A stretch of 64,000 nt of DNA from an uncultured Pirellulales bacterium (GTDB taxonomy: Bacteria; Planctomycetota; Phycisphaerae; Sedimentisphaerales; Anaerobacaceae): positions 2,660 to 66,659 of the forward strand of contig CAZTDF010000001.1 of the NCBI GenBank assembly GCA_964612465.1, given 5' to 3'. Position numbers and translations under genes: made by a program. The notes beneath the pieces are model-generated. The model was given only the letters and a program-made list of their open reading frames with translations. It did no database searches and was not told the DNA's origin. Positions 1 through 64,000 of the stretch are shown piece after piece (positions within the stretch are counted from its first letter, which is position 1; each line of letters starts with the position of its first letter).

Positions 1-1185
1 GGATTTGCCCTGTCTGTCAAGAACAAGGTGGCCTTTCCCTTGCGTACGATTTTGAACCTCCTGGGTGCCTTGCGCGAGGGGGATTATTCCATGCGTCTCC
101 GAGGTGCCCGCCGGGACGATGCGATGGGTGAGCTGGCCTGGGAAGTTAATCGTTTAGTCCAGTTCTTACAGCGACAGAGGTTCGACAAAGTCGAATCGAC
201 AGCTCTGCTGAGAAAGATTCTTGCCGAGATCGACGTGGCCCTTTTCGGATTTGATTCAAGGGGCATCTTGCGGTGGATCAATGACAGCGGACGACGATTG
301 CTCAAGCTGAACAATGAGAAGATCATAGGTTGTCACGCCAAGAAATTCGGGCTCGATCTTTGCCTGAGAGGAGCATCACCGCGTATTGTTGATCTTTCAC
401 TTCCGGGAGGCGTGGGACGGTGGGAGCTGCGTCGCGCGACCTACCGGGAGAAAGGTCTGTCACATCAATTGGTTTTTCTGTCCGATATGACCCGTACCCT
501 CCACGAAGAGCAACGCCAGGCATGGAGACGCCTGATTCAAATTCTGCGTCACGAGATTAACAACAGCCTGACGCCCATACAATCCGTGGCTCAGAGTCTG
601 CAAACGCGTCTGAAGCAAAAACCCCGCTCTCAAAACTGGGAGGATGATGTGCGTGAGGGCTTGAAGATCATCGCCGAACGATCCGAGGTATTAGGAGGTT
701 TCATTGCTTCCTATTCCAGATTGACGCGCCTGCCTGATCCGACTTTTGCTGAGATGAACGTTGAGACATGGATACGGCATGTCATCGGTTTGGAGACCCG
801 CTTGTTAGTGGAGATTACGCACGGCCCTGAGCTGTCGATTCAAGCCGACCGCAGCCAGCTCGACCAACTTCTCATCAATATCGTATCCAACGCCGTGGAG
901 GCCAGCCAGGAAACCAAGCGGCAGGCGGACGAACACGTGACGATTACTTGGGGGATCGCCGGATCATTTCTTGAGGTTTGTATCGATGACGATGGCCCCG
1001 GACTCGATACGACTAAGGACCCTTTTGTGCCGTTTTTTACAACGAAATCCCAAGGTTCCGGCATTGGTTTAGCCCTAAGCCGCCAGATTGCCGAGGCTCA
1101 TGGGGGCTATCTGTTGCTCACCAATCATCCGGATCGGCCTGGTTGCCGGGCGCTATTGAGACTGCCCATTGATCGCCGCCCATAG
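1..1185 (+). CDS. Sensor histidine kinase (HAMP-PAS-HisKA-HATPase_c), 5' end cut by the window edge
   Basis: Frame 1 is open from nt 1, with no stop before the GTG at 28. HAMP-like AFPLRTILNLLGALREGDYSMRL; H-box ILRHEINNSLTPIQS; N-box LLINIVSNAVEA; G1 DDDGPGL; G2 GSGIGLALS. Confidence 0.85.
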   Translation, partial: GFALSVKNKVAFPLRTILNLLGALREGDYSMRLRGARRDDAMGELAWEVNRLVQFLQRQRFDKVESTALLRKILAEIDVALFGFDSRGILRWINDSGRRLLKLNNEKIIGCHAKKFGLDLCLRGASPRIVDLSLPGGVGRWELRRATYREKGLSHQLVFLSDMTRTLHEEQRQAWRRLIQILRHEINNSLTPIQSVAQSLQTRLKQKPRSQNWEDDVREGLKIIAERSEVLGGFIASYSRLTRLPDPTFAEMNVETWIRHVIGLETRLLVEITHGPELSIQADRSQLDQLLINIVSNAVEASQETKRQADEHVTITWGIAGSFLEVCIDDDGPGLDTTKDPFVPFFTTKSQGSGIGLALSRQIAEAHGGYLLLTNHPDRPGCRALLRLPIDRRP

Positions 1186-1337
1186 CACGTTCCCTAATTG
1201 GTGAATCCAAAAGAATCTGTCCGATATCGAGCGCGTTTTTTCTAAAATCGGACACTTCATCAAGCATGCGTGGTTGCAAATGCACTTTTTTGACGCCAAG
1301 ATAGCCGATTCTGCAATAAATCGTTCTGGCACGCGAC

Positions 1338-2618
1338 TTGTATATAAGACTCGACATGGATATACCAAGAAAATCTCGAAAAGTCAGGCGTATCGTAATC
1401 CGCATTATTGTTGTGATAATCACGGTCGCAGTCATTACTGTGATTACTCTGGGTCTGTCGCGATTAGAGCCGGCGGCACCATCTGTCGAGCGTCAAACAC
1501 TTCTGATTGACGGTGTTAAGCGAGGTGATATTATCCTTGAAGTCCGTGGTGTCGGCACGCTCATATCGGAAGATATGCTCGTCGTGCCCTCACGAGTTAG
1601 CGGTCGTGCATTGCGCATTTTGATTCAGGCCGGAGCTCCTGTCGAGCCTAATACTGTTATCTTTGAGCTTGGCAATCCCCAGTTGGAATTGAATTGGAAG
1701 GATGCTCAGACCCAACTCAACTCGGCTCAGGCGCAATTTGAGGCTTCAAAGGCCCAACTCCTGAATCAGGAATATACATACAAAGCTGGTATTGCAGCAA
1801 CCGAAGCTCTCGTTAGTAATGCCAGACTCACGTTTGAAGTGGACAAAAAGCAACATGAGGATGGCTTAATTTCCGACCTTCGACTGAAGTTATCAAAAAG
1901 TAACGTTGATCTACTGGAAAACCAGTTAGATGTCGAGAAGAAACAATTTGACGTATGGCTTAACCAGACCAAACCGGCACAGTTGGTGCTGGACAAAGCT
2001 TCGCTCGAGCGGGCGCGGTCTCAGTATAATCTCGCAGAAGAAGACTACATGTCATTGAAGGTGCGTGCAGGAGCAACTGGTGTTCTCGCTCCGATTCAGG
2101 TTCCCATTGAACTGGGTCAGCAGATCGGAGCAGGTCAGATTGTGGCTCGGATCACAAATCCACATCAGCTCATTGCGCGTCTTCAAATCCCTCAAGGTCA
2201 GGCTCGGGATGTACGGATTGGATTGCCCGCAGAGATCGACACCTATAACGGAGTTGTATCAGGCCGTGTTTCGCGTATCGAGCCGACTGTCATGGAAGGT
2301 AATGTGACCGTAGACATATCGCTGGATGGGGAGTTACCCAAAGGATCCCGGCCGGATTTATCGGTGGTCGGGACGATAGAAATCGAACAGCTCATCGACA
2401 TATTATACGTAGGCCGCCCCGTGCTCGCCTCGGCAGACAGCAAGGTCGAGCTATTTAAGCTTATCGAAGACGACCGGTTCGCCGTGCGCGTCCCCGTACA
2501 GTTCGGCAAAACCTCGGTCAGTACTATCGAAGTGCTCAACGGTCTGGTTGTTGGCGATCAGATCATCCTCTCTGATGTATCGCAGTGGGATACGGTGGAT
2601 AAAATACGTTTGAAGTAA
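1338..2618 (+). CDS. Periplasmic adaptor (membrane fusion protein, HlyD/MacA type) of a tripartite efflux pump
   Basis: N-terminal TM helix IVIRIIVVIITVAVITVITLGL. Long coiled-coil segment (QLELNWKDAQTQLNSAQAQFEASKAQLL ... LDVEKKQFDVWL). Beta-rich C-terminal half. Lies 2 nt upstream of the ABC ATPase ORF. The start could also be the ATG at 1356. Confidence 0.75.
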   Translation: MYIRLDMDIPRKSRKVRRIVIRIIVVIITVAVITVITLGLSRLEPAAPSVERQTLLIDGVKRGDIILEVRGVGTLISEDMLVVPSRVSGRALRILIQAGAPVEPNTVIFELGNPQLELNWKDAQTQLNSAQAQFEASKAQLLNQEYTYKAGIAATEALVSNARLTFEVDKKQHEDGLISDLRLKLSKSNVDLLENQLDVEKKQFDVWLNQTKPAQLVLDKASLERARSQYNLAEEDYMSLKVRAGATGVLAPIQVPIELGQQIGAGQIVARITNPHQLIARLQIPQGQARDVRIGLPAEIDTYNGVVSGRVSRIEPTVMEGNVTVDISLDGELPKGSRPDLSVVGTIEIEQLIDILYVGRPVLASADSKVELFKLIEDDRFAVRVPVQFGKTSVSTIEVLNGLVVGDQIILSDVSQWDTVDKIRLK

Positions 2619-2698
2619 TTGTGTGTTCACAGTTATTAGTCCACAGAAAAAAGAAAGTTATGATTACAAACAGTAATCTGGAATCCGGAGAACAAATA

Positions 2699-3412
2699 AT
2701 GAAAGACTCTAATGATGCACTTATCAAGATTGAAGATCTCCACAAGGTTTTTGTCACGGAAGAAGTGGAAACCCATGCCCTTTCTGGGGTGTACCTGAAG
2801 ATCCAAAAAGGTGAGTACGTTTCTATCGCCGGGCCCTCTGGCTGCGGCAAGTCCACGCTGCTGTCAATCATGGGCCTGCTGGATTCACCCACAAAGGGGG
2901 ACTACTGGCTCAACGGCTCTCCAGCGGCAGAGCTGTCGGCCTCGCAGCGAGCGCGTATCCGGAACAGAGAGGTGGGATTCATTTTTCAGAGCTTTAACCT
3001 TATCGGAGACCTGACCGTGCACGAGAACGTGGAGCTGCCCTTGACCTATCGGCGTATGCCCAAGGCCGAACGACAGCAGCGTGTACATACTGCCCTGGAA
3101 CGTGTTGCCATGGCCCACCGTATGAAGCACTACCCCAGTCAGCTTTCCGGGGGTCAACAGCAGCGTGTGGCTGTTGCACGCGCCTTGGCCGGCACCCCGG
3201 CGATTCTGCTGGCCGATGAGCCGACAGGGAATCTCGACTCGGCTAATGGCAAGGCTGTGATGGATCTGTTGGCGGAGCTTCACAGCGAGGGCGCCACAAT
3301 CTGCATGGTTACCCATGATGAACGCTACGCCCACTACGCCCATCGGGCGGTGCATTTGTTTGACGGCCGAATCGTAGATGAAGAGCAAGCGTCAAAAGAG
3401 CAGATAACATAA
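2699..3412 (+). CDS. ABC transporter ATP-binding protein, MacB/LolD type (ATPase 1)
   Basis: Walker A GPSGCGKST, signature LSGGQQQRV, Walker [14 protein letters not shown]-loop MVTHD. Start chosen at ATG 2699, which has GGAG 8 nt upstream. The ORF is open from 2621, and ATG 2660 is also possible. Confidence 0.85.
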   Translation: MKDSNDALIKIEDLHKVFVTEEVETHALSGVYLKIQKGEYVSIAGPSGCGKSTLLSIMGLLDSPTKGDYWLNGSPAAELSASQRARIRNREVGFIFQSFNLIGDLTVHENVELPLTYRRMPKAERQQRVHTALERVAMAHRMKHYPSQLSGGQQQRVAVARALAGTPAILLADEPTGNLDSANGKAVMDLLAELHSEGATICMVTHDERYAHYAHRAVHLFDGRIVDEEQASKEQIT

Positions 3413-3500
3413 AAGTAGATCACAGTTGGATGAAGAGACCCGAAAATTCTGTTGTGATTAGTGATCTTCAATCGGTGAGTTATAAACACGAAGAAATACC

Positions 3501-6029
3501 ATGACGACCTTAATCAACGACTTAAAATATGCGTTTCGTATGCTGGCTAAGCGTCCCGGTTTCACGGCCATTGCCCTGATCACATTGGCGATCGGCATCG
3601 GGGCCAACACGATTATGTTCAGTGTGGTCAATACTCTGCTGTTTCGACCGCTGCACGTCAAAGACCCCGACCGATTGGTGCGCTGTGAGTTTGATAAGTT
3701 CCGTCTCGTCATTTATGCGGGCTATGTCGACCTGCGTGACAATAATCCGGTGTTCAGTGATCTCATCTCCCACAATTATGCCAGAAGAACCTGTACCCTG
3801 GTAAGAGACGGCAGTGCAAGGCATGTGGATCCGCTGTACGTCACGGCCAACTACTTCGACGTCCTGGGGGGTGCACCCCTCTATGGGCGGACTTTCTTGC
3901 CTGAGGAGGAAGTCGCCGGTAGCGAGCCGGTGGTGGTCCTGAGCTACCGAACTTGGCAGCGCCTGGGGGCTGAGCCCGAGATCGTGGGCCAATATGTGCG
4001 TCTCACTGGTAAGCTTTTTAGAATCATTGGCGTTGTACCAAAGACGTTCACAGGCGCATCCGTCATCGGCCCCGACCTCTGGTTGCCTCTGGGCACGTAC
4101 GGTCTTGTGGGCAGATACTATAAAGAGAAGCCGGAGAAGCCGGATGACCGATGGCACTATGCGCCATCGGTCTTAGTGGGACGACTCAAACCTGGCGTGA
4201 GCATATCGGAGGCGCAAGCATGGCTACAATCTATGCTCCCACGCCTGAAGCAGATTGATCCCTGGATGTTTAAAGAGAAGGTCTCGTTTCGCCTCCGCCC
4301 GTTGCCCAGACTCAGCGCCGGTGCTGGCGACAATGACAGGCCCACATTGGGTCGTATCAGCCTGGGTTTGATGGGAATCTCCGGGATCATCCTGCTCATT
4401 GCCTGCCTGAACCTGGCGAGTATGATTGTCGTTCAAGGAGAGGGGCGCCATCGAGAGATCGCCATCCGTGCGGCCATCGGGGGGGGGCGTCTGAGGATCA
4501 TGCGGCAGTTACTTATCGAATCGCTTCTCTTGGCCGTATTCGGAGGTATCCTGGCTGTGGCCGTAGCCCTCTGGGGCATCAGGATTCTCAAGCTGTGGGC
4601 GGCGATGGGTCAGCTTCCCATGCAGTTGGGGGAGGCCATCGCCTCTGGAATCACGCTTGATGTGCGCGTCTTGGGAGCCACATTGAGTTTCTGCCTGATT
4701 GCCACCGTACTCTTCGGCCTGAAACCGGCCCTGCGCCTATCAGGACGCGATCTCTGTGGTGACCTGAAAGAATCCGGTCGAGGTGTACTTCAAGCCACGC
4801 GAACAAGGCGATGGTTCGTACCACGCGGCCTGTCGGTGCTCTGTCAAATGGCCCTGTCTGTTGCGCTCGTCATGTGCGCGACACTCTTGGCTCGAACCGC
4901 GCTGAGGGCCACCCGGACCGAACCAAGTTTTGGCCTGGACGGTAAGCTGATCGTCAGCCTGGAGGCATTCGCAGGAGGGTACAACATTGTTCAAGCAAAG
5001 CAAGCCTGCGAGACCTTGGCCGAGCGATTGCAGGATGTCCCCGAGATTCAGGCAGTTGGCCTGTCTTATAAATCGCCTGTGGACCTGGGGTGGTGGCCTT
5101 GGAGTAAGGAAAGAGTCATCGAGTATGCGCCGGGCCGCGCAGACGAAACGTCAGGCAGCCTATTGACGAAGGCACTTCACGAGTACGAGGTGAACGGCGA
5201 TTACTTCAAGGCGATGGGAATTCGGCTCTTACAAGGCCGGCCCTTTCGCCATCTCGACAGTGCCCCCGATGCAGAGGAAGTCGTGATCATCGATGAGCTT
5301 CTGGCCCGCAAACTCCGGCCGGATGGCAGTGCCCTTGGTTGTCTCATCCAGTATGGCGATGACGGGTTATCGTCGCCCCGCCGAGTGGTCGGAATCGTAC
5401 CGAACCTACAGAGCGTTTGGGGCAATGGGGAAGTTCAACCCCATGTCTATAGCCCACTCAAAGCCCACCATGTACCTGAATCCATCCATCTGCACGCCAG
5501 AAGTACGGCATCGGGAGCCGAGGCCGCCCTCGTGCGAAGCATCGGCGCGCGCATTCGAAAGATCGATCCTCGTCTACCGGTCCTCTCGGTAGCGTCTCTG
5601 GCGGACCAACATCGCAATCATCCCACCGTATTGTTCACGAGAGTCGTTGCCCGACTTGCAGTGATGTTTGGGGCCATGGCCCTGTTCCTGGCCGGTATGG
5701 GCCTTTATGCTGTCAAGAGCCATAGGGTCGCCTCGCGCACCCCTGAGATTGGCATCCGCATGTCGTTGGGCGCCACTCGGCGGGACGTCCTGACCCTGGT
5801 ACTGCGTCAGGGCTCAATATCGACGTTCGTAGGGCTGCTGGTCGGCACGCTACTGGCGATCGTCATGACGCGGGTGATTCGCAGCGTGCTCCACGGCATC
5901 AGTACCATTGATCTTGTGAGCATCGTTGTCACCGTGGCTATGCTCACAGCTACTTCACTGCTGGCCAGTTGCCTCCCGGCGCGTCGGGCTGCGAAGATCG
6001 ATCCGATGGAAGCATTGCGGTATGAATGA
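3501..6029 (+). CDS. Duplicated FtsX/MacB-type ABC permease, ADOP-like paralog 1 (subgroup A)
   Basis: N-term [41 protein letters not shown]. Two FtsX modules ([27 protein letters not shown]; [15 protein letters not shown]), each after a large periplasmic domain. C-term [23 protein letters not shown]-like RBS region before the ATG. Confidence 0.9.
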
Positions 6030-6067
6030 TGAGTAATGATTGTTGAATAAAAACCAAAGGGAATACC

Positions 6068-8536
6068 ATGACAGCCCTTATCAATGACATCAAATATGCC
6101 CTTCGAATGTTAACCAAGAAACCCGGCTTCACGGCCATTGCCCTGATCACCCTGGCGATTGGTATTGGGGCCAATACCATCATGTTCAGCATCTCCGATC
6201 TGTTGTTGCTGGCTCATCCGGGAAAAGTGAAAGCACCTGAGCAGTTGGTGTATTGCGGATTTCAAGACCCGGAAGCACTTGGGTTTCGTTACTCCGAGTA
6301 TCTCACTATCCGTGACAGCGGTCTGGTCTTTAGCGATCTCTTAGCTCAAAGTTTTTGTCCACCTGGGGGAACACTGGTTCATAGAGGATCGGTCCAGCAA
6401 GTTGAGGGATCATATGTTTCAGCGAACTACTTTTCCGTTCTGGGAGTGACGCCGATCCGAGGACGCGGTTTTATGCCGGAGGAAGAGCAGGGTGGCGCTC
6501 GTGTCGTGGTGTTAAGCTGGCTCTGCTGGCAGCGTTTGGGGAGCAATCCTGAGCTTGTTGGGCAATTTGTGAGAGTTGATGGTATTCGTTGTGAGGTCGT
6601 CGGTATCATGCCAAAAGGATTTACCGGTGTCACGTTCAACGGCCCTGACCTATGGCTACCGCTGGGAAGCTACCGGTCTGTCTCTAAAGTGGCTCGACAG
6701 TGGCCGAGACACCAACTGTGGTTTGACCTCGTCGGTCGACTCAAAACTGATTTGACGCTGCCGGTCGCCCAGGGACAGCTCCAGTCGTTGTTTTCGGATT
6801 TCAAACCTGAAGGCCTTGAGCAAGACAGCCGGCCGCCTTTTTTCAAGCTCCGCAAGCCAAGCCGGTTCTGGTTGTTCCTTGAGTATGATGAAGAGGACTA
6901 TTTACGCAAGCCCTTGTTCAATGCCATACTCTTAGCAACGTCCGCTATTATACTGGTAATCGCCTGCCTGAATCTGGCGAATATGTTGATTGTGCAAGGG
7001 GCAGCGCGTCAGCATGAGATAGCTGTACGCCTGGCCCTTGGCGGGGGACGCTGGCGCATCATTCGGCAGTTGTTCACTGAATCGTTGCTCTTGGCCCTGC
7101 TGGGCGGCATGTTAGGTGTGCTATTGGCTTTTGGAAGTATGAAAATCCTTAATACCTGGATAACAACCACTCCGGATTATTACGCAAGAGGTCTGCAGGC
7201 AGGTTTGAATAGTCGTGTCCTGGCGGTCACACTGGGCCTGTGCCTGATCGCCACGCTGCTCTTCGGATTGAGACCTGCGTTATGGTTGTCAAAGCGTGAC
7301 CTTGCCGGCGAGATGAAGGCTTGTGCCGGTAGTGTCCTGGGATCCCTGCGGAGAAAGCGAGATGCACTCGCTGTGATGGGGCAGATCGCCCTGGCTGTGA
7401 CGCTTGTGCTCAGTGCGGTGCTACTGACGCGAAGTGCCCTGCAAATCGCACAGACGGATCCGCGTTTTCCTTTAGATGATAAGTTGATTGTGAAAATCGA
7501 TCCGCTGGCGGCCGGGTACGACCCGGCCCGTAGTGTTCAGGTATGCGAGACTTTGACAGATCATCTGGCATCCCTGCCGGAGGTAAAAGCATTGGGGGCA
7601 TCAATCCGATTGTTCTACGGGGGTGGCGGGCCGATATCGATTAGCGAGAGTTTTCAGAGCGGATGGTGGAGGCCTTTCACCCGGAAAGCTATGCTGGTCA
7701 CGGTCAGTCGGGATTATTTTACGGCCATGGAGATCCCGCTTTTACAGGGGCGATTCTTTACCCCGATGGACCGAGTCCCGAATGCGGAAAAAGTCACGAT
7801 TATCGATGACAGCCTGGCGCGCCGGCTCCGGCCGGACGGTAATGTGCTCGGCTGTTCTATCCGATGGGGTATGTACAGCGAACATTCAGCGCCTTATCGT
7901 GTCGTGGGCATTGTCGCCAACCTGCCGGGCGTAGGAGATCGAGAGGTCTATCCCCAGATATATACATCTGCGGGATCGGAAGAGCTGTCTCCCTGTCTTT
8001 ACGTACATGTCGCCAACAGGGGATCGGTGGATGCCCTGCGGCGGCGCATAGTGGAGGAGATTCGCAGTATTGATGCACGCGTTCCGGTCCTACCGGTGGT
8101 GACTTTGGCCCGGAGACGCGATGGGGATGCAGCCGTATGGCGAGCGAGATTCTGCGCCCGCTTGGGATTGGTAGCTGGGGCTGCAGCGTTGTTTCTATCA
8201 GCACTGGGCATCTTTGCGATCAAGGGCTACATGGTCGCCTCACGCACCTCCGAGATTGGCATTCGCATGGCACTGGGGGCCACGCACGGAAGTATTATGG
8301 GAATGGTCCTGCGGGAGGGCGGCATTGTGACGGTGGTGGGATTGTTGGTTGGGATGGGGCTGGGCCTTGGTGTGGCCAAAGTGTCAGTTCATCTGCTTTA
8401 CGGTGTCAGTCCGATCGACCCGGTCAGCATAGTTGTCACTGTGGCACTACTCGGAAGCGTTTCGCTGTTGGCCAGCTACGTTCCTGCCCGTCGGGCAGCA
8501 AAGATCGATCCGATGGAGGCGTTAAGATACGAATGA
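6068..8536 (+). CDS. Duplicated FtsX/MacB-type ABC permease, ADOP-like paralog 2 (subgroup A)
   Basis: N-term [41 protein letters not shown]. Modules HEIAVRLALGGGRWRIIRQLFTESLLL and EIGIRMALGATHGSI. C-term [17 protein letters not shown]. Confidence 0.9.
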   Translation: MTALINDIKYALRMLTKKPGFTAIALITLAIGIGANTIMFSISDLLLLAHPGKVKAPEQLVYCGFQDPEALGFRYSEYLTIRDSGLVFSDLLAQSFCPPGGTLVHRGSVQQVEGSYVSANYFSVLGVTPIRGRGFMPEEEQGGARVVVLSWLCWQRLGSNPELVGQFVRVDGIRCEVVGIMPKGFTGVTFNGPDLWLPLGSYRSVSKVARQWPRHQLWFDLVGRLKTDLTLPVAQGQLQSLFSDFKPEGLEQDSRPPFFKLRKPSRFWLFLEYDEEDYLRKPLFNAILLATSAIILVIACLNLANMLIVQGAARQHEIAVRLALGGGRWRIIRQLFTESLLLALLGGMLGVLLAFGSMKILNTWITTTPDYYARGLQAGLNSRVLAVTLGLCLIATLLFGLRPALWLSKRDLAGEMKACAGSVLGSLRRKRDALAVMGQIALAVTLVLSAVLLTRSALQIAQTDPRFPLDDKLIVKIDPLAAGYDPARSVQVCETLTDHLASLPEVKALGASIRLFYGGGGPISISESFQSGWWRPFTRKAMLVTVSRDYFTAMEIPLLQGRFFTPMDRVPNAEKVTIIDDSLARRLRPDGNVLGCSIRWGMYSEHSAPYRVVGIVANLPGVGDREVYPQIYTSAGSEELSPCLYVHVANRGSVDALRRRIVEEIRSIDARVPVLPVVTLARRRDGDAAVWRARFCARLGLVAGAAALFLSALGIFAIKGYMVASRTSEIGIRMALGATHGSIMGMVLREGGIVTVVGLLVGMGLGLGVAKVSVHLLYGVSPIDPVSIVVTVALLGSVSLLASYVPARRAAKIDPMEALRYE

Positions 8537-8566
8537 AAATCAATAATTGATGAGTTAAGGACGGCA

Positions 8567-10984
8567 ATGAAGACTTTATGGCAAGATATTCGTTACGGCG
8601 TTCGGATGTTAACCAAACGGCCCGGATTTACTGTTACAGCGGCCCTTGTATTGGCCCTGGGGATAGGTGCTAACACCGCCCTGTTTAGCGTGGTTCACAG
8701 TGTTTTGTTAAGTCCGCTGCCGTTTAAGGATGCCGAACGCATCGTTCTGGTGCAGACGCTCTGGCGTTCCTCTGGTGGAAGGGGAAGCGTTTCCGGGCCG
8801 GACTATATCGACTGGGACGAGCGCAACAGAGTAATGGAAGGATTGAGTGCCTTCGACACCTGCCGGTTAAGTCTTACCGGAGCAGGCGAGCCATTGGCCT
8901 TACAGGGTTTTCGTACAACAGTCAATTTTTTCGATGTTTTAAGGCCTAAACAAATGGCTCTGGGGCGCAGTTTCCGTCCGGATGAATCACAAACGGGGAA
9001 CCACTACGTCACAGTATTGAGTCATAATCTCTGGCGTGACCGCTTTGATTCGGATCCGAATATCATCGGTAAGCCGATCACCCTGGATAGCGCTCCCTAT
9101 ACAGTTGTCGGCGTAGCAGGACCCGCGATGGGCTTTATTGAAGAGATGGTTCGCATCTATGTCCCCCTACAGCGGGAGGAATTGATCAAGGGACACCGCG
9201 GCAGCCATTACCTCAACGTGTTAGGACGTATCAAACCTGATGTCTCGTTTGCCCAGGCCCAGGCCCAGATGGACCAGGTCGCTATGCAGGTTGAAAGAGA
9301 GAATCCTAACTCGAATGTCAATAAGGGAGTGCGCATCGAACCTCTTCACGAGATGTTAATCGACAGTGTACGCACGGCCTTTCTCGTTTTGTATGGAGCT
9401 GTAACGGTCCTGCTTCTGGTTGCCTGTGTGAATGTTTCCAATTTGCTTGTTGCAAAAGCATCGGCACGCAGTCGGGAGATTGCCATACGTCAGGCTTTAG
9501 GTGCAGGCCGGGTGCGGCTAATGCGGCAATTGCTAACCGAAAGCATCTTACTTGGTATACTCGGCGGCATCCTCGGACTCATCTTGGCCTTCTGGAGTCT
9601 GGATATGCTTCAATTGATAGCCCCTAAGATTCAACAAACCGGCGGCGGCGGAATCCCCGGATTTGAGGAAATCCGAGTGAGCCTGCCTGTGCTGGGATTC
9701 ACGATTGGCTTGTCCCTTATTGCCGGATTACTCTTCGGTATGGTTCCGGCATGGCAGGGTTCACGTCACGGCCTGAGCAACACATTGAAGGAAACGGGCC
9801 AAAGTGTCTCTCGCGGCCGCACACGTCACCGCACGTTGGGTACGCTTGTCGTTGCACAAATCGCCCTTGCAATGATTCTGCTGACCGGGGCGGGTTTGCT
9901 AATTAAAAGCTTTATCAAACTACAACAGTCTAATCCCGGATTTAAAGCCGATAGGCTTCTGGCTCTGCATGTGGTGCGTCCCGACAACTCAGAAAATCGT
10001 AATCAACGACACCGCGTTGACTATTTCAATAGAGTTATTGAGAAGTTGGCTGCCATGTCGGGTGTGGAAGCTGCCGGAGCGATTGACATGCATCCCATGA
10101 ATCCATCAAACAGTAATAGCTCGTTCAGTATTGTCGGGAAAGAGGGTTCGCCGTCCGCTGAGAACCGTATGGTGTCTTGCGACTACTTTCGCTGTCTAAG
10201 CATACCCCTGATGCAGGGGCGAACCTTTACACCTCAGGATAACGATCAAAGTCAGCGTGTAGTGGTTGTTAATCGAGAACTTGTACGACGTTATCTCCCC
10301 GATCGGGATCCGATTGGACAGGTGATCAACTTTTGGGGAAGTGAAAGAACGATCGTAGGAGTAGTGGGAGACGTTAAAATCAGAACCTTGCGAAGTGACG
10401 ACTACTCGGCTTTTGTCTATATGCCCATCGCACAGCAATGTAGGTACAACATGACCTTTTTCATTTGTACTACTGGTGATCCCATCCAATGGGCCAGCGC
10501 CGCTCGAAAAGTTTTGTGGGATATTGATCAGAGTCAGCCGATTCTTTATGTGGAAACCATGGATCAACTCGTTCTGAATTCCATCTCGGTCGAACGCTTT
10601 TGTGCGATTCTCTTGACTGTAATGGCCGGCGTGGCCCTGATCATGGCTCTTGTGGGGCTCTATGGCGTGATGGCCTTTGCTGTTACGGAACGTCGTAACG
10701 AGATCGGTATCCGTATGGCTCTCGGTGCACAGGGCACAGATATTCTTCGCTTGGTTATCAAGAAGGCCTTTGTTCTGACAATCATCGGTCTGGCGATTGG
10801 TCTGGCGTGTACTTTAGCCGTCTGTCGTCTTATGACCAGCCTGCTCTACAGTATCAGCGTATACGACCCGGCGACGTTTGTGCTGATTCCTGTGTTGCTC
10901 TTCACTGTGGCTATGCTGGCTTGTTATCTCCCGGCACGCAAGGCCGCGCAGTTGGACCCCCTGGAGACGCTCCGCTATGAATGA
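8567..10984 (+). CDS. Duplicated FtsX/MacB-type ABC permease, ADOP-like paralog 3 (subgroup C)
   Basis: N-term [41 protein letters not shown]. Modules REIAIRQALGAGRVRLMRQLLTESILL and EIGIRMALGAQGTDI. C-term PARKAAQLDPLETLRYE. Confidence 0.9.
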   Translation: MKTLWQDIRYGVRMLTKRPGFTVTAALVLALGIGANTALFSVVHSVLLSPLPFKDAERIVLVQTLWRSSGGRGSVSGPDYIDWDERNRVMEGLSAFDTCRLSLTGAGEPLALQGFRTTVNFFDVLRPKQMALGRSFRPDESQTGNHYVTVLSHNLWRDRFDSDPNIIGKPITLDSAPYTVVGVAGPAMGFIEEMVRIYVPLQREELIKGHRGSHYLNVLGRIKPDVSFAQAQAQMDQVAMQVERENPNSNVNKGVRIEPLHEMLIDSVRTAFLVLYGAVTVLLLVACVNVSNLLVAKASARSREIAIRQALGAGRVRLMRQLLTESILLGILGGILGLILAFWSLDMLQLIAPKIQQTGGGGIPGFEEIRVSLPVLGFTIGLSLIAGLLFGMVPAWQGSRHGLSNTLKETGQSVSRGRTRHRTLGTLVVAQIALAMILLTGAGLLIKSFIKLQQSNPGFKADRLLALHVVRPDNSENRNQRHRVDYFNRVIEKLAAMSGVEAAGAIDMHPMNPSNSNSSFSIVGKEGSPSAENRMVSCDYFRCLSIPLMQGRTFTPQDNDQSQRVVVVNRELVRRYLPDRDPIGQVINFWGSERTIVGVVGDVKIRTLRSDDYSAFVYMPIAQQCRYNMTFFICTTGDPIQWASAARKVLWDIDQSQPILYVETMDQLVLNSISVERFCAILLTVMAGVALIMALVGLYGVMAFAVTERRNEIGIRMALGAQGTDILRLVIKKAFVLTIIGLAIGLACTLAVCRLMTSLLYSISVYDPATFVLIPVLLFTVAMLACYLPARKAAQLDPLETLRYE

Positions 10985-11026
10985 TTATCAAAGAATATGG
11001 AACACATAAGATCGAAGGAATGATAA

Positions 11027-13507
11027 ATGAAGACAATATGGCACGATATGCGTTATGGGCTTCGCCAATTGCGTAAGAGCCCCGGTTTCACTGCGGTCGC
11101 GGTGCTGTCACTGGCCCTGGGCATTGGAGCTAACACGGCGATCTTCAGTATGATCAACGGGATTCTGTACAAGTCTTTGCCGGTTCGCAATCCGCATGAG
11201 TTGCGTGTGATTAACTGGACAAGTCGTAAGTGGCCTCAGATGCGTCATCCTGCAGGGGGCTTCGAACACACCAAGTCTAATGAGTTCTACAGCGGTTCCT
11301 TCCCGTATCCTGCATACCTCGACTTCGCCGAACAGGCACGAGGATTCTCCGATATTTTTGCCTTTTCCCGTACTGATAGTCCCAAGACGATCAATGCAGG
11401 CGGCGTTGCGACTTTGGCAAACGGGCAGATGGTGTCGGGCAACTTTTTCAAGAGCTATGGTGCACGTGTCTTGATTGGAAGACCTATTACGCCCGAGGAT
11501 GACCTTCCTGACGCTCCGCCGGTGGCCGTCCTCACCTATCCTTTTTGGCAACGCGTCTATGGTCTCGATCCTCACGTTTTAGGCCGGACTCTCACAGTAG
11601 GCAAAACAGGTTTTACCATCATTGGTGTACTGCCTCGTCGTTATATAGGTCCACTGGCCAGTGTAATGCACACCGATTTCTATGTGCCTATGATGGCCCG
11701 GCCGCGACTGACAGGCGAAGAAGATGGGTGGTTGAACTCCGATAACGCATGGTGGGTTCAGATGATGGGGCGATTGGCTCCGGGGGCCAATGATGCTCAG
11801 GTGCAGGCATCATTGGAACTTCTTTTCAGTCATGTTGTCAATCGCTCTGAAGCGGAGTTAAACCGGCCCGGGATCTTCTTGCAAAAAGGTCAGCAAGGGG
11901 TATTGGGTGAACGTCGACGAATGGCTGAATCCTTATGGTTTCTGCAGATCGTGGTGGGTCTGGTCCTGTTAATCGCCTGCACGAATCTGGCAGGTCTGCT
12001 TCTGGCCAGGGGGGCAGCCCGTCAACATGAGATGGCCGTGCGTGCGGCGATAGGCGCCGGGCGGTGGCGTCTCATACGCCAGTCACTCACGGAGAGCATG
12101 ATCCTGTCACTGGCGGGTGTTTGTCTCGGGTTGGTATTCTCCGTATGGATAAGAGCGGCACTGACCGGCTTTGTTATCGATCCGTCGAGCAATAGACACT
12201 TCAACCTACAGGTTGATGCGAATGTTTTGATGTTTGCGCTGGCCGTTAGCGTGGTCACTGCCTTATTGTCCGGTCTTTTTCCTGCATTGCGTACTGGCAA
12301 CACCGACCCATCTGCAGGGCTTAAAGACGGCGGGAGCCGCGGCGCCCCCCGGCTTCGCCTGGGGAAAGTGTTGGTCACTGCGCAGGTGGGTTTGTCCATC
12401 GTTCTGGTCCTGTTCGGCGGGCTTCTATGTCGAACCCTGATCAATCTCTATCGAACGGATACGGGATTCGACACGGAGAATCTCTTGTTGGTTCCAATCT
12501 CTCCTGGACAGTCCCTATCCCCACCGAAAGATCGTGAAGGTTTCTTTAATTCCGTGCGTCAGAAGATCACAGGCATCCCTGGCGTCCGGTCGGTTGCCCT
12601 TTCAAATTGGACATTGCTGGAAGGAAGGGGAAAAAGCCCTGACATATCGATCCCCGGCCGTCCCGAGGAAAAGCCGCGCGAGTCCCTTTCACTGTTTGTG
12701 AGTGACGGATACTTTGCGACAATGGGGATCGACCTGCTGCAAGGGCGAGACTTCCGTGCTGCGGATACACGAGGCTCCCAGGATGTCGCCATCGTCAATG
12801 AGGAATTCGTACGTTTGTTTTTCCCGGATGAGAATCCCCTGGGCCAGTTCATAACGGTCGGAAGTGTACAATATCAAATCGTGGGTTTATGCAGTAACCA
12901 CGGATGTCAGAACTTGCGTTTAGACATTTCACCGATTCTTTATAGACCTCATTCACAACATTCACTGTCCAATATGACTTACGCGATACGCACTGTGCTT
13001 CCACCGATGTTTCTGATACCTGTTGTGCGCAAGGCCGTGGCCGATATAGACCGCAACCTGCCGCTGGAGGGGATGACCACACAAAAACTCGCTATCAAGG
13101 AGTCTCTTCGTCTGGAACGCCTCATGACATCGCTTTGTGGAAGTCTTGCCCTACTGGCCCTGGCGCTGTCCTGCATCGGTCTGTATGGGATCATGGCCTA
13201 CAATGTCGCGCGCCGAACCGGCGAAATGGGCATTCGCAAGGCTTTGGGTGCGCAGCCCTCAGATGTGGCCTGGCCGATCCTCCGAGAGGCCCTGATACTC
13301 ACGGCCATAGGTATAGCCATCGGCTTACCTGTCGCCTTGGCTTTGGTCCGCGGGATGCGTAGTGTTTTCTACGGCATCGAACCTCATGATCCTATCACGA
13401 TAATCGGGACCGTCGTGATTATGGTCACGGTCGCGGCCATGGCCGCATGGATACCTGCCCGCCGGGCGGCAAAGGTCGATCCCATGGAGGCGCTGCGGTA
13501 TGAGTGA
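11027..13507 (+). CDS. Duplicated FtsX/MacB-type ABC permease, ADOP-like paralog 4 (subgroup B)
   Basis: N-term [41 protein letters not shown]. Modules HEMAVRAAIGAGRWRLIRQSLTESMIL and EMGIRKALGAQPSDV. C-term [17 protein letters not shown]. Confidence 0.9.
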   Translation: MKTIWHDMRYGLRQLRKSPGFTAVAVLSLALGIGANTAIFSMINGILYKSLPVRNPHELRVINWTSRKWPQMRHPAGGFEHTKSNEFYSGSFPYPAYLDFAEQARGFSDIFAFSRTDSPKTINAGGVATLANGQMVSGNFFKSYGARVLIGRPITPEDDLPDAPPVAVLTYPFWQRVYGLDPHVLGRTLTVGKTGFTIIGVLPRRYIGPLASVMHTDFYVPMMARPRLTGEEDGWLNSDNAWWVQMMGRLAPGANDAQVQASLELLFSHVVNRSEAELNRPGIFLQKGQQGVLGERRRMAESLWFLQIVVGLVLLIACTNLAGLLLARGAARQHEMAVRAAIGAGRWRLIRQSLTESMILSLAGVCLGLVFSVWIRAALTGFVIDPSSNRHFNLQVDANVLMFALAVSVVTALLSGLFPALRTGNTDPSAGLKDGGSRGAPRLRLGKVLVTAQVGLSIVLVLFGGLLCRTLINLYRTDTGFDTENLLLVPISPGQSLSPPKDREGFFNSVRQKITGIPGVRSVALSNWTLLEGRGKSPDISIPGRPEEKPRESLSLFVSDGYFATMGIDLLQGRDFRAADTRGSQDVAIVNEEFVRLFFPDENPLGQFITVGSVQYQIVGLCSNHGCQNLRLDISPILYRPHSQHSLSNMTYAIRTVLPPMFLIPVVRKAVADIDRNLPLEGMTTQKLAIKESLRLERLMTSLCGSLALLALALSCIGLYGIMAYNVARRTGEMGIRKALGAQPSDVAWPILREALILTAIGIAIGLPVALALVRGMRSVFYGIEPHDPITIIGTVVIMVTVAAMAAWIPARRAAKVDPMEALRYE

Positions 13508-13542
13508 GAAAAACAGAATAAAGAATACAGAAGGAATGACAT

Positions 13543-16014
13543 ATGAAGACAATATGGCATGACGTGCGTTATGGGTTTCGTCAGTTGCGTAAGAGCCCCG
13601 GTTTTACTGCCGTGGCAGTAGTATCGCTGGCATTGGGAATCGGTGCAAATACAGCGATCTTTAGTCTGATCAATGGTGTGCTACTCAAGTCCCTGCCTGT
13701 GCGCGATCCGCAAGAATTACGCGTGATCAACTGGGCCTGCTTTGGGTATGAACTCTCCAGCTTTTCAGGAAGTACAAATCGGAGCAAATCCGGCCAGTCC
13801 TCTTCAGGGTCTTTCCCATATCCGACCTATTGCGATTTCCGAGACCAGTCTGCAGGATTCTCGGAAGTCTTTGCTTTTTCTGAACTTGGTAATATGACCG
13901 CTATCGCGAACGGTATGGCTTTTACTGCTGACGGCCTTATGGTCTCCGGTAACTTCTTCAAAGGATATGGGGCACAGACTTTGATCGGACGGCCTATTCT
14001 ACCCAGGGACGACCAGCCTGATTCAGAGCCCGTTGCCGTGATTACCTATAGAGCATGGGAGCGGCGTTTTGGACTTAATCCGAACGTCCTCGGCCAGACC
14101 GTCATCCTGAACAAGTCGGGCTTCAGTGTTGTCGGCGTTCTACCTCGCCGATATGCCGGGCCGCTGGCCGGTGATCAAGCCGACTTCTATGTCCCAATGG
14201 CAGCCCAACCACAACTCAAATCCGGGTACCCACTGGCATCGCGAAATCATTGGTGGCTTGAAATCATGGGACGTTTGTCCCCGGAGGCGAGTGATGCGCA
14301 GGCCCGAGCTTCGCTTGAGGTTCTTTTGGACCAGACTTTAGCCGTCTCAAACTCGAAATTCAAGGAGCCGAGTATCCTCCTGGAGGATGGCAGTCGCGGC
14401 CCTCTGATGCAACGTAAATGGGCTGCTCAGCCTCTTTTGGTATTGCAGGGCGTTGTTGGGCTGGTTTTGCTGATTGCTTGTGCGAACATGGCGGGAATGC
14501 TATTGTCTCGCGGCGCCGCCCGGCAACATGAAATGACGGTCCGCGCAGCTATCGGCGCCGGGCGCTGGCGACTGATCCGGCAATCATTGGTCGAGAGCCT
14601 GGTCCTGTCGCTGGTAGCCGCCGCTTGCGGACTTATCATTTCATCGTGGCTCAAGATCACTATCATGAATTTCGTCACTGGTTCTCTTGGTGAGATCCAT
14701 TTTAATATGGCGCTTGATACGAGGGTTTTGCTTTTTACCCTGGGAGCTGCCGTGGCCACGACTTTGCTGTTCGGATTCCTGCCGGCCCTTCGTGTTTCCA
14801 GGGTGAATCCAGCCACAGGTTTGCAGAACGCTCGTTTGCAGGGAGCATCACGTGTACGACTGGGCAAGGTTCTGGTTGTAACGCAGGTAGCACTGTCCTT
14901 GTTGTTAGTCGCTGGCACAGGTTTACTCGTTCGTTCGCTTGTGAATCTGAAGAATATCGATCCGGGTTTCGATACGGAGAACTTGTTGGTCTTTCGCCTC
15001 AACGCCGGCGATGCCGGATACAACGGAACAGAACGCATAGACTACTACGAAACTGCGAGTCGCTCCATCGCAGCTATCCCCGGCGTGAGCGATGTAGCGT
15101 ATTCAAGTACCAGCCTCTTGGCTGGACGAGTCTCATCCTCCGGTTTTTCCCTGCCCGGGCGCCCGACCAATCCGGATGAAAACTTGCAGGCTAATGAGCT
15201 TACAGTTAGTGAGGCTTTCTTTAGCACTATGAAAATCCCTTTGCTGCGCGGCCGTACATTTGCCGGGACGGACACGCAGACTTCGACTAAGGTGATGATA
15301 ATCAACGATGCTTTTGTCCATACTTTCTTTTCAGATGAGAATCCTATTGGCCACTATGTCAAGATGGGGGAAAACGAGTATCAGATTATTGGTGTCTGCG
15401 GGAATACAAAATATAACAGCGTCCGAAGTGATATCGCACCCACCATGTATCATTCGTATCGACAAGCTCCGTCGGGTAGCGTATCTTTTGAAGTGCGAAC
15501 GGTCCTACCCGAATTATCCCTGGTACCTGCGGTACGTAAGGTCGTTTCCAGTCTCGATGAAAGCATCCCCATTCAGGAGCTGACAACGCAGACCGACTTG
15601 TTCAACCGCTCGATTATCATGGAAAGGCTCTCCACGACTTTGTGTGGTTCTCTTGCTATGCTGGCGGTAGTGCTGGCCTGCATCGGTCTGTACGGCCTGC
15701 TGGCCTACCACGTTGCGCAGCGCATGGGTGAGATTGGTATTCGCATGGCCTTGGGTGCCCGGCCGCAAGACGTGGCCCGGCCGATCCTCCGTCAGGCCGT
15801 GCTGTTGGCGACGTTGGGTGTAGCCGTTGCCATGCCTGTCACGCTGGCCCTGTCCCGGGCGATGCGAAGTGTCGTTTACGGCATTAAATCGCACGATCCT
15901 CTTACCATGATCGGTGCCGCCGTGCTCATGATTGCCGTTGCGGCCCTGGCGGCCTGGATTCCCGCCCGAAGGGCGGCGAAGATCGATCCGATGGAGGCTC
16001 TACGGTATGAATAA
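13543..16014 (+). CDS. Duplicated FtsX/MacB-type ABC permease, ADOP-like paralog 5 (subgroup B, closest to paralog 4)
   Basis: N-term [41 protein letters not shown]. Modules HEMTVRAAIGAGRWRLIRQSLVESLVL and EIGIRMALGARPQDV. C-term [17 protein letters not shown]. Confidence 0.9.
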   Translation: MKTIWHDVRYGFRQLRKSPGFTAVAVVSLALGIGANTAIFSLINGVLLKSLPVRDPQELRVINWACFGYELSSFSGSTNRSKSGQSSSGSFPYPTYCDFRDQSAGFSEVFAFSELGNMTAIANGMAFTADGLMVSGNFFKGYGAQTLIGRPILPRDDQPDSEPVAVITYRAWERRFGLNPNVLGQTVILNKSGFSVVGVLPRRYAGPLAGDQADFYVPMAAQPQLKSGYPLASRNHWWLEIMGRLSPEASDAQARASLEVLLDQTLAVSNSKFKEPSILLEDGSRGPLMQRKWAAQPLLVLQGVVGLVLLIACANMAGMLLSRGAARQHEMTVRAAIGAGRWRLIRQSLVESLVLSLVAAACGLIISSWLKITIMNFVTGSLGEIHFNMALDTRVLLFTLGAAVATTLLFGFLPALRVSRVNPATGLQNARLQGASRVRLGKVLVVTQVALSLLLVAGTGLLVRSLVNLKNIDPGFDTENLLVFRLNAGDAGYNGTERIDYYETASRSIAAIPGVSDVAYSSTSLLAGRVSSSGFSLPGRPTNPDENLQANELTVSEAFFSTMKIPLLRGRTFAGTDTQTSTKVMIINDAFVHTFFSDENPIGHYVKMGENEYQIIGVCGNTKYNSVRSDIAPTMYHSYRQAPSGSVSFEVRTVLPELSLVPAVRKVVSSLDESIPIQELTTQTDLFNRSIIMERLSTTLCGSLAMLAVVLACIGLYGLLAYHVAQRMGEIGIRMALGARPQDVARPILRQAVLLATLGVAVAMPVTLALSRAMRSVVYGIKSHDPLTMIGAAVLMIAVAALAAWIPARRAAKIDPMEALRYE

Positions 16015-16104
16015 GGTGGAGCGGACACAATCCAATGTTTTGAAGTCAAAGAGCCTTAATGTGCTTTACGAATCCTTCAAAGAACTAAGAAAAGGAATCA
16101 CAAG

Positions 16105-18531
16105 ATGATGATACTTGTCAACGACATCAAATTCGGTATTCGCCAGCTACTAAAGTCTCCCGGCATTACGGCGATTGCAGTGCTGACGCTGGCTATTGGC
16201 ATCGGGGCGAATATCACGATATTCAGCTTCTTTAACGCTTATTTACTGCGCCCCTTACCGTATAAGGAGGCTGATCACCTGGTGACCATCCAGGAGCAGG
16301 ATAGAAAGACAGGTGACAGGAGAGGGAATATCTCGTATGCCAACTATCTGGACTGGACCGAACACAACCAATGCTTTGAGGCGTTGGGTTGTTATGGTTT
16401 TGGTAGCTATACCCTTAAGGTCCAGGATGCGTCTGAACGCTTCACCTGTATACAAGCCACCGGCAACCTGCTAACCATGCTCGGTGTGGAACCCATAGCC
16501 GGTCGACTATTCGGGCCGGATGACGATCAGCCGCAGGCAGAAAGGACCGTCATTCTAAGTGATGCAATGTGGCAACGCTGCTTTGGGGGTAAGACCGATG
16601 TGCTTGGCAAATCCATTACACTCAATGAACGTCCTTATACGGTTATCGGCGTGTTACCGGCTTCGTTCGCCTTCCCTCCCATAGGCCAGACGGATCCAGT
16701 GGACCTATGGACTCCCATGGCACCCATGACAGTGATTCCTGGAAATGAGTGGATTGCGGAACGAGGTAACTATGCGGGAACCACAGGTATCGGGAGACTC
16801 AAACCGGGAGTGTCCCTAATGCAGGCTCAGGCCGAAATGGATCTGGTGGCACGGCAATTGGAGCAAGCCTATCCTGCCAATAAAGACAAGGGCATCTTCG
16901 TGGGATCATTCCATCATCGTCTCGTCCAGAACGTTAAGCCTGTGATGTTGCTGTTGATGGGTGCGGTTGCCTGTGTCCTCTTGATTGTATGCGTAAATAT
17001 CGCCAACCTGCTGCTGGCTCGTACAGGTGCACGGGCTCAGGAATTCGCGGTACGTAGTGCCTTGGGGGCGGATCGCTATCAGCTCTTTCGTCAGTTATTC
17101 TGCGAGAGTCTGTTGTTGGCCGGATTGGGGGGCATAGGAGGGCTCATATTGGCCTGCTGGGGTATGAATCTTGTCAAGGGCTTATTGTCGGATCCTCCAG
17201 GCGGCAAATTTGTCGATGCAACTATGGTTCTATTTATACTGGGCGCCACTATGGGCACCGCTTTGATCTTCGGTTTATTGCCGGCGCTGCGGTCATCCCG
17301 TGTGAGCTTAAGCGGCATGCGCCGTGTGACTACCGGGCCGCGCAGCAATCGATTGCGCGATGCCCTGGTGGTCTCCGAGATGGGCCTGGCCCTGATTTTA
17401 CTGGTCGGGGCCGGCTTATTGCTCCGCAGTTTTATTCATTATATAGGGAGTGATCCCGGTTTCAATACTGAGAGTACCCTGGTCATGAGTCTTGACTTGC
17501 CCAAAAGAATCGGTCAAGAACCTCAACAGAAACAGGACTTTTATCGAGAACTCGTACGACAGGTCCAGCCCATCACCGGTGTTGAGCACGTGGGCGCGGC
17601 CTCGAACATCCTGGGGCATTGGGGCCAGACTTACTATGTTGAAGGCAGCCCTATACCAGAGCCCGGTAAGAGCAGTGGGGCCAACATAGGTAATGTCACG
17701 CCAGGATTTTTCCAGTCTATGGGGATTCCACTTTTGGAGGGGCGTTTTTTCACAGAGCATGATCATCGAGACGCGGTCCGGGTGGCTATCGTGGACGAGA
17801 AACTGGCACGCAAATGGTGGCCCGATGAAAGTCCCATTGGAAAACGTCTGCAACGCAATTCGCGACCTGACCCTAATGATCCTTGGTATCAGGTAGTCGG
17901 CATGGTGGCTCACACCAAAAACGACGGTGTCGATCAGGACGCAGGGGAATACCTGTATTTTAGCGCTTATCAGTCCGTTCAGACCTTCTGGGACAGCATT
18001 ACACTCATCGTACGTAGCGACGGTGATCCCATGCGTCTGGTAGGTGGGATTAAACAGGCTCTTGCTGTTGTTGACTCCGAGGTATCCACCAGCAACATCC
18101 GCACCTTGCAGAGGATTGTAGGCAAGCAATCCTATATGCGACGTCTCATCACGACCGTCTTGGGCCTATTCGCAGTCACAGCCCTGGTGCTTTCCAGCCT
18201 GGGTATTTATGGTGTGATGGCCTATTCAATGTCCCAACGGACGCATGAAATCGGCATCCGCATGGCTCTCGGGGCCCACGTTGGTGATGTCCTGCGACTC
18301 GTCCTCACCCATGGAATAAAACTGACACTCTTGGGTATTGGTCTGGGACTTTTAGGCACCTTAGTGTTGAGTAGGCTGGTCGATAGCTTTCTCTTTGGTG
18401 TTACCGCGCGGGACCCGATCACATTCCTTGTGGTCACTGGCATCTTAACCGGAGCGGCCCTGTTGGCCTGTTATCTGCCAGCACGGCGAGCAGCAAGGAT
18501 CGATCCGATGGAGGCGTTGAGGTATGAGTGA
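16105..18531 (+). CDS. Duplicated FtsX/MacB-type ABC permease, ADOP-like paralog 6 (subgroup C)
   Basis: N-term [41 protein letters not shown]. Modules QEFAVRSALGADRYQLFRQLFCESLLL and EIGIRMALGAHVGDV. C-term [17 protein letters not shown]. Confidence 0.9.
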   Translation: MMILVNDIKFGIRQLLKSPGITAIAVLTLAIGIGANITIFSFFNAYLLRPLPYKEADHLVTIQEQDRKTGDRRGNISYANYLDWTEHNQCFEALGCYGFGSYTLKVQDASERFTCIQATGNLLTMLGVEPIAGRLFGPDDDQPQAERTVILSDAMWQRCFGGKTDVLGKSITLNERPYTVIGVLPASFAFPPIGQTDPVDLWTPMAPMTVIPGNEWIAERGNYAGTTGIGRLKPGVSLMQAQAEMDLVARQLEQAYPANKDKGIFVGSFHHRLVQNVKPVMLLLMGAVACVLLIVCVNIANLLLARTGARAQEFAVRSALGADRYQLFRQLFCESLLLAGLGGIGGLILACWGMNLVKGLLSDPPGGKFVDATMVLFILGATMGTALIFGLLPALRSSRVSLSGMRRVTTGPRSNRLRDALVVSEMGLALILLVGAGLLLRSFIHYIGSDPGFNTESTLVMSLDLPKRIGQEPQQKQDFYRELVRQVQPITGVEHVGAASNILGHWGQTYYVEGSPIPEPGKSSGANIGNVTPGFFQSMGIPLLEGRFFTEHDHRDAVRVAIVDEKLARKWWPDESPIGKRLQRNSRPDPNDPWYQVVGMVAHTKNDGVDQDAGEYLYFSAYQSVQTFWDSITLIVRSDGDPMRLVGGIKQALAVVDSEVSTSNIRTLQRIVGKQSYMRRLITTVLGLFAVTALVLSSLGIYGVMAYSMSQRTHEIGIRMALGAHVGDVLRLVLTHGIKLTLLGIGLGLLGTLVLSRLVDSFLFGVTARDPITFLVVTGILTGAALLACYLPARRAARIDPMEALRYE

Positions 18532-18622
18532 AACGTGTAGCGATTTATTAGTTGTTGGTTATTCGTTGTTCATTGGAATTGCTTAGAACTATGAACTACG
18601 AACTAAAAATTGGAGTTATAAG

Positions 18623-21061
18623 ATGACAACCCTAATCAATGACATCAAATATGCTTTACGACAACTGGGAAAAAATCCTAGCTTTATGATGGTGGCTGTT
18701 CTAACACTGGCCATCGGTATAGGGGCAAATACAGCGGTCTTTTGTCTATTGAACTCAGTGTTATTGCGTCCCTTACCTGTACGGAATCCAGATGAATTAC
18801 GCGGAATTAATTGGATTGGAGATTTCTGCCCCGGACATATTCATGGGCGTGTCACAGGTGCATCCAACGGAGAACAGATATCTAATACCTTCACCTACCC
18901 GGCTTTTTGCGAATTTCGTGACCGCGGTGCGAGTTTGGCGGAGGTCTTTGCATATTTGGGATTCAATCCGTTTGGAGTTCCTACAGTCCGGATTCGCGGC
19001 CAGTCTTATACCATGGATGGCATGATAGTCTCGGGCAATTTCTTCCAGGGATTGGGCCTGAAACCTTTATTAGGCCACACAATTATGCCGGAACATGACC
19101 GACCTGGAGTCACACCGGTTGCCGTCATTTCCTTCCACGCCTGGCAAAAGTATTTCGGCGGGGATCCGAATGTCATCGGCCAAACAATTGTTTTGAAACA
19201 GACCAATGCCACGGTGATCGGCGTGCTTGACAAAGGTTTTCTCGGAGTGGAAAAGGGCCGAAGGTGCGATATTTACGTCCCCTTGGCATTGCAACCTCAA
19301 ATAGAGGGTATCTGCGCGCTGGAATCTACTGACCACTGGTGGGTTGAAGTGATGGCCCGTTTGAAACCGTCAGTCGATGAGTTTCAGGTCAGTCGCTTGC
19401 TTGGGGGGGTGTTTGTGCAAACGACCAGTGAAACAGTTGCCAACGCGTCTGAGAAGAACCTTCGCATTGTCCTGACCGACGGCAGCGGCGGCCTGATTGG
19501 TGCTTTAGCACCGCGCAGACTTATGATGGCTAAGCCCCTCTACCTTCTATTCGGATTAGTGGGGATTGTCCTGCTGGTGACCTGTGTTAATCTGGCGGGA
19601 CTCCTTCTGGCTCGGGGTGCGATGCGCCATCATGAATTTGCCGTGCGTGCGGCCTTAGGCGCCCGACGCAGTCGGTTGATACAACAGTTGCTTACAGAGA
19701 GTATAGTGCTGTCAGTGTTCGGTGCAGGTTGCGGATTTCTGCTGGCCTCCTGGATAAAACCAGTTCTGGCCCGTGTTCTTTGGTCTTCGGATACTGTCAT
19801 CAACTTACAGAGCGATCTCTATGTGTGTGGATTTATATTGGCAGTCCTGGTGGTCGCCACGGTTTTATTCGGCCTTTTACCTGCCCTGCGCGTTGTGCGT
19901 ACAAATCCAGTGATCCATTTCAAGAACAGAACGATACTTGGGGAACCACGCTTGCGTTTAAGCAGAATGCTAATCTCTACCCAGGTGGGGCTTTCACTAC
20001 TATTGCTGGTGGGCGCCTGTTTGTTCACCAGGACGTTAATCAATATCCGGCGTATCGAGACCGGTTTCAACATCGAAAATCTGTTGATGTTCCGTGCGGA
20101 AACGGGCGAACGCCAGGCAGAATTTATCGCAGCTATTAGCACCTTGCCCGGCGTGAAGGCCGTAACGTATTCTAATCTTACCTTGTTGGATGGCGGTAGG
20201 AGCAGCACGACAATACCTTTGCCTGGAAGACCTTCCGGAAATCTAAATATTCTAAAATTGGATGTCAGTGAAACGTTTTTGCAAACCATGGGTATACCGT
20301 TGTTGGCCGGGCGTGACTTTCAGACGGTCGATACGCAAGAGTCACAGAGAGCGATTATCGTGAATCGGTCTCTGGTCGAATCCGCTTTCCACGATGAAAG
20401 TCCGATTGGTAAAATCCTGAGAATTAATCAAAAGGATTATACGATTGTGGGAGTTTGCGGAGACACCAAGTACTACGACCTCAAGACGGCCTGCGAACCT
20501 ATTGTTTTCTTTCCCTCCGGCCAGGGAGCAAGTTATGCCGTGCGTACAGCAGGGAATCCGCAACATCTGATCCCGGCCGTGCGCCAGACCTTGGCCAGGA
20601 TCGATCTTGGCGCGGCCTTGTCTGGAATACAAACACTAAAGACCAAAATCGATGAGAATATTATTCAAGAGCGATCTTTTGCCTGGCTTGCCTCGTCTCT
20701 GGCGTTCTTGGCGGTTCTGCAATCCTGTATCGGTCTTTACGGATTGTTGGCCCACAATGTGACGCGTCGTACCGGCGAAATCGGCATTCGGATGGCACTC
20801 GGAGCAACACCGCGGGCCGTTGCATGGCCGATCCTTCGCAGCGCCATGCTGTTGGTGACCGCCGGAGTAATGGTTGGCGTTCCTGCTGTTCTTGCCACCG
20901 TACGAATTGTCCGTAGCTATCTTTTCGGAATCGAACCGTACGATCCGGTCACTCTTATCATTGCTATTATTTTGTTGTTTGCGGTTGCAGTTCTGACAGC
21001 ATGGATTCCAGCTCGCCGGGCGGCGAAGATTGATCCGATGGAGGCGCTGAGATACGAGTAG
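18623..21061 (+). CDS. Duplicated FtsX/MacB-type ABC permease, ADOP-like paralog 7 (subgroup B)
   Basis: N-term [41 protein letters not shown]. Modules HEFAVRAALGARRSRLIQQLLTESIVL and EIGIRMALGATPRAV. C-term [17 protein letters not shown]. Confidence 0.9.
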   Translation: MTTLINDIKYALRQLGKNPSFMMVAVLTLAIGIGANTAVFCLLNSVLLRPLPVRNPDELRGINWIGDFCPGHIHGRVTGASNGEQISNTFTYPAFCEFRDRGASLAEVFAYLGFNPFGVPTVRIRGQSYTMDGMIVSGNFFQGLGLKPLLGHTIMPEHDRPGVTPVAVISFHAWQKYFGGDPNVIGQTIVLKQTNATVIGVLDKGFLGVEKGRRCDIYVPLALQPQIEGICALESTDHWWVEVMARLKPSVDEFQVSRLLGGVFVQTTSETVANASEKNLRIVLTDGSGGLIGALAPRRLMMAKPLYLLFGLVGIVLLVTCVNLAGLLLARGAMRHHEFAVRAALGARRSRLIQQLLTESIVLSVFGAGCGFLLASWIKPVLARVLWSSDTVINLQSDLYVCGFILAVLVVATVLFGLLPALRVVRTNPVIHFKNRTILGEPRLRLSRMLISTQVGLSLLLLVGACLFTRTLINIRRIETGFNIENLLMFRAETGERQAEFIAAISTLPGVKAVTYSNLTLLDGGRSSTTIPLPGRPSGNLNILKLDVSETFLQTMGIPLLAGRDFQTVDTQESQRAIIVNRSLVESAFHDESPIGKILRINQKDYTIVGVCGDTKYYDLKTACEPIVFFPSGQGASYAVRTAGNPQHLIPAVRQTLARIDLGAALSGIQTLKTKIDENIIQERSFAWLASSLAFLAVLQSCIGLYGLLAHNVTRRTGEIGIRMALGATPRAVAWPILRSAMLLVTAGVMVGVPAVLATVRIVRSYLFGIEPYDPVTLIIAIILLFAVAVLTAWIPARRAAKIDPMEALRYE

Positions 21062-21107
21062 TTCCGAAAGAATACAGAATGGAAGAAATAAGATATTTAA
21101 GGAATTA

Positions 21108-23639
21108 ATGATGACGACGATATGGCATGACATGCGATATGGCGTTCGGATACTGGTTAAGAAACCCGGATTCACGATTGTGATAGTCCTGACACTCGCT
21201 TTGGGCATTGGAGCCAACACAACCATCTTTAGTTTTCTGGATCGTGTCATACTTCGGCCGCTTTCTGTGGAGAAACCGCGAGAACTGGTCAAGCTGGAAT
21301 ATCAATTTCAATATCAACATGGTAATCATTCCGGTGTGGGTAAGGATAATAAATTCACTTATCCACTCTACGTGAGTTATCGTGATCAGTCTGAAGTGTT
21401 TTCCGGACTGATAGCTTATACATCTGGCAAGCTGTCATCCGGTGTGCGGGTGGGTGATTCGGTCGAGCACGTTGCATCGTTGGCTGTCTCCAGTAACTAT
21501 TTTTCCGTTCTCGGGATTAAACCTGTGATTGGGCGTTTCTTTCTTCCGGAGCAGGAAACCGGACACGGCGCGCATTCTGCTGCCGTGATCAGTCACAGGC
21601 TTTGGCGTCGTTTATTCCACGGCGATCCGGCGGCCCTGGGTAAAACTATTTCTATCAGTAACCATATCTTCATGGTCGTTGGTGTGACGCCCCCCGAGTT
21701 CACCGGAACCGTGGCGATGATGAATCCAGGAGTGTATATCACCCTTGGTGCGCAAGGGCAGATGGACAATTTCCATTGGGACAATCCAGGTAATTTTTCA
21801 TTCTTTTGTCTCGGGCGTCTTAAACCGGGAGTGAGTCGCGCCCAGGCCGAGGCCAAACTCCTTGTTCTGACAGAGCAGATCAATCAAGTGGATTCTTACA
21901 GAACCGCCTATACGAATTTTATGGTCAAGGATGGAAGCCGGGGCACAAATCCTGTTGCCCACGAAAATTATTATTGGCTGGTCGTCGTTTTGTTTCAGAC
22001 ACCCACGATGCTGGTCCTACTGGTTGCCTGTGCCAATGTGGCGAATATATTACTTGCTCGAGGGATGATGCGCCAGCGAGAGATCGCCATTCGCCGGGCC
22101 ATGGGGGCTAATCGACGTGACATCATACGACAGTTGCTGGTAGAAAGCTCGCTTTTAGCGCTATTGAGTGGTGTATGCGGCGCTCTTTTAGCCCATTGGT
22201 TGACGCTCACACTTCGGTCGGCCCTTCCTTTCATCCAACAGATCGGTTTACCTGTAGGTGTGGATGGACGCGTTCTTTGTCTGACATTGCTGGGATCCTT
22301 GGGCTCCGTGTTTCTTTTTGGCCTGGTACCGGCCTTTCAGGTGTCGCGTCCCAACGTGATGACCGTTTTGAAGGAGGGCGCCGGAACGGTCACTTTCTTC
22401 GCCCGGCGCTTTAGCTTGCGCAACATTCTGGTCGTCATCCAGGTGGCTGTTTCTGTGATTGTATTGTCATTTGGTGTATTGTGCTTTCTGAGTCTCCGCG
22501 CGCTTCGAGTTGCTGATCCGGGTTACGATCCTAAAAGAGTGTTAGCCGTATCCTTCGACGTCAAAGACGAATTGCCCGTAAACATCGACTTTAGAGAACT
22601 GTTTACACATTTGCAGGAACGAGTGACTTCCCTTCCCGGAGTGCAGACCGTCAGTCTAACATCGAGTGTGCCGTTAACGGCAACTGGACGGACTAGAACG
22701 GGTGCCGGACATATTGAAGGTTACCAGAAGCCTGCGGACCAGAACTATATCCCCTGGGATTACAGGACGGTTGGCCCGGGGTACTTTCGGACGCTGGGTG
22801 TTCCTTTGTTACGGGGACGGGACTTCACACCACAGGACGGTTCAGGGACGTCCAGGGTTATGATTATCAATGAATTAATGGCGCAGCGTTTCTGGCCGGG
22901 CCAGAATCCGATCGGCAAGCACGTTAATGTCGGGGGGGGGCCGCGGGAGGTGATTGGCATTGTCAAGGCGGTCAAGTTCAGTAACATTCGAGCAAAGCCT
23001 GAGCCGTTATCGTTCTGGCCGATCGCACAGCAATTGGATAAAAATAGTAAGCCATCGCTGTCGGCCGACAAATGGGGTCTGCTCATCCGTACCCAGGGCA
23101 ATCATCAGTCACTGGTGTCCTTATTACAGGGGGAATTGGAGTCTGCGGGTTTGACGCCGGCAACTTACAAGATAGGTACCCTTGCCGAGCGTGCCAATGA
23201 GTTGCACACAGGACAACGTGTCATCACCGCGCTCTTGAGTGTGATTGGAGCAGTGGGGCTCTTGTTTGTGGCGACCGGGATTGCCGGTGTCATGGCTTTC
23301 GAGGTCAGTCGACGGACTCGGGAGATTGGTGTACGCATGGCGTTGGGGGCCCAATGGAAGGACGTACTGAGATTAGTGTTGCGCAAAGGAGCCATCCTGA
23401 CGGGTATTGGATTAGGGCTTGGCCTGGGATTGAGTTGTATCCCTTGTTATATCTTGACCCGCTTAGTGCCGGATATCCGTTTTGTTGACGAGTACGCCCT
23501 TTACGGCGTGCACATGTGGGACCCATTGACTTACTTCTGTGTCGTGCTCCTTGTATCATTAGTCATGCTCGCGGCCTGCTATATCCCGGCCCGGCGGGCC
23601 GCCAAAATCGATCCGATGGTGGCGCTGCGTTATGAGTAA
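21108..23639 (+). CDS. Duplicated FtsX/MacB-type ABC permease, ADOP-like paralog 8 (divergent)
   Basis: N-term [42 protein letters not shown]. Modules REIAIRRAMGANRRDIIRQLLVESSLL and EIGVRMALGAQWKDV. C-term [17 protein letters not shown]. Confidence 0.9.
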   Translation: MMTTIWHDMRYGVRILVKKPGFTIVIVLTLALGIGANTTIFSFLDRVILRPLSVEKPRELVKLEYQFQYQHGNHSGVGKDNKFTYPLYVSYRDQSEVFSGLIAYTSGKLSSGVRVGDSVEHVASLAVSSNYFSVLGIKPVIGRFFLPEQETGHGAHSAAVISHRLWRRLFHGDPAALGKTISISNHIFMVVGVTPPEFTGTVAMMNPGVYITLGAQGQMDNFHWDNPGNFSFFCLGRLKPGVSRAQAEAKLLVLTEQINQVDSYRTAYTNFMVKDGSRGTNPVAHENYYWLVVVLFQTPTMLVLLVACANVANILLARGMMRQREIAIRRAMGANRRDIIRQLLVESSLLALLSGVCGALLAHWLTLTLRSALPFIQQIGLPVGVDGRVLCLTLLGSLGSVFLFGLVPAFQVSRPNVMTVLKEGAGTVTFFARRFSLRNILVVIQVAVSVIVLSFGVLCFLSLRALRVADPGYDPKRVLAVSFDVKDELPVNIDFRELFTHLQERVTSLPGVQTVSLTSSVPLTATGRTRTGAGHIEGYQKPADQNYIPWDYRTVGPGYFRTLGVPLLRGRDFTPQDGSGTSRVMIINELMAQRFWPGQNPIGKHVNVGGGPREVIGIVKAVKFSNIRAKPEPLSFWPIAQQLDKNSKPSLSADKWGLLIRTQGNHQSLVSLLQGELESAGLTPATYKIGTLAERANELHTGQRVITALLSVIGAVGLLFVATGIAGVMAFEVSRRTREIGVRMALGAQWKDVLRLVLRKGAILTGIGLGLGLGLSCIPCYILTRLVPDIRFVDEYALYGVHMWDPLTYFCVVLLVSLVMLAACYIPARRAAKIDPMVALRYE

Positions 23640-23679
23640 TTGAAAACGAATACAGAAAACAGAATACGGAAGCAAAATT

Positions 23680-24377
23680 ATGATTAAACTTAACCACATT
23701 CAAAAACGTTACAACACACGTGCAGGATTTGTCTATGTGCTGCAACAGATCAACCTGACCATCGAAAAAGGAGAATTCGTCACCATCATGGGCCCATCCG
23801 GGGCAGGTAAAACAACGTTGCTGAACATCATCGGCATGTTGGACGGTGAGTGGGAGGGCGAGTATTATCTTGATGAGAATCCTGTGCACGAACTCAAGCC
23901 AAAGAACCGCCTAGCTCTGAACCGGCAATATATCGGCTTTGTCTTTCAGAACTTCAATCTGCTGGATAGTCTTACTGTATACGAGAATCTGGAGGCCCCG
24001 CTGTCCTATCGCAATGTCAAGGGCTCCGAGCGAGCGAGCATCGTCTGCGATACACTGGATCGTTTCAGCATTGTGGGCAAGAAAGACCTTTTCCCCAGCC
24101 AGCTCTCCGGCGGCCAGCAGCAGCTTGTGGGTGTAGCGCGGGCCGTAGTAGCCAGCCCCAAGCTGATCCTTGCGGACGAGCCTACAGGCAATCTGCATTC
24201 GAGTCAGGGCAAGGACGTAATGGCCCTGCTCAAGAAGCTCAATCGCGAGGGCACCACGATAATCCAGGTGACGCACAATGAAGGTTATGCCGCCTACGGC
24301 AATCGCATAATCAAACTCAAAGACGGCTGGCAGGACGGCGAGGTCGTAATCGAACAATCGGTCAAGAAGGAGAATCT

Positions 24378-24381
<4 letters not shown>
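23680..24381 (+). CDS. ABC transporter ATP-binding protein, MacB/LolD type (ATPase 2)
   Basis: Walker [10 protein letters not shown], signature LSGGQQQLV, Walker [14 protein letters not shown]-loop QVTHN. The stop TGA (24379-24381) overlaps the ATG (24378) of the next permease in an ATGA overlap. Confidence 0.9.
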
Positions 24382-26852
<2,471 letters not shown>

Positions 26853-26901
26853 TTGAGCGAGAATACAGAATACAGGAGACAGAATTCAAAAGGAACAACA
26901 A

Positions 26902-29430
26902 ATGAAGACGATATGGCATGACATACGTTATGGTCTCCGAATGTTGAGGAAGAAACCGGGATTCACGGCGATTGCCCTGATTACCCTTGCTATCGGCATC
27001 GGGGCCAACACGATCATGTTCAGCGTTGTCAATGCACTGGTCTTTCGGCCGGTACAGGTCAAGGAGCCCGAGAAGCTGGTATGCTGCAAGATTCGCAACT
27101 TCGGGCTCGGAATAACACCCTATTCCGCTTATCAGATGATTCGTAACGACAGTCAGGTATTCAGCGATCTGATGGTCCAGGACGATGGTTTGGGATATGT
27201 CACTTTGGCGCATGGGCAGAAAGCCAGGCAAGTCTGCGGGATGTTTGTTTCGGCCAACTACTTTTCCTTCCTGGGCGTTACACCCGAATTCGGACGGGGT
27301 TTTCTGCCTGAGGAGGAGCGTCAGAACGCACCATCTGTTGCGATCCTGAGTTTCCGTGCCTGGCAGCGACTGGGCGGTGATCCGGAGATGGTGGGTCAAC
27401 ATCTCCGCGTCAACGGCGTATCCTGCGAGGTCGTTGGGGTAGCGCCGGAGGGATTCACCGGAGTCACGCACCTCGGCCCGGACCTTTGGCTGCCTCTGGG
27501 GAGCTATCTGCGCGTGGTTCGCCTGTCCCGGGGTATAAACAGGCCCGGCAAAGAAGCGAGTGACTGGGGTTATCCCGGTGTCATACCCGTGGGACGACTC
27601 AAGCCGGGTCTGAGCATGTCGGCGGCCCAGGCACAGTTGCAGGCACTTACCCCCCGGCTCAAGGAGCAATATCTGAGACAATGGAAGGGGAATTGCTCGC
27701 TTTACCTTCACCGTCCGCCCAGGTTCGCCATAATCAATGACGACCGTGAGGGGGCTGCAATGGCCGCTTTCAGTCTGATACTTATAGGGGTTTCTGTTGC
27801 CGTCCTGCTTATCGCGTGTCTTAACCTTGCGGGCATGATGATTGTTCAGGGGACCAGGCGCCATCGCGAGATCGCCGTTCGTTTAGCTCTCGGTGGAAGT
27901 CGTATTCTAATCATAAGGCAGCTGCTAATTGAGTCGATGCTGTACGCACTGCTCGGAGGAGCCTTCGGCCTTTTGCTGGCCTTCTGGGGCACGAGGGCTA
28001 TAAATACATGGATAGCAGCTGTACAAGGGCCTCTTGATGCCGGTGCTGCATTAAGAGTCGGTATAAATATGCCTGTACTGGCAGTTACCCTGGGATTCTG
28101 CTTGATTGCCACCATTCTCTTCGGCCTCAGGCCGGCTCTGGGGCTGTCGCGTCGAGATATCATTGGTGAACTGAAAGAATCGGGCAGTGTTATGCTCCGG
28201 CCCTTTAAAAGAAAACGGGGCCGTTTATCCTTGTTTTGTCAGATCTCGCTGGCTGTTGTGCTTGTGATGGGTGCGGTACTCTTTACGCGTGGTGCGCTAA
28301 AAGCCCTTCGACCTAGTTCCGATTTCAGCTTTAAAGGCAAGCTGCTCGTTAAGCTCGATACGTTCGCCGCAGGTTATGACCTGGCGCAAAGCAGGCAGGT
28401 TTATGAAACACTGGTTGAGCGATTGCGGTCGCTTCCGGGAATACGAACTGTCAGCCTGTCGGCCTCATCCCCCTTTGCCGAGGGCGGCGGCTATGGCGGG
28501 GTTGTTCGCGAATACGTACCGGGCATAGAAAACGACAAAAGCCGAGAAAGTGGAGCGTCTCCGCGTCCCGTTAAAGGCGCACCCCATGTACACACAGTAG
28601 GGGCCGATTACTTCGAGGCAGTGGGAATGCCTCTATTACAAGGCCGGCCCCTGCAACGTCTCGACAGCGTCCCTGATGCGGAAAAGGTCGTGATCATCGA
28701 CGAACAGATCGCTCGACGACTCCGGCCGAACGGCAACGCCCTCGGGTGTCTGATTACATATGGTATGGAGACATCACCATTTCGTGTGGTAGGGATCGTA
28801 CCAACATTGCGAATTGCCACTGACGATGAAGTCCCATCCCCCCAAATCTACTTACCGATGGCGGCCGACAGTCGGCCTACCTTCATTCATATTCGCGCCG
28901 CAGAGACCCTGCCTGAAAATGAAGTCGATCTGCAGGAAAACATTCGCATATTAATTCGAGAGATAGATCCTCAGTTACCAATCCTGTTACTGAAAAGTCT
29001 GGCGGACTGTTACTATGATAATCCTTTCGTTTGGATGGCGACAATAGGTGCAAAGCTGGCAGCCATCTTCGGGGCGATGGCCCTGTTCCTGGCGTCGCTG
29101 GGGATTTATGCGGTCAAGGGCTACATGGTGGCTTCGCGCACTCGAGATATCGGCATTCGCAAGGCCCTTGGCGCAACGCAAAGTGACATCATGGGCATGG
29201 TCATCCGGGAGGGAATGGTACTGACAGTGATAGGATTGATCGTTGGATTGTTTCTGGCCTTCGCTATAGGGCGACTGATTAGTAGCCTGCTCTACGGCGT
29301 CAGCCCGGTGGATCCTTTGAGTATCGCCGTGGCCGTGGCATTGCTTGGAATCGCCTCGATGCTGGCCAGCTATATCCCCGCCCGCCGGGCGGCAAAGATC
29401 GACCCGATGGATGCATTGAGATATGAGTGA
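26902..29430 (+). CDS. Duplicated FtsX/MacB-type ABC permease, ADOP-like paralog 10 (subgroup A)
   Basis: N-term [41 protein letters not shown]. Modules REIAVRLALGGSRILIIRQLLIESMLY and DIGIRKALGATQSDI. C-term [17 protein letters not shown]. Confidence 0.9.
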   Translation: MKTIWHDIRYGLRMLRKKPGFTAIALITLAIGIGANTIMFSVVNALVFRPVQVKEPEKLVCCKIRNFGLGITPYSAYQMIRNDSQVFSDLMVQDDGLGYVTLAHGQKARQVCGMFVSANYFSFLGVTPEFGRGFLPEEERQNAPSVAILSFRAWQRLGGDPEMVGQHLRVNGVSCEVVGVAPEGFTGVTHLGPDLWLPLGSYLRVVRLSRGINRPGKEASDWGYPGVIPVGRLKPGLSMSAAQAQLQALTPRLKEQYLRQWKGNCSLYLHRPPRFAIINDDREGAAMAAFSLILIGVSVAVLLIACLNLAGMMIVQGTRRHREIAVRLALGGSRILIIRQLLIESMLYALLGGAFGLLLAFWGTRAINTWIAAVQGPLDAGAALRVGINMPVLAVTLGFCLIATILFGLRPALGLSRRDIIGELKESGSVMLRPFKRKRGRLSLFCQISLAVVLVMGAVLFTRGALKALRPSSDFSFKGKLLVKLDTFAAGYDLAQSRQVYETLVERLRSLPGIRTVSLSASSPFAEGGGYGGVVREYVPGIENDKSRESGASPRPVKGAPHVHTVGADYFEAVGMPLLQGRPLQRLDSVPDAEKVVIIDEQIARRLRPNGNALGCLITYGMETSPFRVVGIVPTLRIATDDEVPSPQIYLPMAADSRPTFIHIRAAETLPENEVDLQENIRILIREIDPQLPILLLKSLADCYYDNPFVWMATIGAKLAAIFGAMALFLASLGIYAVKGYMVASRTRDIGIRKALGATQSDIMGMVIREGMVLTVIGLIVGLFLAFAIGRLISSLLYGVSPVDPLSIAVAVALLGIASMLASYIPARRAAKIDPMDALRYE

Positions 29431-29472
29431 GAAAAACAGAATAAACAACACAGAAGACAGAAGGAATTAGAA

Positions 29473-31989
29473 ATGAGAACTATATGGCAAGACATGCGTT
29501 ACGGACTTCGCCAGTTACGCAAAAAACCGGGATTTACGGCCATCGCTCTGATTACTCTGGCCATCGGCATCGGGGCCAATACGTTGATGTCCAGCATCGC
29601 CGATTGGCTACTGTTTCTTCAGCCCAGACATGTGAAGAACTACGAGCAGTTGGCGTGCTGCGATGTCCGCGCCGCGTCTGATTATACAACTTACATCACC
29701 ATCCGTGACAGCGTCTCGGCCTTCAGCGATGTCATGGCTCAGAGTCGCGACGGTATGGTAGGAGATGTCACTGTGGTTCGTGAGCAGACGGCCTGGCACG
29801 GCAAGGCAACGTACGTTTCGTCGAACTACTTCTCTTTTTTGGGAGTCGCGCCCGTCCTGGGGCGGGGCTTCCTGCCCGGCGAAGACCAGCAAGGCAGCGC
29901 TCCGGTCGTGGTGCTGAGCTATCCCCTCTGGCAGCGGCTGGGGGGCGATCCGAAGCTCGTCGGCGAGTATGTGAACGTCAACGGCGCTGTTTGTCAGGTT
30001 GTCGGTGTGGCGCCGCAGGGGTTCACCGGCACCTCGCTCCTGGGGCCCGGCCTCTGGGTGCCGCTGGGCAACTGGGTGTCGATGGGCAGCATCGGAACGA
30101 TTCGGATGCGGGAACAGACTCGGCCCGCCAACGCCGGGGCCGGTTGGGGCTATCCTTGGGCGCTTCATGCCATCGGACGACTCAAGCCGGGCGTGAGCAT
30201 GTCGGTTGCCCAGACACAATTGCAATTCCTAATCCCGCGTTTTCGAGCAGAGGATCCGGAAGAGTGGCCGGCTGTTGCTTCCTTTTCTCTTCGCCCGCCT
30301 GACCGGCTCTTCCTTGATTCGATCAATCTTCCGTATCTCACCAAATACAGTCTGATCCTGATGGCCGGGTCCGTGGTCACCCTGCTGATCGTCTGCTTGA
30401 ACTTGGCGAGCATGCTGATCGTGCAGGGAGCCTCGCGCCACCGTGAGATCGCCATCCGATTGGCCGTCGGCGGAGGCCGCCTGCGGATTATTCGGCAGTT
30501 GCTCGTCGAGTCTGCGCTGTTGGCGCTGCTGGGAGGAGTTCTCGGTGTTCTGCTGGCGGTCTGCGGGATGCGGATTCTCAATGTATGGTTCGCCGGCGCC
30601 AATTGGGAAGTGATGAGAGCTATCCGAGTTGGCCTGGACATTCGCATTCTGATGGGCACACTGGGTTTCTGCCTGATCGCTACGTTGCTGTTCGGTCTAA
30701 GACCTGCTCTGAGGCTGTCCCGGCGTGATCTTGCCGAGGAGATGAAGGGATCCGCCAGTGGCGTGCTGGGGTCCGTCCACCGCAAGCGAGGCGGTCTTTC
30801 GGTAGCGGGCCAGATCACGCTGGCCGTAGTCCTGGTCCTCGTCGCTGCCCTGCTGTTGCGCAGTGCCCTGGAGACAGCGCGGCCGGACCCACGGTTCCAC
30901 CTGGAGGACACGCTGGTCGTTCGGATCGATCCGGAATCGTCCGGCTATGACAAGGTCCGGAGCATGCAGGCATGCGAGACCCTGGCTGATCATCTGGCGT
31001 CCCTGCCGCCAGTCGAGGCGCTGGGGACAGCACCCAACCTGTTCTACGGGGGTGGCGGGGAGCAAACGATACGCGAATACCGGCCGGGGGAAGAAGGCGA
31101 GCCCTGGAAGCATCGCGCACGACACGCCAACATGCTCGCCATAGGCCGGGACTACTTGCCGGCGCTGGAGGTCCCGCTGCTGCAGGGGCGCCTCTTCGAC
31201 CGGCGAGACAGTGTCCCCGACGCGGAGAAGGTCGCGATCATCAATGAAACCCTGGCGCACAGGCTTCGTCCCGACGGCAGTGCTCTCGGCTGTCTGGTCC
31301 AATGGGGCGTGCCTGAACTTGGTGGCTACTGGTGTCCCGATGTCTACCGGGTGGTCGGGGTCGTCACCGGCCTGCCGGGCATACAGGACCGGGAAGCGAG
31401 TTTCCAGATGTACGTACCCGCCGCCGGACCGGATGACTTACCTTCTTACTTCTACCTGCACGTCAGAGATCGTGAAGCGGTCGAGACTCTACGGTCGCAG
31501 ATGGTCGAGGAGATCCACCGGGTCGATCCGCGTATCCCGGTTCTGTCGGTGACGACTCTGGCAGAGATACACGATACTGATTTCAGAGTATGGTATGCGA
31601 GATTCCACGCTCGTCTGGCACTGACGGCCGGGGTGGTGGCTTTGTTTCTGGCGGCGCTGGGCATCTATGCCATCAAGGGCTATATGGTCACTTCGCGCAC
31701 GTCGGAGATCGGTATCCGTATGGCCATGGGGGCTACGCGCAGGAGCATCATGGCCATGATCCTGCGAGACGGACTGGTGCTGACGGTGGTCGCACTACTG
31801 GTAGGCTTGCTGCTGGGTTTGGCTGTCGCGCGGGTAGGGGCCAGCCTACTCTACGGCGTCAGCCCGGTCGATCCGGTCAGCATCGTAGCAACCGTGGCCC
31901 TGCTCGGCGGCGTTTCCCTCCTGGCCGGCTACTTCCCGGCCCGCCGGGCGGCAAAGATCGATCCAATGAAGGCACTTAAATATGAATAA
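29473..31989 (+). CDS. Duplicated FtsX/MacB-type ABC permease, ADOP-like paralog 11 (subgroup A)
   Basis: N-term [41 protein letters not shown]. Modules REIAIRLAVGGGRLRIIRQLLVESALL and EIGIRMAMGATRRSI. C-term [17 protein letters not shown]. Confidence 0.9.
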   Translation: MRTIWQDMRYGLRQLRKKPGFTAIALITLAIGIGANTLMSSIADWLLFLQPRHVKNYEQLACCDVRAASDYTTYITIRDSVSAFSDVMAQSRDGMVGDVTVVREQTAWHGKATYVSSNYFSFLGVAPVLGRGFLPGEDQQGSAPVVVLSYPLWQRLGGDPKLVGEYVNVNGAVCQVVGVAPQGFTGTSLLGPGLWVPLGNWVSMGSIGTIRMREQTRPANAGAGWGYPWALHAIGRLKPGVSMSVAQTQLQFLIPRFRAEDPEEWPAVASFSLRPPDRLFLDSINLPYLTKYSLILMAGSVVTLLIVCLNLASMLIVQGASRHREIAIRLAVGGGRLRIIRQLLVESALLALLGGVLGVLLAVCGMRILNVWFAGANWEVMRAIRVGLDIRILMGTLGFCLIATLLFGLRPALRLSRRDLAEEMKGSASGVLGSVHRKRGGLSVAGQITLAVVLVLVAALLLRSALETARPDPRFHLEDTLVVRIDPESSGYDKVRSMQACETLADHLASLPPVEALGTAPNLFYGGGGEQTIREYRPGEEGEPWKHRARHANMLAIGRDYLPALEVPLLQGRLFDRRDSVPDAEKVAIINETLAHRLRPDGSALGCLVQWGVPELGGYWCPDVYRVVGVVTGLPGIQDREASFQMYVPAAGPDDLPSYFYLHVRDREAVETLRSQMVEEIHRVDPRIPVLSVTTLAEIHDTDFRVWYARFHARLALTAGVVALFLAALGIYAIKGYMVTSRTSEIGIRMAMGATRRSIMAMILRDGLVLTVVALLVGLLLGLAVARVGASLLYGVSPVDPVSIVATVALLGGVSLLAGYFPARRAAKIDPMKALKYE

Positions 31990-32000
31990 GGAACCATGAA

Positions 32001-33680
32001 ATGCAAAAAAGAAGACTATGTAAACATATGACAAAGCCTGAGGAACACAAGTGTTGCATTTGTCAATGGCTTGTATCCGCCTTAGCTTTGCTGGCGCTGG
32101 CGGGTTGTCCCGCTCCAACTTTGAAAGAGAATCCAAAGGTCGAGACTTTGACCATGGGACTTGATACGATTGATACTGTCCAACCGAAGGACCTTTCGGA
32201 TTCGCCACCGGTTTCCGTTGAACAGGCCACTGCAGAAGTCACCGAGCAGATCGGCGAGCCCAATGAGTTGATCCCTGTGATTGAGCTGACGCTCGAACAA
32301 GTACGCGCTGCTACTCTGGCCAACAACCTGGATCTCAAGATCGATCTAATCGATCCTGCTATTGCACAGCGAGCAGTTGACATTGAACGCGCCAAGTTCG
32401 AAACGACCTTCTATGGCTCTGCGGTATATAGCACCTCAGAGACAAAAGAAGGGATATCATCCACAAGCAATGAATATGATATGGGTATAGAAAGCCCTCT
32501 GCACACCGGCGGTTCGATCGCGGTAGGTTTGCCTTTCGGAGAGTTTGACTCCGACGATTCCGACAGTATGGCCGATGCTGCGATTAGTGTCTCTTTCATC
32601 CAATCTCTGCTCAAGGGGGGGGGGACTCGCATCAATACCCATTCAATTCGCATCGCCGGTTATCAAAAACACGCTGTCGATGCCCAGACCAAACAGACTA
32701 CTATTTATCTGCTGGCGGCTGCTGACATCGCCTACTGGCGTCTCTATATGGCTTGCCGAGAACTTGATATCCGTCGTGAGCAATACAAGCTGGCCCAGGA
32801 TCAACTCAATCATGCTCGTCTTAAAGTGGCCTCGGGCTCATCTCCCAGGATCGAAATTGTGCGCGCCGAGGCAGGCCTGTCCAGTCGGATTGAGGCGCTT
32901 ATCAACGCCGAGACGACGGTTCAAAACCGCCAGCTTGATTTGCAACGCATTATGAACCAGGAGGATATGCCGCTCAATGCGAACATAAAGATCACTCCGA
33001 AGACCGAACCAAATCCACTGGGACTGGACATCGACGAGGAAAAGCTTGTCGGAATCGCGCTCGGAAATCGCATGGAGACCGTCCGGCTTGAATTGCAGTT
33101 GGCTATAGATGAGCTGGACGTCGAATTAGCGCATAATGCAATGCTGCCCGACCTTAAGTTCAATTACAGTTACACCACTCAAACGCAGGCTGGTGATGCT
33201 GGCCATGCCCTTGGAGATTTTGGGGACAAAAATTCTGATTACCATTCCATCGGTCTTTCCGCAAGTATTCCCCTGGGTAACCAGGCTGCCAAAATGCGTG
33301 TGGAGAGGGCGAAACTTCAGCAGCTTCAGGACCAGGCTAGTTACGCCAGGCTCCGTCAGATGATCCAGCAGGAAGTATATAACACGGTCAGGGCATTGCG
33401 AAATAGCTGGCGACGTATTCTGGCCGCTGAAAAGTCTGTTGATGCCGCATACCGTGACTATAAGGTTGAACAATCGCAGTTTCAGCTTGGTCGGAGTAGG
33501 AGTACGGATGTATTATACTCCGCAACGGGTCTGGCGGATGCACAACTGAGCAGGATTCGTGCTCTTACCGAATACGAAATTGCTCAGATTTATCTTGCCC
33601 AGGCGACAGGGACACTGTTGGGATACAGCCGGATAATTTTAGAGCCGACAGATATTCAGGCTCTGAGTGACATTCGCTAA
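32001..33680 (+). CDS. Outer-membrane efflux protein (TolC/NodT-type lipoprotein)
   Basis: Signal peptide with lipobox LLALAGC. Two internally similar alpha/beta halves with long helical segments typical of OEP-family proteins. It is the last gene of the efflux block, 11 nt after permease 11. Confidence 0.8.
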   Translation: MQKRRLCKHMTKPEEHKCCICQWLVSALALLALAGCPAPTLKENPKVETLTMGLDTIDTVQPKDLSDSPPVSVEQATAEVTEQIGEPNELIPVIELTLEQVRAATLANNLDLKIDLIDPAIAQRAVDIERAKFETTFYGSAVYSTSETKEGISSTSNEYDMGIESPLHTGGSIAVGLPFGEFDSDDSDSMADAAISVSFIQSLLKGGGTRINTHSIRIAGYQKHAVDAQTKQTTIYLLAAADIAYWRLYMACRELDIRREQYKLAQDQLNHARLKVASGSSPRIEIVRAEAGLSSRIEALINAETTVQNRQLDLQRIMNQEDMPLNANIKITPKTEPNPLGLDIDEEKLVGIALGNRMETVRLELQLAIDELDVELAHNAMLPDLKFNYSYTTQTQAGDAGHALGDFGDKNSDYHSIGLSASIPLGNQAAKMRVERAKLQQLQDQASYARLRQMIQQEVYNTVRALRNSWRRILAAEKSVDAAYRDYKVEQSQFQLGRSRSTDVLYSATGLADAQLSRIRALTEYEIAQIYLAQATGTLLGYSRIILEPTDIQALSDIR

Positions 33681-33777
33681 GCAGCCTAACGATTTCGCTA
33701 TCATCTATGTTGAATGCCCTATTTAATCCATCCCAAACGAAGCCGATGCGATGTCAAGCATCTTCAGTGATAATTCT

Positions 33778-33827
33778 GGTTCATCCGATTAATGCGTAGG
33801 TTGAGCTATGCATTAATTGGATGAACC
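33778..33827. repeat. Long inverted repeat / hairpin (18-nt arms with 1 mismatch, 14-nt loop) downstream of the TolC-like gene
   Basis: GGTTCATCCGATTAATGC - 14 nt - GCATTAATTGGATGAACC, read directly. There is no T-run after it (TAAAAAG), so it is not a canonical intrinsic terminator. Confidence 0.5.
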
Positions 33828-33979
33828 TAAAAAGTATAAGGAAATTCGAAAGATTACGGCATGACCCAATCCTGTTCGGCACAAGGATTGCTGTGTGATT
33901 TATGGGGGGTAGAAATACCCAAAACTTTTTTTACATATTACCTATTTTAAACTGGCGCGCTGTATGCGCTTGTGTTTAA

Positions 33980-35176
33980 ATGCCTTTCATGAGCAAAAAA
34001 AGGCATAAAATTAAAGAACGCGAACTCCAAGGCTTTAAGTACTTCAAGACCATTTCCAAAATCCTGGAGTCTCTTCATGACGTTGGATGTCAGAGAGATC
34101 TTGCCGGCAACCGAATCCTGCACATGGATCAATATATTTCCTTACTCTTGTTGCATATGTTCAATCCCATCTGTACGTCCCTGCGATCCCTGCAGCAGGC
34201 CAGTGAGCTGAAGAAAGTACAAAAGAAGCTCGGTGTCCCCCGCGCATCCCTGGGTAGTCTGTCAGAGGCAGCGAGGGTCTTCGACAGCCAAAGCATGCTG
34301 GAAATCATCGGACAGCTCGGTGAGCAACTCGAGCCGGTCGCTCAACACGACAAACTCAAAGATTTACCCGGGATCCTCACCGCAGCCGACGGCACCCTTT
34401 TGAAGGGTTTACCCAAGATTGCCTGGGCCCTGTGGATCGACGATAAGCATAAAGCCATCAAGAACCATGTCCACTTTGAAATCCTCAAGGGTGTCCCTGT
34501 CAAGGCCACGATAACAGAGGGCAATGGCAATGAGAAAGATGTCCTGGCCGAGACCCTGGACGCCGGCCGGATCTATGTTCTGGATCGAGGGTATGCCAAA
34601 TACAGCCTTCTGCAAAAGATTCTGGATCACAACAGTTCCTTTGTTTGCCTGATACGAGACAATTACGTCTGTCAGGTCATAGAGGAACGTCCTGTCACCG
34701 CAGACGCCGAAGCGGCCGGCGTTGTACGAGATCGTATTGTTCGATTAGGTTCTAACGCCAAAAGCGACGAAATCCCCGGAGCGGTTCGTGTTGTTGAGGT
34801 GAAATGCCAGCCACATGTCAAACGTATGCACACAGGACGCAGTGGTCCGGAACAGTTAGAGACAATTGTCATAGCAACGGATTTGCTGGATATTGAAGCG
34901 GATGTGATTGCGTTGATCTTCCAATATCGCTGGACGATTGAAATCTTCTTTCGTTTCTACAAACACATTTTAGGCTGTCGTTACCTGCTAAGCTACAATC
35001 AGAACGGCATCGAATTACAGACCTATGCGGTCATCATTGCGTGTATGTTGATATCGCTTTGGATGGGTCGTAAGCCGACCCTGCGAACATATAAAATGCT
35101 CTGTTGGTATTTCACAGGCATGGCCGATGAAGAAGAGTTGTTGTCTCATATTCATCGTCTGCAAAAAATTGGCTAA
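33980..35176 (+). mobile_element. IS4/IS5-superfamily DDE transposase gene (DDE_Tnp_1 type)
   Basis: 398-aa ORF. DDE-region strings YVLDRGYAKYSLL and IATDLLD. C-terminal R-x3-E-x6-K signature in FQYRWTIEIFFRFYKHILG (the YREK-type motif of IS4-like enzymes). Terminal inverted repeats could not be identified by eye. Confidence 0.75.
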
Positions 35177-35274
35177 TTCATACATTGGTTCGTCCTTGGA
35201 GAGAACGAGCGTGGGCTTGGGAATTCGATAAAAGAACGCACTCTCTCGGCTACGACATCACATTGCTCTGATGG

Positions 35275-36354
35275 TCAAGCGGCTAATCTGTGGTACGACT
35301 TCAGCAGGCCACCCAAACGTTCGATGCAGACAATCTCCGCCGTTTCTTCAATAGTGTGTTTGGGCTCAATGATTCTGTCCAGCGATTGATGAATCCGTTC
35401 GTGATGATAATATTCACTATACTGCGCAATCACATATTCAAACTGCTCCACAGATGACAGAATCAAATGATCCAAACGCTCGGATTTTACGGATTTGACA
35501 AAGCGTTCGGTGTAGCAATTCAAATCTGGGCTTCGGGCAGGAAACTTCACCGGTTCTATCCCGGAATTCTTCAGTATCTCATGGAATCCTTCTGTGGTAT
35601 ACAGCGGATCTCGATCATGGATTAAATACCGTTTCCCATGGAGAAAACCATCCTCAAAATCCGTCAGAATCTTCGCCACTTGCTTCATATAGGCCCCATC
35701 CGGCTGAAGCTTGATAGGAGCAAAAAAGACCTTCCGGGTAGCAAGCTCTATAACAAAGAACACTTTACAGCGGACTATTTTGCGGCTCACAAGAAGCTCA
35801 ATGGTAAAGAAGTCACAGGCGGCCAATACGTCCCAATGACTCTTGATATATACATGCCATGTTGATCTGACGGTTAAGTCTGGCTCAAGATCATAACCGT
35901 TTTCGATCAATATATTCTTTACACTGGATTTGCTGATCTTGTCGCCCAGGTAAACGATCTGGTCGGTGATCTTCTGGCATCCCCAACGGGGATTTTCTTC
36001 TTTGAATCGTATCACAAGATTGACAATCTCCTGACCTATTTGTGGTCGACCAGGTGACGTTCGGTTCTGAGACCCATCATACTTCCGGGCAATGAGTTCC
36101 CGAAACCACCGCATGATAGTGTCTGGCGTGAACAACTCTGTACATTGCTCCAGCATCTTTCGGCTGAACCGTTTGGCCTTAGCCGCCAGCCTCATCCGCT
36201 GGCTGTTGTTCAGTCGAATACGTTTATTCTGCTTTTCCTGACGCTCCACAAGGACTCGGACCTGTTCTCGGAGATAGTCAATGGCTTTGTAGAGTTCTTT
36301 ATCGATGCAATAGGCCAGGCAAGTGGTGAGTGTAATCCACATTTTCTGTTTCAT
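35275..36354 (-). mobile_element. IS481/IS3-like DDE transposase gene (HTH plus integrase-core rve domain)
   Basis: 359-aa single ORF. N-terminal HTH-like region, then rve-type catalytic strings WDVLAACDFFTIEL, YLIHDRDPLYT, NCYTERFVKSVKSERL and YYHHERIHQSL. Confidence 0.75.
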
Positions 36355-36719
36355 AGTCCGGATACATTACGAAATCCTCCTTCAACAGGCAATTACTTTC
36401 ATCCGCGACGACCTTATGTCACTTTTGTAGAAGGAGTTATGTGGGTATAATATATGCACCCTATGCCCTTCGGGGTAATTCTGATGAAGAGAGTTAAACA
36501 TTCTTTAAAGCTTCCCGATTCAATTAGGGAGCATTCACACGGGAATGGTTCGGCCGCAAATAGATACGAATATGAGTTTCATCATGGTCGAGTTTGGGAG
36601 AAATTATCTGCGGGGAAAACCGAACTTTCAGCAGGCAGAAGCTTAAGAAATTTTCATGGGGTTTTCTCGGGAATATCACCTCTCAATAAAGGGTTCTCAA
36701 GAGAAGGGTGGCGACTAAA

Positions 36720-36909
36720 AGCTGTTAGTACAACGAAGGCTGTGGCCGGTCCTTTAGTGCCGCGAGCGTTGCCTATAGTATCGATGGCAGTTAGTGCACA
36801 TTCGAATCATGAAATTATAGAACATTCGGGTAACGCAACTGTTATGGTTTATAGAAAGCGATTCATTGAAAGAAAAAAGGAAGATATCCCTATGAAATAT
36901 GCAGGTTAA
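36720..36909 (+). pseudogene. 3' remnant of an EcsC-family gene (paralog of 62398..63279), truncated upstream next to the IS elements
   Basis: The C-terminal about 50 aa of ORF 36454..36909 (LVPRALPIVSMAVSAHSNHEIIEHSGNATVMVYRKRFIERKK) match the C-terminus of the full-length EcsC-like protein (LVPRALPVVSMAVSAHSNHEIIEHSGKAAFMVYRRRFIERKK). The N-terminal 90 aa of the ORF have no counterpart. Confidence 0.6.
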
Positions 36910-38372
36910 GCGAATGAGTCGATTTTCTTTTTGCAGATTTCCTGGGTTAATTCCATAAGCTTTTGGACACATTGCTCAAGATGGGCCATGTCGACTTTTG
37001 TGATATTATATGAGTCTTCGCTATAAATATAAACTTGAGCATTGTTCAGGAGGTTGAAGATTTTGTCCTGTCGCTCGGTTGTACACGGAAAAACAGTAAG
37101 AAAAACAGGTTCGTAACTTGCGACGTACCTGCCAAGCTTTTCAAGGTCACAGCTTTGGGGGTTATAACCGCTAAATACCAGTAGTATCGCTGTATAAAAG
37201 CATTTTATAGACTGGTGAAGTTCAAGGAGGGCTTCGTTGTACCATTTTTTTTCTAAATCATATTGGAAATGAGCATAGAAATGTTTTGCCTTTTCATTCC
37301 ACGCATCGAAATTTTGCTGGGCGATTTGTTTTCTTTTCTTGAGGTTAGTTTTTCGTTTTTTTGCAAATCGGAATCTTCCGGAGTCATAAAGCATTATTCC
37401 TTCTTCTATTATATCGGAGAAGAAGTATTGGTCATTGTTTAGCTGAGCGTTAATATACTGAATATCGTGAAAGATGAGATTTACGGTTGTTTCCGCACGG
37501 TTAAGCTTGCCCTCGACTTTATTCTGCAGTTCCGGGTTATTGGCAGATTCGGCATACTTAGTGACAACCAGGATGTCAAAGTCGGATTTGTATTCGTATG
37601 TGCGATCCTTCTCGTTGCAGACATCTTCAACCCATTTACCACGGGCATAAGAGCCAAACAGGATTACCATCTGAACGTCATCCAGTTCCTTAAGAATAAT
37701 CTCTGTTATGGTAGATAGCTCATTGACCTTGTATTCTGGCAGGTGTGACAAGGATTTCGTCATACTGCTCTTATGGACGACTATCGCAGAAGGATTTTCT
37801 CTTAGACCAGCAGCAGGATTTTTTATCCTGTCATTACCCTGAGCGACATCATGAATAAAATTATCGAGAAAATTTTTCTTTTCAACAGTTGCCCCCATAG
37901 ATTTTCCATCTGGCGTTGCTTCAATCGCGGCAGCGTTGCCGTGAGAACCGAAAAACTTCTCGAAATAGGCGCAACTCAAACAATCTCCCATGCAGCGAAT
38001 GACACCTTTGCCGAATTGTCGCACAACTACGAAGCAGTAATCTATTTCTCTTCCATATATCAGGCAGTTCTTACACTCCCTCTCGCAGTTTGTTTTTTGC
38101 AGATATTCCCAGCAATGTCCTAATGCGCCAGATGTTGCGACCTTCTTCTCTTTGGGAGAACTCTTACGTTGCAGGGTTTCCAGAAAAGATATGGCTTCGG
38201 AGATGGGGATTCTGTGCTTGCCTCCTACGGTTCTGATCGTACTGATTTTGCCCTTGTCGATCCAGCTAAGAATGGTAAAACGCGAGACGCCGCAAAACCT
38301 CGCAAGCTCGGTCGTAGTCAAATACTCTTTCCGCGGACCGGTTCCACTATAAATTGTATTTCTTACTGCCAT
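36906..38372 (-). CDS. Fusion protein: excisionase/MerR-type HTH + 8-Cys domain + minimal nucleotidyltransferase (Pol-beta fold) + HEPN-like domain
   Basis: HTH: TTTELARFCGVSRFTILSWIDKGKISTIRTVGGKHRIPISEAISFL. Cys cluster: CWEYLQKTNCERECKNCLIYGREIDYCFVVVRQFGKGVIRCMGDCLSCAYFEKFF. NTase: ILFGSYARGKW...KSDFDILVV. C-terminal helical HEPN-like: WYNEALLELHQSIKCFYTAILLV. Confidence 0.75.
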   Translation of the reverse strand: MAVRNTIYSGTGPRKEYLTTTELARFCGVSRFTILSWIDKGKISTIRTVGGKHRIPISEAISFLETLQRKSSPKEKKVATSGALGHCWEYLQKTNCERECKNCLIYGREIDYCFVVVRQFGKGVIRCMGDCLSCAYFEKFFGSHGNAAAIEATPDGKSMGATVEKKNFLDNFIHDVAQGNDRIKNPAAGLRENPSAIVVHKSSMTKSLSHLPEYKVNELSTITEIILKELDDVQMVILFGSYARGKWVEDVCNEKDRTYEYKSDFDILVVTKYAESANNPELQNKVEGKLNRAETTVNLIFHDIQYINAQLNNDQYFFSDIIEEGIMLYDSGRFRFAKKRKTNLKKRKQIAQQNFDAWNEKAKHFYAHFQYDLEKKWYNEALLELHQSIKCFYTAILLVFSGYNPQSCDLEKLGRYVASYEPVFLTVFPCTTERQDKIFNLLNNAQVYIYSEDSYNITKVDMAHLEQCVQKLMELTQEICKKKIDSFA

Positions 38373-38636
38373 TTAAAACATCTTTCGTTCAAATCAACAT
38401 ACATTTTCTGTTTTTTCAATCCTGCTAAATCAACCAAAGAAGTAGATATGGTGGAAATAGTAGGTCAAACAAGACGAAGTATCAAGTTATTTCTCCGAAG
38501 ATATGTGAGATGAAAAAATCTTTCAAATGACTCATAAGTAATGTCCTGACAATATCTAAGGGGTCAACAGTACCTTTGTCGAGGTTGCATTTTCTTTAGG
38601 TTGATTGATGTTTTTGTTGAATCTTCTAAAAATAGT

Positions 38637-38665
38637 TTGACAGGTATTGTTGGTGTAATTAAATT
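38637..38665 (+). promoter_or_regulatory. Candidate sigma70-type promoter (TTGACA - 17 nt - TAAATT)
   Basis: Exact -35 TTGACA at 38637-38642, 17-nt spacer, -10 TAAATT at 38660-38665. It lies in a 790-bp non-coding region and points toward the + strand cluster. Confidence 0.4.
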
Positions 38666-39023
38666 GTGCATGTTGTTGATTTGGACAGAGTTGGAAGGTT
38701 GCAACAACGGGTACCGCCAAATGTGTGGTTTATTGCCTTTCGACAAGCTAAAATGAATTACGATGTCAGGCTTGATCGAAAATGGTGCAGGGTATTACTG
38801 TAACCGACGGGGACGGAGTGCGGGATAAGACCGAATGAGTCGAAAAACGAAAACTAGGACGATGCAATTAGACAGGATGTTTTTATGCCGAATAAAAGGC
38901 TTTCGAGAAAATAATGGCTCAGTGATTATCGTTGCGCTATCCATTGATATATGATAACGACCCAATTCTGTAACTTATAGCATAATTGGGCTTGGCCTCA
39001 TAATATCGAGCATGGATAGAATA

Positions 39024-39047
39024 CCAGCAAGGACTGCTGGAGTTTTT
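39024..39047 (+). terminator. Terminator-like hairpin 1 (CCAGCA-AGGAC-TGCTGG followed by AGTTTTT)
   Basis: 6-bp GC-containing stem, 5-nt loop and a short T-run, read directly. Confidence 0.4.
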
Positions 39048-39089
39048 AATACTCCCCGGGGTGTGGCAGGAAAGGTTAGAAAGATATAA

Positions 39090-39130
39090 CCCAGCTGGTT
39101 ATGCAAATGGATAGCCGACTGGGTTTTTTT
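39090..39130 (+). terminator. Rho-independent terminator-like hairpin 2 followed by T7
   Basis: CCCAGCTGG ... CCGACTGGG stem (5+3 bp with an internal mismatch) followed by TTTTTTT at 39124-39130. It ends 35 nt upstream of the first small ORF of the cluster. Confidence 0.5.
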
Positions 39131-39164
39131 AATAGAGAAAAATCAACAGAGAAAGGATTTAGTG

Positions 39165-39320
39165 ATGGCAGTAATAGGGTTGGCTATATTGGGTGTACTT
39201 TTAGGAGCAGCAGGAATGCAGTTTCTTCGTTCAAGTAAGCCGGAACTGGTGGAAAAGGCCGAAGATGGCATAAAGCGATTTTGGAATTCAATGCCTTTTA
39301 CGAAATCGGATGACAAGTAA
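39165..39320 (+). CDS. Small membrane-anchored protein (51 aa), below the ORF-track cut-off
   Basis: ATG 39165 preceded by GAAAGGA. MAVIGLAILGVLLGAAGMQFLRSSKPELVEKAEDGIKRFWNSMPFTKSDDK, stop TAA 39318-39320. Same architecture as the next ORF: an N-terminal Gly-rich TM helix plus a charged helix. Confidence 0.5.
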   Translation: MAVIGLAILGVLLGAAGMQFLRSSKPELVEKAEDGIKRFWNSMPFTKSDDK

Positions 39321-39377
39321 GAAAACAAAAGCCAAATAAAGCAAAACAATTTTGTGTTGACAAGGAAAGGAAATGCC

Positions 39378-39569
39378 ATGCTTAAGAGTTTAGGAATTCT
39401 GATAGGCGGAGTATTCGTCGGTGCTGTAAGTGTAGAAGTTGTTCGCAGGAAGTGTCCGGATGCACTGGACGATCTGTATGTAAAAATCCGTGAAGTAGCC
39501 TCTGAAGTAAAGGAGGCTTTCAAAAATGGTTACGAAAAAGCCGGTCAACCAAAACCGGCTGCCGCTTGA
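39378..39569 (+). CDS. Small membrane-anchored protein (63 aa)
   Basis: ATG 39378 with AAGGAAAGGAAA upstream (the track ORF is open from 39354). MLKSLGILIGGVFVGAVSVEVVRRKCPDALDDLYVKIREVASEVKEAFKNGYEKAGQPKPAAA. Confidence 0.55.
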   Translation: MLKSLGILIGGVFVGAVSVEVVRRKCPDALDDLYVKIREVASEVKEAFKNGYEKAGQPKPAAA

Positions 39570-39683
39570 AGAGCGAGGAATCTATAAAGTTTGAAGAATC
39601 CGGCCTGCAGTTTATTGGCCGTGGTGACTATTGTGGATATTGTTTAAAAGAAAATCTCAGGCTGGAAAAGAAAGGCACCGAGA

Positions 39684-40016
39684 ATGGACAACCATAAATC
39701 AGAGCTTTTGGGAACCGTGGAGACTGTATCTAAATTTGCGGGCACTTTGGCGGGAAAGGTGGTGGTTCGCAGCAGGGAAATCAGCGATTGTGTCAAAAAT
39801 ATGATGACAGAAAAGCTAGAACCCAAACCAAAGCCATCCACCAAGGCAACCGAATCCATAAAGAGCCAGACAAAAAAGAAACTTGCTGAGTTGGAAAAGG
39901 AAAAACCAGCAGCTAAGCAAGACAAGTTGGAAGAAAAACCGGAGAAACTTAAACCGGCGGTTACCAGAGCAAAAAAGACAAGCGTCAAGCCCAAGGGTAA
40001 GATAGACAGGAATTGA
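39684..40016 (+). CDS. Lys-rich hypothetical protein sharing an N-terminal motif with the coiled-coil/HEAT protein
   Basis: MDNHKSELLGTVETVSKFAGTLAGKVVV resembles MDNEKQYLEFVGNASERAGALAGKVAS of ORF 41605. Followed by a low-complexity K/E/P tail. Confidence 0.55.
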   Translation: MDNHKSELLGTVETVSKFAGTLAGKVVVRSREISDCVKNMMTEKLEPKPKPSTKATESIKSQTKKKLAELEKEKPAAKQDKLEEKPEKLKPAVTRAKKTSVKPKGKIDRN

Positions 40017-40111
40017 TTAATAAACCAAGGTTCATCTAAGCTGTTCCTTAAAGACATCATTTTAGGAAAAGAACAATTCGGCCGGTCTCGCCTGAATGGG
40101 CGCATGTAGAT

Positions 40112-41578
40112 ATGACCATATTTGACTATTTAATATTCGCTTTGTATATGGCAGGTGTTTTAACAGTTGGTCTTTATCATTATACTCGTAACAAGAATAT
40201 CGAAGATTATTACGTCGGCAGCCGGTCAATAGGGTCTTCTTATGTTGGGCTTTCAATTGTTGCTACGGATGTCGGAGGGGGCTTTTCCATTGGTTTGGGC
40301 GGCCTTGGTTTTGTGATGGGACTTGCAGGAAGCTGGCTTTTGTTTACCGGTCTGATCGGAGCATGGCTAAGTGCCGTATTTATTATTCCACGAATCAAGA
40401 AAATTGATGCAAAATATAAATTCATGACCTACCCCGATTTCCTTCGGTACAGATATAACGATGAAGTAGCCTTAGTCGCCGCGATAATTTCCGGCATTGC
40501 ATATCTTGGTTTTGCCGGTGTTCAAATGCTCGCCGGTGCCAAGTTGGCTTCCGTGACAATCATCCAGAACAATCCTTTTGGAGTTGAGCCAATAACATTT
40601 GCATTGGTTTTTATGGCGGTTATTACCATAACTTACACGGTTGTCGGCGGCCTTAAGGCGGTCATTTATACCGATGCCGTTCAATGGGTACTGCTGCTTG
40701 GCGGACTGCTCATTACGATCCCTGTAGCGTTGTATAAAATCGGAGGCATGGATGCCCTCAGACAGAAACTGCCGCCGGAATATTTTTCTCTTTCAAACAT
40801 TTCGCCGGCAACATTTATTAATTGGATGCTAACGATTATTCCCGCCTGGCTGATCGGCAATACGATATACCAGCGAATGTATGCTTGCAAAGATGAGTAT
40901 GAGGCCAAACGCGCATGGTATATTGCAGGTTTTCTTGAGTATCCGGTTATTGCATTTGCCGGTGCATTTCTTGGTATGTGTGCCCGTGTTGTCGCTCCTG
41001 GCGCCGAGCCGGAAATGGCAATGCCGATACTTATTCGCGATGTTCTGCCGGCAGGCGTAACTGGGATAGTCATCGTGGCATATTTTTCAGCGATAATGTC
41101 AACAGCGGACAGTTGCCTTATGGCGTCTTCCGGCAACTTCGCGACTGATATTATAGAACGCTATTTTTTTCGCAGAATTTCAACTAAAGCATCGATTCGT
41201 TTGTCGATGTTGATAACTCTTATTATCGGCACTCTTTCGGTTGTTATGGCCGCCCAGTTCACTTCGGTTCTACATGCCGCTCTCTATACATATGCCTTTA
41301 TGGTTTCAGGGCTGTTTGTGCCGACCCTTGGGGCTTATTTCTGGGAGAAGGGCAGTTGCTCCGGTGCTATGGCTGGCATGCTTGCCGGAGGAATAACCAC
41401 AGTTTTGTTGTTAACCAATACCCTTGTTCTTCCGGAAAAACTCGAATCTTTAGGTTTGTATGATGGTTTGTACGGCATAGCCTGTTCCACTGTAGCGTTC
41501 GTCGGCGTGTCATTACTTTTTCCGGATACAACAACTGATTTTGGGGATTTCGCTGTTGCTCAGAGCAACGCAGTATGA
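40112..41578 (+). CDS. Sodium:solute symporter family (SSF) transporter
   Basis: 488 aa and about 13 TM helices. N-terminal SSF-type strings [36 protein letters not shown], plus [17 protein letters not shown]. Confidence 0.8.
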
Positions 41579-41604
41579 TTCATTGTAAATTATAGGTATT
41601 AACG

Positions 41605-43728
41605 ATGGATAATGAAAAACAGTATTTAGAGTTTGTTGGGAATGCATCCGAACGTGCAGGTGCCCTTGCCGGCAAGGTGGCAAGTATTAGCAATAAAATC
41701 GCGAGTCGTGCAACCGGAAGTATCTCAGCGGGAAAAGAAATGCTTGGCTTAGCTGACGAAAAGGTCAAACACAAATCTGAAAAGAAGTCGGACAATACCA
41801 AAACTTCTATACTCAAATCCGACCTTGCCGCAGTCCAACGAAAGTTGACTAACATGGAAAAAACACAATCAAAGCTCGAATCACAGATCAAGAAACTGAA
41901 AACAGAGAATCACTCATTAGTATCCCAGATGGATCAAATGCGAAGTGAACTGAGTGAGACGAAATCCCGCGAAAGTGCGGTAAGGGCACGAGCAGCAGCA
42001 CTGGAATCGGAGCTTGATGATATTAGAAGCCAACTCGAAGAAACACAGAGCAAACCTGCAAAGACAACTGCTGTGGGAGTTGGCCGAAGTAAGCGGGTAG
42101 CCGAGTTGGAATCTGAGCTTGCTGCAACTCAGTGTGAATTGGAAGAGACGCGAAAGAAAGCTGAGCAGGCTCAATCTGAGTTTGCATCGCAACTCGAGGC
42201 TATACAGGTGGAAAACAAATCCTTGAGTTCTGATCTGGAAAAAACTAAAAGTAAAGCAAACCAAGATCAGGCTGACCTCAAGTCTCAAATAAGTAACCTT
42301 CAATCGGAAAATAATTCTTTGAAGTCTGAGCTGGAAAACCAGCGAACTGGGGAAAATAAGATGCTGAATTTAGAAGAGGAATTAAAAACACGGGCAGCCC
42401 AGTTAGAAGCTGACCTTGCCGCAACGCAGAGTGAATTGGCTGAAGCACAAAATCAGGCTGAAAAAGATCAAAATGATATTGCATCGCAACTCAAAGATAT
42501 AAAGGTTGAAAAAGAATCCCTGATTTCGGATTTGGAAAAAACACAGAATAAAGTTAATGAGATAACTTATCGAGAAGAACAAGTGAGCAAACAAGCGGCT
42601 AAGTTAGAATCAGAACTTGCCGCGACACAACAGGAACTGGCCGAAACACAGAATCAGGCTGAATATTCCCAAACTGAACTTATAAAACAACTTCAGAACC
42701 TGCAGGCAGAGAATAAATCTTTGATTTCTGAGCTTAACCAGGCTCGCAAAAAGGCTGACGATGCAGGAATACGAGCCGATTTGATTGAGTCAAAGATAGC
42801 TACATTGGAATCTAATGTCAGCGATGCTCACCTTAAGTCAGAAGAAGAATCAGGTATAGACATCACTTTACCACAAACAGATTATCAGGATGAACCTGCT
42901 GTTGTACCGACTGTGGAAGAAATCAAACCTTTAATTGAATCTGATGTTGTTCAGGACGAGCTCATAAATGCAGACATTGAAAATATTGAAGTGCCGGAAC
43001 CGGAGCCGGAACCGATACTTGAGTCTGATACTGAGATAGATGTTGAAAAAATAGAACCTGAGCTGCTGCCGGAGGTTGAGTTAACAGAGCCAGTGAAAGT
43101 GACAATCGAGGATGTGCAGGCATCTGATTTTAAAAATGAGGCGGAAAGAATAATCTTTACAAAAGCTCTTTCTGATTTTGCCAGCGCCGATACAGCAATC
43201 CGTGTGGATGCAGCTAAAACAATCGGCGGCATTTCTCATGAACTGTCAGCCCGGATCATTGTTGCTCATATAGCCGATGAAAAGTCAGCGGCGGTACGTC
43301 AGGAATGTATCAAGGCATTGTTAACACTTGAAATGGCTGAAGGACTAAGTGCTGTTGAAAGTGCTTTGACAGACGAGACTGCTTCTGTACGTTTAGCTGC
43401 TGTGTGGGGGATATATCGCTTGGCTGGGATCAAGAGTCTGCCGAAACTTTTAGCGATGTTATCTGACGGAGACGTAAGTGTTCGGCGAAGAGCTGTTACA
43501 TGTATCGGCTGGTTAGGCGGACAACTCAAGACCATCGGCGACTCCCGACTTCGTCGAGTTATCTCGGCCTTGATTGAGTGTTTGAACGACTCTGCTGAAT
43601 CAATGAGGAAAGCTACCCTTGATGCCTTACAAGCTGTCACCGGTAAAACTATTTCAATAGGTAAGAGTTCACCCGAGTTTCTGATTGACCAATGGCGTAT
43701 TTGGTGGAAAGAGGAGCTTCTAAGCTAA
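41605..43728 (+). CDS. Large coiled-coil protein with an acidic linker and C-terminal HEAT (PBS-lyase type) repeats
   Basis: About 400 aa of heptad-rich sequence with four copies of the motif LE[SA][ED]L[AD][AD][TI][QR].[EQ]L.E[TA][QR]. Acidic E/P/D linker (VPEPEPEPILESDTEIDVEKIEPELLPEVE). HEAT-like repeats (AIRVDAAKTIGGI, AAVRQECIKALLTL, ASVRLAAVWGIYRL, VSVRRRAVTCIGWLG). Confidence 0.75.
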   Translation: MDNEKQYLEFVGNASERAGALAGKVASISNKIASRATGSISAGKEMLGLADEKVKHKSEKKSDNTKTSILKSDLAAVQRKLTNMEKTQSKLESQIKKLKTENHSLVSQMDQMRSELSETKSRESAVRARAAALESELDDIRSQLEETQSKPAKTTAVGVGRSKRVAELESELAATQCELEETRKKAEQAQSEFASQLEAIQVENKSLSSDLEKTKSKANQDQADLKSQISNLQSENNSLKSELENQRTGENKMLNLEEELKTRAAQLEADLAATQSELAEAQNQAEKDQNDIASQLKDIKVEKESLISDLEKTQNKVNEITYREEQVSKQAAKLESELAATQQELAETQNQAEYSQTELIKQLQNLQAENKSLISELNQARKKADDAGIRADLIESKIATLESNVSDAHLKSEEESGIDITLPQTDYQDEPAVVPTVEEIKPLIESDVVQDELINADIENIEVPEPEPEPILESDTEIDVEKIEPELLPEVELTEPVKVTIEDVQASDFKNEAERIIFTKALSDFASADTAIRVDAAKTIGGISHELSARIIVAHIADEKSAAVRQECIKALLTLEMAEGLSAVESALTDETASVRLAAVWGIYRLAGIKSLPKLLAMLSDGDVSVRRRAVTCIGWLGGQLKTIGDSRLRRVISALIECLNDSAESMRKATLDALQAVTGKTISIGKSSPEFLIDQWRIWWKEELLS

Positions 43729-43734
43729 ACAAAA

Positions 43735-44130
43735 ATGAAGCAACTTGAGAAAAGAAAAAAGACACTTGCCTATCAGGTGCTAAATCTGGAGGGTAAAGCA
43801 TCGCAGATAAACCAGCTATGTGTTGAGTTAGTTAAGTCAATAGGAATCTGCGAAGCTTTTAATGAGTTGTTATCCGACTTATTGGGTTATTTACAATTTA
43901 CCAACACACCGGAGTTTGCCTTTGAGACAGAACTGATGAAGGCTCGCAAGGCCATACATTTTCTACGTAGCCAGACAGAAAACATCCAGGCAAAACTTGG
44001 AAATGCTGCTTCCCTGACAGTTGATATAGGTCTTCATCTTGAATGGTTGCGGGCTGTTAATAAACATCTTTTGGCAATTAAATTTCGCCTTGAAAGTGAG
44101 ATAACAATTTTTAACGTTAGAGAATTTTGA
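43735..44130 (+). CDS. Hypothetical helical protein (131 aa)
   Basis: ORF 6 nt after the previous stop and 4 nt before etfB. No recognisable motif. Confidence 0.5.
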   Translation: MKQLEKRKKTLAYQVLNLEGKASQINQLCVELVKSIGICEAFNELLSDLLGYLQFTNTPEFAFETELMKARKAIHFLRSQTENIQAKLGNAASLTVDIGLHLEWLRAVNKHLLAIKFRLESEITIFNVREF

Positions 44131-44134
44131 GTAG

Positions 44135-44923
44135 ATGATGGATATAATTGTTTGTATTAAACAGGTTCCCGACACCCTTGAGGTAAATATTAACAGGGAT
44201 ACCAATACACTTATTCGCGAAGGCGTAGATAGTGTCATAAATCCTTTTGATTTATATGCTCTCGAAGAGGGTCTGCGTCTCAAGGAACAATATGGCGGAA
44301 TGGTGACAGTTTTATCTATGGGGCCGCCTCAGGCAGTTGAGACTTTACGGCAGGCTTTGAGCTTAGGAGCGGATAATGCTGTTTTGCTTAGCGATATCGG
44401 TTTTGCGGGTTCCGACACACTGGCTACTTCTTATACATTGGCCAAAGCGGTGAAAAAGATAGGCCGCTTCGATTTGGTTTTTTGCGGCAGACAAGCCGTC
44501 GATGGCGATACCGCACACGTTGGGCCTTCACTGGCGGAAAAATTGGGTGTTGGTCATGTCTGTTGTGTTATGAAGATAAGTGAAGTGGGTGATGGCAATA
44601 TGACTGTGGAGCGTATGACCGAAGAAGGTATTGAACGGATAAAGCTTTCACTTCCGGCACTGATTACGGTTTCCAAAGGGATTAACGAGCCGCGGTTTCC
44701 CTCATTGAAATGGAAAGTAAATGCAGCAAGGTCCGAGATTGAAGTCTGGTTTGCTCAGGATATCGGTGCGGACGAAAACAAAATTGGGTTGAAAGGCTCT
44801 CCCACAAGAGTTGTCAAAATGACTACCTCTCAACATAACAGACAAGGTCAGATTCTGGAAGGTTCGACTGCCGAACAGGTAACGGATTTGGTGTCTAAAC
44901 TCCATCAGGCAGAAATATTGTGA
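44135..44923 (+). CDS. etfB: Electron transfer flavoprotein beta subunit (EtfB/FixA)
   Basis: MMDIIVCIKQVPDT... N-terminus. LVFCGRQAVDGDTAHVGP and GINEPRFPSLK strings typical of EtfB. Confidence 0.85.
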   Translation: MMDIIVCIKQVPDTLEVNINRDTNTLIREGVDSVINPFDLYALEEGLRLKEQYGGMVTVLSMGPPQAVETLRQALSLGADNAVLLSDIGFAGSDTLATSYTLAKAVKKIGRFDLVFCGRQAVDGDTAHVGPSLAEKLGVGHVCCVMKISEVGDGNMTVERMTEEGIERIKLSLPALITVSKGINEPRFPSLKWKVNAARSEIEVWFAQDIGADENKIGLKGSPTRVVKMTTSQHNRQGQILEGSTAEQVTDLVSKLHQAEIL

Positions 44924-44934
44924 AGGAGCACAAG

Positions 44935-46194
44935 ATGGGTATACGTATTATTGAGGAGAACTGTAAGGGCTGCAAACTTTGTGTTGCTGCGTGTCCTTTC
45001 GGTGCCATTACCATTACAGAAAAGCTGGCCCGGATTGATATAGCTAAATGCAATCTTTGCGGAGCATGTGTAGATGCCTGTAAAAAGTTCGCAGCTATTG
45101 AGTTGATTCGCGAAGAGACACCGATTATTGACAAGACTCGATATCGAGGTGTTTGGGTATTTGCCGAGCAGAGAGAAGGTCAAATCGCCAATGTTACGCT
45201 TGAGCTTCTCTGTGAGGGCAGGAAATTAGCCGACAAGTTAGGTGAACCTCTTTGTGCGATTTTGTTAGGAGAGGCGGTTGCAAAGGTTGCTCGCGATTTG
45301 GTCTGTTTCGGTGCCGACAAGGTTTATCTGGCTCAGTCGCCGCAATTGGCGGTGTTTATCGAAGAGGCCTTTACAGAAGTAATAACCGGACTGATTAAAG
45401 AGCATAAGCCAAACATTGTTTTACTTGGCGCGACAGCTATCGGGCGTTCATTAGCTCCGAGAGTAGCCAGCCGACTGGAGACCGGATTAACCGCGGACTG
45501 TACAGGCCTTGAGATAGACACTAAAACTAAAAATCTGTTGCAGACAAGGCCGGCCTTTGGCGGCAATCTGATGGCTACTATAGTTTGCCCGAACCACCGT
45601 CCGCAGATGGCAAGTGTGCGTCCGAAAGTTTTCAAACCTGCCCAGCGAGATCAGATGCGTATCGGGAAAATCATCGGATATAATTATAAAGATTATTGCT
45701 TAACTCAAAGAGCCCAACTGCTTGCGGTGGTTAAAGGGGTTGCCGAAGCAGTTAATATAGCTGAAGCTGATGTTATAGTTGCTGGCGGTCGAGGTCTGGG
45801 ATGTGCCGAAAACTTCAAAATTATTGAACGATTGGCGGATGTACTGGACGGTGCAGCAGGAGCTTCCCGTGCGGTTGTAGATGCAGGATGGGTTCCTTAC
45901 GCTCGTCAGATAGGACAAACGGGCAAGACAGTGCGTCCAAAGCTTTATATTGCCTGTGGTATCAGCGGTGCCATTCAGCACCTTGTTGGGATGCAGTCTT
46001 CGGAAACAATCGTAGCTATTAACAAAGACCCAAAGGCGCTGATTTTCAATGTGGCTGACTACTGTATTGTCGGGGATGCACTTGAAGTAGTTCCGGCTTT
46101 AATCAGAGAAGTAGAAAAGATACAACCCCGGGAGCAAGCCGAGCCTGTTGTAACGGATAGCAAATTGGAACATCAGTTTGCTTTGGGCGGTTAA
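44935..46194 (+). CDS. etfA: Electron transfer flavoprotein alpha subunit (EtfA/FixB) with an N-terminal 2x[4Fe-4S] ferredoxin domain
   Basis: Ferredoxin motifs CKGCKLCVAACP and CNLCGACVDAC. The EtfA core has VVAGGRGLG and LYIACGISGAIQHLVGM. ATG 44935 has AAGGAG 6 nt upstream; the track ORF opens at GTG 44920. Confidence 0.85.
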   Translation: MGIRIIEENCKGCKLCVAACPFGAITITEKLARIDIAKCNLCGACVDACKKFAAIELIREETPIIDKTRYRGVWVFAEQREGQIANVTLELLCEGRKLADKLGEPLCAILLGEAVAKVARDLVCFGADKVYLAQSPQLAVFIEEAFTEVITGLIKEHKPNIVLLGATAIGRSLAPRVASRLETGLTADCTGLEIDTKTKNLLQTRPAFGGNLMATIVCPNHRPQMASVRPKVFKPAQRDQMRIGKIIGYNYKDYCLTQRAQLLAVVKGVAEAVNIAEADVIVAGGRGLGCAENFKIIERLADVLDGAAGASRAVVDAGWVPYARQIGQTGKTVRPKLYIACGISGAIQHLVGMQSSETIVAINKDPKALIFNVADYCIVGDALEVVPALIREVEKIQPREQAEPVVTDSKLEHQFALGG

Positions 46195-46237
46195 GTAATC
46201 TGCGTATAAATTTTATTGTAGGAGGATTATTTCTGCC

Positions 46238-46852
46238 GTGCTAAAAGAAACCATAACTAAAAATAAGATCGAGTTGCGGAAGGATTGTCTGACAACGACT
46301 GAACTTGCAAAACTCTGCGGTGTTTCTCGTTTTACTATTATCAATTGGGTTAACCGAGGCAAAATTAGAACAATGAAAACTGTCGGAGGCCATTGCAGGA
46401 TTCCGGTATCCGAAGCAATCGCTTTTTATGAGACTTTTCATGAAGAAAAGACTGGCTTTATATCTGAATCATTGTGCCATTGCTGGGAATATCCACAAAA
46501 GGCCAAGTGCAATAAAGAGTGTAAAGACTGCCTGCTATATAAAAGCCGGATTAATTACTGCTTCGTGGTGGTACGCGAATTTGGCAAAGAAGTGGTCCAT
46601 TGTAAAGGTGATTGTTTGAATTGTGATTATTTTGAAGAGTTTTTCAGTTCTTACAGCAAAATCGAGCAGCTAAACGAGACGGAAGATGGCGAAAGTAAAA
46701 AAAGAGCCAAAGACAAGAAAAGCTTTCTGTATAGTGTCGTATACGGTGTTGGGCGCGGCGTCCAGGAAGTAAAGGAAAGAGTCACGGATATTAAAGAGGT
46801 GTTTGGAGGCAGAGGCTCTCGAACCAAACAGATGGAAGATAGCGATGTCTAA
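46238..46852 (+). CDS. HTH (excisionase/MerR type) + 8-Cys domain transcription factor; short paralog of 36906..38372
   Basis: TTTELAKLCGVSRFTIINWVNRGKIRTMKTVGGHCRIPVSEAIAFY, then CHCWEYPQKAKCNKECKDCLLYKSRINYCFVVVREFGKEVVHCKGDCLNCDYFEEFF. Collinear with the N-terminal 150 aa of the NTase-HEPN fusion. Confidence 0.75.
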   Translation: MLKETITKNKIELRKDCLTTTELAKLCGVSRFTIINWVNRGKIRTMKTVGGHCRIPVSEAIAFYETFHEEKTGFISESLCHCWEYPQKAKCNKECKDCLLYKSRINYCFVVVREFGKEVVHCKGDCLNCDYFEEFFSSYSKIEQLNETEDGESKKRAKDKKSFLYSVVYGVGRGVQEVKERVTDIKEVFGGRGSRTKQMEDSDV

Positions 46853-48158
46853 GTGTGAAGTGGTTATTGTTGGGGCGGGGCCGGCGGGAATTGCCTGTGG
46901 GTATGTCCTTGCCAAAGCAGGTGTGGATGTTGTCATTCTCGAAAGGGGACAGTATCCCGGTGCTAAAAATATGTTTGGTGGGACATTTTTTGCCGACCAG
47001 ATGTGCGAATTGATTCCTGAATTTTATACCGAAGCACCGGTCGAAAGATTTATAGCCAAAAAGCGCTATGCATTGCTGATAAATAATTCAGAAGTTTCTT
47101 TGAATATCGACGCAGAAGAACATAAAAAGTCGCCCTACAATCATTCATTTATCGTCAGACGTTCTGTTTTTGATAAATGGTTTGCTAAAAAGGCAGAAGA
47201 ACAGGGAGCTACAATTATCTGCGGCACCGCGGTAACAGATTTTGTATGGGACGGCAAAAGAATTGTCGGTGTAACTGCCGGTACTGCCGATGACCAGGAC
47301 AATGTCTTGTTAGCCGATGTGGTGGTCTGTGCTGAGGGGGCCAATTCCATGCTCTCGGAAAAGACGGGGCTTCGCAACAGGTTATCGATGCGTGCTCGAT
47401 GTATTTCTGTTAAGGAAGTGATAGAACTGGGGAAAGACGTAATTGACGAAAGATTCGGATTAACAGCCAGAGAAGGTGCGGCATACGAGTATTTTGCCGA
47501 TGCCACACCTGGTATGTTAGGTGATGGTTTTATCTATACTAACATGAATTCGTTGTCGGTAGGTGTCGGCGTTATTATCAGTGAGTTATATGGACGCAAA
47601 AACCCTCCTTCGCCAAACCAGCTGCTGGACAGATTTAAGAGTCATCCGTGTATTTGGCCTTTAATAAAGGGCGGCAAAACGCTGGAATATTCAGCTCACA
47701 TGATTCCGATGGACGGCTATAAAAATCTACCGAGCTTTTATACCGATGGTCTTATGCTGGTCGGCGATGCTGCTGGATTTGTTAATAACAGCATATGCCA
47801 CGAGGGTGTGAACATGGCTATGGCTTCAGGGATGATGGCTGCTGAGACAATATTGGAAAACAGGGGCCAAAGGCGATACGATACCAAGGCACTTCGGCAG
47901 TACGAACGACGACTGAAGAATTCTTTTGTCCTTCAAAATATGAAAAGCAGCAGGGATTTCATCGACATACTGCGTACGCACAAAGAGCTGCTCAACGACT
48001 ATCCACACCTTATAAAAGAGGTGATAACGAAATATTTTGAGGTGAGTGATGTCCCCAAAAGTGCCGTTAAGCGAGATATTGTTCGTATGATACGCGGCCG
48101 AGTAAGTTTAGTTAAAGCTGCCAAGACAGTCATGGCATTGGTGAAGGGCGGAATCTGA
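46845..48158 (+). CDS. fixC: FixC/EtfC-type FAD-dependent ETF:quinone oxidoreductase-like protein
   Basis: Rossmann motif VVIVGAGPAGIACGYVLAKAG immediately after ATG 46845. This start overlaps the regulator stop by 8 nt; the track start at 46803 was rejected. LVGDAAGFVN near the C-terminus. Confidence 0.85.
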   Translation: MSKCEVVIVGAGPAGIACGYVLAKAGVDVVILERGQYPGAKNMFGGTFFADQMCELIPEFYTEAPVERFIAKKRYALLINNSEVSLNIDAEEHKKSPYNHSFIVRRSVFDKWFAKKAEEQGATIICGTAVTDFVWDGKRIVGVTAGTADDQDNVLLADVVVCAEGANSMLSEKTGLRNRLSMRARCISVKEVIELGKDVIDERFGLTAREGAAYEYFADATPGMLGDGFIYTNMNSLSVGVGVIISELYGRKNPPSPNQLLDRFKSHPCIWPLIKGGKTLEYSAHMIPMDGYKNLPSFYTDGLMLVGDAAGFVNNSICHEGVNMAMASGMMAAETILENRGQRRYDTKALRQYERRLKNSFVLQNMKSSRDFIDILRTHKELLNDYPHLIKEVITKYFEVSDVPKSAVKRDIVRMIRGRVSLVKAAKTVMALVKGGI

Positions 48159-48159
48159 T

Positions 48160-48453
48160 ATGGCGACGGCAGAAAAAAACCAACTTAGTCTGAATGATAA
48201 GCTTTTTACTGTTCGCAGAAAGCCGCTCAAAGAATCACATATCAGGCTCGATAAACAGTTGTGTAAAAAGTGTCTCAATAGAATATGCACATATATATGC
48301 CCGGCAGAGGTTTATATTTGGAGTGAATCCAAAAACGAAATTGATATAAGATATGAAAACTGTCTCGAATGCGGCGCCTGTCGCGTAGCGTGTGACAGCA
48401 TAGAATGGGCAAATCCTGTATGGGGAACAGGGATTGCATATAAGAACAGTTAA
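48160..48453 (+). CDS. fixX: FixX/EtfX ferredoxin-like protein
   Basis: 97 aa. CKKCLNRICTYICPAEV and CLECGACRVACD. Starts 1 nt after fixC. Confidence 0.85.
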   Translation: MATAEKNQLSLNDKLFTVRRKPLKESHIRLDKQLCKKCLNRICTYICPAEVYIWSESKNEIDIRYENCLECGACRVACDSIEWANPVWGTGIAYKNS

Positions 48454-48486
48454 TATAAAAACAAAAAGAGGTTAGGTGAAATTGAT

Positions 48487-49179
48487 ATGCTGACAGGACT
48501 TTATACTATATCCGGCTTTGCGGTTGTTTTTTTTGTTGTTTACGGCTTATACGCTCATATCAAGGTTAATCGGCTATATGAAAGATATTCGAAGGAACCT
48601 GTTAAAAAAGGGATTACAGGCAGTCGTCTTGCCAGGACTATGCTCAATTCCGCTGGTTTCAACGAGGTCGTTATCGAAGAGGTTGGGGGTGCTCTCAGTG
48701 ACCATTATGACCCACGCCAAAATGTTGTCAGGCTTTCCCGGCATGTTGCGAGAAACTCCTCTATTGCTGCGATAGGAATCGCCGCACATGAAGCGTCGCA
48801 CGCAATACAGCACGGCAACAACTATCCGCCGGCAAAGTTCAGAAATAATATCGCCCCAATTGTGGAAAAGGCAGGATACTTCATATTGCCGCTTTTGTTT
48901 TTAGGGATAGTGTTGTCCAGGGTCGCCCTGGCATCGTTTTTTATAAACATAGCGTTGCTTTTATTCCTTGCCATAGTCGTTTTTTACCTTGTTACTCTGC
49001 CTGTAGAATTGGAAGCCTCAGCCAGAGCTATGCGATATATCAAAGAGAACAATGTAGCCGACGAGAAGGAGCTTGAAGGTGTCAAAAAGGTGCTCAATGC
49101 CGCAGCACTTACCTACATAATTGCGACGGCCCTTGCCATAGTGCAGTTCCTCAGCCTCCTGGGGATGAAAAGGAAATGA
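48487..49179 (+). CDS. Membrane zinc metallopeptidase (YugP / Zn_peptidase_2-like)
   Basis: HExxH motif in AAHEASHAIQH. N-terminal TM helix and two C-terminal TM helices. 230 aa. Confidence 0.75.
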   Translation: MLTGLYTISGFAVVFFVVYGLYAHIKVNRLYERYSKEPVKKGITGSRLARTMLNSAGFNEVVIEEVGGALSDHYDPRQNVVRLSRHVARNSSIAAIGIAAHEASHAIQHGNNYPPAKFRNNIAPIVEKAGYFILPLLFLGIVLSRVALASFFINIALLLFLAIVVFYLVTLPVELEASARAMRYIKENNVADEKELEGVKKVLNAAALTYIIATALAIVQFLSLLGMKRK

Positions 49180-49269
49180 TAAAACAATGAATCAAGATCA
49201 AAGTCTATCATTCCCGCGAACGCAGGAATCTATTATATTTCAATAAAGTTTAAAGAAAGGAGTTATCGT

Positions 49270-49401
49270 ATGACACTCGGACAATTATTACTTTTAGTGC
49301 TGATCGTTGCAGTATTCTGGATCGCAAGCAAACTGAAAAAACATGACCAAAAAATCGATAAACTGGAAGGCAAGCTTGAAGGCAAGAACGAAAATGAATA
49401 G
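49270..49401 (+). CDS. Small single-TM protein (43 aa), below the ORF-track cut-off
   Basis: Strong RBS AAGGAG 7 nt upstream of ATG 49270. MTLGQLLLLVLIVAVFWIASKLKKHDQKIDKLEGKLEGKNENE, stop TAG 49399-49401. Confidence 0.5.
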   Translation: MTLGQLLLLVLIVAVFWIASKLKKHDQKIDKLEGKLEGKNENE

Positions 49402-49412
49402 GGGTAAAAGCC

Positions 49413-50408
49413 TTGAGGGTTGATAAAAAACAGGTCGGTAAAAGTTCGAAGCGATACTACTGGTTGGCTTTTGTTATCGGCGGGATGACGGCTGCTTTAA
49501 TGGGTTGTTTAGTATATTCGTACGTAACCAAAGGTAACCACAGTCTTTTGAGTAGTGCTGTCGGTAATCCCAAGGCGGATGAAGCGAACGTTCGGACTGA
49601 CCCGACGGAGGAGAAGTCTGTTTCGCCATCCGCTTTTCTCGGAGTAGAGATTATGTCTGTGAATGCGGTTATTGCTGAGCAGTTTGGCCTGTCGAATCCG
49701 TGCGGTGTTCTTGTAAACAGCGTTGTTGACGGCTCACCAGCTCAAGAGTCGGGACTTCGAAGAAGTGATGTTATTCTATCCCTGAATAGCATTGCAGTTG
49801 AGGACGTAAACAGCTTCAGAAGTATTATGAGCACTCTAAATCCCGGTGACAATGTGAAAATTGTGTACATAAGAAACAGGCAAAAAGATACAGTCTATGC
49901 CACATTAGCCGACTCATCCGCCGTTCTGAATGTCGCGAAAGATACAAGTGGTTCTGACTGGGGTGTATTGCTGTCTGTTCTCAATTCGGATTTGCGCAGT
50001 TCGCTGCGTATTCCGGCCAATATCGATGGGATTGTGATTCTGTCGGTAACACCAGGTGGCCTGGCGGATCAGGCTGGTTTGCTGCCCGGCGATGTGATTA
50101 CCGGGATTAACAATACGCCAATTGCAGATATGGGCGACTTCTTCGGTGCATTGTCGTCAGACAAAGACGACAAAGTACTTCTGGATGTTTACAGTCAGGG
50201 CACATTACGTTATGTGGCGTTGGATTCATCCGGTGTCGTCACAGCGGTTGCCAGTACACAGACAAGTCTGCTGGACAGAATACTTTCGGCATTTACTGAC
50301 AACGATAACGTCATACTTACCGAACATACAAATGAAGAGGATGATTATGAAAAGCCGGTATGCAAACGGCTCGAGGAATCAGGGGAACGTTATGAAGATG
50401 AAGACTGA
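49413..50408 (+). CDS. Membrane-anchored double-PDZ protein (the PDZ half of a split HtrA; MamP/MamE-C-terminal-like but without heme motifs)
   Basis: TTG start, TM helix YYWLAFVIGGMTAALMGCLVY. PDZ1: GVLVNSVVDGSPAQESGLRRSDVILSLN. PDZ2: GIVILSVTPGGLADQAGLLPGDVITGIN. No CXXCH. Confidence 0.75.
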   Translation: MRVDKKQVGKSSKRYYWLAFVIGGMTAALMGCLVYSYVTKGNHSLLSSAVGNPKADEANVRTDPTEEKSVSPSAFLGVEIMSVNAVIAEQFGLSNPCGVLVNSVVDGSPAQESGLRRSDVILSLNSIAVEDVNSFRSIMSTLNPGDNVKIVYIRNRQKDTVYATLADSSAVLNVAKDTSGSDWGVLLSVLNSDLRSSLRIPANIDGIVILSVTPGGLADQAGLLPGDVITGINNTPIADMGDFFGALSSDKDDKVLLDVYSQGTLRYVALDSSGVVTAVASTQTSLLDRILSAFTDNDNVILTEHTNEEDDYEKPVCKRLEESGERYEDED

Positions 50409-50423
50409 TAAAAAGGTGTGCAG

Positions 50424-51359
50424 ATGAATTTCAAAAAATGGCTTTCGGAAAATATCTTGTGGGTGCTCGTAGCACTTGTCGTAGTTAACTTTCTCATAGT
50501 GTACTGGGGTACTATCAATCTGGGAATCTATGGCACGCGCAGCTCCCTCCTGAGGTGGGACCTGCTGCAGCGCAAGAAACCGCTCTTACAGGAGCAGACC
50601 ACAGCAGCAAATGTAGAAGTTGATACGCTTACAATGCCGGGTCAGCGTCCGAGTACGGTTGCAAGTAATAATCTTGTATTAACATGTGCGGATGATGATT
50701 TGGCCTCTGCCTTTGCGTCTGTCAGGCCTGCGGTTGTCAATATAACTGCGGACAAGGTAACACAGAGAAGAGGCGGGCCGGCTTTGGCAAGTTCAGTTGC
50801 TTTCGATGACCCGTCCATACAATTCGTTGAAGAGGCATCTCTTGGGTCAGGAATTATCGTTGACCACAGGGGTTATATCGTGACCAATGCTCATGTAGTA
50901 GCCAATGCCACAAGTATCAAGGTTGTAACCTTCAGTTCGGCAAGAGTGGTTTATCCAGCCGTAATCATTCGCAAAGACCTGGAAAATGATATTGCCATTT
51001 TGAAGATCGAACTCGACTCGTCTATGCCTACTGTGATTCTCGGAGACTCCGATATGATAAAAGTGGCTGATATAGTTCTGACCGTAGGCTCGCCTTTCGG
51101 GTTAGAGCAAACCGTTACGGCAGGGATTATAAGCGATGATTCAAGAAACCTTGTCATAGACGGCCAAACCTATGATGATATGATTCAGACAGATGCGGCT
51201 ATTAACAGGGGCAATTCCGGCGGACCGCTTATCAACGTAAAAGGCGAGGTCATAGGCATAAACACAGCCATCTACGCTCCTACCGGCGTATTCACAGGTG
51301 TTGGATTTGCGATTCCTATTAACAAGGTAAAACCAATTGTCAAAGAAACAATCAGGTAA
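50424..51359 (+). CDS. Trypsin-like (HtrA/DegP-type) serine protease domain protein with an intact triad and no PDZ (MamE-N-terminal-like)
   Basis: TM anchor ILWVLVALVVVNFLIVYW. His in YIVTNAHVV, Asp in ENDIAILKI, Ser in NRGNSGGPLIN. GTG 50418 is an alternative start. Confidence 0.85.
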   Translation: MNFKKWLSENILWVLVALVVVNFLIVYWGTINLGIYGTRSSLLRWDLLQRKKPLLQEQTTAANVEVDTLTMPGQRPSTVASNNLVLTCADDDLASAFASVRPAVVNITADKVTQRRGGPALASSVAFDDPSIQFVEEASLGSGIIVDHRGYIVTNAHVVANATSIKVVTFSSARVVYPAVIIRKDLENDIAILKIELDSSMPTVILGDSDMIKVADIVLTVGSPFGLEQTVTAGIISDDSRNLVIDGQTYDDMIQTDAAINRGNSGGPLINVKGEVIGINTAIYAPTGVFTGVGFAIPINKVKPIVKETIR

Positions 51360-51364
51360 AAAAT

Positions 51365-51571
51365 ATGTGGCGAACGATAATAGTTGTAATTGTTGTATTG
51401 ATTATTTTCCTGTTTATTGGCGACAATATGCACACAACACGGGTAAATATGCCTTTCACAAACGGCTTTGAGATAAGAACGGTTTTTCTTTTGGCCTTGA
51501 GCTTTATTGTCGGTTACGGCACGGCGTCCCTCGTAGGTTTTATAAAAAACTCCAAAAATAACAAAAAGTGA
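51365..51571 (+). CDS. Small 2-TM protein with a basic tail (LapA/DUF1049-type; MamL-like by architecture)
   Basis: MWRTIIVVIVVLIIFLFIGDNMHTTRVNMPF...FLLALSFIVGYGTASLVGFIKNSKNNKK. Two TM helices and a Lys-rich C-terminus. Lies between the protease and CDF genes. Confidence 0.55.
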   Translation: MWRTIIVVIVVLIIFLFIGDNMHTTRVNMPFTNGFEIRTVFLLALSFIVGYGTASLVGFIKNSKNNKK

Positions 51572-51582
51572 ATTAATTGCAA

Positions 51583-52455
51583 ATGAGCACAATTAAATTA
51601 TATCCAAATCCTGACGATTCAGTTCAACCATTTCTGGCAGGGCTGCTGGCTAATCTGGCGATTGCCATTCTGAAGTTTGGAATAGCCTTACTGGGCGGCA
51701 GCAGGCTGGTTTTGATGGACGGCCTTTTCTCCTTTATGGCGGCAGTGGCTTTTTTGATTCCATGGCAAGCACAGGTTATAGAAAAAAAGCCTCACGATGA
51801 GAGATACCCGTATGGCTTAGGCAAGGTACTGTTTATAAGTATGGCAGTGATCGGCTTTCTTGGTCTGGTTATTTCTGTTCATATGATTTACTACAGCCTG
51901 GTGGTCATGGCTGGACTACAAATGCATGGTTTATACACCCTGGCGATAATGGTCACGATTATATCTGTAATAACCAACGAGGTTCTTTATCGATATCTTG
52001 CGGAGAAAACCAAAAGTTGCTCAAGTACAGTGTTGGCCATGTCCGGGCGTTACAATCGCATCGGTGCGTGGATTTCGTCTTTTGTCCTGTTATTTTTAAT
52101 TCTTTCTTATCTCGGTGGTGCGTATCTTGAGAGGATTGGTGTCGCAATCATTTCAATCGTTGTGTTTTTTATCAGCCTTCGAATGCTTTTTGTGGGCTTT
52201 AGCGGGATTATGGACAAGGTTCCATCACCCAAAATCCTGGAGCGAATAAGGGTATGCACGCAAAAGGTAAGCGAGGAAAAAGAGATTATAAACGTAAAGG
52301 CCAGGTACGTTGGAACACTGCTGCATATTGATATGTGGATAAGAGTAGATGATGAGCTCAGTATGGAGCAGGCCGATAGAATTGCCCGCCGCGTCAAAGT
52401 ACAGTTAATGGAGAAAATTCCTTTCGCAAGAGAAGTGAATGTTATTATCGCATGA
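51583..52455 (+). CDS. Cation diffusion facilitator (CDF) family protein with a degenerate transport site (MamM-like position)
   Basis: CDF landmarks KKPHDERYPYGLGKV and a C-terminal domain (NVKARYVGTLLHIDMWIRVD). TM2 reads LVLMDGLFSFMAAV and TM5 reads LAMSGRYNRIGAW, so the usual HxxxD/[HD]xxxD pairs are missing. TTG 51577 is an alternative start. Confidence 0.7.
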   Translation: MSTIKLYPNPDDSVQPFLAGLLANLAIAILKFGIALLGGSRLVLMDGLFSFMAAVAFLIPWQAQVIEKKPHDERYPYGLGKVLFISMAVIGFLGLVISVHMIYYSLVVMAGLQMHGLYTLAIMVTIISVITNEVLYRYLAEKTKSCSSTVLAMSGRYNRIGAWISSFVLLFLILSYLGGAYLERIGVAIISIVVFFISLRMLFVGFSGIMDKVPSPKILERIRVCTQKVSEEKEIINVKARYVGTLLHIDMWIRVDDELSMEQADRIARRVKVQLMEKIPFAREVNVIIA

Positions 52456-52934
52456 TAACGACTAAGAAAAAAGTTTTTATTTTAGTAGTTGTTTTGGCTT
52501 TAGCTGTCTTATTAATAGCTGGAAGATTGGTAGTATGCGCCAGGACTGCAGGGGTGGCCCAATCTGCTGACAGTTTTGTTTTTAACTTGCCCAATGAGGC
52601 CGGTTTCTACAATATTACCGTCGTTGAATTGAAGACCAGGATAGACAACAAATCCGATAAGAATTTTATAGTCGTCGATATCAGAGATAACGCATCTTAT
52701 GCCCAGGGTCATATACCCGGGGCGATAAACATACCTTTAAATGAACTGGGCTACCGCGTATTCAGTCTGGATAAAACAAAGGACATAATCGTGTATTGCT
52801 TTACCGGCGTAACAAGCCAGGTTGCATGCCAGATACTTGTAAATGCCGGGTTTAAAGATGTGTATAACGTGATAGGCGGAATAAAAGCGTGGAATTATGC
52901 TGTTGAAACAAGCGATGGCAGAGTAGATATTTAA
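52452..52934 (+). CDS. Membrane-anchored rhodanese-domain protein (sulfurtransferase-like)
   Basis: N-terminal TM helix VFILVVVLALAVLLIA. Rhodanese strings VVDIRDNASYAQGHIPGAINIP and active-site loop IIVYCFTGVTSQVA. ATGA overlap with the preceding CDF gene. Confidence 0.8.
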   Translation: MITTKKKVFILVVVLALAVLLIAGRLVVCARTAGVAQSADSFVFNLPNEAGFYNITVVELKTRIDNKSDKNFIVVDIRDNASYAQGHIPGAINIPLNELGYRVFSLDKTKDIIVYCFTGVTSQVACQILVNAGFKDVYNVIGGIKAWNYAVETSDGRVDI

Positions 52935-52970
52935 GAAAAATGAAGAAAAATTTAGTAGAAAGGAGCAAAA

Positions 52971-53168
52971 ATGTTGCACATTGTTGTAGGAATCATCGCA
53001 ATCGTGATTGGACTGTGGGGGATAATGGGCAACTGGTATATGTTCAAAGATATACTGGTTACTATCGTGCCGCTGGCAGTGCTTTTATTTGGAATAGTGG
53101 CAGTATTAGCCGGTATTCGCAAAATGAAAGCAAACTTGGCTGCCAAAGAGAAAAGTGAGGAGGCATAA
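52971..53168 (+). CDS. Small 2-TM protein, MamI-like
   Basis: Strong RBS AAAGGAG 5 nt upstream. MLHIVVGIIAIVIGLWGIMGNWYMFKDILVTIVPLAVLLFGIVAVLAGIRKMK.... The length, hairpin topology and IGLWG...W...VP...G pattern match my recollection of MamI. Sits directly upstream of the MamA-like gene. Confidence 0.55.
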   Translation: MLHIVVGIIAIVIGLWGIMGNWYMFKDILVTIVPLAVLLFGIVAVLAGIRKMKANLAAKEKSEEA

Positions 53169-53171
53169 AAG

Positions 53172-53834
53172 ATGACAAAGAAGAGCGAAACGAAAGAGCC
53201 CAAAAAGGATCAGGCGGTGCCGCTGACCCTTCGGACGCAGAGTTTTTTCGGCAAACTCAGAGGGTGCCTTGATGGTCTTGTTAATGGCTACTGTAATTTA
53301 ACACATATTGAAGCTGTTGAGGCAAAGGAGCTGGTCTTCAAAAAAGCTGCTGCATTGATGGAGCGTGGTCAGTACGGAAAGGCCATTGACCACTACAACA
53401 AATTGATTGGCATGGGTAAAGAAGAAGCGAATATTTATTACAACCTCGGTATCTGTTGTGAGCGGGAAGGTATGGATGAGGAGGCACAGGAGGCTTATAA
53501 GAAGGCATCTGAGATGGACAAATCCCATACGGATGCTGTCTATAGATTAGGACTGTTGGCCATAAAAAACGATGATTCTGAGGCGGCAGTTAAATATCTC
53601 AGTTCTCTTGCCCGCAAGGATAAAACGTCGTTCGACATTATGTATAACCTCGGTGTTGCCTATGACAAGCTCAAGAATTATGAAAAAGCGATAGAGAGCC
53701 TTATCAAGGCGACAAAAATTGAACCAAACTACTCCAAGGTTCACAAACGACTTGGTTACACCTATGAGGCAATGGGTAAGCGTGAAGAAGCTATGGAATG
53801 TTTCAAAAAGGCTATGGAGCTTGAAGAGATTTAG
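53172..53834 (+). CDS. mamA: TPR protein, MamA-like (220 aa)
   Basis: Five or more TPR units. The C-terminal stretch YNLGVAYDKLKNYEKAIESLIKATKIEPNYSKVHKRLGYTYEAMGKREEAMECFKKAMELEE aligns closely with the remembered Magnetospirillum MamA C-terminus (FRLGVALDNLGRFDEAIDSFKIALGLRPNEGKVHRAIAFSYEQMGRHEEALPHFKKANELDE). Its size equals MamA (about 217 aa). Confidence 0.7.
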   Translation: MTKKSETKEPKKDQAVPLTLRTQSFFGKLRGCLDGLVNGYCNLTHIEAVEAKELVFKKAAALMERGQYGKAIDHYNKLIGMGKEEANIYYNLGICCEREGMDEEAQEAYKKASEMDKSHTDAVYRLGLLAIKNDDSEAAVKYLSSLARKDKTSFDIMYNLGVAYDKLKNYEKAIESLIKATKIEPNYSKVHKRLGYTYEAMGKREEAMECFKKAMELEEI

Positions 53835-53845
53835 AAAGGTTCTTT

Positions 53846-54616
53846 ATGGCGATTCCCTTTAGAAAATCAGCCAGCGAAAAACGTCAGGAAAAGGTGCGAG
53901 TGGTCTTAGGTTCAGAGCATTTTCAGAAGAAGCGGTGGCTGCATTTATTTGGCAGGTTTATTGCTGACTATTACATGCCCATTACCATAACGGTACTGAC
54001 GGTAGCTTGTATATATGCTCATATATACTTTTACAACACATTTACCATGATGAAACAGCAGATAGACAATCGGTTAGCGCAGATAGAAGCCGGGCTTCAG
54101 ATGAGAGAAAATATTGTTACCGGCCTGACGGACGTGGTGAAAGGGTTCGTAGCCCATGAAGAGGACATATTCACATCCGCGATAGAGACAAGGAAAGATT
54201 CCATGACCGTCTCAAATGATTTGAAGAAACTGATCGAGGGCGCAAAGCAATTTGCCGGAAACGAATTTTCGCCGACTGGCTTAACAAGGCTTATGGCTGT
54301 GGCGGAGAATTACCCGCAATTAGTCTCAAGCCAGCCGTACAAAGAGCTCGTTGTTCAAATTGCGAAAGTGGAAAGCCAGATTTATGACAAAAGGCTCGAG
54401 TACAGTGACGTCATGAACATTTATAACACCCAACTGGCCACTTTTCCCGGCAATATTTTCGGGAAGATTCTGCGTTTCCAAAAACAGCCGTACTATAGCT
54501 GGGAAAATGAGGCTGAATGGGTGTTTGAAGCAAATTCACAGTTAGCTAAACCACCAGCAAATGTGGAGTCCGAGGGCATTGGCAAGAAATTAGAAGTTGA
54601 GGCTGATTCTAAATAA
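53846..54616 (+). CDS. mamQ: LemA-family membrane protein, MamQ-like
   Basis: N-terminal TM helix YYMPITITVLTVACIYAHIYF, then LemA-type helices (QIDNRLAQIEAGLQMRENIVTGLTDVVKGFVAHEEDIFTSAIETR). Located between the MamA-like and MamB-like genes, as in mamA-mamQ-(R)-mamB synteny. Confidence 0.7.
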   Translation: MAIPFRKSASEKRQEKVRVVLGSEHFQKKRWLHLFGRFIADYYMPITITVLTVACIYAHIYFYNTFTMMKQQIDNRLAQIEAGLQMRENIVTGLTDVVKGFVAHEEDIFTSAIETRKDSMTVSNDLKKLIEGAKQFAGNEFSPTGLTRLMAVAENYPQLVSSQPYKELVVQIAKVESQIYDKRLEYSDVMNIYNTQLATFPGNIFGKILRFQKQPYYSWENEAEWVFEANSQLAKPPANVESEGIGKKLEVEADSK

Positions 54617-54762
54617 AGGCAGCCTGAGTAAACAAAATAGAAAGTGATGTACCCTTGAAGGGTAATAAAATCCCGCGAGCGGAATTGTAAATTGTTGTAA
54701 AGTACCTTATCCGCGAACGAATGGGGGAATTCAATTTGGAGCACCATATAAAGGTCTGATCT

Positions 54763-55653
54763 GTGGCGATAGTGTGTAAACAATGTAATTGGTGTGTCAA
54801 GCATGTTGGCGGTTTGAATCTGTTTGGCAATATTCTTCTGCTTGCCATAAAGCTTTTAGGTGGAATATTCGGCAGAAGCCAGGCATTGATTGCCGATGCC
54901 TTGCATTCTCTAGGTGATGTTGTTGTGGCACTTATGTTACTGGTTAGCTTGAAGGTATCTTCTGTTCCACCGGATGAGGATCATCACTGGGGCCATGGCA
55001 ATATTGAGTATATCACCTCGGTCATAATAGGTGTATTGCTTATCTGTGCGGCCATTATGATTTCCATATCCGCGATATTTACTATCGTCACAGGAAGGAT
55101 GGATGATCCGGGCATTCTGGCGGTATGGGCGGCTTTGATATCTATTATTGTCAACGGAATTTTATGCAAACAGGGTATTTGTGTCGGCGAACAAATAAAT
55201 TCGCCCGTGATGATAGCAAACGCCCGGGAGAAAAGGTCAGATGCTTACACTTCTCTTGCCGCTCTGATAGGTGTTTTCGGTGCAAAGATGGGGTTTATAT
55301 TCTTAGATCCTGTTGCTGCTATTGTTGTTGGTTTTATGATTGCCAAATTCGGATTAGATACGCTTCTTGAAGGGGTCAAAGGCATATCCGACCGGTCTTT
55401 TGACAAAGAGACCCTTGCCAGCGTGAAAAGACTGGTCTTAAAGAAGGAAAGTATAAAAGATATAGGCCGATTAAGAGCCAGGCAAATCGGCCAGAAAAAT
55501 TGGATCGATCTTGAAGCGATTTTCGCTCCTGAAGTGAAAGTCTCGGAAGTAAGAACTACAATCGCAAGTCTTAGAAAAGACATAATGGAGCGATTCGAGG
55601 GGATAGCTGACGTGGTGATCATATCCCGTGCGTCAAAGCCGGAACTAAAGTAA
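54763..55653 (+). CDS. mamB: CDF transporter, MamB-like, copy 1
   Basis: GTG start. N-terminal CKQCNWC. TM2 ALIADALHSLGDVV. Loop PPDEDHHWGHGNIEYITS. TM5 CVGEQINSPVMIANAREKRSDAYTS. These are collinear with the remembered MamB strings ALVADSLHSGADVV, KPADERYPFGYGNIQYISS and CVGNENNSPAIIANAWDNRSDAISS. Confidence 0.75.
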   Translation: MAIVCKQCNWCVKHVGGLNLFGNILLLAIKLLGGIFGRSQALIADALHSLGDVVVALMLLVSLKVSSVPPDEDHHWGHGNIEYITSVIIGVLLICAAIMISISAIFTIVTGRMDDPGILAVWAALISIIVNGILCKQGICVGEQINSPVMIANAREKRSDAYTSLAALIGVFGAKMGFIFLDPVAAIVVGFMIAKFGLDTLLEGVKGISDRSFDKETLASVKRLVLKKESIKDIGRLRARQIGQKNWIDLEAIFAPEVKVSEVRTTIASLRKDIMERFEGIADVVIISRASKPELK

Positions 55654-55692
55654 ATACAGTTATCATACTTATCACATAACGAATTTAAAACT

Positions 55693-56595
55693 ATGGCAGT
55701 TGTTTGTAAAAGATGTTACTGGTGTGCCAAGCATGTCGGAGGGCTAAACTTTTGGGGCAATCTCGCCCTTCTGGTCGTAAAGCTGTTGGGCGGCATATTC
55801 GGCAGAAGCCAGGCTCTAATCGCCGATGCTGTTCATTCTCTAAGCGACGTTATCGTATCGATATTGCTTATAATCAGCTTAAAGGTCTCTTCGACGCCGC
55901 CGGACGAAGATCATCCATGGGGCCATGGTAATGTAGAATTTATCGTATCAGCCATATTTGGGGTGTTGCTTGTTTGTGCGGCTGTGGCTATTACCGCAGT
56001 GTCGATTACCTCGATTATTCAGGGAAATGTATACAATACAAGTATTTTGGCTGTGTGGGCGGCGGTCATATCCGTTGTCGCTAATGATATAATGTTCAGA
56101 CATTCCTTTTGTGTAGGCCAGAAGGTGAATTCTCCTGCAATGATAGCAAATGCCTTGGAGAACAGGGCCGATGTGTGGTCGTCGCTGGCAGTATTAGCAG
56201 GTGTTTTTGGTGCAAGGATTGGGTTTCCGGTTCTTGACCCCATTGCTGCCGTTATTGTAGGTTTTATGATTGCTAAAAATGGGATAGAAACATTGGTTTT
56301 AGGAATTAAAGGCATGACTGACCGGTCTTTTGACAAGGGAATGCTTGCCCAGGTAAAAAAAATAGTCCTGGAAGAAGTCGCCATAAAAGATGTAAGCAGG
56401 CTGCGTTCCAGACAGATCGGACAAAAAAACTGGATAGACATTGAGGCAATGTTTGATCCACAGATAAAAGTTTCAGAGGTAAAAAAGATAATCGAGAGAA
56501 TTAAGAAAAACATAATGGAAAAATTCGAAAAGATCGGGGATGTGGTAATTGTGTCCCGTGTATCAGAACCCCAGTTAAAGTTAAAGGAAATATAA
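55693..56595 (+). CDS. mamB: CDF transporter, MamB-like, copy 2 (tandem paralog)
   Basis: N-terminal CKRCYWC. ALIADAVHSLSDVI. PPDEDHPWGHGNVEFIVS. CVGQKVNSPAMIANALENRADVWSS. Roughly two-thirds identical to copy 1 by eye. Confidence 0.75.
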   Translation: MAVVCKRCYWCAKHVGGLNFWGNLALLVVKLLGGIFGRSQALIADAVHSLSDVIVSILLIISLKVSSTPPDEDHPWGHGNVEFIVSAIFGVLLVCAAVAITAVSITSIIQGNVYNTSILAVWAAVISVVANDIMFRHSFCVGQKVNSPAMIANALENRADVWSSLAVLAGVFGARIGFPVLDPIAAVIVGFMIAKNGIETLVLGIKGMTDRSFDKGMLAQVKKIVLEEVAIKDVSRLRSRQIGQKNWIDIEAMFDPQIKVSEVKKIIERIKKNIMEKFEKIGDVVIVSRVSEPQLKLKEI

Positions 56596-56597
56596 CT

Positions 56598-59500
56598 ATG
56601 ATATGGGCAAAGAATAAGGATAAAAAGAAAAAGTTAAAAACAATAACTGATGACATGACGCCCAGAGAAAAAGAACAGGTGCTGGAATATAAGAAGCGGG
56701 TAATCAGGCGATGGGCCATAGTGGTAGGGCTTCTGGCTCTTGCAACCTTTGGCTTCCTTTTTATGACGCTGCTTGACCATGTGATTAAAGGTACCCCTGA
56801 CGGTGGGCTTGAGATAAACTACAATAAGCTGGATGCAAAGCTCGCCTGGCTCGGTGCTGAGATTCGGGATTTAGACGCTACTATCAGTAGTGCACTTGGT
56901 TTAACCTCAAGCGAGGGGGTCCTCGTAAACAATGTAACATCAGGTTCACCGGCAGATCAGGTGGGTTTGCAGAGAGGCGACGTTATTATTTCCCTTGATG
57001 GAAGCAAGGTAGTCGATACCTTACAGATACAGGACCGGCTTCGGAAACTTAAACCTGGAGATACTGTCAAGCTTGTTTTAGATAAAGTAAATGGCGGCAA
57101 GAAAAATGTTTATGTTACACTTGGCGTCAAACCGGACGATGATGCTGCAACAACTGATACAAAGATTAAAAAAGTAGCAGGAACCACCGATACTGCTGTT
57201 AATCCGGTATTGTCCACGCATTGGGGAATATCGGTGTCGCCGCTGACAGATGATGCAAGGGTTGCATTCAAAATACCCGAGAAAGTTCAAGGCGTTCTTG
57301 TTGTTGCAGTCGTGCGGGGCAGTCTTGCCGATTCGCAGGGCATTAAGGTTGGAGATGTTATTGTAAGTATCAACCAGGTTTCTACGCCTAACCTGCAGGT
57401 TTTTTATCAGGCTCTCAAAGATGTTGAGAGTGTTTTGATGGATGTTTATTCATCTTCTGACGATAAAAGATTCTTTGTAACGTTTCCTGACGAAGGTGAT
57501 TCACCGCCACAAGTTGTGATGATGAGTTTTGATGAAAAAGTGGCCGAAACCCATCGTATTATCATTCCTTCTGACATGGCAGGCTTGAACGGTCAGGTTT
57601 ATTCCCGGTTTGCATCTGCTCCATATTTTATTCTGTATGATTTCAATACAAATCAGCCGACCGTAATCACTAATCCGTATGCATTACAGGTTCGCGGTGC
57701 GGGGATACCCTTAGCGCAAATGCTGATAGAACAAAAAATTGATGCCGTAATAGTAGGCGGAATAGGTCCGCAGGTATTTGATATCTTTTATCTTGCCAAA
57801 GTTAAAATCTATGGACCAGTTACAGGCAGTGTGCGAACCGCGATAACTAATTATCAGTTAGGCAAATTGCCTGAATTAAAGGAAGCTAACCTTGCCGGAT
57901 ACGGCAATTCATCGACAGCCACAATTCCGACAGGCGGCTCACCTAGGACAGAGACGGATGATACCGCTGATGATGAAGAAAGTGATGGTCTGTCCGGTCA
58001 GCCTTCGGTTATTCCACCTAAAGGCAAACCCCTCGAACTTACTGCCCAGGGCGATGCCCGTGCAAGCAGGCCGGAAACCTGCGTCTGCCCCAGATGTGGC
58101 ACAGAAGTAACTCATCCGGCAAGTACTGCCTGTGCTGATATGGTATGTCCCATTTGCGGTTCTCAGCTTATGACAGCATCGCCTGGAACTGATTCAATTA
58201 CCGGCACGGATATGACAACCCAGCTTCCAGCGACACAGATACCAACCCAGTTGAGACCTATTTCCTTAGCGGCAGGCAGTACAGTAGCACCGACAAGCCC
58301 ACCCAGCAGAATAGCAGCGATACCAACAGCCGCCAATCTATGGGCAATAAGCAATCAGCCCTCAACTACACCGCCTACAACAACACCAGTACAACAAACG
58401 GCGGGTTCTTCAACAACGGTTTGTATATGTCCTCTTGATGGCACAACAGTGACCCATCCGGTTGGTATTCCATGTTCTGCTCTTCAGTGTCCAGTTTGCG
58501 GCGGCAGAATGGTAAGTGCCAGCAGTGCAATCATTGATGGCAGCCAGATATCCAAAACTGCCGGGGTGGTAGTTGGCGGCAAACCCGATGATGTCCCACC
58601 GGTTCAGCAGGTATTTTACATACTTCCTGTTGGCGGCAAACCGGATGACATACCGCCGTCAATGGGTGGCTCGGCACAAACCGTTTCACTTGTTACGATT
58701 GGCGGCAAACCGGACGATGTACCGCCTGTTCAGCAGACATTCTACTTACTGCCAGTAGCCGGCGGACCTCCTGAGGGTATGGGCAGCGCTCCGACTGATA
58801 CCGGCAGTGCTCCGGCTGATGTGGGAGGCTCATCGCAGAGTGCTCGTTCGACAACATGTATATGTCCTGTGGATGGCACAACGGTAACCCATCCGATAGG
58901 TGTTCCCTGTTCGCAGCTTAGCTGTCCTATATGTGGTTCTCGTATGGTTAATGCCGCCCCCGGCGGTGATACTGCCGGCGGTGCAATTCAAACAGGCGGC
59001 AAACCCGATGATGTTCCACCGGTTCAGCAGGCATTTTACTTACTTCCTGTCGGCGGCAAACCGGATGACGTACCGCCTGTCCAGCAGGCCTTTTTCTTAG
59101 TGCCGGTATCGAGCCAGCCTGATGGTGTGCCGCCTTTAGGCCAGAGCACACAGTCGGTAACTCAAGCTCAAAGGACGTCGCTTGTTACGATAGCCGGCGG
59201 ACCTCCGGAGGGTATGGGTATGGGAGGGGCAGCTGATACAGGCACTGCCGTAGATGGGCCGGCACAGGGTGGTGGTCAGTCTGGCTCCGGTGCGGCCCAG
59301 ACTGGTCGCTCAGATTTATGTGTGTGCCCAATGTGTGGCGTAACCGTAACGCATCCAATATCTGTTCCGTGTTCCTCACTTACATGTCCCGTCTGCGGCT
59401 CTCGATTGGTTAACCAAACCCCTGGAGGCACAAGCGGCAATACAGCCGGCAGCAGTTTAGTACCGACAGCGGCAATTACAGTTGCTGCGACATCGAACAT

Positions 59501-59963
59501 AGTTCATGTAGCGGGGAGTTCTAAAAAATTGGTTATCCCATCCACAGGCAGAACTCTTAAATCTAATATTGCGCCGTTACTCGACGATGCTCGTTATTTC
59601 TTAATGTTCGGATTAGGAACATATGAAGCGGTACCCAATCCATATTACAGGGACAAAAGGGCAAGTGGAGATGAAATCGGTCAGTTCATAGTGGCTGAAG
59701 GCGGTTCGATTGTTATTTGCAATAACGTAAGTGCCACAGCACTCAAAGCACTCAAGGACCTGAAAGTCAAGGTATACACCGGCTTTGTGGGCACAGTTCA
59801 GCAGGCTCTTGACATATACAATGATGGCAGGATCAAGGATTCATCGACAGGGAGTGTTCTTGATGATGAAGAAGAACATGGCGGCGGTGGGCCGCCTTCA
59901 TCAAAAACCAAGTCTTCTAAAGAAAAAGACAAAGACAAAGATAATGACACGGAGGTATTTTAG
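56598..59963 (+). CDS. 1121-aa membrane-anchored multidomain protein: TM - PDZ - PDZ - NifX/NifB-type (Nitro_FeMo-Co) domain - four Cys/His knuckle modules interleaved with GGKPDDVPP repeats - second NifX-type domain - acidic/basic tail
   Basis: TM helix WAIVVGLLALATFGFLFMTLL. PDZ: GVLVNNVTSGSPADQVGLQRGDVIISLD and GVLVVAVVRGSLADSQGIKVGDVIVSIN. NifX-like 1: FASAPYFILYDFNTNQPTVITNPY...GAGIPLAQMLIEQKIDAVIVGGIGPQVFDIFYLAKVKIYGPVTGSVRTAITNY. NifX-like 2: LDDARYFLMFGLGTYEAVPNPYY...GDEIGQFIVAEGGSIVICNNVSATALKALKDLKVKVYTGFVGTVQQALDIY. Confidence 0.8.
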   Translation: MIWAKNKDKKKKLKTITDDMTPREKEQVLEYKKRVIRRWAIVVGLLALATFGFLFMTLLDHVIKGTPDGGLEINYNKLDAKLAWLGAEIRDLDATISSALGLTSSEGVLVNNVTSGSPADQVGLQRGDVIISLDGSKVVDTLQIQDRLRKLKPGDTVKLVLDKVNGGKKNVYVTLGVKPDDDAATTDTKIKKVAGTTDTAVNPVLSTHWGISVSPLTDDARVAFKIPEKVQGVLVVAVVRGSLADSQGIKVGDVIVSINQVSTPNLQVFYQALKDVESVLMDVYSSSDDKRFFVTFPDEGDSPPQVVMMSFDEKVAETHRIIIPSDMAGLNGQVYSRFASAPYFILYDFNTNQPTVITNPYALQVRGAGIPLAQMLIEQKIDAVIVGGIGPQVFDIFYLAKVKIYGPVTGSVRTAITNYQLGKLPELKEANLAGYGNSSTATIPTGGSPRTETDDTADDEESDGLSGQPSVIPPKGKPLELTAQGDARASRPETCVCPRCGTEVTHPASTACADMVCPICGSQLMTASPGTDSITGTDMTTQLPATQIPTQLRPISLAAGSTVAPTSPPSRIAAIPTAANLWAISNQPSTTPPTTTPVQQTAGSSTTVCICPLDGTTVTHPVGIPCSALQCPVCGGRMVSASSAIIDGSQISKTAGVVVGGKPDDVPPVQQVFYILPVGGKPDDIPPSMGGSAQTVSLVTIGGKPDDVPPVQQTFYLLPVAGGPPEGMGSAPTDTGSAPADVGGSSQSARSTTCICPVDGTTVTHPIGVPCSQLSCPICGSRMVNAAPGGDTAGGAIQTGGKPDDVPPVQQAFYLLPVGGKPDDVPPVQQAFFLVPVSSQPDGVPPLGQSTQSVTQAQRTSLVTIAGGPPEGMGMGGAADTGTAVDGPAQGGGQSGSGAAQTGRSDLCVCPMCGVTVTHPISVPCSSLTCPVCGSRLVNQTPGGTSGNTAGSSLVPTAAITVAATSNIVHVAGSSKKLVIPSTGRTLKSNIAPLLDDARYFLMFGLGTYEAVPNPYYRDKRASGDEIGQFIVAEGGSIVICNNVSATALKALKDLKVKVYTGFVGTVQQALDIYNDGRIKDSSTGSVLDDEEEHGGGGPPSSKTKSSKEKDKDKDNDTEVF
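58575..59109 (+). repeat. In-frame tandem/interspersed coding repeats encoding GGKPDD[VI]PP[VS]QQ.F[YF][LI][LV]PV (six copies)
   Basis: The DNA unit ggcggcaaacc(c/g)ga(t/c)ga(t/c)gt(a/c/t)cc(a/g)cc(g/t)gt(t/c)cagcag recurs at about 58575, 58632, 58701, 58995, 59052 and, degenerate, at 59110. Read directly. Confidence 0.8.
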
Positions 59964-60871
59964 TGACGGAAAGTAAGCTCGAAAAACTTATAAAAACAAA
60001 GAAACACTCAAAAGCTAATGTGATTATGATCATAATAGTTGTCGGATTTATTATTCTCATAGTGTGCCAATCGGCTTTTATGGGTTTCACAATGAAGGAA
60101 CAAACCAGAACGACTACTGCCCCTCAGGATGGTTCTATCCGAAGCAGCAACATTGCACTGACGGCTTCGAATATACAGCTTGTTGCGTGCACGGATGACG
60201 ACCTTACAGATGCGGTTTCTGCAGTAAAGAGAGCAGTTGTGAATATAGACGTAGCCCCGGCTGATGTTGGTTCTGCGAATAGAAGGGGTGAGCCTGCTTT
60301 GAGTTTTGATATGCCCTCGACAGCAGCCCTGCAAACAAACGAAGAAACTCTTGGTTCAGGTGTTATCGTTGATGCACGTGGGTATATTCTTACCTGCTAC
60401 CACTTAATAAAAGATTGCCCGAACGTTAATGTGAGTGTTTTTAGTTCTGTGCGTCAGATATACAAAGCCCAGGTTGTTGATGTCGATATTACAAATGACC
60501 TTGCAATCCTGAAGATAGAATCGGACAGGCCTTTGCCGGCAGTAAAACTGGCAAACTCCGATCTGGTCAAGATAACCGATGCGATTCTTGCTATCGGTTC
60601 GCCGTTTGGTTTCGAGCACACAGTAACCGCTGGGATAGTCAGCGATAACAAGCGAAGTATCGTCATTGGTAATACTGTTTACAAAGATATGTTACAGACG
60701 GATGCGGCAATAAACCGCGGTAGTGCCGGCGGTGCTTTGATAAATGGTGCCAGCGAAATCATTGGTATTAATACCGCCATCGCGTCTCCATCGGGATATT
60801 TTTCAGGCGTCAGTTTTGCCATACCAATAAACAAGGCCAGGCCGCTGTTGCTGAAGGCAATTGATGGCTGA
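59963..60871 (+). CDS. Trypsin-like (HtrA-fold) pseudoprotease: His and Asp retained, nucleophile Ser replaced by Ala (MamO-like logic)
   Basis: TM anchor VIMIIIVVGFIILIVCQSAF. YILTCYHLI (His) and TNDLAILKI (Asp). DAAINRGSAGGALIN aligns column for column with DAAINRGNSGGPLIN of the active paralog at 50424. GTG start overlaps the upstream stop by 1 nt. Confidence 0.8.
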   Translation: MTESKLEKLIKTKKHSKANVIMIIIVVGFIILIVCQSAFMGFTMKEQTRTTTAPQDGSIRSSNIALTASNIQLVACTDDDLTDAVSAVKRAVVNIDVAPADVGSANRRGEPALSFDMPSTAALQTNEETLGSGVIVDARGYILTCYHLIKDCPNVNVSVFSSVRQIYKAQVVDVDITNDLAILKIESDRPLPAVKLANSDLVKITDAILAIGSPFGFEHTVTAGIVSDNKRSIVIGNTVYKDMLQTDAAINRGSAGGALINGASEIIGINTAIASPSGYFSGVSFAIPINKARPLLLKAIDG

Positions 60872-60882
60872 GAGACAAGTCG

Positions 60883-62070
60883 ATGAAAAAGTTTATACAA
60901 TGGATAGCAGCGAAAGCCATTAAAGATCACCAGAGCGTTAATGATCTGAAGGTCAGGTCACGTTATGGAGCACTTGAAGGCTGGACAAGTATTGTTATCA
61001 ATTTGCTGCTGTTTATTGTTAAGATAGTCCTTGGTCTTTCGATAAGAAGCGTATCTTTGATTGCTGACGCTGTTCATACATTGGCCGATTCCGGCACTTC
61101 AGCGGTAGTTATAATCGGATTTAAAATAGCACGAAAGCCGTCGGATAAAGAACACCCGTTTGGCCATGGGAGAATGGAATCAGTAGCGGCCCTGGTCGTT
61201 TCGGTGTTACTATTTATGGCGGGTTTGGAACTATTGGAAAAGTCGATTCATGCCATTATCAAACCGCAAAGCTCTACAGCTCCGACCGGTGTGATTTTAG
61301 TAATCATCGCAACTATTGTGATAAAGGAACTGATGGCGAGGTTTTCCTATCAGCTTGGCGAGATTATTGATTCGCAGGCTCTTAAGGCAGACGCCCTTCA
61401 TCATCGAAGTGATGTAATCGCTACCGCTCTGGTAGTCGTTGCACTTATCGCAACGCGATTCGGTTATAATAATATTGATGGTATAATGGGCGTTGGTGTT
61501 TCTCTGATTATTTTTTACTCAGCCTTCTTGATTGCCAAAGAAGCGGTCAATCCTTTGCTGGGCGAGGCGCCTTCAAAAGAAAAGATTAAGGAAATAGAAA
61601 AACTGGCAATGACTCACGAAGGAGTTTTGGGCGTTCACGACATAATCTTTCACAAATACGGCCAAACGAGTGTGATCTCTTTGCATATAGAGGTATCGGA
61701 TAAGGATTCTGCTTTCAAGCTTCATGAGCTTGCAGAGCAAGTGGAAGATACAATCACTCAGAAGATTCCTGGAATGGCGGTTGTCCATGTCGATCCGTTA
61801 AACAAGGACCACCCTCAGTATGAGCAAATCACCATGGCTATAAAAGATATTATCTCTGAAGACATAAGAGTAAGTGCTTTTCATGATTTAAGAATCGTCG
61901 GTTGTCGTGCGAATAGATGTAACGTGGTTTTCGACATTGTTTTGGAGCAAGACGCTGATGAGCAGGAAACTCACGACATGATCCATTCTATAGCCGAGAA
62001 GTTCAAAACGAAGTTCCCTGAAATGAAGACAGTTATTAAAGCTGAACCGAAATACGCGTATAATATTTAG
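60883..62070 (+). CDS. CDF transporter with a canonical HxxxD/HxxxD site and an extended (duplicated) C-terminal domain
   Basis: TM2 LIADAVHTLADSG. Loop KPSDKEHPFGHGRMES. TM5 LKADALHHRSDVIAT. 395 aa with two successive CTD-like segments (GVHDIIFHKYGQTSVISLHIEV and AFHDLRIVGCRANRCNVVFDIVL). Confidence 0.85.
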   Translation: MKKFIQWIAAKAIKDHQSVNDLKVRSRYGALEGWTSIVINLLLFIVKIVLGLSIRSVSLIADAVHTLADSGTSAVVIIGFKIARKPSDKEHPFGHGRMESVAALVVSVLLFMAGLELLEKSIHAIIKPQSSTAPTGVILVIIATIVIKELMARFSYQLGEIIDSQALKADALHHRSDVIATALVVVALIATRFGYNNIDGIMGVGVSLIIFYSAFLIAKEAVNPLLGEAPSKEKIKEIEKLAMTHEGVLGVHDIIFHKYGQTSVISLHIEVSDKDSAFKLHELAEQVEDTITQKIPGMAVVHVDPLNKDHPQYEQITMAIKDIISEDIRVSAFHDLRIVGCRANRCNVVFDIVLEQDADEQETHDMIHSIAEKFKTKFPEMKTVIKAEPKYAYNI

Positions 62071-62080
62071 CACTATTATC

Positions 62081-62425
62081 ATGAATCTAATAAAGAAGAA
62101 ACTGGCCGATTTCTTAAACGAGATGAGTAACAAGGGTATAGATAAGATGGATCCGAAGAGTTCTTGCGCTAAATCTTTAAAGGATTTAGATAGAGAGACG
62201 CTCCTAAAAGAGGATATCGAGCGAATTTGCGATGAGATGCGAGTCTTGGAGGCAGGAAAAATCTTGAGATTATCCAACAAACTCATGTGGTCAGGCACAG
62301 CAAATAAGGATGAATTTAGAAAAGAAATAAAATCGATGGCTTCTAAAGTATTGAAACGTGTGGAAAAGAAAGGCGGAAAACTAAATCTTCCACGACAATG
62401 TCGAGATTTGCTGATGAATTTGTAA
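62081..62425 (+). CDS. Hypothetical soluble helical protein (114 aa)
   Basis: ORF 10 nt after the CDF gene. Its 3' end overlaps the EcsC-like gene by 28 nt. No recognisable motif. Confidence 0.45.
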   Translation: MNLIKKKLADFLNEMSNKGIDKMDPKSSCAKSLKDLDRETLLKEDIERICDEMRVLEAGKILRLSNKLMWSGTANKDEFRKEIKSMASKVLKRVEKKGGKLNLPRQCRDLLMNL

Positions 62426-63279
62426 GAGGATTACCAGTGAAGCTAAGTGAATATGAGATCAAAAGCTTGCGAGAAATAAAAAAATGGGAGAAGGACAAAC
62501 ATAAGGGCTTTCATAAGAAAGTCCTCGATGTTGTTTCCAGACCAGTGGATTATGTCCTCGGTAAGATTGGGCAAAGAAAACTCAAAATTTTTGAAGATGC
62601 TGTTGAGAAAACCGTCAATAATCTGCTAACTACTTCAACCTCTACAGTTGATGCCGAAGATCTGATAAAAAGGGCTCATGCTCATGGTGTGATGATAAAA
62701 GACCTGTCGGAACTGAAAGATTGTGATTTGGGATTGTTAGACAATTGTAACCGAAAACATATAAAATTCCACGAGAAGGCGAGTGCTATACAAGGTGCGG
62801 TAGGTGGTCTTGGGGGCATAGTGGTAGCAACAGTGGATCTAACAGCACTTTTGGTCCAGGATTTTCATATGATTCAGGAAATCGCATTTTGCTATGGTTT
62901 CGATCCGAACGATATTATCGAGAAAGAGATAATACTAAGAATAATCGAAATCGGTGTTGGCGGCTCAGAGATAAAATTCAAGGCATTACAGGAAATAGAC
63001 GCCTTAAAAAAAATAAAGACCAAAGTAAGTAAGAAAAAAACAACAAAAAAAGGTGCTTCGGTTCTGGGTTCAAAAGCCTTGGAGGAATACATCGAACAAC
63101 TGACCACAGCTTTGATCGTTCGCCTGGTGCCGCGTGCCCTGCCTGTAGTATCAATGGCGGTAAGTGCTCATTCGAATCACGAAATAATAGAGCATTCGGG
63201 AAAAGCGGCTTTTATGGTTTATCGAAGGCGATTCATTGAAAGGAAAAAGAAAACAATAGAACGACGATATAAGAAATAG
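62398..63279 (+). CDS. EcsC-family protein
   Basis: 293 aa. The central GAVGGLGGIVVATVDLTALLVQDFHMIQEIAFCYGFDPND and the C-terminal LVPRALPVVSMAVSAHSNHEIIEHSGKAAFMVYRRRF are typical of EcsC-family proteins as I recall them. Confidence 0.65.
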   Translation: MSRFADEFVRGLPVKLSEYEIKSLREIKKWEKDKHKGFHKKVLDVVSRPVDYVLGKIGQRKLKIFEDAVEKTVNNLLTTSTSTVDAEDLIKRAHAHGVMIKDLSELKDCDLGLLDNCNRKHIKFHEKASAIQGAVGGLGGIVVATVDLTALLVQDFHMIQEIAFCYGFDPNDIIEKEIILRIIEIGVGGSEIKFKALQEIDALKKIKTKVSKKKTTKKGASVLGSKALEEYIEQLTTALIVRLVPRALPVVSMAVSAHSNHEIIEHSGKAAFMVYRRRFIERKKKTIERRYKK

Positions 63280-63303
63280 ACCAAATAGAAAGGGGAATTA
63301 GCA

Positions 63304-63723
63304 ATGGATGTAACTGATTATTACTGTCCGACAACCGTAACAAGTACGCTTGGTTACTCCATGGGTCGGGCCGTCGGAGCTGCGAGGATAATAACAGTCG
63401 ATGCCATCAATCCTGTTAAAGCCGGTGCCGCCGTAGCTATTTTGTGGGGAAGTATAGCTGCTCTGGTAAATGTAAAAAAATATAAGCAGGGCAAAATAAC
63501 AAAACGGGATGCTGTTGTTGATACAGGAGGCGAAGCGGTAGGCCTGGGACTGGCTGCCGGCCTTGGCTTATTGGCAAGTAATGCAGTAAGAGCTTCGGTC
63601 CTGGTTGCCTCTACCACTTCGCTTGTTCCGTTTACCGTAGGTGTCGCAGTAACATCAGGTATGAAGGTGATGTGGAATTGCAGCACAAAGAAACATCTCA
63701 AATGTCAACCAAAACCATCGTAA
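63304..63723 (+). CDS. Small 2-3 TM protein with a MamC/Mms13-like inter-helix loop
   Basis: AGAAVAILWGSIAALVNVKKYKQGKITKRDAVVDTGGEAVGLGLAAGLGLLASNAV compared with the remembered MamC [55 protein letters not shown]. Shared pattern K..IT...A..DTG.E.VG.GLA. Confidence 0.5.
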   Translation: MDVTDYYCPTTVTSTLGYSMGRAVGAARIITVDAINPVKAGAAVAILWGSIAALVNVKKYKQGKITKRDAVVDTGGEAVGLGLAAGLGLLASNAVRASVLVASTTSLVPFTVGVAVTSGMKVMWNCSTKKHLKCQPKPS

Positions 63724-64000
63724 ATACAAATGTGTGTATTGTCTACCATAGCCTAAAAAAGGTGAGTCTCTGTAAAACACCACGTTTGGTTATACGGGTT
63801 ACTTTTTAATCTCATTTGTAATATCCAGTACGGCAATAATTAGCTTTTATAAATCAGCGACAACAACATTATTGTATGTCGAAGGTGCTTTTATTTGTAA
63901 ACGCAAGATAAAATGGACAAGCATAATTCAAAATAAACAAGTGAGGTAATTACGCCGTGAAAGAGAAAATGGAAAAGAAAAAAAGTAAGTTAAGCGCTCT

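Follow-up and report, generated by a model that had tools for sequence, protein, structure and literature searches.

A membrane-anchored PDZ and NifX-like protein with four Cys-rich modules from a Planctomycetota magnetosome gene cluster: a candidate scaffold for iron or iron–sulfur handling

What could a single bacterial polypeptide be doing with two PDZ domains, two NifX-like domains and a row of Cys/His knuckles behind a membrane anchor? This question is raised by an uninterrupted open reading frame of 1121 codons with an ATG start, found in a 64-kb window (the whole stretch of planctomycete DNA that was analysed). The original prediction of a PDZ-PDZ-NifX-[Cys knuckle ×4]-NifX membrane protein was borne out by Pfam matches well over threshold (two stretches each for PF02579 and PDZ, as expected), by a motif scan and by a hydrophobic anchor, giving the order TM–PDZ–PDZ–NifX-like–[Cys module ×4 with Pro-rich repeats]–NifX-like. 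The four zinc-ribbon/rubredoxin-like modules and the Pro-rich repeats do lie between the two NifX-like domains (Table 1).

Table 1. Coordinates of the target gene, its domains and motifs, and the neighbouring genes discussed in the text (positions within the window)
Feature	Position	Strand	Basis or remark
Paralogous split HtrA/MamE pair	49413..51359	+	331-aa TM-PDZ-PDZ protein and active-site-intact trypsin-like protease
Membrane-anchored rhodanese	52452..52934	+	active-site loop CFTGVTS; in-cluster; conserved in related clusters
Two MamB/MamM-like CDF transporter genes	54763..56595	+	directly upstream; second stop 2 nt before target ATG
Target gene, TM-PDZ-PDZ-NifX-(module)4-NifX	56598..59963	+	ORF, Pfam, NCBIfam, homologues, AF2
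Lys/Arg-rich N-terminus (aa 1-37) and single anchor (aa ~38-60)	56598..56777	+	hydrophobicity, charge bias, AF2
PDZ1 (aa ~82-178)	56841..57131	+	Pfam PDZ_2 85-171; pLDDT 71-84
PDZ2 (aa ~205-295)	57210..57482	+	Pfam PDZ 208-268; AF2
NifX-like domain 1 (aa ~318-428; GGIGPQ type)	57549..57881	+	PF02579 best stretch 331-420; pLDDT 86-91
First G-x-P-x-x-I-P-P motif (GQPSVIPPKGKP, aa 467-480), before module 1	57996..58037	+	near-invariant
Cys module 1 (aa 495-521), 6 Cys + His	58080..58160	+	motif scan, family comparison
Cys module 2 (aa 609-635), 5 Cys + Asp + His	58422..58502	+	motif scan, family comparison
GGKPDD[VI]PP(VQQxFYLLPV) repeats ×3 and GGPPEGMG (aa 660-729)	58575..58783	+	predicted disordered, pLDDT 23-34
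Cys module 3 (aa 754-780), 5 Cys + Asp + His	58857..58937	+	motif scan, family comparison
GGKPDDVPP repeats ×2, one degenerate copy, second GGPPEGMG (aa 800-874)	58995..59218	+	repeat scan
Cys module 4 (aa 908-934), 6 Cys + His	59319..59399	+	motif scan; pLDDT 74-80
NifX-like domain 2 (aa ~975-1082; 'VICNN' type)	59520..59843	+	Pfam, AF2, Foldseek
Pseudoprotease partner, membrane-anchored, trypsin-like (GSAGGAL)	59963..60871	+	GTG start overlaps target stop by 1 nt

A search for proteins of the same architecture returned about 65 full-length homologues (1040-1206 aa, identity down to about 50%), with the domain order kept across subfamilies. JGI and Logan data contain an identical protein (P0001), and an independent MAG contig of 39.7 kb (L012) encodes one with 98% identity. 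The family also occurs in two MAGs published as magnetotactic (L015 and L019; PMC7449369), where it is labelled merely 'PDZ domain-containing protein'.

The AF2 model of the full-length protein has a pTM of 0.24, with the domains at pLDDT 60-91 and the linkers below 35, and about 47% of the chain is predicted to be disordered linker. The linkers are Pro/Gly/Thr-rich and indel-rich among homologues. Given the low pTM, the low linker pLDDT and these indels, the C-terminal 800 residues are best modelled as a flexible multivalent 'beads-on-a-string' array. The stretches between the modules hold five GGKPDD[VI]PP...FYLLPV repeats and two GGPPEGMG motifs (an 83-nt unit of the second repeat block matches the copy at 58575 with 94% identity); the repeat copy number differs between homologues. 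The GC content jumps to 0.52 in 58-60 kb, which is explained by the Gly/Pro/Ala-rich composition of the linkers.

The PDZ models (PDZ, PDZ_2 and PDZ_6) match the target in two stretches each at E about 1e-17 to 5e-18, and in NCBIfam the PDZ1-PDZ2 half of the DegP/HtrA model (TIGR02037, positions 234-425 of 434) aligns with residues 81-285 (E=6.7e-32); PDZ2 is followed by a conserved junction, TLPDEGDSPPQVV (aa 296-317). Residues 1-301 share 34% identity (E=1e-35) with the neighbouring 331-aa 'MamE-Cter'-type PDZ protein. No trypsin domain is found within the target polypeptide. The anticipated resemblance to the PDZ half of a split HtrA/MamE was thus supported by this in-cluster paralogue and by the separate trypsin-like genes, and the tandem is, as judged by sequence similarity, a paralogue of the PDZ portion of the split MamE encoded in the cluster.

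By its gene content the locus is classified as a Planctomycetota magnetosome gene cluster (MGC) of which the target is a component. The genes run MamE-Cter-like, MamE-Nter-like, CDF, rhodanese, MamI-like, TPR (MamA-like), LemA (MamQ-like), CDF, CDF, target, trypsin-like, CDF, and the target occupies a fixed slot (MamQ–MamB–[target]–trypsin-like) in a gene order shared by nine loci (L001, L002, L012, L015, L017, L023, L031, L032 and L033). The crystal mineral is probably greigite, an assignment that the literature calls 'putative' for such clusters (PMC7449369). Both neighbours originally noted are in place, CDF genes on either side and the trypsin-like gene directly downstream, whose product keeps the His and Asp and carries GSAGGAL in place of GNSGGPL, so that the nucleophilic Ser is replaced by Ala. 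Junctions of 2 nt upstream and -1 nt downstream, each with an RBS-like sequence, argue for operon coupling of the target. The rhodanese is kept in five related loci and is fused inside the remote target homologues P0069 and P0097. No CxxCH-containing ORF was found in the MGC part of the window.

Both NifX-like domains are well supported (PF02579 Nitro_FeMo-Co, E=1e-26, 93.5 bits vs a cut-off of 26.3), and the second is common to all subfamilies of the family. In Foldseek searches the nearest folds were TM1290, TM1816, PH0822 and the orange protein (ORP), with target TM-scores of 0.80-0.84 (for domain 2 against TM1290, E=1.7e-9 and 0.80), NifX and NafY being more distant matches. Both domains fall in the stand-alone ORP/TM1290 clade of PF02579. 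Since the closest folds are stand-alone, non-nitrogenase proteins and no nif genes were found near the target, the original notion of a FeMo-co carrier was too specific. ORP holds a metal-sulfide cluster, and the PF02579 domain of MrpORP, also non-nitrogenase, binds Fe–S clusters in vitro (PMC6345978). The family comparison revealed no conserved Cys or His ligand in the NifX-like domains of the target: domain 1 is devoid of Cys, and domain 2 has Cys1041, which is Thr in the remote subfamily. Docking between modules and NifX-like domains was not predicted by AF2.

All four modules have identical spacing, C-x-C-P-x-[C/D]-G-x5-H-x5-C-x4-C-P-x-C-G, with seven ligands, and module 4 was modelled by AF2 as two beta-hairpins. 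A regular expression recovered 238 equally spaced modules in 61 family proteins; as it preset the Cys and His residues, information comes from the free positions only. Among these, position 6 is occupied by Cys (157 modules) or Asp (81) and nothing else. The modules are the best-conserved segments of the family (mean column identity 0.82-0.88, no indels), and their CPxCG knuckles resemble those of rubredoxin, LysW and RpoP. Taken together, the invariant spacing, the Cys/Asp-only position, the top conservation and the knuckles suggest that the modules behave as metal sites. The module, a zinc-ribbon core with an extra Cys, His and Cys, scores below threshold with every Pfam and NCBIfam model. 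The bound metal, cluster or redox state is not readable from the sequence, and they may instead be Zn sites with a solely structural role.

Overall the module was seen in at least 1274 protein clusters, where its commonest company, also outside MGCs, is fusion or adjacency to NifX-like domains. Of the 76 longer module proteins, 28 contain PF02579. There are also small NifX-module fusions (P0199, P0205), and in several non-MGC genomes a NifX gene adjoins a separate module gene. Such adjacency was seen in four of seven loci not picked for NifX similarity; a NifX neighbour of the stand-alone module genes was absent in L007, L009 and L047. In an Omnitrophota locus a module gene is followed by a CDF-NifX fusion gene, and the operon of the small module protein P0156 encodes MinD/CbiA-Fer4 ATPases, a NifX-like protein and Mrp/NBP35.

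The target has a single N-terminal hydrophobic segment (core aa 41-59) within one uninterrupted helix of the AF2 model (aa 22-63). Its N-flank holds 5 K/R (net +3) and its C-flank 1 K/R (net -2), and the positive-inside rule, together with analogy, predicts an N-in orientation with everything after residue ~60 extracytoplasmic or lumenal. N-in anchors are likewise predicted for the rhodanese, the PDZ paralogue and the pseudoprotease, which would put all four proteins on one side of the membrane. To our knowledge, there is no well-established precedent for Fe–S assembly outside the cytoplasm, and no Tat motif for export of a pre-loaded protein was found in the target, the RR ahead of the anchor not being conserved.

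Metal or Fe–S handling inside the compartment is our best hypothesis for this protein, and we lean, with a little better than even confidence, towards a lumen-facing multivalent Fe/Fe–S scaffold that works together with the CDF transporters and rhodanese of the cluster and with the pseudoprotease encoded next to it. The anchor would tether the protein to the cytoplasmic membrane or that of the magnetosome, with the array on the lumenal side, and the PDZ tandem may dock it to the pseudoprotease and/or other magnetosome proteins. The array would capture iron brought by the adjacent MamB/M-type transporters, with sulfur coming from the co-anchored rhodanese, and would concentrate or pass on the captured species (mononuclear Fe or small Fe–S) where crystals nucleate, standing in for the magnetochrome haem modules of proteobacterial MamP, MamE, MamT and FmpB. 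This makes the target a testable candidate for the iron/iron–sulfur step in the formation of what is probably greigite.

That the modules sit where magnetochromes sit elsewhere is suggested by P0139 and P0144 (order modules - active trypsin - PDZ, matching the magnetochrome positions of proteobacterial homologues), by P0134 (modules with a magnetochrome match) and by the missing CxxCH in the window's MGC. This placement, the rubredoxin-like knuckles and a single C-terminal CxxCH alongside the modules of P0121, P0133 and P0137 would also fit an iron-redox relay, in which each module is one rubredoxin-like Fe or other redox-active centre replacing a haem, the array sets the balance of Fe(II) to Fe(III) in the lumen, a part played by MamP in the case of magnetite, and the NifX-like domains are accessory. 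We consider this unlikely, as seven conserved ligands exceed the need of a rubredoxin site, the strong, recurrent linkage to NifX-like domains, rhodanese and CDF speaks for trafficking of metal or sulfide, Pfam finds no cytochrome in P0133 or P0137, and the P0134 match is sub-threshold.

Somewhat less probable still is a structural or regulatory scaffold devoid of metal chemistry, with Zn ribbons for modules and protein-binding NifX-like domains, where the PDZ tandem and the GGKPDDVPP...FYLLPV motifs regulate, are substrates of or activate the MamE-like protease and the pseudoprotease. PDZ activation of the HtrA/DegS type is known, and the DegP-like tandem, the translational coupling to the pseudoprotease gene, the disordered, copy-variable linkers with hydrophobic peptide motifs and the Zn-ribbon-like sequence and fold of the modules are all consistent with it. 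On the other hand, the extra invariant Cys/His/Cys and the Cys/Asp alternation, the NifX-module pairing in cytoplasmic non-magnetosome operons with Fe–S ATPases, and the rhodanese and CDF fusions are left unexplained, and the GGKPDD repeats are missing from several full-length homologues and thus are not essential.

An N-out/C-in anchor, with the array working at the cytoplasmic face, as its small soluble relatives would, and supplying clusters or iron to CDF transporters or cytoplasmic magnetosome proteins, appears quite improbable. Most stand-alone module and NifX-like homologues do lack signal peptides and occur in MinD/Mrp-type Fe–S ATPase operons, and in the Omnitrophota fusion NifX comes after the CDF C-terminal domain, which is cytoplasmic. 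However, the charge bias of the target anchor is clearly N-in, HtrA/MamE-type PDZ tandems are periplasmic or lumenal, some small module proteins (P0115, P0123, P0131) carry signal peptides, and FmpB unites PDZ and NifX with a signal peptide and c-type haem motifs, so that this combination can be extracytoplasmic. Finally, an artefact in which assembly or gene calling has joined several genes, to which nothing but the unusual length and the GC jump points, is rejected as next to impossible in view of the unbroken frame, the full-length homologues, the independent and second-assembly copies and the conserved domain order.

The combination was originally thought to be undescribed. In fact, FmpB of Desulfovibrio magneticus RS-1 joins a magnetochrome, PDZ and NifX/NifB (PMC4287615), and FmpA and FmpB, with PDZ/serine-protease-type and dinitrogenase Fe-Mo domains, are enriched on early magnetosomes, alleles lacking the Fe-Mo domain yielding fewer, smaller and misshapen crystals (PMC12748827). 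By domain architecture the target is classified as an enlarged FmpA/FmpB-type (MamE-Cter or MamP-like) protein. FmpA (DMR_41090, 'MamE-Cter', formerly 'MamP') and FmpB (DMR_41100, 'MamP-like', formerly 'MamT'), the sole members of the kind with genetics and proteomics, share with it an anchor or signal peptide at the N-terminus, one or more PDZ domains and a NifX-like domain at the C-terminus, and the deltaproteobacterial genes adjoin mamB and split mamE/mamO, the same slot. Unlike them, the target has two NifX-like domains and four Cys modules, is 2-3 times longer with about 500 residues of disordered Pro/Gly-rich linker, lacks the one magnetochrome of FmpB, and belongs to a putatively greigite-type cluster of Planctomycetota.

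The stand-alone PF02579 proteins (TM1290, TM1816, PH0822, MTH1175, ORP, MrpORP Di-Nase) have the same fold (target TM-score 0.72-0.84, up to 33% identity), and the P0156 operon resembles orp-type gene sets. These proteins are small, soluble and cytoplasmic, whereas the target carries two copies of the domain, tethered to the membrane, predicted to lie outside the cytoplasm and joined in one chain with PDZ and Cys modules; the MrpORP NCBIfam model scores 26 bits vs a cut-off of 450. MamP, MamE and MamT, the magnetochrome and PDZ proteins of magnetite-forming Proteobacteria, are likewise membrane-anchored lumenal PDZ proteins with small repeated metal or redox modules, encoded beside HtrA-like proteases and CDF transporters, but the repeated module of the target is Cys/His-based, not a CXXCH haem magnetochrome (NCBIfam MamP 43 vs 300, MamE 63 vs 800). 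As in RpoP/Rpo12, LysW and rubredoxin, the module has two CPxCG knuckles on beta-hairpins; unlike them, it adds three invariant ligands (Cys at -2, His, Cys), alternates Cys and Asp at one knuckle position and is specifically associated with NifX-like domains. Overall, what is new relative to these systems is a protein without magnetochrome that has a doubled NifX-like domain, a disordered linker, an uncatalogued seven-ligand module and a link to rhodanese.

An open reading frame running exactly from 56598 to 59963 on the + strand encodes the 1121-aa target protein; its ATG, with AAGGAA ahead of it, comes 2 nt after the stop codon of the CDF gene upstream, and its TAG shares one base with the GTG of the downstream gene, itself preceded by GGAGG. 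The duplicated PF02579 and PDZ domains expected by the original prediction were both found: Pfam marks two stretches of Nitro_FeMo-Co (PF02579, E=1e-26), far above threshold (93.5 bits vs a gathering score of 26.3), and two stretches each of PDZ, PDZ_2 and PDZ_6 (E about 1e-17 to 5e-18). The two NifX-like domains were placed by local HMMs at aa ~318-428 (NifX1) and ~975-1082 (NifX2). In NCBIfam, aa 81-285 align with the half of DegP/HtrA that contains PDZ1 and PDZ2 (TIGR02037 positions 234-425 of 434, E=6.7e-32); the PDZ parts of MamE and MamP give weaker alignments.

A membrane anchor or signal peptide, PDZ domains and a C-terminal dinitrogenase-FeMo domain, all encoded inside a magnetosome gene cluster, also characterize FmpA (DMR_41090) and FmpB (DMR_41100) of Desulfovibrio magneticus RS-1, from whose published descriptions we drew the definition of this protein type (PMC4287615, PMC12748827). 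FmpB has been described as a magnetochrome combined with PDZ and NifX/NifB domains (PMC4287615), and a 2025 study assigned to both FmpA (with a TM segment) and FmpB (with a signal peptide) serine-protease/PDZ-type and dinitrogenase Fe-Mo domains (PMC12748827). Both proteins are enriched on early-stage magnetosomes, and alleles that delete the Fe-Mo domains (fmpA Q418* and an fmpB frameshift) lead to crystals that are fewer, smaller, misshapen and mislocalised (PMC12748827). The suggestion that no described protein has such a combination is therefore wrong at the PDZ + NifX level, where the architecture was already on record for magnetosomes. It is highly probable that the target is an FmpA/FmpB-type magnetosome protein, an assignment made by architecture and gene-cluster position rather than by alignment; when the C-terminal NifX-like domain was used as a profile to reach FmpA and FmpB, all matches were short NifX proteins of the stand-alone type.

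From 49.4 kb on, all genes of the window lie on the + strand, in an order (see the table) that agrees with the deltaproteobacterial greigite "mamAB-like" operon (E-Cter, E-Nter, MB-like, I, A, Q, B, T*, O; PMC9145555), which puts the target in the MamT*/MamP-like slot. The same order surrounds homologues on a 112-kb Planctomycetota SAG contig (locus L001), where MamI is marked by Pfam and the shared genes are followed by FeoAB, Rrf2 and a PDZ-H+-pyrophosphatase fusion. It is found again round a remote homologue beside an actin-like MamK-type gene (L002) and in the related loci L012, L015, L017, L023, L031, L032 and L033. Two loci, L015 and L019, come from Planctomycetota MAG_11118_pl_115 and MAG_18080_pl_157, both reported by Uzun et al. 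as magnetosome-gene-bearing Phycisphaerae with clusters that group with putative greigite clusters (PMC7449369). The gene of the target is conserved in magnetosome clusters, where it occupies the MamP-like/FmpB slot, and the portion of the cluster that the window covers contains no magnetochrome gene.

Features of the window and of related loci (window coordinates unless a locus is named)
Feature	Location	Strand	Remarks
DDE transposase/integrase gene	33980-35176	+	
DDE transposase/integrase gene	35275-36354	-	
HEPN/nucleotidyltransferase gene	36906-38372	-	
707-aa protein	41605-43728		long coiled-coil N-terminal half, C-terminal HEAT repeats
FixABCX-like set	44135-48453		ETF beta, ETF alpha (N-terminal 2x4Fe-4S), FAD oxidoreductase, ferredoxin
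TM-PDZ-PDZ protein, 331 aa	49413 onward, upstream of protease	+	first gene of cluster order
Trypsin-like protease, intact GNSGGPL	50418..51359	+	second in order; membrane-anchored
68-aa TM ORF	51365-51571	+	third in order; hydrophobic membrane-like stretch
CDF (MamB/MamM-like)	51577-52455	+	fourth in order
Membrane-anchored rhodanese, 160 aa	52452..52934	+	fifth in order
65-aa MamI-like ORF	52971-53168	+	hydrophobic stretch; position where L001 has the Pfam MamI match
TPR protein (MamA-like), then LemA protein (MamQ-like)	between 65-aa ORF and CDF pair	+	
CDF	54763-55653	+	MamB/MamM-like
CDF	55693-56595	+	MamB/MamM-like; directly upstream of target
Target	56598..59963	+	after CDF pair
Trypsin-like protein, GSAGGAL (pseudoprotease)	59963-60871	+	directly after target
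CDF, 395 aa	60883-62070	+	last CDF in order
EcsC-family protein and small HupE/UreJ-like membrane protein	62398-63723		after last CDF gene
Split pair 1	49413..51359		PDZ protein + active protease
Split pair 2	56598..60871		target + pseudoprotease
PDZ-H+-pyrophosphatase fusion	L001 16849-19737; L012 21311-23365 (cut); L015 19582-22476; also L017, L031		
75-aa module protein, then CDF transporter with fused C-terminal NifX-like domain	L049 10485-12011		Omnitrophota MAG

Several other features of this region deserve mention. Near 32-34 kb, beside the transposase genes, the GC content of the window declines from about 0.55 to about 0.44, and the stretch 32000-38400, with these genes and the HEPN/nucleotidyltransferase gene, looks like an island edge. 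Just upstream of the mam-like genes, the low-GC island holds the FixABCX-like set, which is broken by a MerR/HTH gene. The 707-aa protein is, in its domain layout, reminiscent of the coiled-coil/HEAT Mad proteins, which organise magnetosome chains in deep-branching magnetotactic bacteria. The 65-aa and 68-aa ORFs are easily missed under ORF-length cut-offs, and of the four CDF paralogues encoded within 11 kb the longer fourth has two stretches matched by ZT_dimer, a Pfam dimerisation-domain family. The unusual fusion of two N-terminal PDZ domains with a membrane H+-pyrophosphatase (protein P0072, 946-964 aa) is kept in these magnetosome clusters, about 11 kb downstream of the target, past the window end; it could energise the magnetosome compartment or set its pH.

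Over its first ~300 residues (anchor, PDZ1 and PDZ2) the target shares 34% identity (E=1e-35) with the nearby 331-aa PDZ protein, so that the cluster has two split HtrA/MamE-like pairs. The target is a paralogue of MamE-Cter to which NifX-like domains and metal-ligand-like modules are attached, and it carries the DegP-type C-terminal PDZ tandem of HtrA/DegP/MamE. It is not itself a serine protease of this family: the trypsin-like His-Asp-Ser domain is absent, the protease being a separate downstream gene with Ser replaced by Ala, and the target ORF has no trypsin Pfam match and scores of 111 vs 416 for TIGR02037 and 63 vs 800 for NF040960 (MamE). The label "MamE" was rejected for the same absence of a protease domain and a score far under the equivalog cut-off, and the label "MamP" for zero CxxCH motifs and a score of 43 vs 300 (NF040965) confined to the PDZ region. 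The downstream pseudoprotease is MamO-like, with His and Asp kept; the Ser to Ala change holds throughout the close family (window, L012, L015 and L017), and the partner in remote subfamilies retains GNSGGPL.

NifX1 and NifX2 share 23% identity (E=1e-11). NifX2 is common to all subfamilies, and NifX1 is missing from the remote group P0067-P0070. Both are predicted with confidence by AlphaFold (pLDDT about 90 for NifX2, 86-91 for NifX1), and neither contains a conserved Cys or His ligand. A Foldseek search with the NifX2 model, which has the PF02579 alpha/beta fold, gave TM1290 as the nearest fold (E=1.7e-9, 33% identity, target TM-score 0.80), along with TM1816 (0.84), PH0822, the Desulfovibrio gigas orange protein (0.81), MTH1175 and MJ0327. 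Farther away, both at E ~4e-3, are NafY (1p90, 0.60) and the NifX of the NifEN complex (9ian_F, 0.52). No nif genes occur in the window or in related loci. With NifX and NafY behind the stand-alone clade and no nif context, these domains belong to the PF02579 fold, but we do not class them as nitrogenase FeMo-co carriers; of the proposed NifX/NifB/NafY-like reading, the fold stood and the FeMo-co carrier role found no support. In one experiment that bears on the stand-alone clade, Fe-S cluster binding was shown in vitro for the MrpORP "Di-Nase" domain (PMC6345978).

The four Cys modules, read directly at aa 495-521, 609-635, 754-780 and 908-934, follow the pattern C-x-C-P-x-[C/D]-G-x2-V-T-H-P-x4-C-x4-C-P-x-C-G, and exactly the same spacing holds in 238 modules of 61 aligned family proteins. 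The regular expression used for this survey set the Cys and His positions beforehand, and the information is therefore in the free positions: P4, V10, P24 and G27 are near-invariant, and position 6 is occupied by two residues and no other, Cys (157 modules) and Asp (81 modules). Module 2 almost always has the Asp form; in the target, modules 1 and 4 have the Cys form and modules 2 and 3 the Asp form. The modules are the most conserved segments of the protein (mean column identity 0.82-0.88, no indels), as compared with 0.55-0.67 and up to 319 inserted alignment columns in the linkers. Pfam and NCBIfam gave only sub-threshold matches for the module, in the target and in stand-alone homologues alike, and sequence and fold searches of the PDB returned generic CPxCG knuckles only (RpoP/Rpo12, LysW, rubredoxin). 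In the AlphaFold models the module forms two beta-hairpins (pLDDT 74-80 for a short construct, 60-77 at full length), which gives the two CPxC(G) knuckles on beta-hairpins of a zinc ribbon or rubredoxin and bears out the four rubredoxin/zinc-ribbon-like modules of the original prediction.

A rubredoxin-like iron-redox relay would be in keeping with these knuckles, but appears unlikely; in our reading the module consists of a zinc-ribbon core (C2, C3/D, C6, C7) to which three further invariant, putative ligands (C1, His, C5) are added. The same core would suit a scaffold in which Zn is purely structural and which serves to regulate or feed the proteases, a reading that we consider quite improbable given what accompanies the module elsewhere.

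A word-index homology search with the 42-aa module alignment produced no candidates. An exhaustive HMMER profile search over 1.84 billion cluster representatives matched 1274 proteins at E<=1e-3 and 49 at E<=1e-10, making a family of at least 1274 clusters at 50% identity. Many members are proteins of 56-110 aa with a single C-terminal module; among 83 small proteins examined, 11 show a Gly-rich leader, MP(R/G)xDGTGP...GRG, a few have signal peptides, and each of the seven ligand positions is kept in 83-87 of 87 small-protein modules, a count biased by the profile that ranked these top matches. At the other extreme, about 25 clusters have TM-PDZ-PDZ-(NifX)0-3-(module)1-5-NifX architectures of up to 1516 aa. 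Among 76 longer module representatives the commonest partner is PF02579 (28), followed by PDZ (22). P0199 and P0205 are small NifX-module fusions, P0139 and P0144 are MamE-like active proteases with degenerate modules N-terminal to trypsin-PDZ-PDZ, and P0134 has three degenerate modules and a sub-threshold magnetochrome match. For two further proteins (P0133, P0137) a fusion with a c-type cytochrome was considered and dropped, since Pfam gives no cytochrome match and only a single CxxCH motif can be claimed. The module also occurs on phage-like contigs (L007, an ENA contig); the long protein P0125 has two modules without PDZ and NifX, and phage capsid and protease Pfam families are each matched by one of the long module proteins.

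Modules and NifX-like domains co-occur far outside magnetosome clusters. For example, the 76-aa module protein P0156 is encoded in an operon of the order DUF134, DUF5320, NifX-like, module, two MinD/CbiA ATPases with 4Fe-4S domains, Zn ribbon, AF_2379, NifX-like, oxidoreductase and Mrp/NBP35, and separate NifX and module genes lie side by side on contigs labelled Zixibacteria, Clostridiaceae, Parcubacteria, Omnitrophota, Bacteroidales, Rikenellaceae and Eubacteriales. Counting only loci that had not been chosen for NifX similarity, a NifX-like gene lies <=2 kb from the module gene in 4 of 7; L007, L009 and L047 have no NifX-like neighbour within 2 kb. The neighbourhood link is strong but not universal, with few loci counted. 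In the Omnitrophota locus L049, which has no magnetosome cluster, module, CDF and NifX-like domain form the same triad that stands side by side in the magnetosome cluster of the window. Membership of the module in DUF5320 (PF17253) was rejected, neither the target nor the small module proteins matching this profile at E<=1; the sole link is the common Gly-rich MP(G/R)xDGTGP leader, noted by eye against the DUF5320 protein of L003. DUF5320+NifX fusions do exist, and we found nothing relevant in the literature on DUF5320.

Rhodanese and CDF are recurrent fusion or neighbour partners. The rhodanese of the window has a predicted N-in anchor, retains the active-site loop CFTGVTS and is found at the same position in L001, L012, L015, L031 and L033; a homologous domain is inserted in target homologues between module 3 and NifX (P0069) or ahead of the modules (P0097). 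In the searchable literature we came across no paper that mentions both a rhodanese and a magnetosome gene cluster.

The target, the rhodanese, the 331-aa PDZ protein and the pseudoprotease each have a single N-terminal hydrophobic segment (the only one of the target is near aa 38-60), flanked by 3-6 Lys/Arg on the N-side and 1-2 on the C-side. This charge bias predicts the soluble parts of all four on a shared extracytoplasmic (lumenal) side. Such a placement would agree with HtrA-type PDZ domains, which are periplasmic, and with FmpB, in which a signal peptide and haem c motifs accompany PDZ and NifX domains. A target facing the cytoplasm, the reverse of what the anchors predict, is very unlikely. 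An RR before the target anchor is not conserved, and export by the Tat route is thus unlikely.

The full-length AlphaFold model (pTM 0.24) has folded domains at pLDDT 60-91 and 526 of 1121 residues below 50, essentially all of the linkers, including the GGKPDD repeats, in which no structure is predicted; nor does AF2 predict module-NifX docking. As modelled, the target is a flexible multivalent string. Direct reading gave five GGKPDD[VI]PP(VQQxFYLLPV) repeats and two GGPPEGMG motifs; in the DNA, identity reaches 94% between repeat units and is 61-73% between modules, within a supra-unit of about 435 nt. The GC rise at 58-60 kb is explained by linkers rich in Gly, Pro, Ala and Thr. That the reading frame might be an assembly fusion of several genes is refuted by an identical protein in JGI and Logan data, about 65 full-length homologues (1040-1206 aa, identity down to about 50%) and a 98%-identical copy on an independent 39.7-kb MAG contig (L012). 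One family member (P0038) is named in public records just "PDZ domain-containing protein". The Planctomycetota SAG AM-311-N14 has two family copies on separate contigs (L016 and L024, 66% and 64% identical to the target), which suggests two magnetosome clusters or a duplicated segment.

The model that we favour, and regard as moderately probable, is a lumenal Fe/Fe-S-binding array at the nucleation site, docked through its PDZ domains and replacing magnetochromes. The soluble part would be oriented into the lumen, where the PDZ tandem may bind the pseudoprotease, whose translation is coupled to that of the target, or else other proteins of the magnetosome. The modules and NifX-like domains would bind Fe or small Fe-S species, the latter presumably made from Fe(II) brought by CDF transporters and sulfane sulfur carried by the rhodanese. 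The disordered array could thereby concentrate these species at the nucleation site, standing in functionally for the magnetochromes of MamP, MamE, MamT and FmpB. A broader and more speculative proposal, which we put forward tentatively as possible, is that the module and the ORP/TM1290-type NifX-like domain constitute a widespread, unrecognised two-part metal-sulfide (Fe-S) carrier of anaerobes. In Planctomycetota-type magnetosome clusters this carrier would have gained export, increased in copy number along a disordered tether and been joined with a lumenal rhodanese and CDF iron transporters, so as to assemble or template greigite Fe-S precursors outside the cytoplasm.

Haem-based magnetochrome proteins govern iron redox in magnetite-forming Proteobacteria. 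To our knowledge, magnetosome formation has been dissected almost only in these organisms, and we know of no genetic system for the deep-branching, putatively greigite-forming lineages. In our reading, putative-greigite clusters retain the FmpA/FmpB-type PDZ-NifX architecture with haem modules replaced by Cys/His module arrays beside a membrane-anchored sulfurtransferase; if the two-part carrier reading is true, it would provide the first molecular handle on the making of greigite magnetosomes. Beyond magnetosomes, the module is a sizeable family that lacks a curated model and is paired chiefly with the non-nitrogenase NifX-like domain, itself of obscure function. A definition of the pair would annotate many small "hypothetical" proteins of anaerobes and give the stand-alone clade of PF02579 a function-linked context, and both greigite-type biomineralisation and stand-alone NifX-like function become experimentally approachable.

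In the searchable literature, Pfam and NCBIfam we found no description of the seven-ligand module as a family, of its systematic pairing with NifX-like domains, of its multiplication on a disordered tether replacing magnetochromes, or of the rhodanese connection. Already known are the FmpA/FmpB kind of protein and the place of PF02579 domains in Fe-S biology, and the family itself is present, unremarked, in published MAGs. Rubredoxin, RpoP/Rpo12 and LysW have the same CPxCG knuckles as the module, although the module rises above no curated family threshold. Unlike the target, which is without CXXCH, FmpB carries a magnetochrome.

What the first reader, a model, noticed from the sequence alone, without database searches (positions are those of the whole stretch)
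58080..59410. Four copies of a C.CP.[CD]G..VTHP.....C....CP.CG.[RQ][ML] module interleaved with GGKPDDVPPVQQ.FYLLPV repeats
Four modules read directly:
- CVCPRCGTEVTHPASTACADMVCPICGSQLM (about 58080)
- CICPLDGTTVTHPVGIPCSALQCPVCGGRMV (about 58422)
- CICPVDGTTVTHPIGVPCSQLSCPICGSRMV (about 58856)
- CVCPMCGVTVTHPISVPCSSLTCPVCGSRLV (about 59318)

Each has 5-6 Cys plus an invariant His. In two modules the third Cys is replaced by Asp.

Six near-identical GGKPDD[VI]PP units lie between the modules and are conserved even at the DNA level. This suggests recent internal duplication or concerted evolution. Repeated metal-ligand modules on a flexible proline-rich spacer would suit multivalent metal or mineral-surface binding.
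Basis: seen in the sequence. Interest (0 to 1): 0.7.

Follow-up and report, generated by a model that had tools for sequence, protein, structure and literature searches.

The report
Cysteine metal-binding modules in magnetosome protein
The four cysteine-rich repeats are real, conserved metal-binding "beads" on a disordered string inside a magnetosome protein (the MamT*/MamP-like gene of a putative greigite cluster in a Planctomycetota bacterium), and they belong to a widespread, unnamed family always found with NifX-like metal-cluster carriers, which makes them the leading candidates for the iron or iron-sulfur handling centres of this type of magnetosome.

Summary
Four copies of C-x-C-P-x-[C/D]-x5-H-x5-C-x4-C-P-x-C-G lie at nt 58080, 58422, 58857 and 59319. 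All are in one 1121-aa ORF (56598-59963, +).

There are five exact GGKPDD[VI]PP units plus one degenerate unit, not six.

The repeat number is not an assembly artefact. Seven independent public assemblies give the same 1121-aa protein, and gap-free orthologues keep four modules with the same Cys/Asp pattern.

The ORF has a TM anchor, two PDZ domains, a NifX-like domain, four modules and a second NifX-like domain. It sits between mamB and an HtrA-type protease gene in a magnetosome gene cluster of the putative greigite type. Relatives are annotated "MamT-Star".

The modules are the best-conserved part of the protein. They are predicted to fold as zinc-ribbon/rubredoxin-like domains, and the linkers are predicted disordered.

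The module is not private to this protein. A profile finds 1,728 protein clusters, mostly 45-110 aa stand-alone proteins with no Pfam or NCBIfam family. In 6 of 7 sampled contexts these lie next to NifX-like genes.

Best reading: these are lumen-exposed Fe or Fe-S binding centres that work with the ORP/MTH1175-type NifX-like domains, in a cluster with no magnetochrome haem in the part seen. Metal identity and chemistry are inferred, not shown.

The parts
56598..59963 (+). 1121-aa ORF with the order TM anchor, PDZ, PDZ, NifX-like, four Cys modules, NifX-like. It is the MamT*/MamP-like gene of the magnetosome cluster.
   Evidence: ORF listed. Domains from Pfam and NCBIfam. The exact protein is public, in a 90% cluster of 9 members, 7 of them 1121 aa, named only 'PDZ domain-containing protein'. 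A homologue is named 'MamT-Star'.
56712..56777 (+). Single N-terminal transmembrane anchor (about aa 39-60). The 38 residues before it are K/R-rich.
   Evidence: This is the only hydrophobic 19-mer peak in the protein. The N-terminal 38 aa hold 14 K/R against 6 D/E. An N-in, C-out (lumen/periplasm) topology is inferred from the positive-inside rule.
56850..57425 (+). Two PDZ domains (aa 85-171 and 208-276).
   Evidence: Pfam PDZ, PDZ_2 and PDZ_6 at E about 1e-18. Partial matches to the MamE and MamP PDZ regions, far below the equivalog cut-offs.
57588..57857 (+). NifX-like domain 1 (Nitro_FeMo-Co, aa 331-420), of the ORP/MTH1175 type.
   Evidence: Pfam PF02579, 93.5 bits for both copies. Best solved relatives are TM1816 (1rdu), MTH1175 (1eo1) and ORP (2wfb). 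Arg stands where TM1290 has the His of its HFG motif.
57993..58031 (+). Linker motif SGQPSVIPPKGKP, which follows an acidic stretch and precedes module 1.
   Evidence: This is a family-wide motif ([YL].G.P..IPP.G[KE]) found before the first module in relatives.
58080..58172 (+). Module 1: CVCPRCGTEVTHPASTACADMVCPICGSQLM (all-Cys form).
   Evidence: Its positional orthologues are 79-85% identical at nt level.
58422..58514 (+). Module 2: CICPLDGTTVTHPVGIPCSALQCPVCGGRMV (Asp replaces the third Cys).
   Evidence: Asp is kept at this position in every four-module orthologue. It is 94-97% aa identical to the orthologues. pLDDT is about 90.
58575..58757 (+). Linker units u1-u3. These are GGKPDDVPPVQQVFYILPV, a truncated GGKPDDIPP, and GGKPDDVPPVQQTFYLLPV.
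   Evidence: Predicted disordered. Orthologues have only one unit in this linker.
58857..58949 (+). Module 3: CICPVDGTTVTHPIGVPCSQLSCPICGSRMV (Asp form).
   Evidence: Asp or Cys occurs at this position in the orthologues. pLDDT 83-89.
58995..59135 (+). Linker units u4-u6. These are GGKPDDVPPVQQAFYLLPV, GGKPDDVPPVQQAFFLVPV and the degenerate SSQPDGVPP.
59319..59411 (+). Module 4: CVCPMCGVTVTHPISVPCSSLTCPVCGSRLV (all-Cys form).
   Evidence: It is 87-94% aa identical to the orthologues.
59526..59849 (+). NifX-like domain 2 (about aa 977-1084), followed by an acidic and lysine-rich tail.
   Evidence: Second Pfam stretch. Best solved relative is TM1816 at E 7e-14. The pairing of module and NifX-like domain is conserved across the family.
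59963..60871 (+). Downstream HtrA-type trypsin-like protease gene (MamE-Nter/MamO-like). Its start overlaps the stop codon of the 1121-aa ORF.
   Evidence: NCBIfam. The same neighbour is found in L001, L002 and L004-L007.
49413..56595 (+). Upstream magnetosome genes: MamE-Cter-like PDZ protein, MamE-Nter protease, CDF (MamMB-like), rhodanese, MamI-like 65-aa ORF, MamA, MamQ and two MamB copies.
   Evidence: NCBIfam. Small ORF. Synteny with Planctomycetota loci L006 and L007. The gene order matches the greigite-type mamAB-like operon described in PMC9145555.

Best explanation
The region encodes the lumen-facing metal-centre array of a magnetosome biomineralisation protein.

The protein is anchored by one N-terminal helix. 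Two PDZ domains and an ORP/MTH1175-type NifX-like domain follow. Then come four 31-residue zinc-ribbon/rubredoxin-like modules, each with 6 Cys + 1 His or 5 Cys + Asp + His, strung on disordered Pro/Gly-rich linkers. A second NifX-like domain ends the protein.

The module and the NifX-like domain are an old functional pair. In many anaerobes they are separate neighbouring genes. Here they are fused and, through the membrane anchor, placed on the periplasmic/magnetosome-lumen side.

Proposed mechanism:
- The modules fold around Fe (or small Fe-S units) available in the lumen.
- Together with the NifX-like domains they hold, pass on and possibly oxidise or reduce iron or iron-sulfur species at the growing crystal.
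- This would fill the role that haem 'magnetochrome' domains play in MamP/MamT/FmpB. No magnetochrome is encoded in the part of the cluster seen here.
- The conserved 19-aa linker units are short linear motifs. They are likely docking or cleavage sites for the PDZ/HtrA proteins of the cluster.

Shown here: the existence of the modules, their conservation, the predicted fold, the disorder of the linkers, the cluster context, and the module-NifX linkage.

Inferred: the topology, the identity of the metal, the redox or transfer chemistry, and the role of the linkers.
For: Reality and constraint:
- The four modules occur in one frame only, with 0 of 20,000 shuffles matching.
- Seven independent assemblies give the same 1121-aa protein with 4 modules and 5 units. 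They show 0 amino-acid changes in modules 3 and 4 (0-2 across the span holding modules 1-2 and their linker) against 9-15 changes in the PDZ region.
- Gap-free orthologues L004, L005 and L007 (and L008, cut off by the end of its contig) keep four modules in the Cys/Asp/Asp-or-Cys/Cys order.
- Modules are 77-97% aa identical to orthologues, against 67-69% for the PDZ domains.

Fold:
- AF2 of one module gives pLDDT 89.9.
- The nearest solved folds are all zinc ribbons or rubredoxins: RpoP, rubredoxin B, the adenylate kinase lid, HypA.
- In the 522-aa model the modules score 75-91 and the linkers 23-38, with no secondary structure in the linkers.

Context:
- The gene order is mamE-Cter, mamE-Nter, CDF, rhodanese, mamI, mamA, mamQ, two mamB, this gene, protease, CDF, then a MamC-like gene.
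- The same order is found in Planctomycetota SAG and MAG loci, including the published MTB genome MAG_11118_pl_115 (PMC7449369).
- A KSB1 relative lies between mamB and a protease in a cluster that also has mamI, mamK and feoB.
- Relatives are named 'Magnetosome protein MamT-Star'.

Module-NifX linkage:
- All 32 relatives of the repeat region carry PF02579, except one that ends in a frameshifted reading before its C-terminus.
- An exhaustive profile search finds 1,728 clusters, mostly small stand-alone proteins.
- 6 of 7 sampled stand-alone genes lie within three genes of a NifX-like gene. DUF134, CbiA/ParA-Fer4 ATPases and DUF5320 are also present.
- Two fusions to DUF134 were found.

No competing redox centre was seen:
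- There is no CXXCH motif in any of the 22 genes from 40 to 64 kb, nor in 18 long multi-module relatives.

Literature:
- Truncations removing the NifX-like domains of RS-1 FmpA and FmpB give fewer, smaller and misshapen crystals. Both proteins are enriched on early magnetosomes (PMC4287615, PMC12748827).
- FmpB combines c-type haem magnetochrome domains with a NifX-like domain (PMC3971196). This places such domains on the periplasmic side.
- NifX hands a large Fe-S cluster to cysteines on a flexible segment of NifE (PMC13128457).
Against: - No metal binding, redox activity or localisation was measured.
- The fold is that of generic structural zinc ribbons. The Foldseek E-values are not significant (0.76 or higher) for so short a domain.
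- Both NifX-like domains lack the His that binds the cofactor in NifX/NafY. They may not bind a cluster at all.
- The stand-alone relatives are mostly cytoplasmic. Their function is unknown, so the linkage transfers no known activity.
- The mineral made by this organism is unknown. 'Greigite-type' is a literature inference from gene phylogeny.
- The window ends at 64 kb, so a magnetochrome protein could lie further downstream.
- Whether the genetically studied RS-1 FmpA/FmpB carry this module was not established.
Confidence: 0.5

Rival explanations
1. The modules are purely structural zinc ribbons. They bind Zn only and act as rigid beads or protein-protein contact points in a scaffold. The scaffold organises the PDZ/HtrA proteins of the magnetosome membrane. 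No iron or Fe-S chemistry takes place on the modules.
For: The two CPxCG knuckles and the predicted fold are those of ordinary zinc ribbons. Sub-threshold Pfam hits are all generic zinc-ribbon families. PDZ domains and neighbouring proteases suggest a scaffold or regulatory role.
Against: - Three further residues (the first Cys, the His and the fourth Cys) are invariant in 57 of 57 distinct modules pattern-extracted from the 33 close family proteins. The full seven-residue pattern is also present in 160 of 176 collected family and profile-hit proteins. A four-ligand structural site does not need them.
- The Asp-for-Cys change is conserved by position.
- The constant partner is a metal-cluster carrier fold, not a scaffold domain.
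Confidence: 0.25
2. The protein is a polyprotein-like substrate. The conserved linker units (…FYLLPV|GGKPDD…) are cleavage and PDZ-docking sites for the HtrA-type MamE-like proteases encoded next door. Processing releases single modules, which resemble the free small proteins of other anaerobes, and a module-NifX piece. This is compatible with the main explanation and differs in what the linkers are for.
For: - The 19-aa units are 88-98% identical at nt level between genomes although predicted disordered.
- A related G-G-[KQ]-P-x-x-[IV]-P-P motif recurs up to 14 times in relatives.
- A protease gene overlaps the stop codon.
- Two further PDZ/protease genes lie upstream.
- From established knowledge of MamE in Magnetospirillum, MamE processes MamP, MamO and MamD, and its PDZ domains are peptide-activated.
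- From my own knowledge, HtrA proteases prefer Val/Ile at P1.
Against: No cleavage data exist. Gene calls that start inside modules, such as 'MVREG…' in annotated MamT* or 'MVSG…', are explained by assembly gaps and wrong start choices, not by processing. The motif could equally be a mineral- or membrane-contact element.
Confidence: 0.25
3. The repeat architecture is an assembly artefact (collapse or expansion of repeats), or the gene is a decaying pseudogene.
For: Several metagenomic relatives are broken inside this region by scaffold gaps or frameshifted ends (L002, L003, P0016, P0020). This shows that the region is hard to assemble.
Against: - Seven independent assemblies give the same length and module count.
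- Orthologues from a single-cell genome and several MAGs are intact without gaps.
- Modules are positionally orthologous and under strong constraint.
Confidence: 0.02
4. The cysteines form disulfide bonds in an oxidising extracytoplasmic compartment. The modules are then metal-free, knotted structural domains.
For: The predicted location is extracytoplasmic. There are six cysteines per module.
Against: - Two modules have only five cysteines, with Asp at a conserved ligand position.
- The His is invariant.
- The same module is abundant in cytoplasmic proteins of strict anaerobes.
- The spacing is the classical knuckle spacing of metal sites.
Confidence: 0.04

Closest known systems
MamT* ('MamT-Star') / MamP-like proteins of greigite-type and Desulfobacterota-type magnetosome clusters
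   Same: Same family. The profile of module plus NifX-like domain hits 'Magnetosome protein MamT-Star' of a multicellular magnetotactic prokaryote (E 4e-50). It also hits proteins of Ca. Magnetoglobus and Ca. Magnetomorum. The position after mamB and before the protease gene is the same.
   Different: The annotated MMP entries are short. They start inside a module ('MVREG…') or are partial. The papers I could search do not mention the Cys module. The window protein also carries the PDZ-PDZ-NifX front half and four modules in a single ORF.
RS-1 FmpB (DMR_41100; MCR1-MCR2-PDZ-NitroFeMoCo) and FmpA (DMR_41090; PDZ + NifX-like)
   Same: They are membrane- or signal-anchored magnetosome proteins that combine PDZ and NifX-like domains. 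Loss of the NifX-like part impairs crystal number, size and shape.
   Different: FmpB carries two haem magnetochrome domains. The window protein has none and has four Cys6His modules instead. Whether FmpA or FmpB have the module was not determined.
MamP / magnetochrome proteins of Alphaproteobacteria
   Same: Both have a PDZ domain plus tandem small redox-capable metal centres facing the magnetosome lumen. The position in the mamAB-type operon is the same. Both are proposed to control iron chemistry.
   Different: The metal centre in MamP is a c-type haem (CXXCH), which is absent here. The NCBIfam MamP score is 43 against a cut-off of 300. MamP has no NifX-like domain.
ORP / MTH1175-type NifX-like proteins (TM1816, MTH1175, Desulfovibrio ORP) and their DUF134 / MinD-Fer4 gene clusters
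   Same: Both NifX-like domains of the window protein are most similar to this subgroup. The stand-alone form of the Cys module lives in exactly these gene clusters.
   Different: Those systems are cytoplasmic, of unknown function, and not linked to biomineralisation. Here the pair is fused, multiplied and membrane-anchored inside a magnetosome cluster. No MinD-Fer4 ATPase is nearby.
Rubredoxin and zinc-ribbon domains (e.g. RpoP/Rpo12, LysW, adenylate kinase lid, HypA)
   Same: They share two C-P-x-C-G-type knuckles on a small beta-ribbon. These are the closest solved folds.
   Different: The module has three further invariant ligand-type residues (Cys, His, Cys), a fixed spacing, and a position-specific Asp variant. 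No curated family reaches its threshold.
NifX-to-NifEN hand-over of NifB-co
   Same: A NifX-fold domain holds a large Fe-S cluster by one residue. Cysteines on a flexible neighbouring segment take it over. This is a working analogy for NifX-like domains flanked by flexible Cys modules.
   Different: There are no nif genes here. The cofactor-binding His of NifX is replaced in both domains. This is an analogy only.

Membership tests
Zinc-ribbon / rubredoxin-like fold | Two Cys-x-x-Cys knuckles separated by a short beta-hairpin region | tested here: met
   C-P-x-[C/D] and C-P-x-C are 16 residues apart in every one of 57 distinct modules pattern-extracted from the close family proteins.
Zinc-ribbon / rubredoxin-like fold | Three-dimensional similarity to solved zinc ribbons | tested here: inconclusive
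   AF2 gives pLDDT 89.9. All top Foldseek matches are zinc ribbons or rubredoxins with TM 0.55-0.75. E-values are 0.76 or higher because the domain is only 38 residues.
Zinc-ribbon / rubredoxin-like fold | Bound Zn or Fe | not testable with these tools
   Needs metal analysis of the purified module.
Any curated zinc-ribbon or Cys-rich family (Pfam-A, NCBIfam) | Score at or above the family's curated cut-off | tested here: not met
   Best Pfam hits are DNA_ligase_ZBD at 14.9 bits (cut-off 25.8) and Zn_Ribbon_TF at 13.3 (cut-off 29). For the stand-alone relatives scanned, generic zinc-ribbon hits were below or only marginally at their cut-offs and no family matched across them. No CDGSH or DUF5320 hit was found for the window protein.
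MamP (NF040965) / magnetochrome proteins | PDZ domain | tested here: met
   Two PDZ domains.
MamP (NF040965) / magnetochrome proteins | Tandem magnetochrome CXXCH haem motifs | tested here: not met
   No CXXCH in the protein or in any gene from 40 to 64 kb.
MamP (NF040965) / magnetochrome proteins | Equivalog score | tested here: not met
   43.4 bits against a cut-off of 300. MamE scores 62.9 against 800.
MamT* / MamP-like / Fmp-class PDZ-NifX magnetosome proteins | Homology to proteins annotated as such | tested here: met
   P0379 'MamT-Star' at E 3.9e-50, the Ca. Magnetoglobus protein at 6e-50, and the Ca. Magnetomorum HK-1 'magnetosome protein' at 3e-49.
MamT* / MamP-like / Fmp-class PDZ-NifX magnetosome proteins | Location in a magnetosome gene cluster, after mamB and before a trypsin-like protease gene | tested here: met
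   Window. Loci L001, L002 and L004-L008. Gene order as described in PMC9145555.
MamT* / MamP-like / Fmp-class PDZ-NifX magnetosome proteins | Role in biomineralisation | not testable with these tools
   Genetic evidence exists only for RS-1 FmpA and FmpB.
NifX / NafY FeMo-cofactor carriers | Nitro_FeMo-Co (PF02579) fold | tested here: met
   93.5 bits against a cut-off of 26.3, in two stretches.
NifX / NafY FeMo-cofactor carriers | Cofactor-binding histidine (H35 of NifX; the H of the H-F-G motif) | tested here: not met
   Domain 1 has S-R-F where TM1290 has H-F-G. Domain 2 has L-L-D (alignments). The role of the His is taken from PMC13128457. Equating the two positions rests on my reading of the alignment.
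NifX / NafY FeMo-cofactor carriers | nif gene neighbourhood | tested here: not met
   No nif genes in the window.
ORP / MTH1175-type NifX-like proteins | Closest sequence relatives among solved structures | tested here: met
   TM1816 at 1e-12 and 7e-14, MTH1175 at 4e-10, ORP at 6e-8.
ORP / MTH1175-type NifX-like proteins | Neighbourhood with MinD/ParA-Fer4 ATPases and DUF134 | tested here: not met
   Absent around the window gene. Present around the stand-alone module genes.

The most novel reading that the evidence does not exclude
The Cys6His ribbon is a new kind of small iron-sulfur (or iron-thiolate) cofactor module that works as the obligate partner of ORP/MTH1175-type NifX-like domains. 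In magnetosomes of the greigite type, this pair has been exported and multiplied. There it would assemble or carry Fe-S units and electrons directly to the growing Fe3S4 crystal. That would be a protein-bound route from Fe-S cluster to mineral, replacing the haem-based magnetochrome system. The Asp-containing modules would provide labile hand-over sites.
Probability: 0.15. Interest if true: 0.85.

Novelty: new variant of a known kind. Interest (0 to 1): 0.6.

Why it matters
How magnetotactic bacteria make greigite is unknown. It is also unknown what replaces the haem 'magnetochrome' redox domains in clusters that lack them.

This protein concentrates 22 of its 23 cysteines in four invariant modules next to metal-cluster-carrier folds. 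It sits at the position in the operon where MamP/MamT sit elsewhere. That gives a concrete, small (31-residue) and easily expressed target for metal-binding and redox tests.

Separately, the module defines a large unnamed family. It has about 1,700 clusters at 50% identity, across bacteria and archaea. It is tied to the long-unexplained DUF134 / NifX-like / MinD-ferredoxin gene clusters of anaerobes. Learning its cofactor would inform both problems.

Tried and rejected
- Tandem Repeats Finder found no array in 57.5-60 kb, because the units are interspersed.
- Pfam and NCBIfam scans of the protein, of a single module and of ten stand-alone relatives gave no match to a specific curated family, only generic zinc-ribbon hits at or below cut-off.
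- My recollection that the small proteins are 'DUF5320' is only partly right. A few carry a weak precomputed PF17253 hit, and DUF5320 genes are neighbours, but the window protein does not match.
- The first half of the module (C-x-C…C…H) resembles the CDGSH/mitoNEET motif. This was considered, but no Pfam hit supports it.
- A PDB sequence search with the module profile found only generic ribbons.
- A genome scan with an alignment failed for lack of a conserved stretch.
- A profile of 38 columns was too short for the word-indexed search. It was extended to 42 columns.
- I tried to learn whether RS-1 FmpA/FmpB carry the module. Neither the cluster look-ups nor the last homology search returned an RS-1 protein, so this stays open.
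- The 522-aa AF2 model predicted the NifX-like domain poorly (pLDDT 40-56) and gives no information on module-NifX contacts.
- No tRNA or Rfam family was found in the window.
- Concerted evolution of the modules is rejected.


Full report
**What is there**

The coordinates given lie inside one long ORF, 56598-59963 on the + strand, encoding 1121 aa. The strict pattern C-x-C-P-x-[C/D]-x5-H-x5-C-x4-C-P-x-C occurs four times in that ORF. The modules start at aa 495, 609, 754 and 908, which is nt 58080, 58422, 58857 and 59319. The pattern occurs nowhere else in the six-frame translation of the window. None of 20,000 shuffles of the protein contains it.

Modules 2 and 3 have Asp for the third Cys. 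Twenty-two of the 23 cysteines of the protein are in the modules.

Five exact GGKPDD[VI]PP units are present, plus one degenerate unit (SSQPDGVPP). Four of them have the full 19-aa form GGKPDDVPPVQQxF[YF][IL][LV]PV. One 83-nt stretch (58575-58657) is 94% identical to another (58995-59077). The modules are only 61-73% identical to each other at the DNA level.

**Not an artefact**

The exact protein is already in public collections. Its 90%-identity cluster has nine members from different sources. Seven of them are 1121 aa. All nine have four modules, and eight have five units. Across these variants there are no amino-acid changes in modules 3 and 4 and 0-2 in the span holding modules 1 and 2, against 9-15 in the PDZ region.

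More distant orthologues come from Planctomycetota MAGs, a single-cell genome and a bin labelled Aegiribacteria. They are uninterrupted and have four modules in the order Cys, Asp, Asp-or-Cys, Cys. The single-cell genome has three modules. A KSB1 relative has three all-Cys modules.

Some metagenomic relatives appear split. In the cases I opened, this was due to a run of N in a linker or to a gene call that started at the Met inside '…G-x-R-M-V…'.

**Age of the repeats**

Each module is closest to the module at the same position in other genomes (75-91% nt). It is more distant from the other modules of its own gene (50-67%). The duplication is therefore old and the copies have become position-specific. 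Concerted evolution of the modules is rejected.

The linker units behave differently:
- Their number per linker varies between orthologues. There are three between modules 2 and 3 here, and one in the others.
- Two units of the window are 93% identical to each other.
- Units are also 88-98% identical between genomes.

So there is some recent copying in this lineage, on top of very strong constraint.

**Architecture and context**

Pfam finds two PDZ domains (aa 85-276) and two Nitro_FeMo-Co (NifX-like) domains (aa 331-420 and about 977-1084). It finds nothing for the modules. A single hydrophobic segment at about aa 39-60 follows a K/R-rich N-terminus. This predicts that the bulk of the protein is outside the cytoplasm (inference).

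The neighbours, in order, are:
- a MamE-Cter-like PDZ protein;
- a MamE-Nter protease;
- a MamB/M-like CDF transporter;
- a rhodanese;
- a MamI-like small ORF;
- MamA;
- MamQ;
- two MamB copies;
- this gene;
- a second trypsin-like protease, whose start overlaps this gene's stop codon;
- a CDF transporter;
- an unassigned 293-aa ORF;
- a MamC-like protein.

The same order is kept in Planctomycetota loci. One of them is the published magnetotactic MAG_11118_pl_115. [quoted passage not shown] A profile of module plus NifX-like domain retrieves proteins named 'Magnetosome protein MamT-Star' and relatives from Ca. Magnetoglobus and Ca. Magnetomorum.

The gene is thus the Planctomycetota counterpart of MamT*/MamP-like. 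Planctomycetes clusters are regarded in the literature as putative greigite clusters. The mineral made by this organism is not known.

**The module as a family**

Across 57 distinct modules pattern-extracted from the 33 close family proteins, several positions are invariant: the first, second, fourth, fifth and sixth Cys, the His, and the Gly after the last Cys. The third ligand position is Cys in 46 and Asp in 11. The spacing is fixed.

AF2 predicts a small ribbon with pLDDT 89.9. Its nearest solved folds are RpoP/Rpo12, rubredoxin B, the adenylate-kinase lid and HypA. In a 522-aa model the three modules score 75-91. Every linker, including the GGKPDD units, scores 23-38 and has no secondary structure. 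This is a beads-on-a-string arrangement.

No Pfam or NCBIfam family, and no specific PDB relative, matches the module.

An exhaustive profile search of 1.84 billion representative proteins gave 1,728 hits at E <= 0.001. The best hits are long proteins with the order TM, PDZ, NifX-like, modules, NifX-like. They have 3-5 modules and no CXXCH, and they include proteins from Desulfamplus. Most other hits are proteins of 45-110 aa. These have a Gly/Arg-rich N-terminus and one module at the C-terminal end, and they are annotated 'hypothetical'.

I opened seven stand-alone genes from unrelated organisms. Six lie within three genes of a NifX-like gene. They are usually accompanied by DUF134, CbiA/ParA-ferredoxin ATPases and DUF5320. 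Two proteins fuse DUF134 to the module.

The two NifX-like domains of the window protein are most similar to that same non-nif subgroup: TM1816, MTH1175 and Desulfovibrio ORP. The module and the NifX-like fold are therefore linked twice, as conserved neighbours and as fusions. I consider this the strongest functional clue.

**How it most likely works**

The following points are shown:
- The module is a conserved, probably metal-binding small domain with seven ligand-type residues.
- It is multiplied on disordered linkers.
- It is fused to metal-cluster-carrier folds.
- It is encoded in the core operon of a magnetosome cluster in which no haem magnetochrome motif is present, in the 24 kb seen.

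From the literature:
- NifX-like domains of RS-1 FmpA and FmpB matter for crystal number, size and shape. These proteins are on early magnetosomes.
- FmpB combines c-type haem domains with a NifX-like domain, which places such domains on the periplasmic side.
- NifX passes an Fe-S cluster to cysteines on a flexible segment of its partner.

The following steps are inferred:
- The modules are exported unfolded with the signal-anchor and fold around Fe, or small Fe-S units, in the iron-rich lumen.
- The four knuckle ligands form a rubredoxin-like site.
- The extra Cys, His and Cys form a second, incomplete site suited to sharing or passing a metal or cluster with the NifX-like domains.
- The Asp variants at fixed positions give sites of different lability.
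- The array supplies the iron or electron handling that magnetochromes supply in MamP.

The conserved linker units are probably short linear motifs for the PDZ/HtrA proteins of the cluster. Processing at …LPV|GG… is a reasonable but untested idea.

I put about 0.5 on the general statement that these are Fe or Fe-S handling centres acting with the NifX-like domains in biomineralisation. I put much less on any specific chemistry.

**Weak points**

- Nothing was measured.
- The fold is that of ordinary structural zinc ribbons.
- Both NifX-like domains lack the cofactor-binding His of NifX/NafY.
- The function of the stand-alone family and of ORP-type proteins is itself unknown.
- The window ends at 64 kb.
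- I could not establish whether the genetically studied RS-1 proteins carry the module.

**Novelty**

The gene and its cluster are already in public databases. The cluster type is published. The gene is labelled only 'PDZ domain-containing protein', 'NifX family protein' or 'MamT-Star'.

In the papers I could search, nothing describes the Cys module, its multiplicity, its Asp variants or its link to the anaerobe NifX-like clusters. Subscription papers such as the original mad-gene study were not searchable.

I rate it a new variant of a known kind. It is a MamP/MamT-position magnetosome protein whose haem centres are replaced by a distinct, unnamed Cys6His ribbon paired with ORP-type domains.

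Noticed in passing
window 3501-31989 (+): Eleven tandem paralogous genes of 805-843 aa. The two I checked are duplicated MacB_PCD + FtsX permeases. Two ABC ATPase genes (2621-3412, 23680-24381), a HlyD-type adaptor (1338-2618) and an outer-membrane efflux protein (32001-33680) are also present. This is an unusually long array of one transporter type.
   Followed up: partly
window about 32000-36400: G+C drops from 0.50-0.62 to 0.42-0.46. The drop is exactly where a DDE transposase (33980-35176, +) and an rve-type integrase (35275-36354, -) lie. This looks like the edge of a horizontally acquired magnetosome island.
   Followed up: partly
window 52452-52934 (+): A rhodanese (sulfur-transfer) domain gene lies inside the mamAB-like operon, between the CDF gene and mamI/mamA. 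It is conserved at the same place (76-77% identity) in Planctomycetota loci L006 and L007. A sulfur-transfer protein in a putative iron-sulfide cluster deserves a look.
   Followed up: partly
window 54763-55653 and 55693-56595 (+): Two tandem MamB-like CDF transporter genes lie directly upstream of the finding. A third and a fourth CDF gene are at 51577-52455 and 60883-62070. The tandem MamB pair is kept in L002, L004, L006, L007 and L008.
   Followed up: partly
window 41605-48453 (+): Several genes lie between the island edge and the mam genes. They are a 707-aa coiled-coil protein (SMC/Rad50-like matches; a weak match near its C-terminus), electron-transfer flavoprotein beta and alpha (the alpha with a ferredoxin domain), an excisionase-type HTH protein with 12 Cys, a FixC-like FAD oxidoreductase, and a 97-aa FixX-like ferredoxin ORF (48160-48453). 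This is a possible electron-supply module for the cluster.
   Followed up: no
window 36906-38372 (-): A 488-aa protein fuses an HTH_17 domain, a Pol-beta-type nucleotidyltransferase and a HEPN domain, resembling a fused toxin-antitoxin pair.
   Followed up: no
relatives P0036, P0038, P0041 (not in the window); window aa 466-478 and the GGKPDD units: There is a family-wide linker motif G-G-[KQ]-P-x-x-[IV]-P-P-[MV]-G-Q. It is present in up to 14 tandem copies of a 14-aa period in P0036. A second motif, Y-K-G-[ML]-P-x-x-I-P-P-[QK]-G-[KE]-Y-D-P, precedes the first module in many relatives. The window's GGKPDDVPPVQQ units are the local version.
   Followed up: partly
proteins P0061, P0063, P0075, P0081, P0084, P0093 (profile hits, not in the window): The same Cys6His module also occurs inside 600-900 aa proteins with no PDZ or NifX signature. 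Their N-termini look unrelated to magnetosome proteins. It also occurs in secreted small proteins with two or three modules behind a signal peptide (P0047, P0052, P0055).
   Followed up: no
public annotations P0379, P0380 (MamT-Star of gMMP-15; Ca. Magnetoglobus 'dinitrogenase iron-molybdenum cofactor biosynthesis protein'): Both annotated proteins begin 'MVREGAV…', which is the tail of a Cys module (…C-G-T-L-M-V-R-E-G). The deposited gene models probably start too late and cut off the module.
   Followed up: no
window 1-64000: There is no tRNA gene and no Rfam family at gathering threshold anywhere in the 64 kb.
   Followed up: yes

Follow-up and report, generated by a model that had tools for sequence, protein, structure and literature searches.

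The protease-like gene and its genetic surroundings

The window (the whole stretch of 64,000 nucleotides analysed here) contains, among other genes, an ORF whose limits had been given exactly by the first-pass annotation, and whose product, called here the pseudoprotease, carries the degenerate catalytic triad H-D-A (Table 1). The GTG start codon (59963–59965) is preceded by a GGAGG Shine–Dalgarno sequence at 59951–59955 and overlaps by 1 nt the TAG stop codon (59961–59963) of the upstream ORF. The arrangement is similar in two related loci, L001 and L004, where the upstream ORF also ends at the first base of a GTG-start ORF. The N-terminus is Lys-rich and is followed by a predicted transmembrane anchor, which, by the positive-inside rule, would leave the protease fold on the periplasmic side or in the lumen of the organelle.

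Table 1. Location of the two protease genes, their motifs, and the neighbouring magnetosome genes in the window
Feature	Position	Strand	Basis
PDZx2 membrane protein before the active paralog, "MamE-Cter*" position	49413..50408	+	Pfam PDZ_2 4.1e-24
Active paralog, triad H-D-S; TNAHV, NDIAILK, GNSGG; "MamE-Nter*" position	50418..51359	+	ORF, Pfam, NCBIfam
Core magnetosome genes between both protease modules	51577..56595	+	Pfam, NCBIfam
CDF transporter	51577–52455	+	Pfam
Rhodanese	52452–52934	+	Pfam
MamI	52971–53168	+	NCBIfam MamI 69.9 bits
TPR protein MamA (MamA-like)	53172–53834	+	Pfam
MamQ, LemA family	53846–54616	+	NCBIfam MamQ 86 bits
MamB-like CDFs	54763–55653 and 55693–56595	+	NCBIfam MamB 238–259 bits
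1121-aa membrane protein, upstream of and translationally coupled to the pseudoprotease	56598..59963	+	Pfam
Junction with translational coupling	59951..59965	+	Sequence reading
MamE-type pseudoprotease gene, HtrA/S1C fold, triad H-D-A	59963..60871	+	ORF, 302 aa, GTG start
N-terminal transmembrane anchor, residues 21–42	60023..60088	+	Sequence; AF2 helix 17–45, block pLDDT 93–95
TCYHL, catalytic His147 kept	60392..60406	+	His147 120/120, Cys145 120/120 orthologs
NDLAILK, catalytic Asp179 kept	60494..60514	+	Asp179 in 119/120 orthologs
Loop LD segment GSPFGFEHTVT, including His219	60596..60628	+	No variation inside the orthogroup
Loop L1/oxyanion-hole motif DAAINRGSAGGALIN, residues 247–261	60701..60745	+	Sequence and ortholog alignment
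Loop L2 region NTAIASPSGYFSGVSFAIP	60770..60826	+	Entropy 0.17

The sole Pfam domain of the 302-aa protein is Trypsin_2 (1.9e-28); a PDZ domain was not found on it by Pfam, such domains being located on the product of the upstream 1121-aa ORF. Profile TIGR02037 (degP_htrA_DO) was matched with 215 bits, which is less than its full-length cutoff of 416, and the best sequence matches in the PDB were DegP, MucD, AlgW, DegQ, and DegS. The AF2 model built from diverse 50%-cluster representatives had a mean pLDDT of 81.8, with values over 90 in most of the protease domain (75 close orthologs as input gave a pLDDT of 52.6 and less than 50 in the C-terminal barrel). The top Foldseek matches of the former model were Thermotoga HtrA, DegS (DegS-deltaPDZ), AlgW, and DegP, the probability being 1.00 to HtrA, DegS, and DegP, which bears out the HtrA fold proposed earlier. 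Among the NCBIfam profiles, MamE (NF040960) scored 181.9 bits and MamO (NF040961) 98.5 bits; neither reached the equivalog level (cutoff 800 for both), and only positions 40–293 of the 659 positions in the MamE profile were matched. In the NJ tree, the pseudoprotease grouped with short proteases from MGC contexts. Judged by sequence, it is a MamE-type and not a MamO-type protein. The exact 302-aa protein was not found when looked up in the gene index.

According to its gene content (MamI, MamA, MamQ, four CDF transporters, PDZ proteins, and a rhodanese), the region surrounding the pseudoprotease gene is a magnetosome gene cluster. The precomputed Pfam MamI family matches the identical 65-aa protein in another locus (L084), while the CXXCH (magnetochrome) motif was not found in any visible protein of the cluster. 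The 1121-aa protein encoded upstream of the pseudoprotease contains two PDZ domains, two NifX-like (Nitro_FeMo-Co) domains, and four Cys-rich modules, and shares 37% identity, within its PDZ region, with the PDZ protein encoded at 49413. Genes for a protein of this type and for the pseudoprotease adjoin likewise in four related loci (L001, L004, L087, and L088), and the 1121-aa PDZ-NifX protein is likely to act as the PDZ partner of the pseudoprotease in trans. The closest genome locus, L001, originates from the Planctomycetes MAG_11118_pl_115, which is listed among the reconstructed MAGs of magnetotactic bacteria by Uzun et al. (2020), and the Planctomycetes clusters were described in the same work as putative greigite-type. 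The product of this cluster type, deduced from its genes, would presumably be the same mineral.

The other trypsin-like protein of the cluster has an intact H-D-S triad. Its motif had been assigned to position 50424 in the first-pass annotation, but this number marks the ATG start of the gene, and the motif DAAINRGNSGGPLIN, including the Ser codon TCC, is located at 51192–51236. The statement that the two proteins align column for column around the motif proved to be correct: they share 51% identity over 237 aa (E = 7e-80), and both are Trypsin_2 proteins (1.3e-30 for the active paralog), a similarity that chance cannot account for. Among the 110 orthologs of the active paralog, Ser occupies the aligned nucleophile column in every case (GNSGG was matched directly in 109), and the TNxHV motif was found in 109, in the form of TNAHV in 108. 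The intact paralog is also present in each of the four related loci whose flanking sequence is long enough (L001, L004, L087, and L088), that is, the combination of a degenerate triad (H-D-A, at 59963) and an intact one (H-D-S, at 50418) in one cluster recurs in each of them. A further search representative, P0132, has an intact GNSGG and would be an active protease in the first position.

Active-site residues and their conservation

The nucleophile position of the pseudoprotease is occupied by Ala255 (GCC, 60725–60727), which forms with Ser254 the codon pair AGT GCC at 60722–60727. Ala was found here in all of the 120 best homologs (71–93% identity, many independent assemblies), and its codon varies synonymously (GCC, GCT, or GCA) among eight loci. 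The remaining members of the triad are kept, His147 in 120/120 and Asp179 in 119/120 orthologs, and the loss of the nucleophile Ser beside a retained His and Asp, noticed in the first-pass annotation, is confirmed. The Asp179 column contains Asn in the Omnitrophica-labelled copy of locus L088 and in P0022. Gly253, the counterpart of chymotrypsin Gly193, is likewise retained in 120/120 orthologs. From the Ser-to-Ala exchange alone, we infer that the protein has lost its protease activity.

Besides the nucleophile, several other positions of the cleft differ between the two paralogs. Cys145 of the pseudoprotease stands where the HtrA motif TNxHV has Asn; Asn fills this column in 64 of the 72 other HtrA representatives and throughout the orthologs of the active paralog (110/110). 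We take this Asn to be the equivalent of DegS Asn94, which presumably stabilizes the oxyanion hole. In loop LD, residues 212–221 show a mean entropy of 0.00; His219, invariant in the 120 pseudoprotease orthologs, is replaced by Gln in the active paralog and occurs in 15/72 of the other HtrA representatives. Loop L2 has different residues in the two proteins at positions 274, 275, 277, 279, and 284. The folded domain of the pseudoprotease contains only two His residues, the catalytic His147 and His219, and no Trp at all. An acidic motif, C-x-D-D-D-L, invariant among the pseudoprotease orthologs, precedes the protease domain and is shared with the active paralog.

The dN/dS ratio of the pseudoprotease was 0.135–0.171 (approximately 0.15), compared with 0.087–0.116 for the active paralog, and 122 of its 302 columns were invariant or nearly so (the same residue in at least 118 of the 120 orthologs). 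Its most conserved parts are the former active-site loops: the entropy of the LD, L1, and L2 loops was 0.00, 0.13, and 0.17, respectively, matching the low values of the active paralog. The sites that are conserved in both orthogroups, but on unlike residues, are concentrated around the cleft (145, 146, 217, 230, 255, 274–279, and 284). The clade characterized by GSAGG was monophyletic in 99/100 NJ bootstraps. These sequence data indicate that the inactive copy is kept by selection.

The NJ tree also suggested a sister relationship of the dead paralog to the active one, as expected after a lineage-specific duplication. The bootstrap value of this grouping was as low as 28/100, so it was not relied on for dating the duplication. 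A search started from P0121, the most divergent GSAGG member, with the named delta-proteobacterial MamO*/MamE proteins as the objects of interest, revealed nothing new among the matches listed, which were filled by the main clade. The sequences P0121, P0146, P0131, P0124, and P0126 lie on short contigs, where the gene context is uninformative.

Possible functions of the inactive copy

We favour the interpretation, with a probability of roughly 0.6, that the pseudoprotease is a catalytically inactive but functional MamE paralog, whose role as an HtrA subunit is to bind ligands or to regulate, without hydrolysis. The cluster contains a split MamE module twice, each copy composed of a PDZ membrane protein and a subsequent PDZ-less, membrane-anchored protease domain. 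The first module is intact (H-D-S), while in the second one the nucleophile Ser has been fixed as Ala and the Asn next to the catalytic His as Cys. The fold of the latter, its His and Asp, the glycines of the oxyanion hole, and loops LD, L1, L2, and L3 remain under strong purifying selection. In the periplasm or the organelle lumen, such a protein would still accommodate peptides or proteins in what was once the active-site cleft. Its partner in trans would be the PDZ-NifX-Cys-module protein, to which it is translationally coupled, and it might also co-oligomerize with the active paralog or modulate it. This role may be likened to that of the laboratory Ser-to-Ala mutants of HtrA proteins, e.g., DegP S210A, which keep the ability to bind substrates or clients.

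The alternatives differ markedly in their plausibility. A sequencing or assembly error at AGT GCC, considered in the first-pass annotation, or a decaying pseudogene could be proposed on the ground that GCC differs from the TCC of the paralog in a single base, but this explanation is refuted by the presence of Ala in 120/120 homologs across independent assemblies, the synonymous variation of its codon, the low dN/dS and the high number of (nearly) invariant columns, as well as by the intact ORF with its Shine–Dalgarno sequence and translational coupling. It is also very improbable that the protein is still a protease acting through another nucleophile, namely Ser254, raised as a substitute in the first-pass annotation, or Cys145. 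Although the conservation of His147, Asp179, and the oxyanion-hole glycines would suit such an enzyme, and Cys145 is invariant and near the catalytic His in the sequence, Ser254 is replaced in eight of the 120 orthologs (by Asn in six and by Gly in two). Moreover, this position is occupied by Asn in 52 and by Ser in 19 of the 72 HtrA representatives, so that Ser (GSSGG) is nothing unusual in active HtrAs, whose nucleophile is another residue. Regarding Cys145, we know of no chymotrypsin-fold enzyme whose nucleophile is located two residues before the catalytic His. The Ser-to-Ala exchange at the nucleophile position is the standard inactivating mutation of HtrA structural work.

More weight can be given to a repurposing similar to that of MamO, in which the dead domain would bind a transition metal (Fe or Fe-S) directly, with Cys145, His147, His219, and Asp179 of the remodelled active site as the candidate site in place of the surface di-His of MamO, and would nucleate the mineral. 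Apart from the precedent of MamO, this would be consistent with the invariance of Cys145 and His219, the clade-defining N-to-C change, the retention of His147 and Asp179 without a nucleophile, the invariant C-x-D-D-D-L motif before the domain, and the many metal- and sulfur-related functions encoded nearby, namely NifX-like domains, Cys modules, a rhodanese, and four CDF transporters. However, MamO is marked by Thr in place of the nucleophile, a residue other than Gly at position 193, a bulky Trp within loop L1, a di-His metal site on the surface (H148/H263), and a TauE-like transporter domain fused to the C-terminus of the trypsin domain (Hershey et al., 2016, PMC4794232). The pseudoprotease has retained Gly253 and lacks both the Trp and the TauE domain, and since His147 (catalytic) and His219 are the only His residues of its folded domain, two non-catalytic His residues are not available for a di-His site. 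The inactive MamEs described in the same work are also devoid of the di-His motif, His is found at 219 in ordinary HtrA representatives too, and the C-x-D-D-D-L motif, being shared by the active paralog, is not specific for the dead copy. Thus, the MamO-like metal-binding mechanism envisaged in the first-pass annotation was not supported, and we consider direct metal binding unlikely in general. A more elaborate version is rather improbable: here the oxyanion hole, His147, Asp179, Cys145, and His219 would have turned into an Fe/Fe-S-binding site, which is fed with Fe-S by the NifX-like/Cys-module protein and seeds greigite. If true, proteases would have become mineral nucleators by two parallel routes of different chemistry, this one and that of MamO.

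As for the preferred non-hydrolysing HtrA subunit, there is no obvious reason why a purely passive binder should keep His147 in 120/120 orthologs and Asp179 almost as strictly. These residues may have been kept for their chemistry, for example as metal ligands or as a general base.

Comparison with known HtrA proteins and magnetosome pseudoproteases

Engineered Ser-to-Ala HtrAs, such as E. coli DegP S210A, AlgW S227A, HtrA1 S328A, and M. tuberculosis HtrA S367A, carry the same substitution at the same position of the same fold and are among the best sequence and fold matches of the pseudoprotease; its top PDB matches include a DegP-like chain with GNAGG and AlgW S227A. They were made in the laboratory and carry their PDZ domains in cis, whereas the pseudoprotease is natural and fixed, its PDZ domains are on a separate polypeptide, and its cleft contains the extra changes N145C, Y274A, and G284S. 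Being a natural Ser-to-Ala HtrA, the pseudoprotease offers a convenient handle on the protease ligands in greigite biomineralization, the chemistry of which is essentially unstudied.

Active/inactive protease pairs evolve repeatedly in magnetosome clusters; in alpha-, delta-, and gamma-Proteobacteria, an active MamE is accompanied by a retained pseudoprotease, the degenerate triads described being Q-D-D and H-N-S (Hershey et al., 2016, PMC4794232). MamO of Magnetospirillum magneticum AMB-1 (PDB 5HM9/5HMA) is likewise a selected, magnetosome cluster-encoded protein of trypsin fold, which is unable to act as a serine protease and is paired with an active MamE. It belongs to another clade and did not appear among the top 50 Foldseek matches of the pseudoprotease, which, in contrast to the published MamO hallmarks, has Ala instead of Thr, the retained Gly253, no Trp, a single N-terminal transmembrane helix without a TauE domain, and no spare His pair. 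More similar are the MamE2 proteins (Q-D-D) of the magnetite-type delta clusters, i.e., RS-1 MamE-Nter, BW-1 MamE-Nter-1, and ML-1 MamEO-Cter (Hershey et al., 2016, S3 Table), which are also short, PDZ-less members of the MamE clade with a degenerate triad and an adjoining active copy. Their lesions are His-to-Gln and Ser-to-Asp, as opposed to Ser-to-Ala, and the NJ tree places them on a branch of their own; the Q-D-D triad is carried by the search representatives P0146 and P0179.

The overall architecture of the cluster is shared by the delta greigite clusters (MamE-Cter*, E-Nter*, CDF, MamI, MamA, MamQ, MamB, MamT*, MamO*), where one of the two proteases is degenerate as well. By synteny with the XL-1 greigite cluster, the pseudoprotease occupies the "MamO*" position of greigite-type clusters. 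The H-N-S paralogs, represented by BW-1 MamE-Nter-2 (MamE4), the "MamE" of Ca. Magnetoglobus multicellularis, and a protein of the gamma strain SS-5 (Hershey et al., 2016, S3 Table), have an Asp-to-Asn lesion, retain the Ser, and are first-position proteases by gene order. P0136 (H-N-S), which also has the TCYH signature, is encoded directly 3′ of the PDZ gene in two loci (L090 and L091), and the protein named MamO in Ca. M. multicellularis (MMP) is H-D-S (Hershey et al., 2016, PMC4794232). In the window, by contrast, the protease in the first position is the intact one and that in the second position is dead, orthology with the delta proteins being assigned by synteny only.

The pseudoprotease opens no new category, as the rule of active/inactive pairs has already been published. 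It adds an apparently independent case to the pattern of one active and one inactive MamE-type protease, in a type of cluster that occurs in uncultured MAGs with the labels Planctomycetota, Omnitrophica, and Desulfobacteraceae and that was outside the scope of Hershey et al. (2016). The independent degeneration suggested in the first-pass annotation is thus corroborated: judged by the profile scores, it is independent of MamO, and by synteny and lesion type apparently also of the published MamE-clade pseudoproteases. Beyond the published cases, the lesion is minimal, a Ser-to-Ala exchange within an otherwise intact and highly conserved active site, and H-D-A is a further, different lesion that affects, by synteny, the other paralog: the dead copy of the window corresponds to the one that is intact in the delta greigite clusters, where the other copy is H-N-S. 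If this reading of synteny holds, such a reciprocal loss would strengthen the view that selection acts on the active/inactive pair itself, and not on a particular gene.

Loss of the nucleophile serine and conservation of the cleft

The first-pass annotation had described the pseudoprotease as an HtrA-type protein in which the nucleophile Ser is replaced by Ala and the catalytic His and Asp are kept, and this was confirmed by the ORF, the DNA read and alignment with the active paralog. The segment 60701-60745 (gat gcg gca ata aac cgc ggt agt gcc ggc ggt gct ttg ata aat) is translated as DAAINRGSAGGALIN, and the corresponding motif of the active paralog, DAAINRGNSGGPLIN, lies at 51192-51236 with TCC as its Ser codon. 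The second trypsin-like ORF named in that annotation is real, but 50424, where the motif had been placed, is the start of the paralog. The two proteins share 51% identity over 237 aa (E = 7e-80) and both contain Pfam Trypsin_2. Since both score higher against NCBIfam MamE than MamO (181.9 and 98.5 bits for the pseudoprotease, 207.9 and 90 bits for the active paralog), both are of the MamE type. The AF2 model of the pseudoprotease (diverse alignment) had a mean pLDDT of 81.8, with values above 90 over most of the protease domain, and its best PDB fold matches were the Thermotoga HtrA protease domain, DegS-deltaPDZ, AlgW and DegP; MamO was not among the top 50. Several of the best PDB matches were Ser-to-Ala HtrA mutants, the standard inactivating change in HtrA structural work. 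The model has an N-terminal helix (residues 17-45). Because the N-terminus is rich in Lys and a hydrophobic helix comes next, a type-II anchor is predicted, which would place the protease fold outside the cytoplasm. The nucleophile is lost and, judging from the sequence, proteolytic activity has probably been lost as well; we put the probability that this protein is a pseudoprotease at roughly 85%.

In each of the 120 best homologs, which are 71-93% identical and come from many independent assemblies, Ala occupied the nucleophile column; His147 was present in 120/120 and Asp179 in 119/120. Among eight loci the Ala codon was GCC, GCT or GCA, thus the Ala has been maintained through synonymous turnover. 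With this distribution, the read error at AGT GCC considered in the annotation was not borne out, and any sequencing or assembly artefact behind the Ala can practically be dismissed. The Asp is missing as well from the copy in L088 (10734-11696, an Omnitrophica-labelled locus) and from the 50%-cluster representative P0022 (both H-N-A). Hence some members of the GSAGG clade formed by the pseudoprotease orthologs do without Asp179, whereas His147 is never lost. This clade was monophyletic in 99/100 bootstraps, consistent with a single replacement of Ser by Ala in the ancestor of this cluster type; its sisterhood with the active-paralog clade was recovered in only 28/100. The clade is very abundant in metagenomes: over 120 clusters (90% identity) were found, whose identity to the window protein never fell below 71%, unlike the best 120 for the active paralog, whose identities went down to 56%. 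The active-paralog orthologs (n = 110) matched GNSGG in 109 cases, TNxHV in 109 and TNAHV in 108, and all had Ser at the aligned column.

The dN/dS ratios (Nei-Gojobori; window, L001 and L004), approximate because dS is about 1, were 0.135-0.171 for the pseudoprotease and 0.087-0.116 for the active paralog. Within the pseudoprotease orthogroup, no part of the protein is more conserved than the former active-site loops (mean column entropy 0.00 in LD, 0.13 in L1 and 0.17 in L2), whose conservation equals that in the active paralog. A dying gene is ruled out by these ratios and by the conserved cleft loops.

The magnetosome gene cluster and its flanks

According to Pfam/NCBIfam assignments, window positions 49413-64000 carry a magnetosome gene cluster (MGC), whose visible part contains four CDF transporters. 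The rhodanese (sulfurtransferase) gene lies between a CDF gene and mamI, a position conserved in six loci (L082, L084, L087, L088, L090 and L091), and its presence inside the cluster is suggestive of a sulfide mineral such as greigite.

Features of the window, with motif positions in the two protease ORFs
Feature	Position (nt)	Strand	Remarks
HlyD-like adaptor gene	1338-2618		upstream of MacB array
MacB-type permease genes	3501-31989		eleven tandem paralogs, one orientation
ABC ATPase gene	23680-24381		single, middle of MacB array
TolC-like OEP gene	32001-33680		downstream of MacB array
DDE_Tnp_1 transposase	33980-35176		
rve/DDE transposase/integrase	35275-36354	minus	
HTH-nucleotidyltransferase-HEPN gene	36906-38372	minus	
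PDZx2 protein	starts 49413		MGC gene 1
Active paralog (intact protease)	50418-51359	+	MGC gene 2; ATG at 50424
C-x-D-D-D-L, active paralog	50685-50702		
CDF transporter	51577-52455		MGC gene 3
Rhodanese	52452-52934		MGC gene 4; membrane-anchored
MamI	52971-53168		65 aa; NCBIfam MamI 69.9 bits
TPR MamA-like protein	starts 53172		MGC gene 6
LemA/MamQ protein	starts 53846		86 bits
MamB-like CDF	54763-55653		238 bits
MamB-like CDF	55693-56595		259 bits
PDZ-NifX-Cys-module protein	56598-59963		MGC gene 10, then pseudoprotease; 1121 aa; PDZx2, two NifX-like (Nitro_FeMo-Co) domains, four Cys/His modules, five GGKPDD[VI]PP repeats
Pseudoprotease	59963-60871	+	GTG start, 302 aa
C-x-D-D-D-L, pseudoprotease	60188-60205		
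TCYHL with His147	60392-60406		
NDLAILK with Asp179	60494-60514		
AGT GCC codons	60722-60727		
Fourth CDF	60883-62070		395 aa, 17 His; best score FieF-like, two ZT_dimer matches
Unknown ORF, EcsC-family protein, HupE-like membrane protein			after fourth CDF

The TAG stop (59961-59963) of the 1121-aa ORF overlaps the GTG start of the pseudoprotease by one base, and GGAGG lies 7 nt upstream of this start; the corresponding upstream ORFs of L001 and L004 also end on the first base of the GTG-start ORF. The Cys/His module of the 1121-aa protein, CxCPxxGxxVTHPx5Cx4CPxCG, occurs at nt 58080-58160, 58422-58502, 58857-58937 and 59319-59399; neither the modules nor the GGKPDD repeats had a Pfam match. 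Homologs of 995-1181 aa occupy the equivalent position in L001, L004, L087 and L088. The PDZ region is 37% identical to the PDZ protein preceding the active protease, and as paralogous PDZ proteins each stand before a protease, the duplicated unit corresponds to a split MamE consisting of a PDZ polypeptide and a protease polypeptide.

The closest genome loci are labelled Planctomycetota: L003 (Pirellulales, 92% identity), L001 (77%) and the single-cell genome AM-311-N14 (70%). L001 is contig DUZJ01000030 of 'Planctomycetes bacterium MAG_11118_pl_115', which is listed among reconstructed genomes of magnetotactic bacteria, and Planctomycetes clusters were grouped with the putative greigite type (Uzun et al. 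2020). The gene arrangement of the cluster, with the GSAGG protease after the PDZ-NifX giant, recurs in L001, L004, L087 (its first protease is labelled Desulfobacteraceae by NCBI) and L088 (GCA_015231715.1, labelled Candidatus Omnitrophica). Just upstream of the cluster (44135-49179) lie ETF alpha/beta genes, a ferredoxin-ETF fusion, an ETF-QO-like flavoprotein gene and Zn_peptidase_2; because ETF-QO-like and Zn_peptidase_2 genes recur at the corresponding place in L087 (2201-3983) and Zn_peptidase_2 in L088 (1-135), these may belong to the conserved unit. Downstream in L001, two small PDZ proteins and a metallophosphoesterase (13658-15796) are encoded together with a 964-aa protein (16037-18931) in which two PDZ domains are fused to a membrane H+-pyrophosphatase.

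Elsewhere in the window, the MacB-type permeases (805-843 aa each, MacB_PCD + FtsX) are 29-55% identical pairwise, and their block has a GC content of 54.3% versus about 44.5% in the remaining window. The transposase/integrase and HTH-nucleotidyltransferase-HEPN genes (33980-38372) separate this array from the remaining window and coincide with the GC shift.

Possible role of the remodelled cleft

That the cleft loops are so strongly conserved speaks for continued binding of some ligand at the former active site. Gly253, Gly256-Gly257 (oxyanion hole), Phe215 and Thr220 (LD), Arg231 (L3) and Gln245 are kept, and we take Phe215, Thr220, Arg231 and Gln245 as putative counterparts of the allosteric activation cluster Y162, T167, R178 and Q191 of DegS (DegS/DegP numbering). 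The Asn of TNxHV is replaced by Cys145, which is Cys throughout the pseudoprotease clade (120/120); Asn was found in this column in 64/72 other HtrA representatives and all 110 active-paralog orthologs. Further sites conserved on differing residues between the two orthogroups are 146, 217 (LD), 230 (L3), 274, 275, 277 and 279 (L2), and 284. The GGP-to-GGA change is unremarkable, as GGA occurs in 38/110 active-paralog orthologs. Both paralog families of this cluster type carry an invariant C-x-D-D-D-L motif (CTDDDL / CADDDL) just N-terminal to the protease domain (Cys76 in 118/120, Asp78-80 each in at least 119/120), which is absent from the related MGC proteases P0124, P0132 and P0136.

Tentatively, and at somewhat less than even odds, we favour a role as a regulatory subunit that would bind a peptide or protein without hydrolysis, work with the co-translated PDZ-NifX-Cys-module protein and possibly form mixed oligomers with, or gate, the active paralog. 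The main alternative, direct binding of metal or Fe-S by the remodelled site, could draw on a candidate site formed by Cys145, His147 and His219; we consider it unlikely, because the folded domain holds only these two His, has no Trp and retains Gly193. The MamO-like mechanism implied in the annotation, metal binding instead of proteolysis, perhaps through His pairs, found no support: MamO is described with a residue other than Gly at 193, a Trp in L1 and a di-His on its surface (PMC4794232), none of which is present here. Residual proteolysis is far less probable still. Ser254, raised in the annotation as a possible substitute nucleophile, is unlikely to act as one: it is Asn in 6/120 and Gly in 2/120 orthologs, and Ser at this position is common in active HtrAs (GSSGG).

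Comparison with known magnetosome proteases

Hershey et al. 2016 (PMC4794232) identified MamO as a pseudoprotease and demonstrated separate origins, in alpha-, delta- and gamma-Proteobacteria, of pseudoproteases that accompany an active MamE; Nitrospirae and Omnitrophica were outside that analysis. Its MamE-clade triads (S3 Table) include Q-D-D (RS-1, BW-1 and ML-1 MamE2), H-N-S (BW-1 MamE-Nter-2, MMP 'MamE' and SS-5 MamE) and intact H-D-S (BW-1 MamE-Nter-3 and MMP 'MamO'), and none is H-D-A. In our representative search, P0146 and P0179 were of the Q-D-D type and P0136 was H-N-S. Several homologs of 570-2400 aa (P0127, P0129, P0137, P0142, P0157, P0162, P0185 and P0241) contain two to four trypsin domains per chain, and intact and degenerate triads are mixed within single proteins, for example NGF / HDS / SNR in P0127. 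On the metagenomic contig L083 (1-2307), a protein with an intact GNSGG trypsin domain and a glycine-rich hydrophobic C-terminus, possibly TauE-like, is directly followed by P0146 (296 aa); if the C-terminus is TauE-like, a protein of MamO-like architecture but with its motif intact would stand beside a dead short paralog.

The gene order in the window is that of greigite clusters, thus the pseudoprotease is the positional equivalent of 'MamO*', the name used in delta-proteobacterial clusters. On contigs L090 and L091, P0136 immediately follows the PDZ gene and so occupies the first position, and MMP MamO is intact; consequently, the first-position protease is degenerate there and the second-position one in the window's cluster type. 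With orthology to BW-1 and MMP assigned by synteny, this points to one more degeneration of independent origin, apparently the reciprocal of the other, although P0136 shares the TCYH signature of the window's pseudoprotease clade and bootstrap support for sisterhood of the window's two clades is low. Degeneration independent of MamO, as the annotation had supposed, is upheld by the MamE-type assignment; synteny and type of lesion speak for independence from the published MamE-clade pseudoproteases too. The pairing of active and inactive proteases is already published; the present case adds a different lesion, in a lineage that earlier analyses had not covered.
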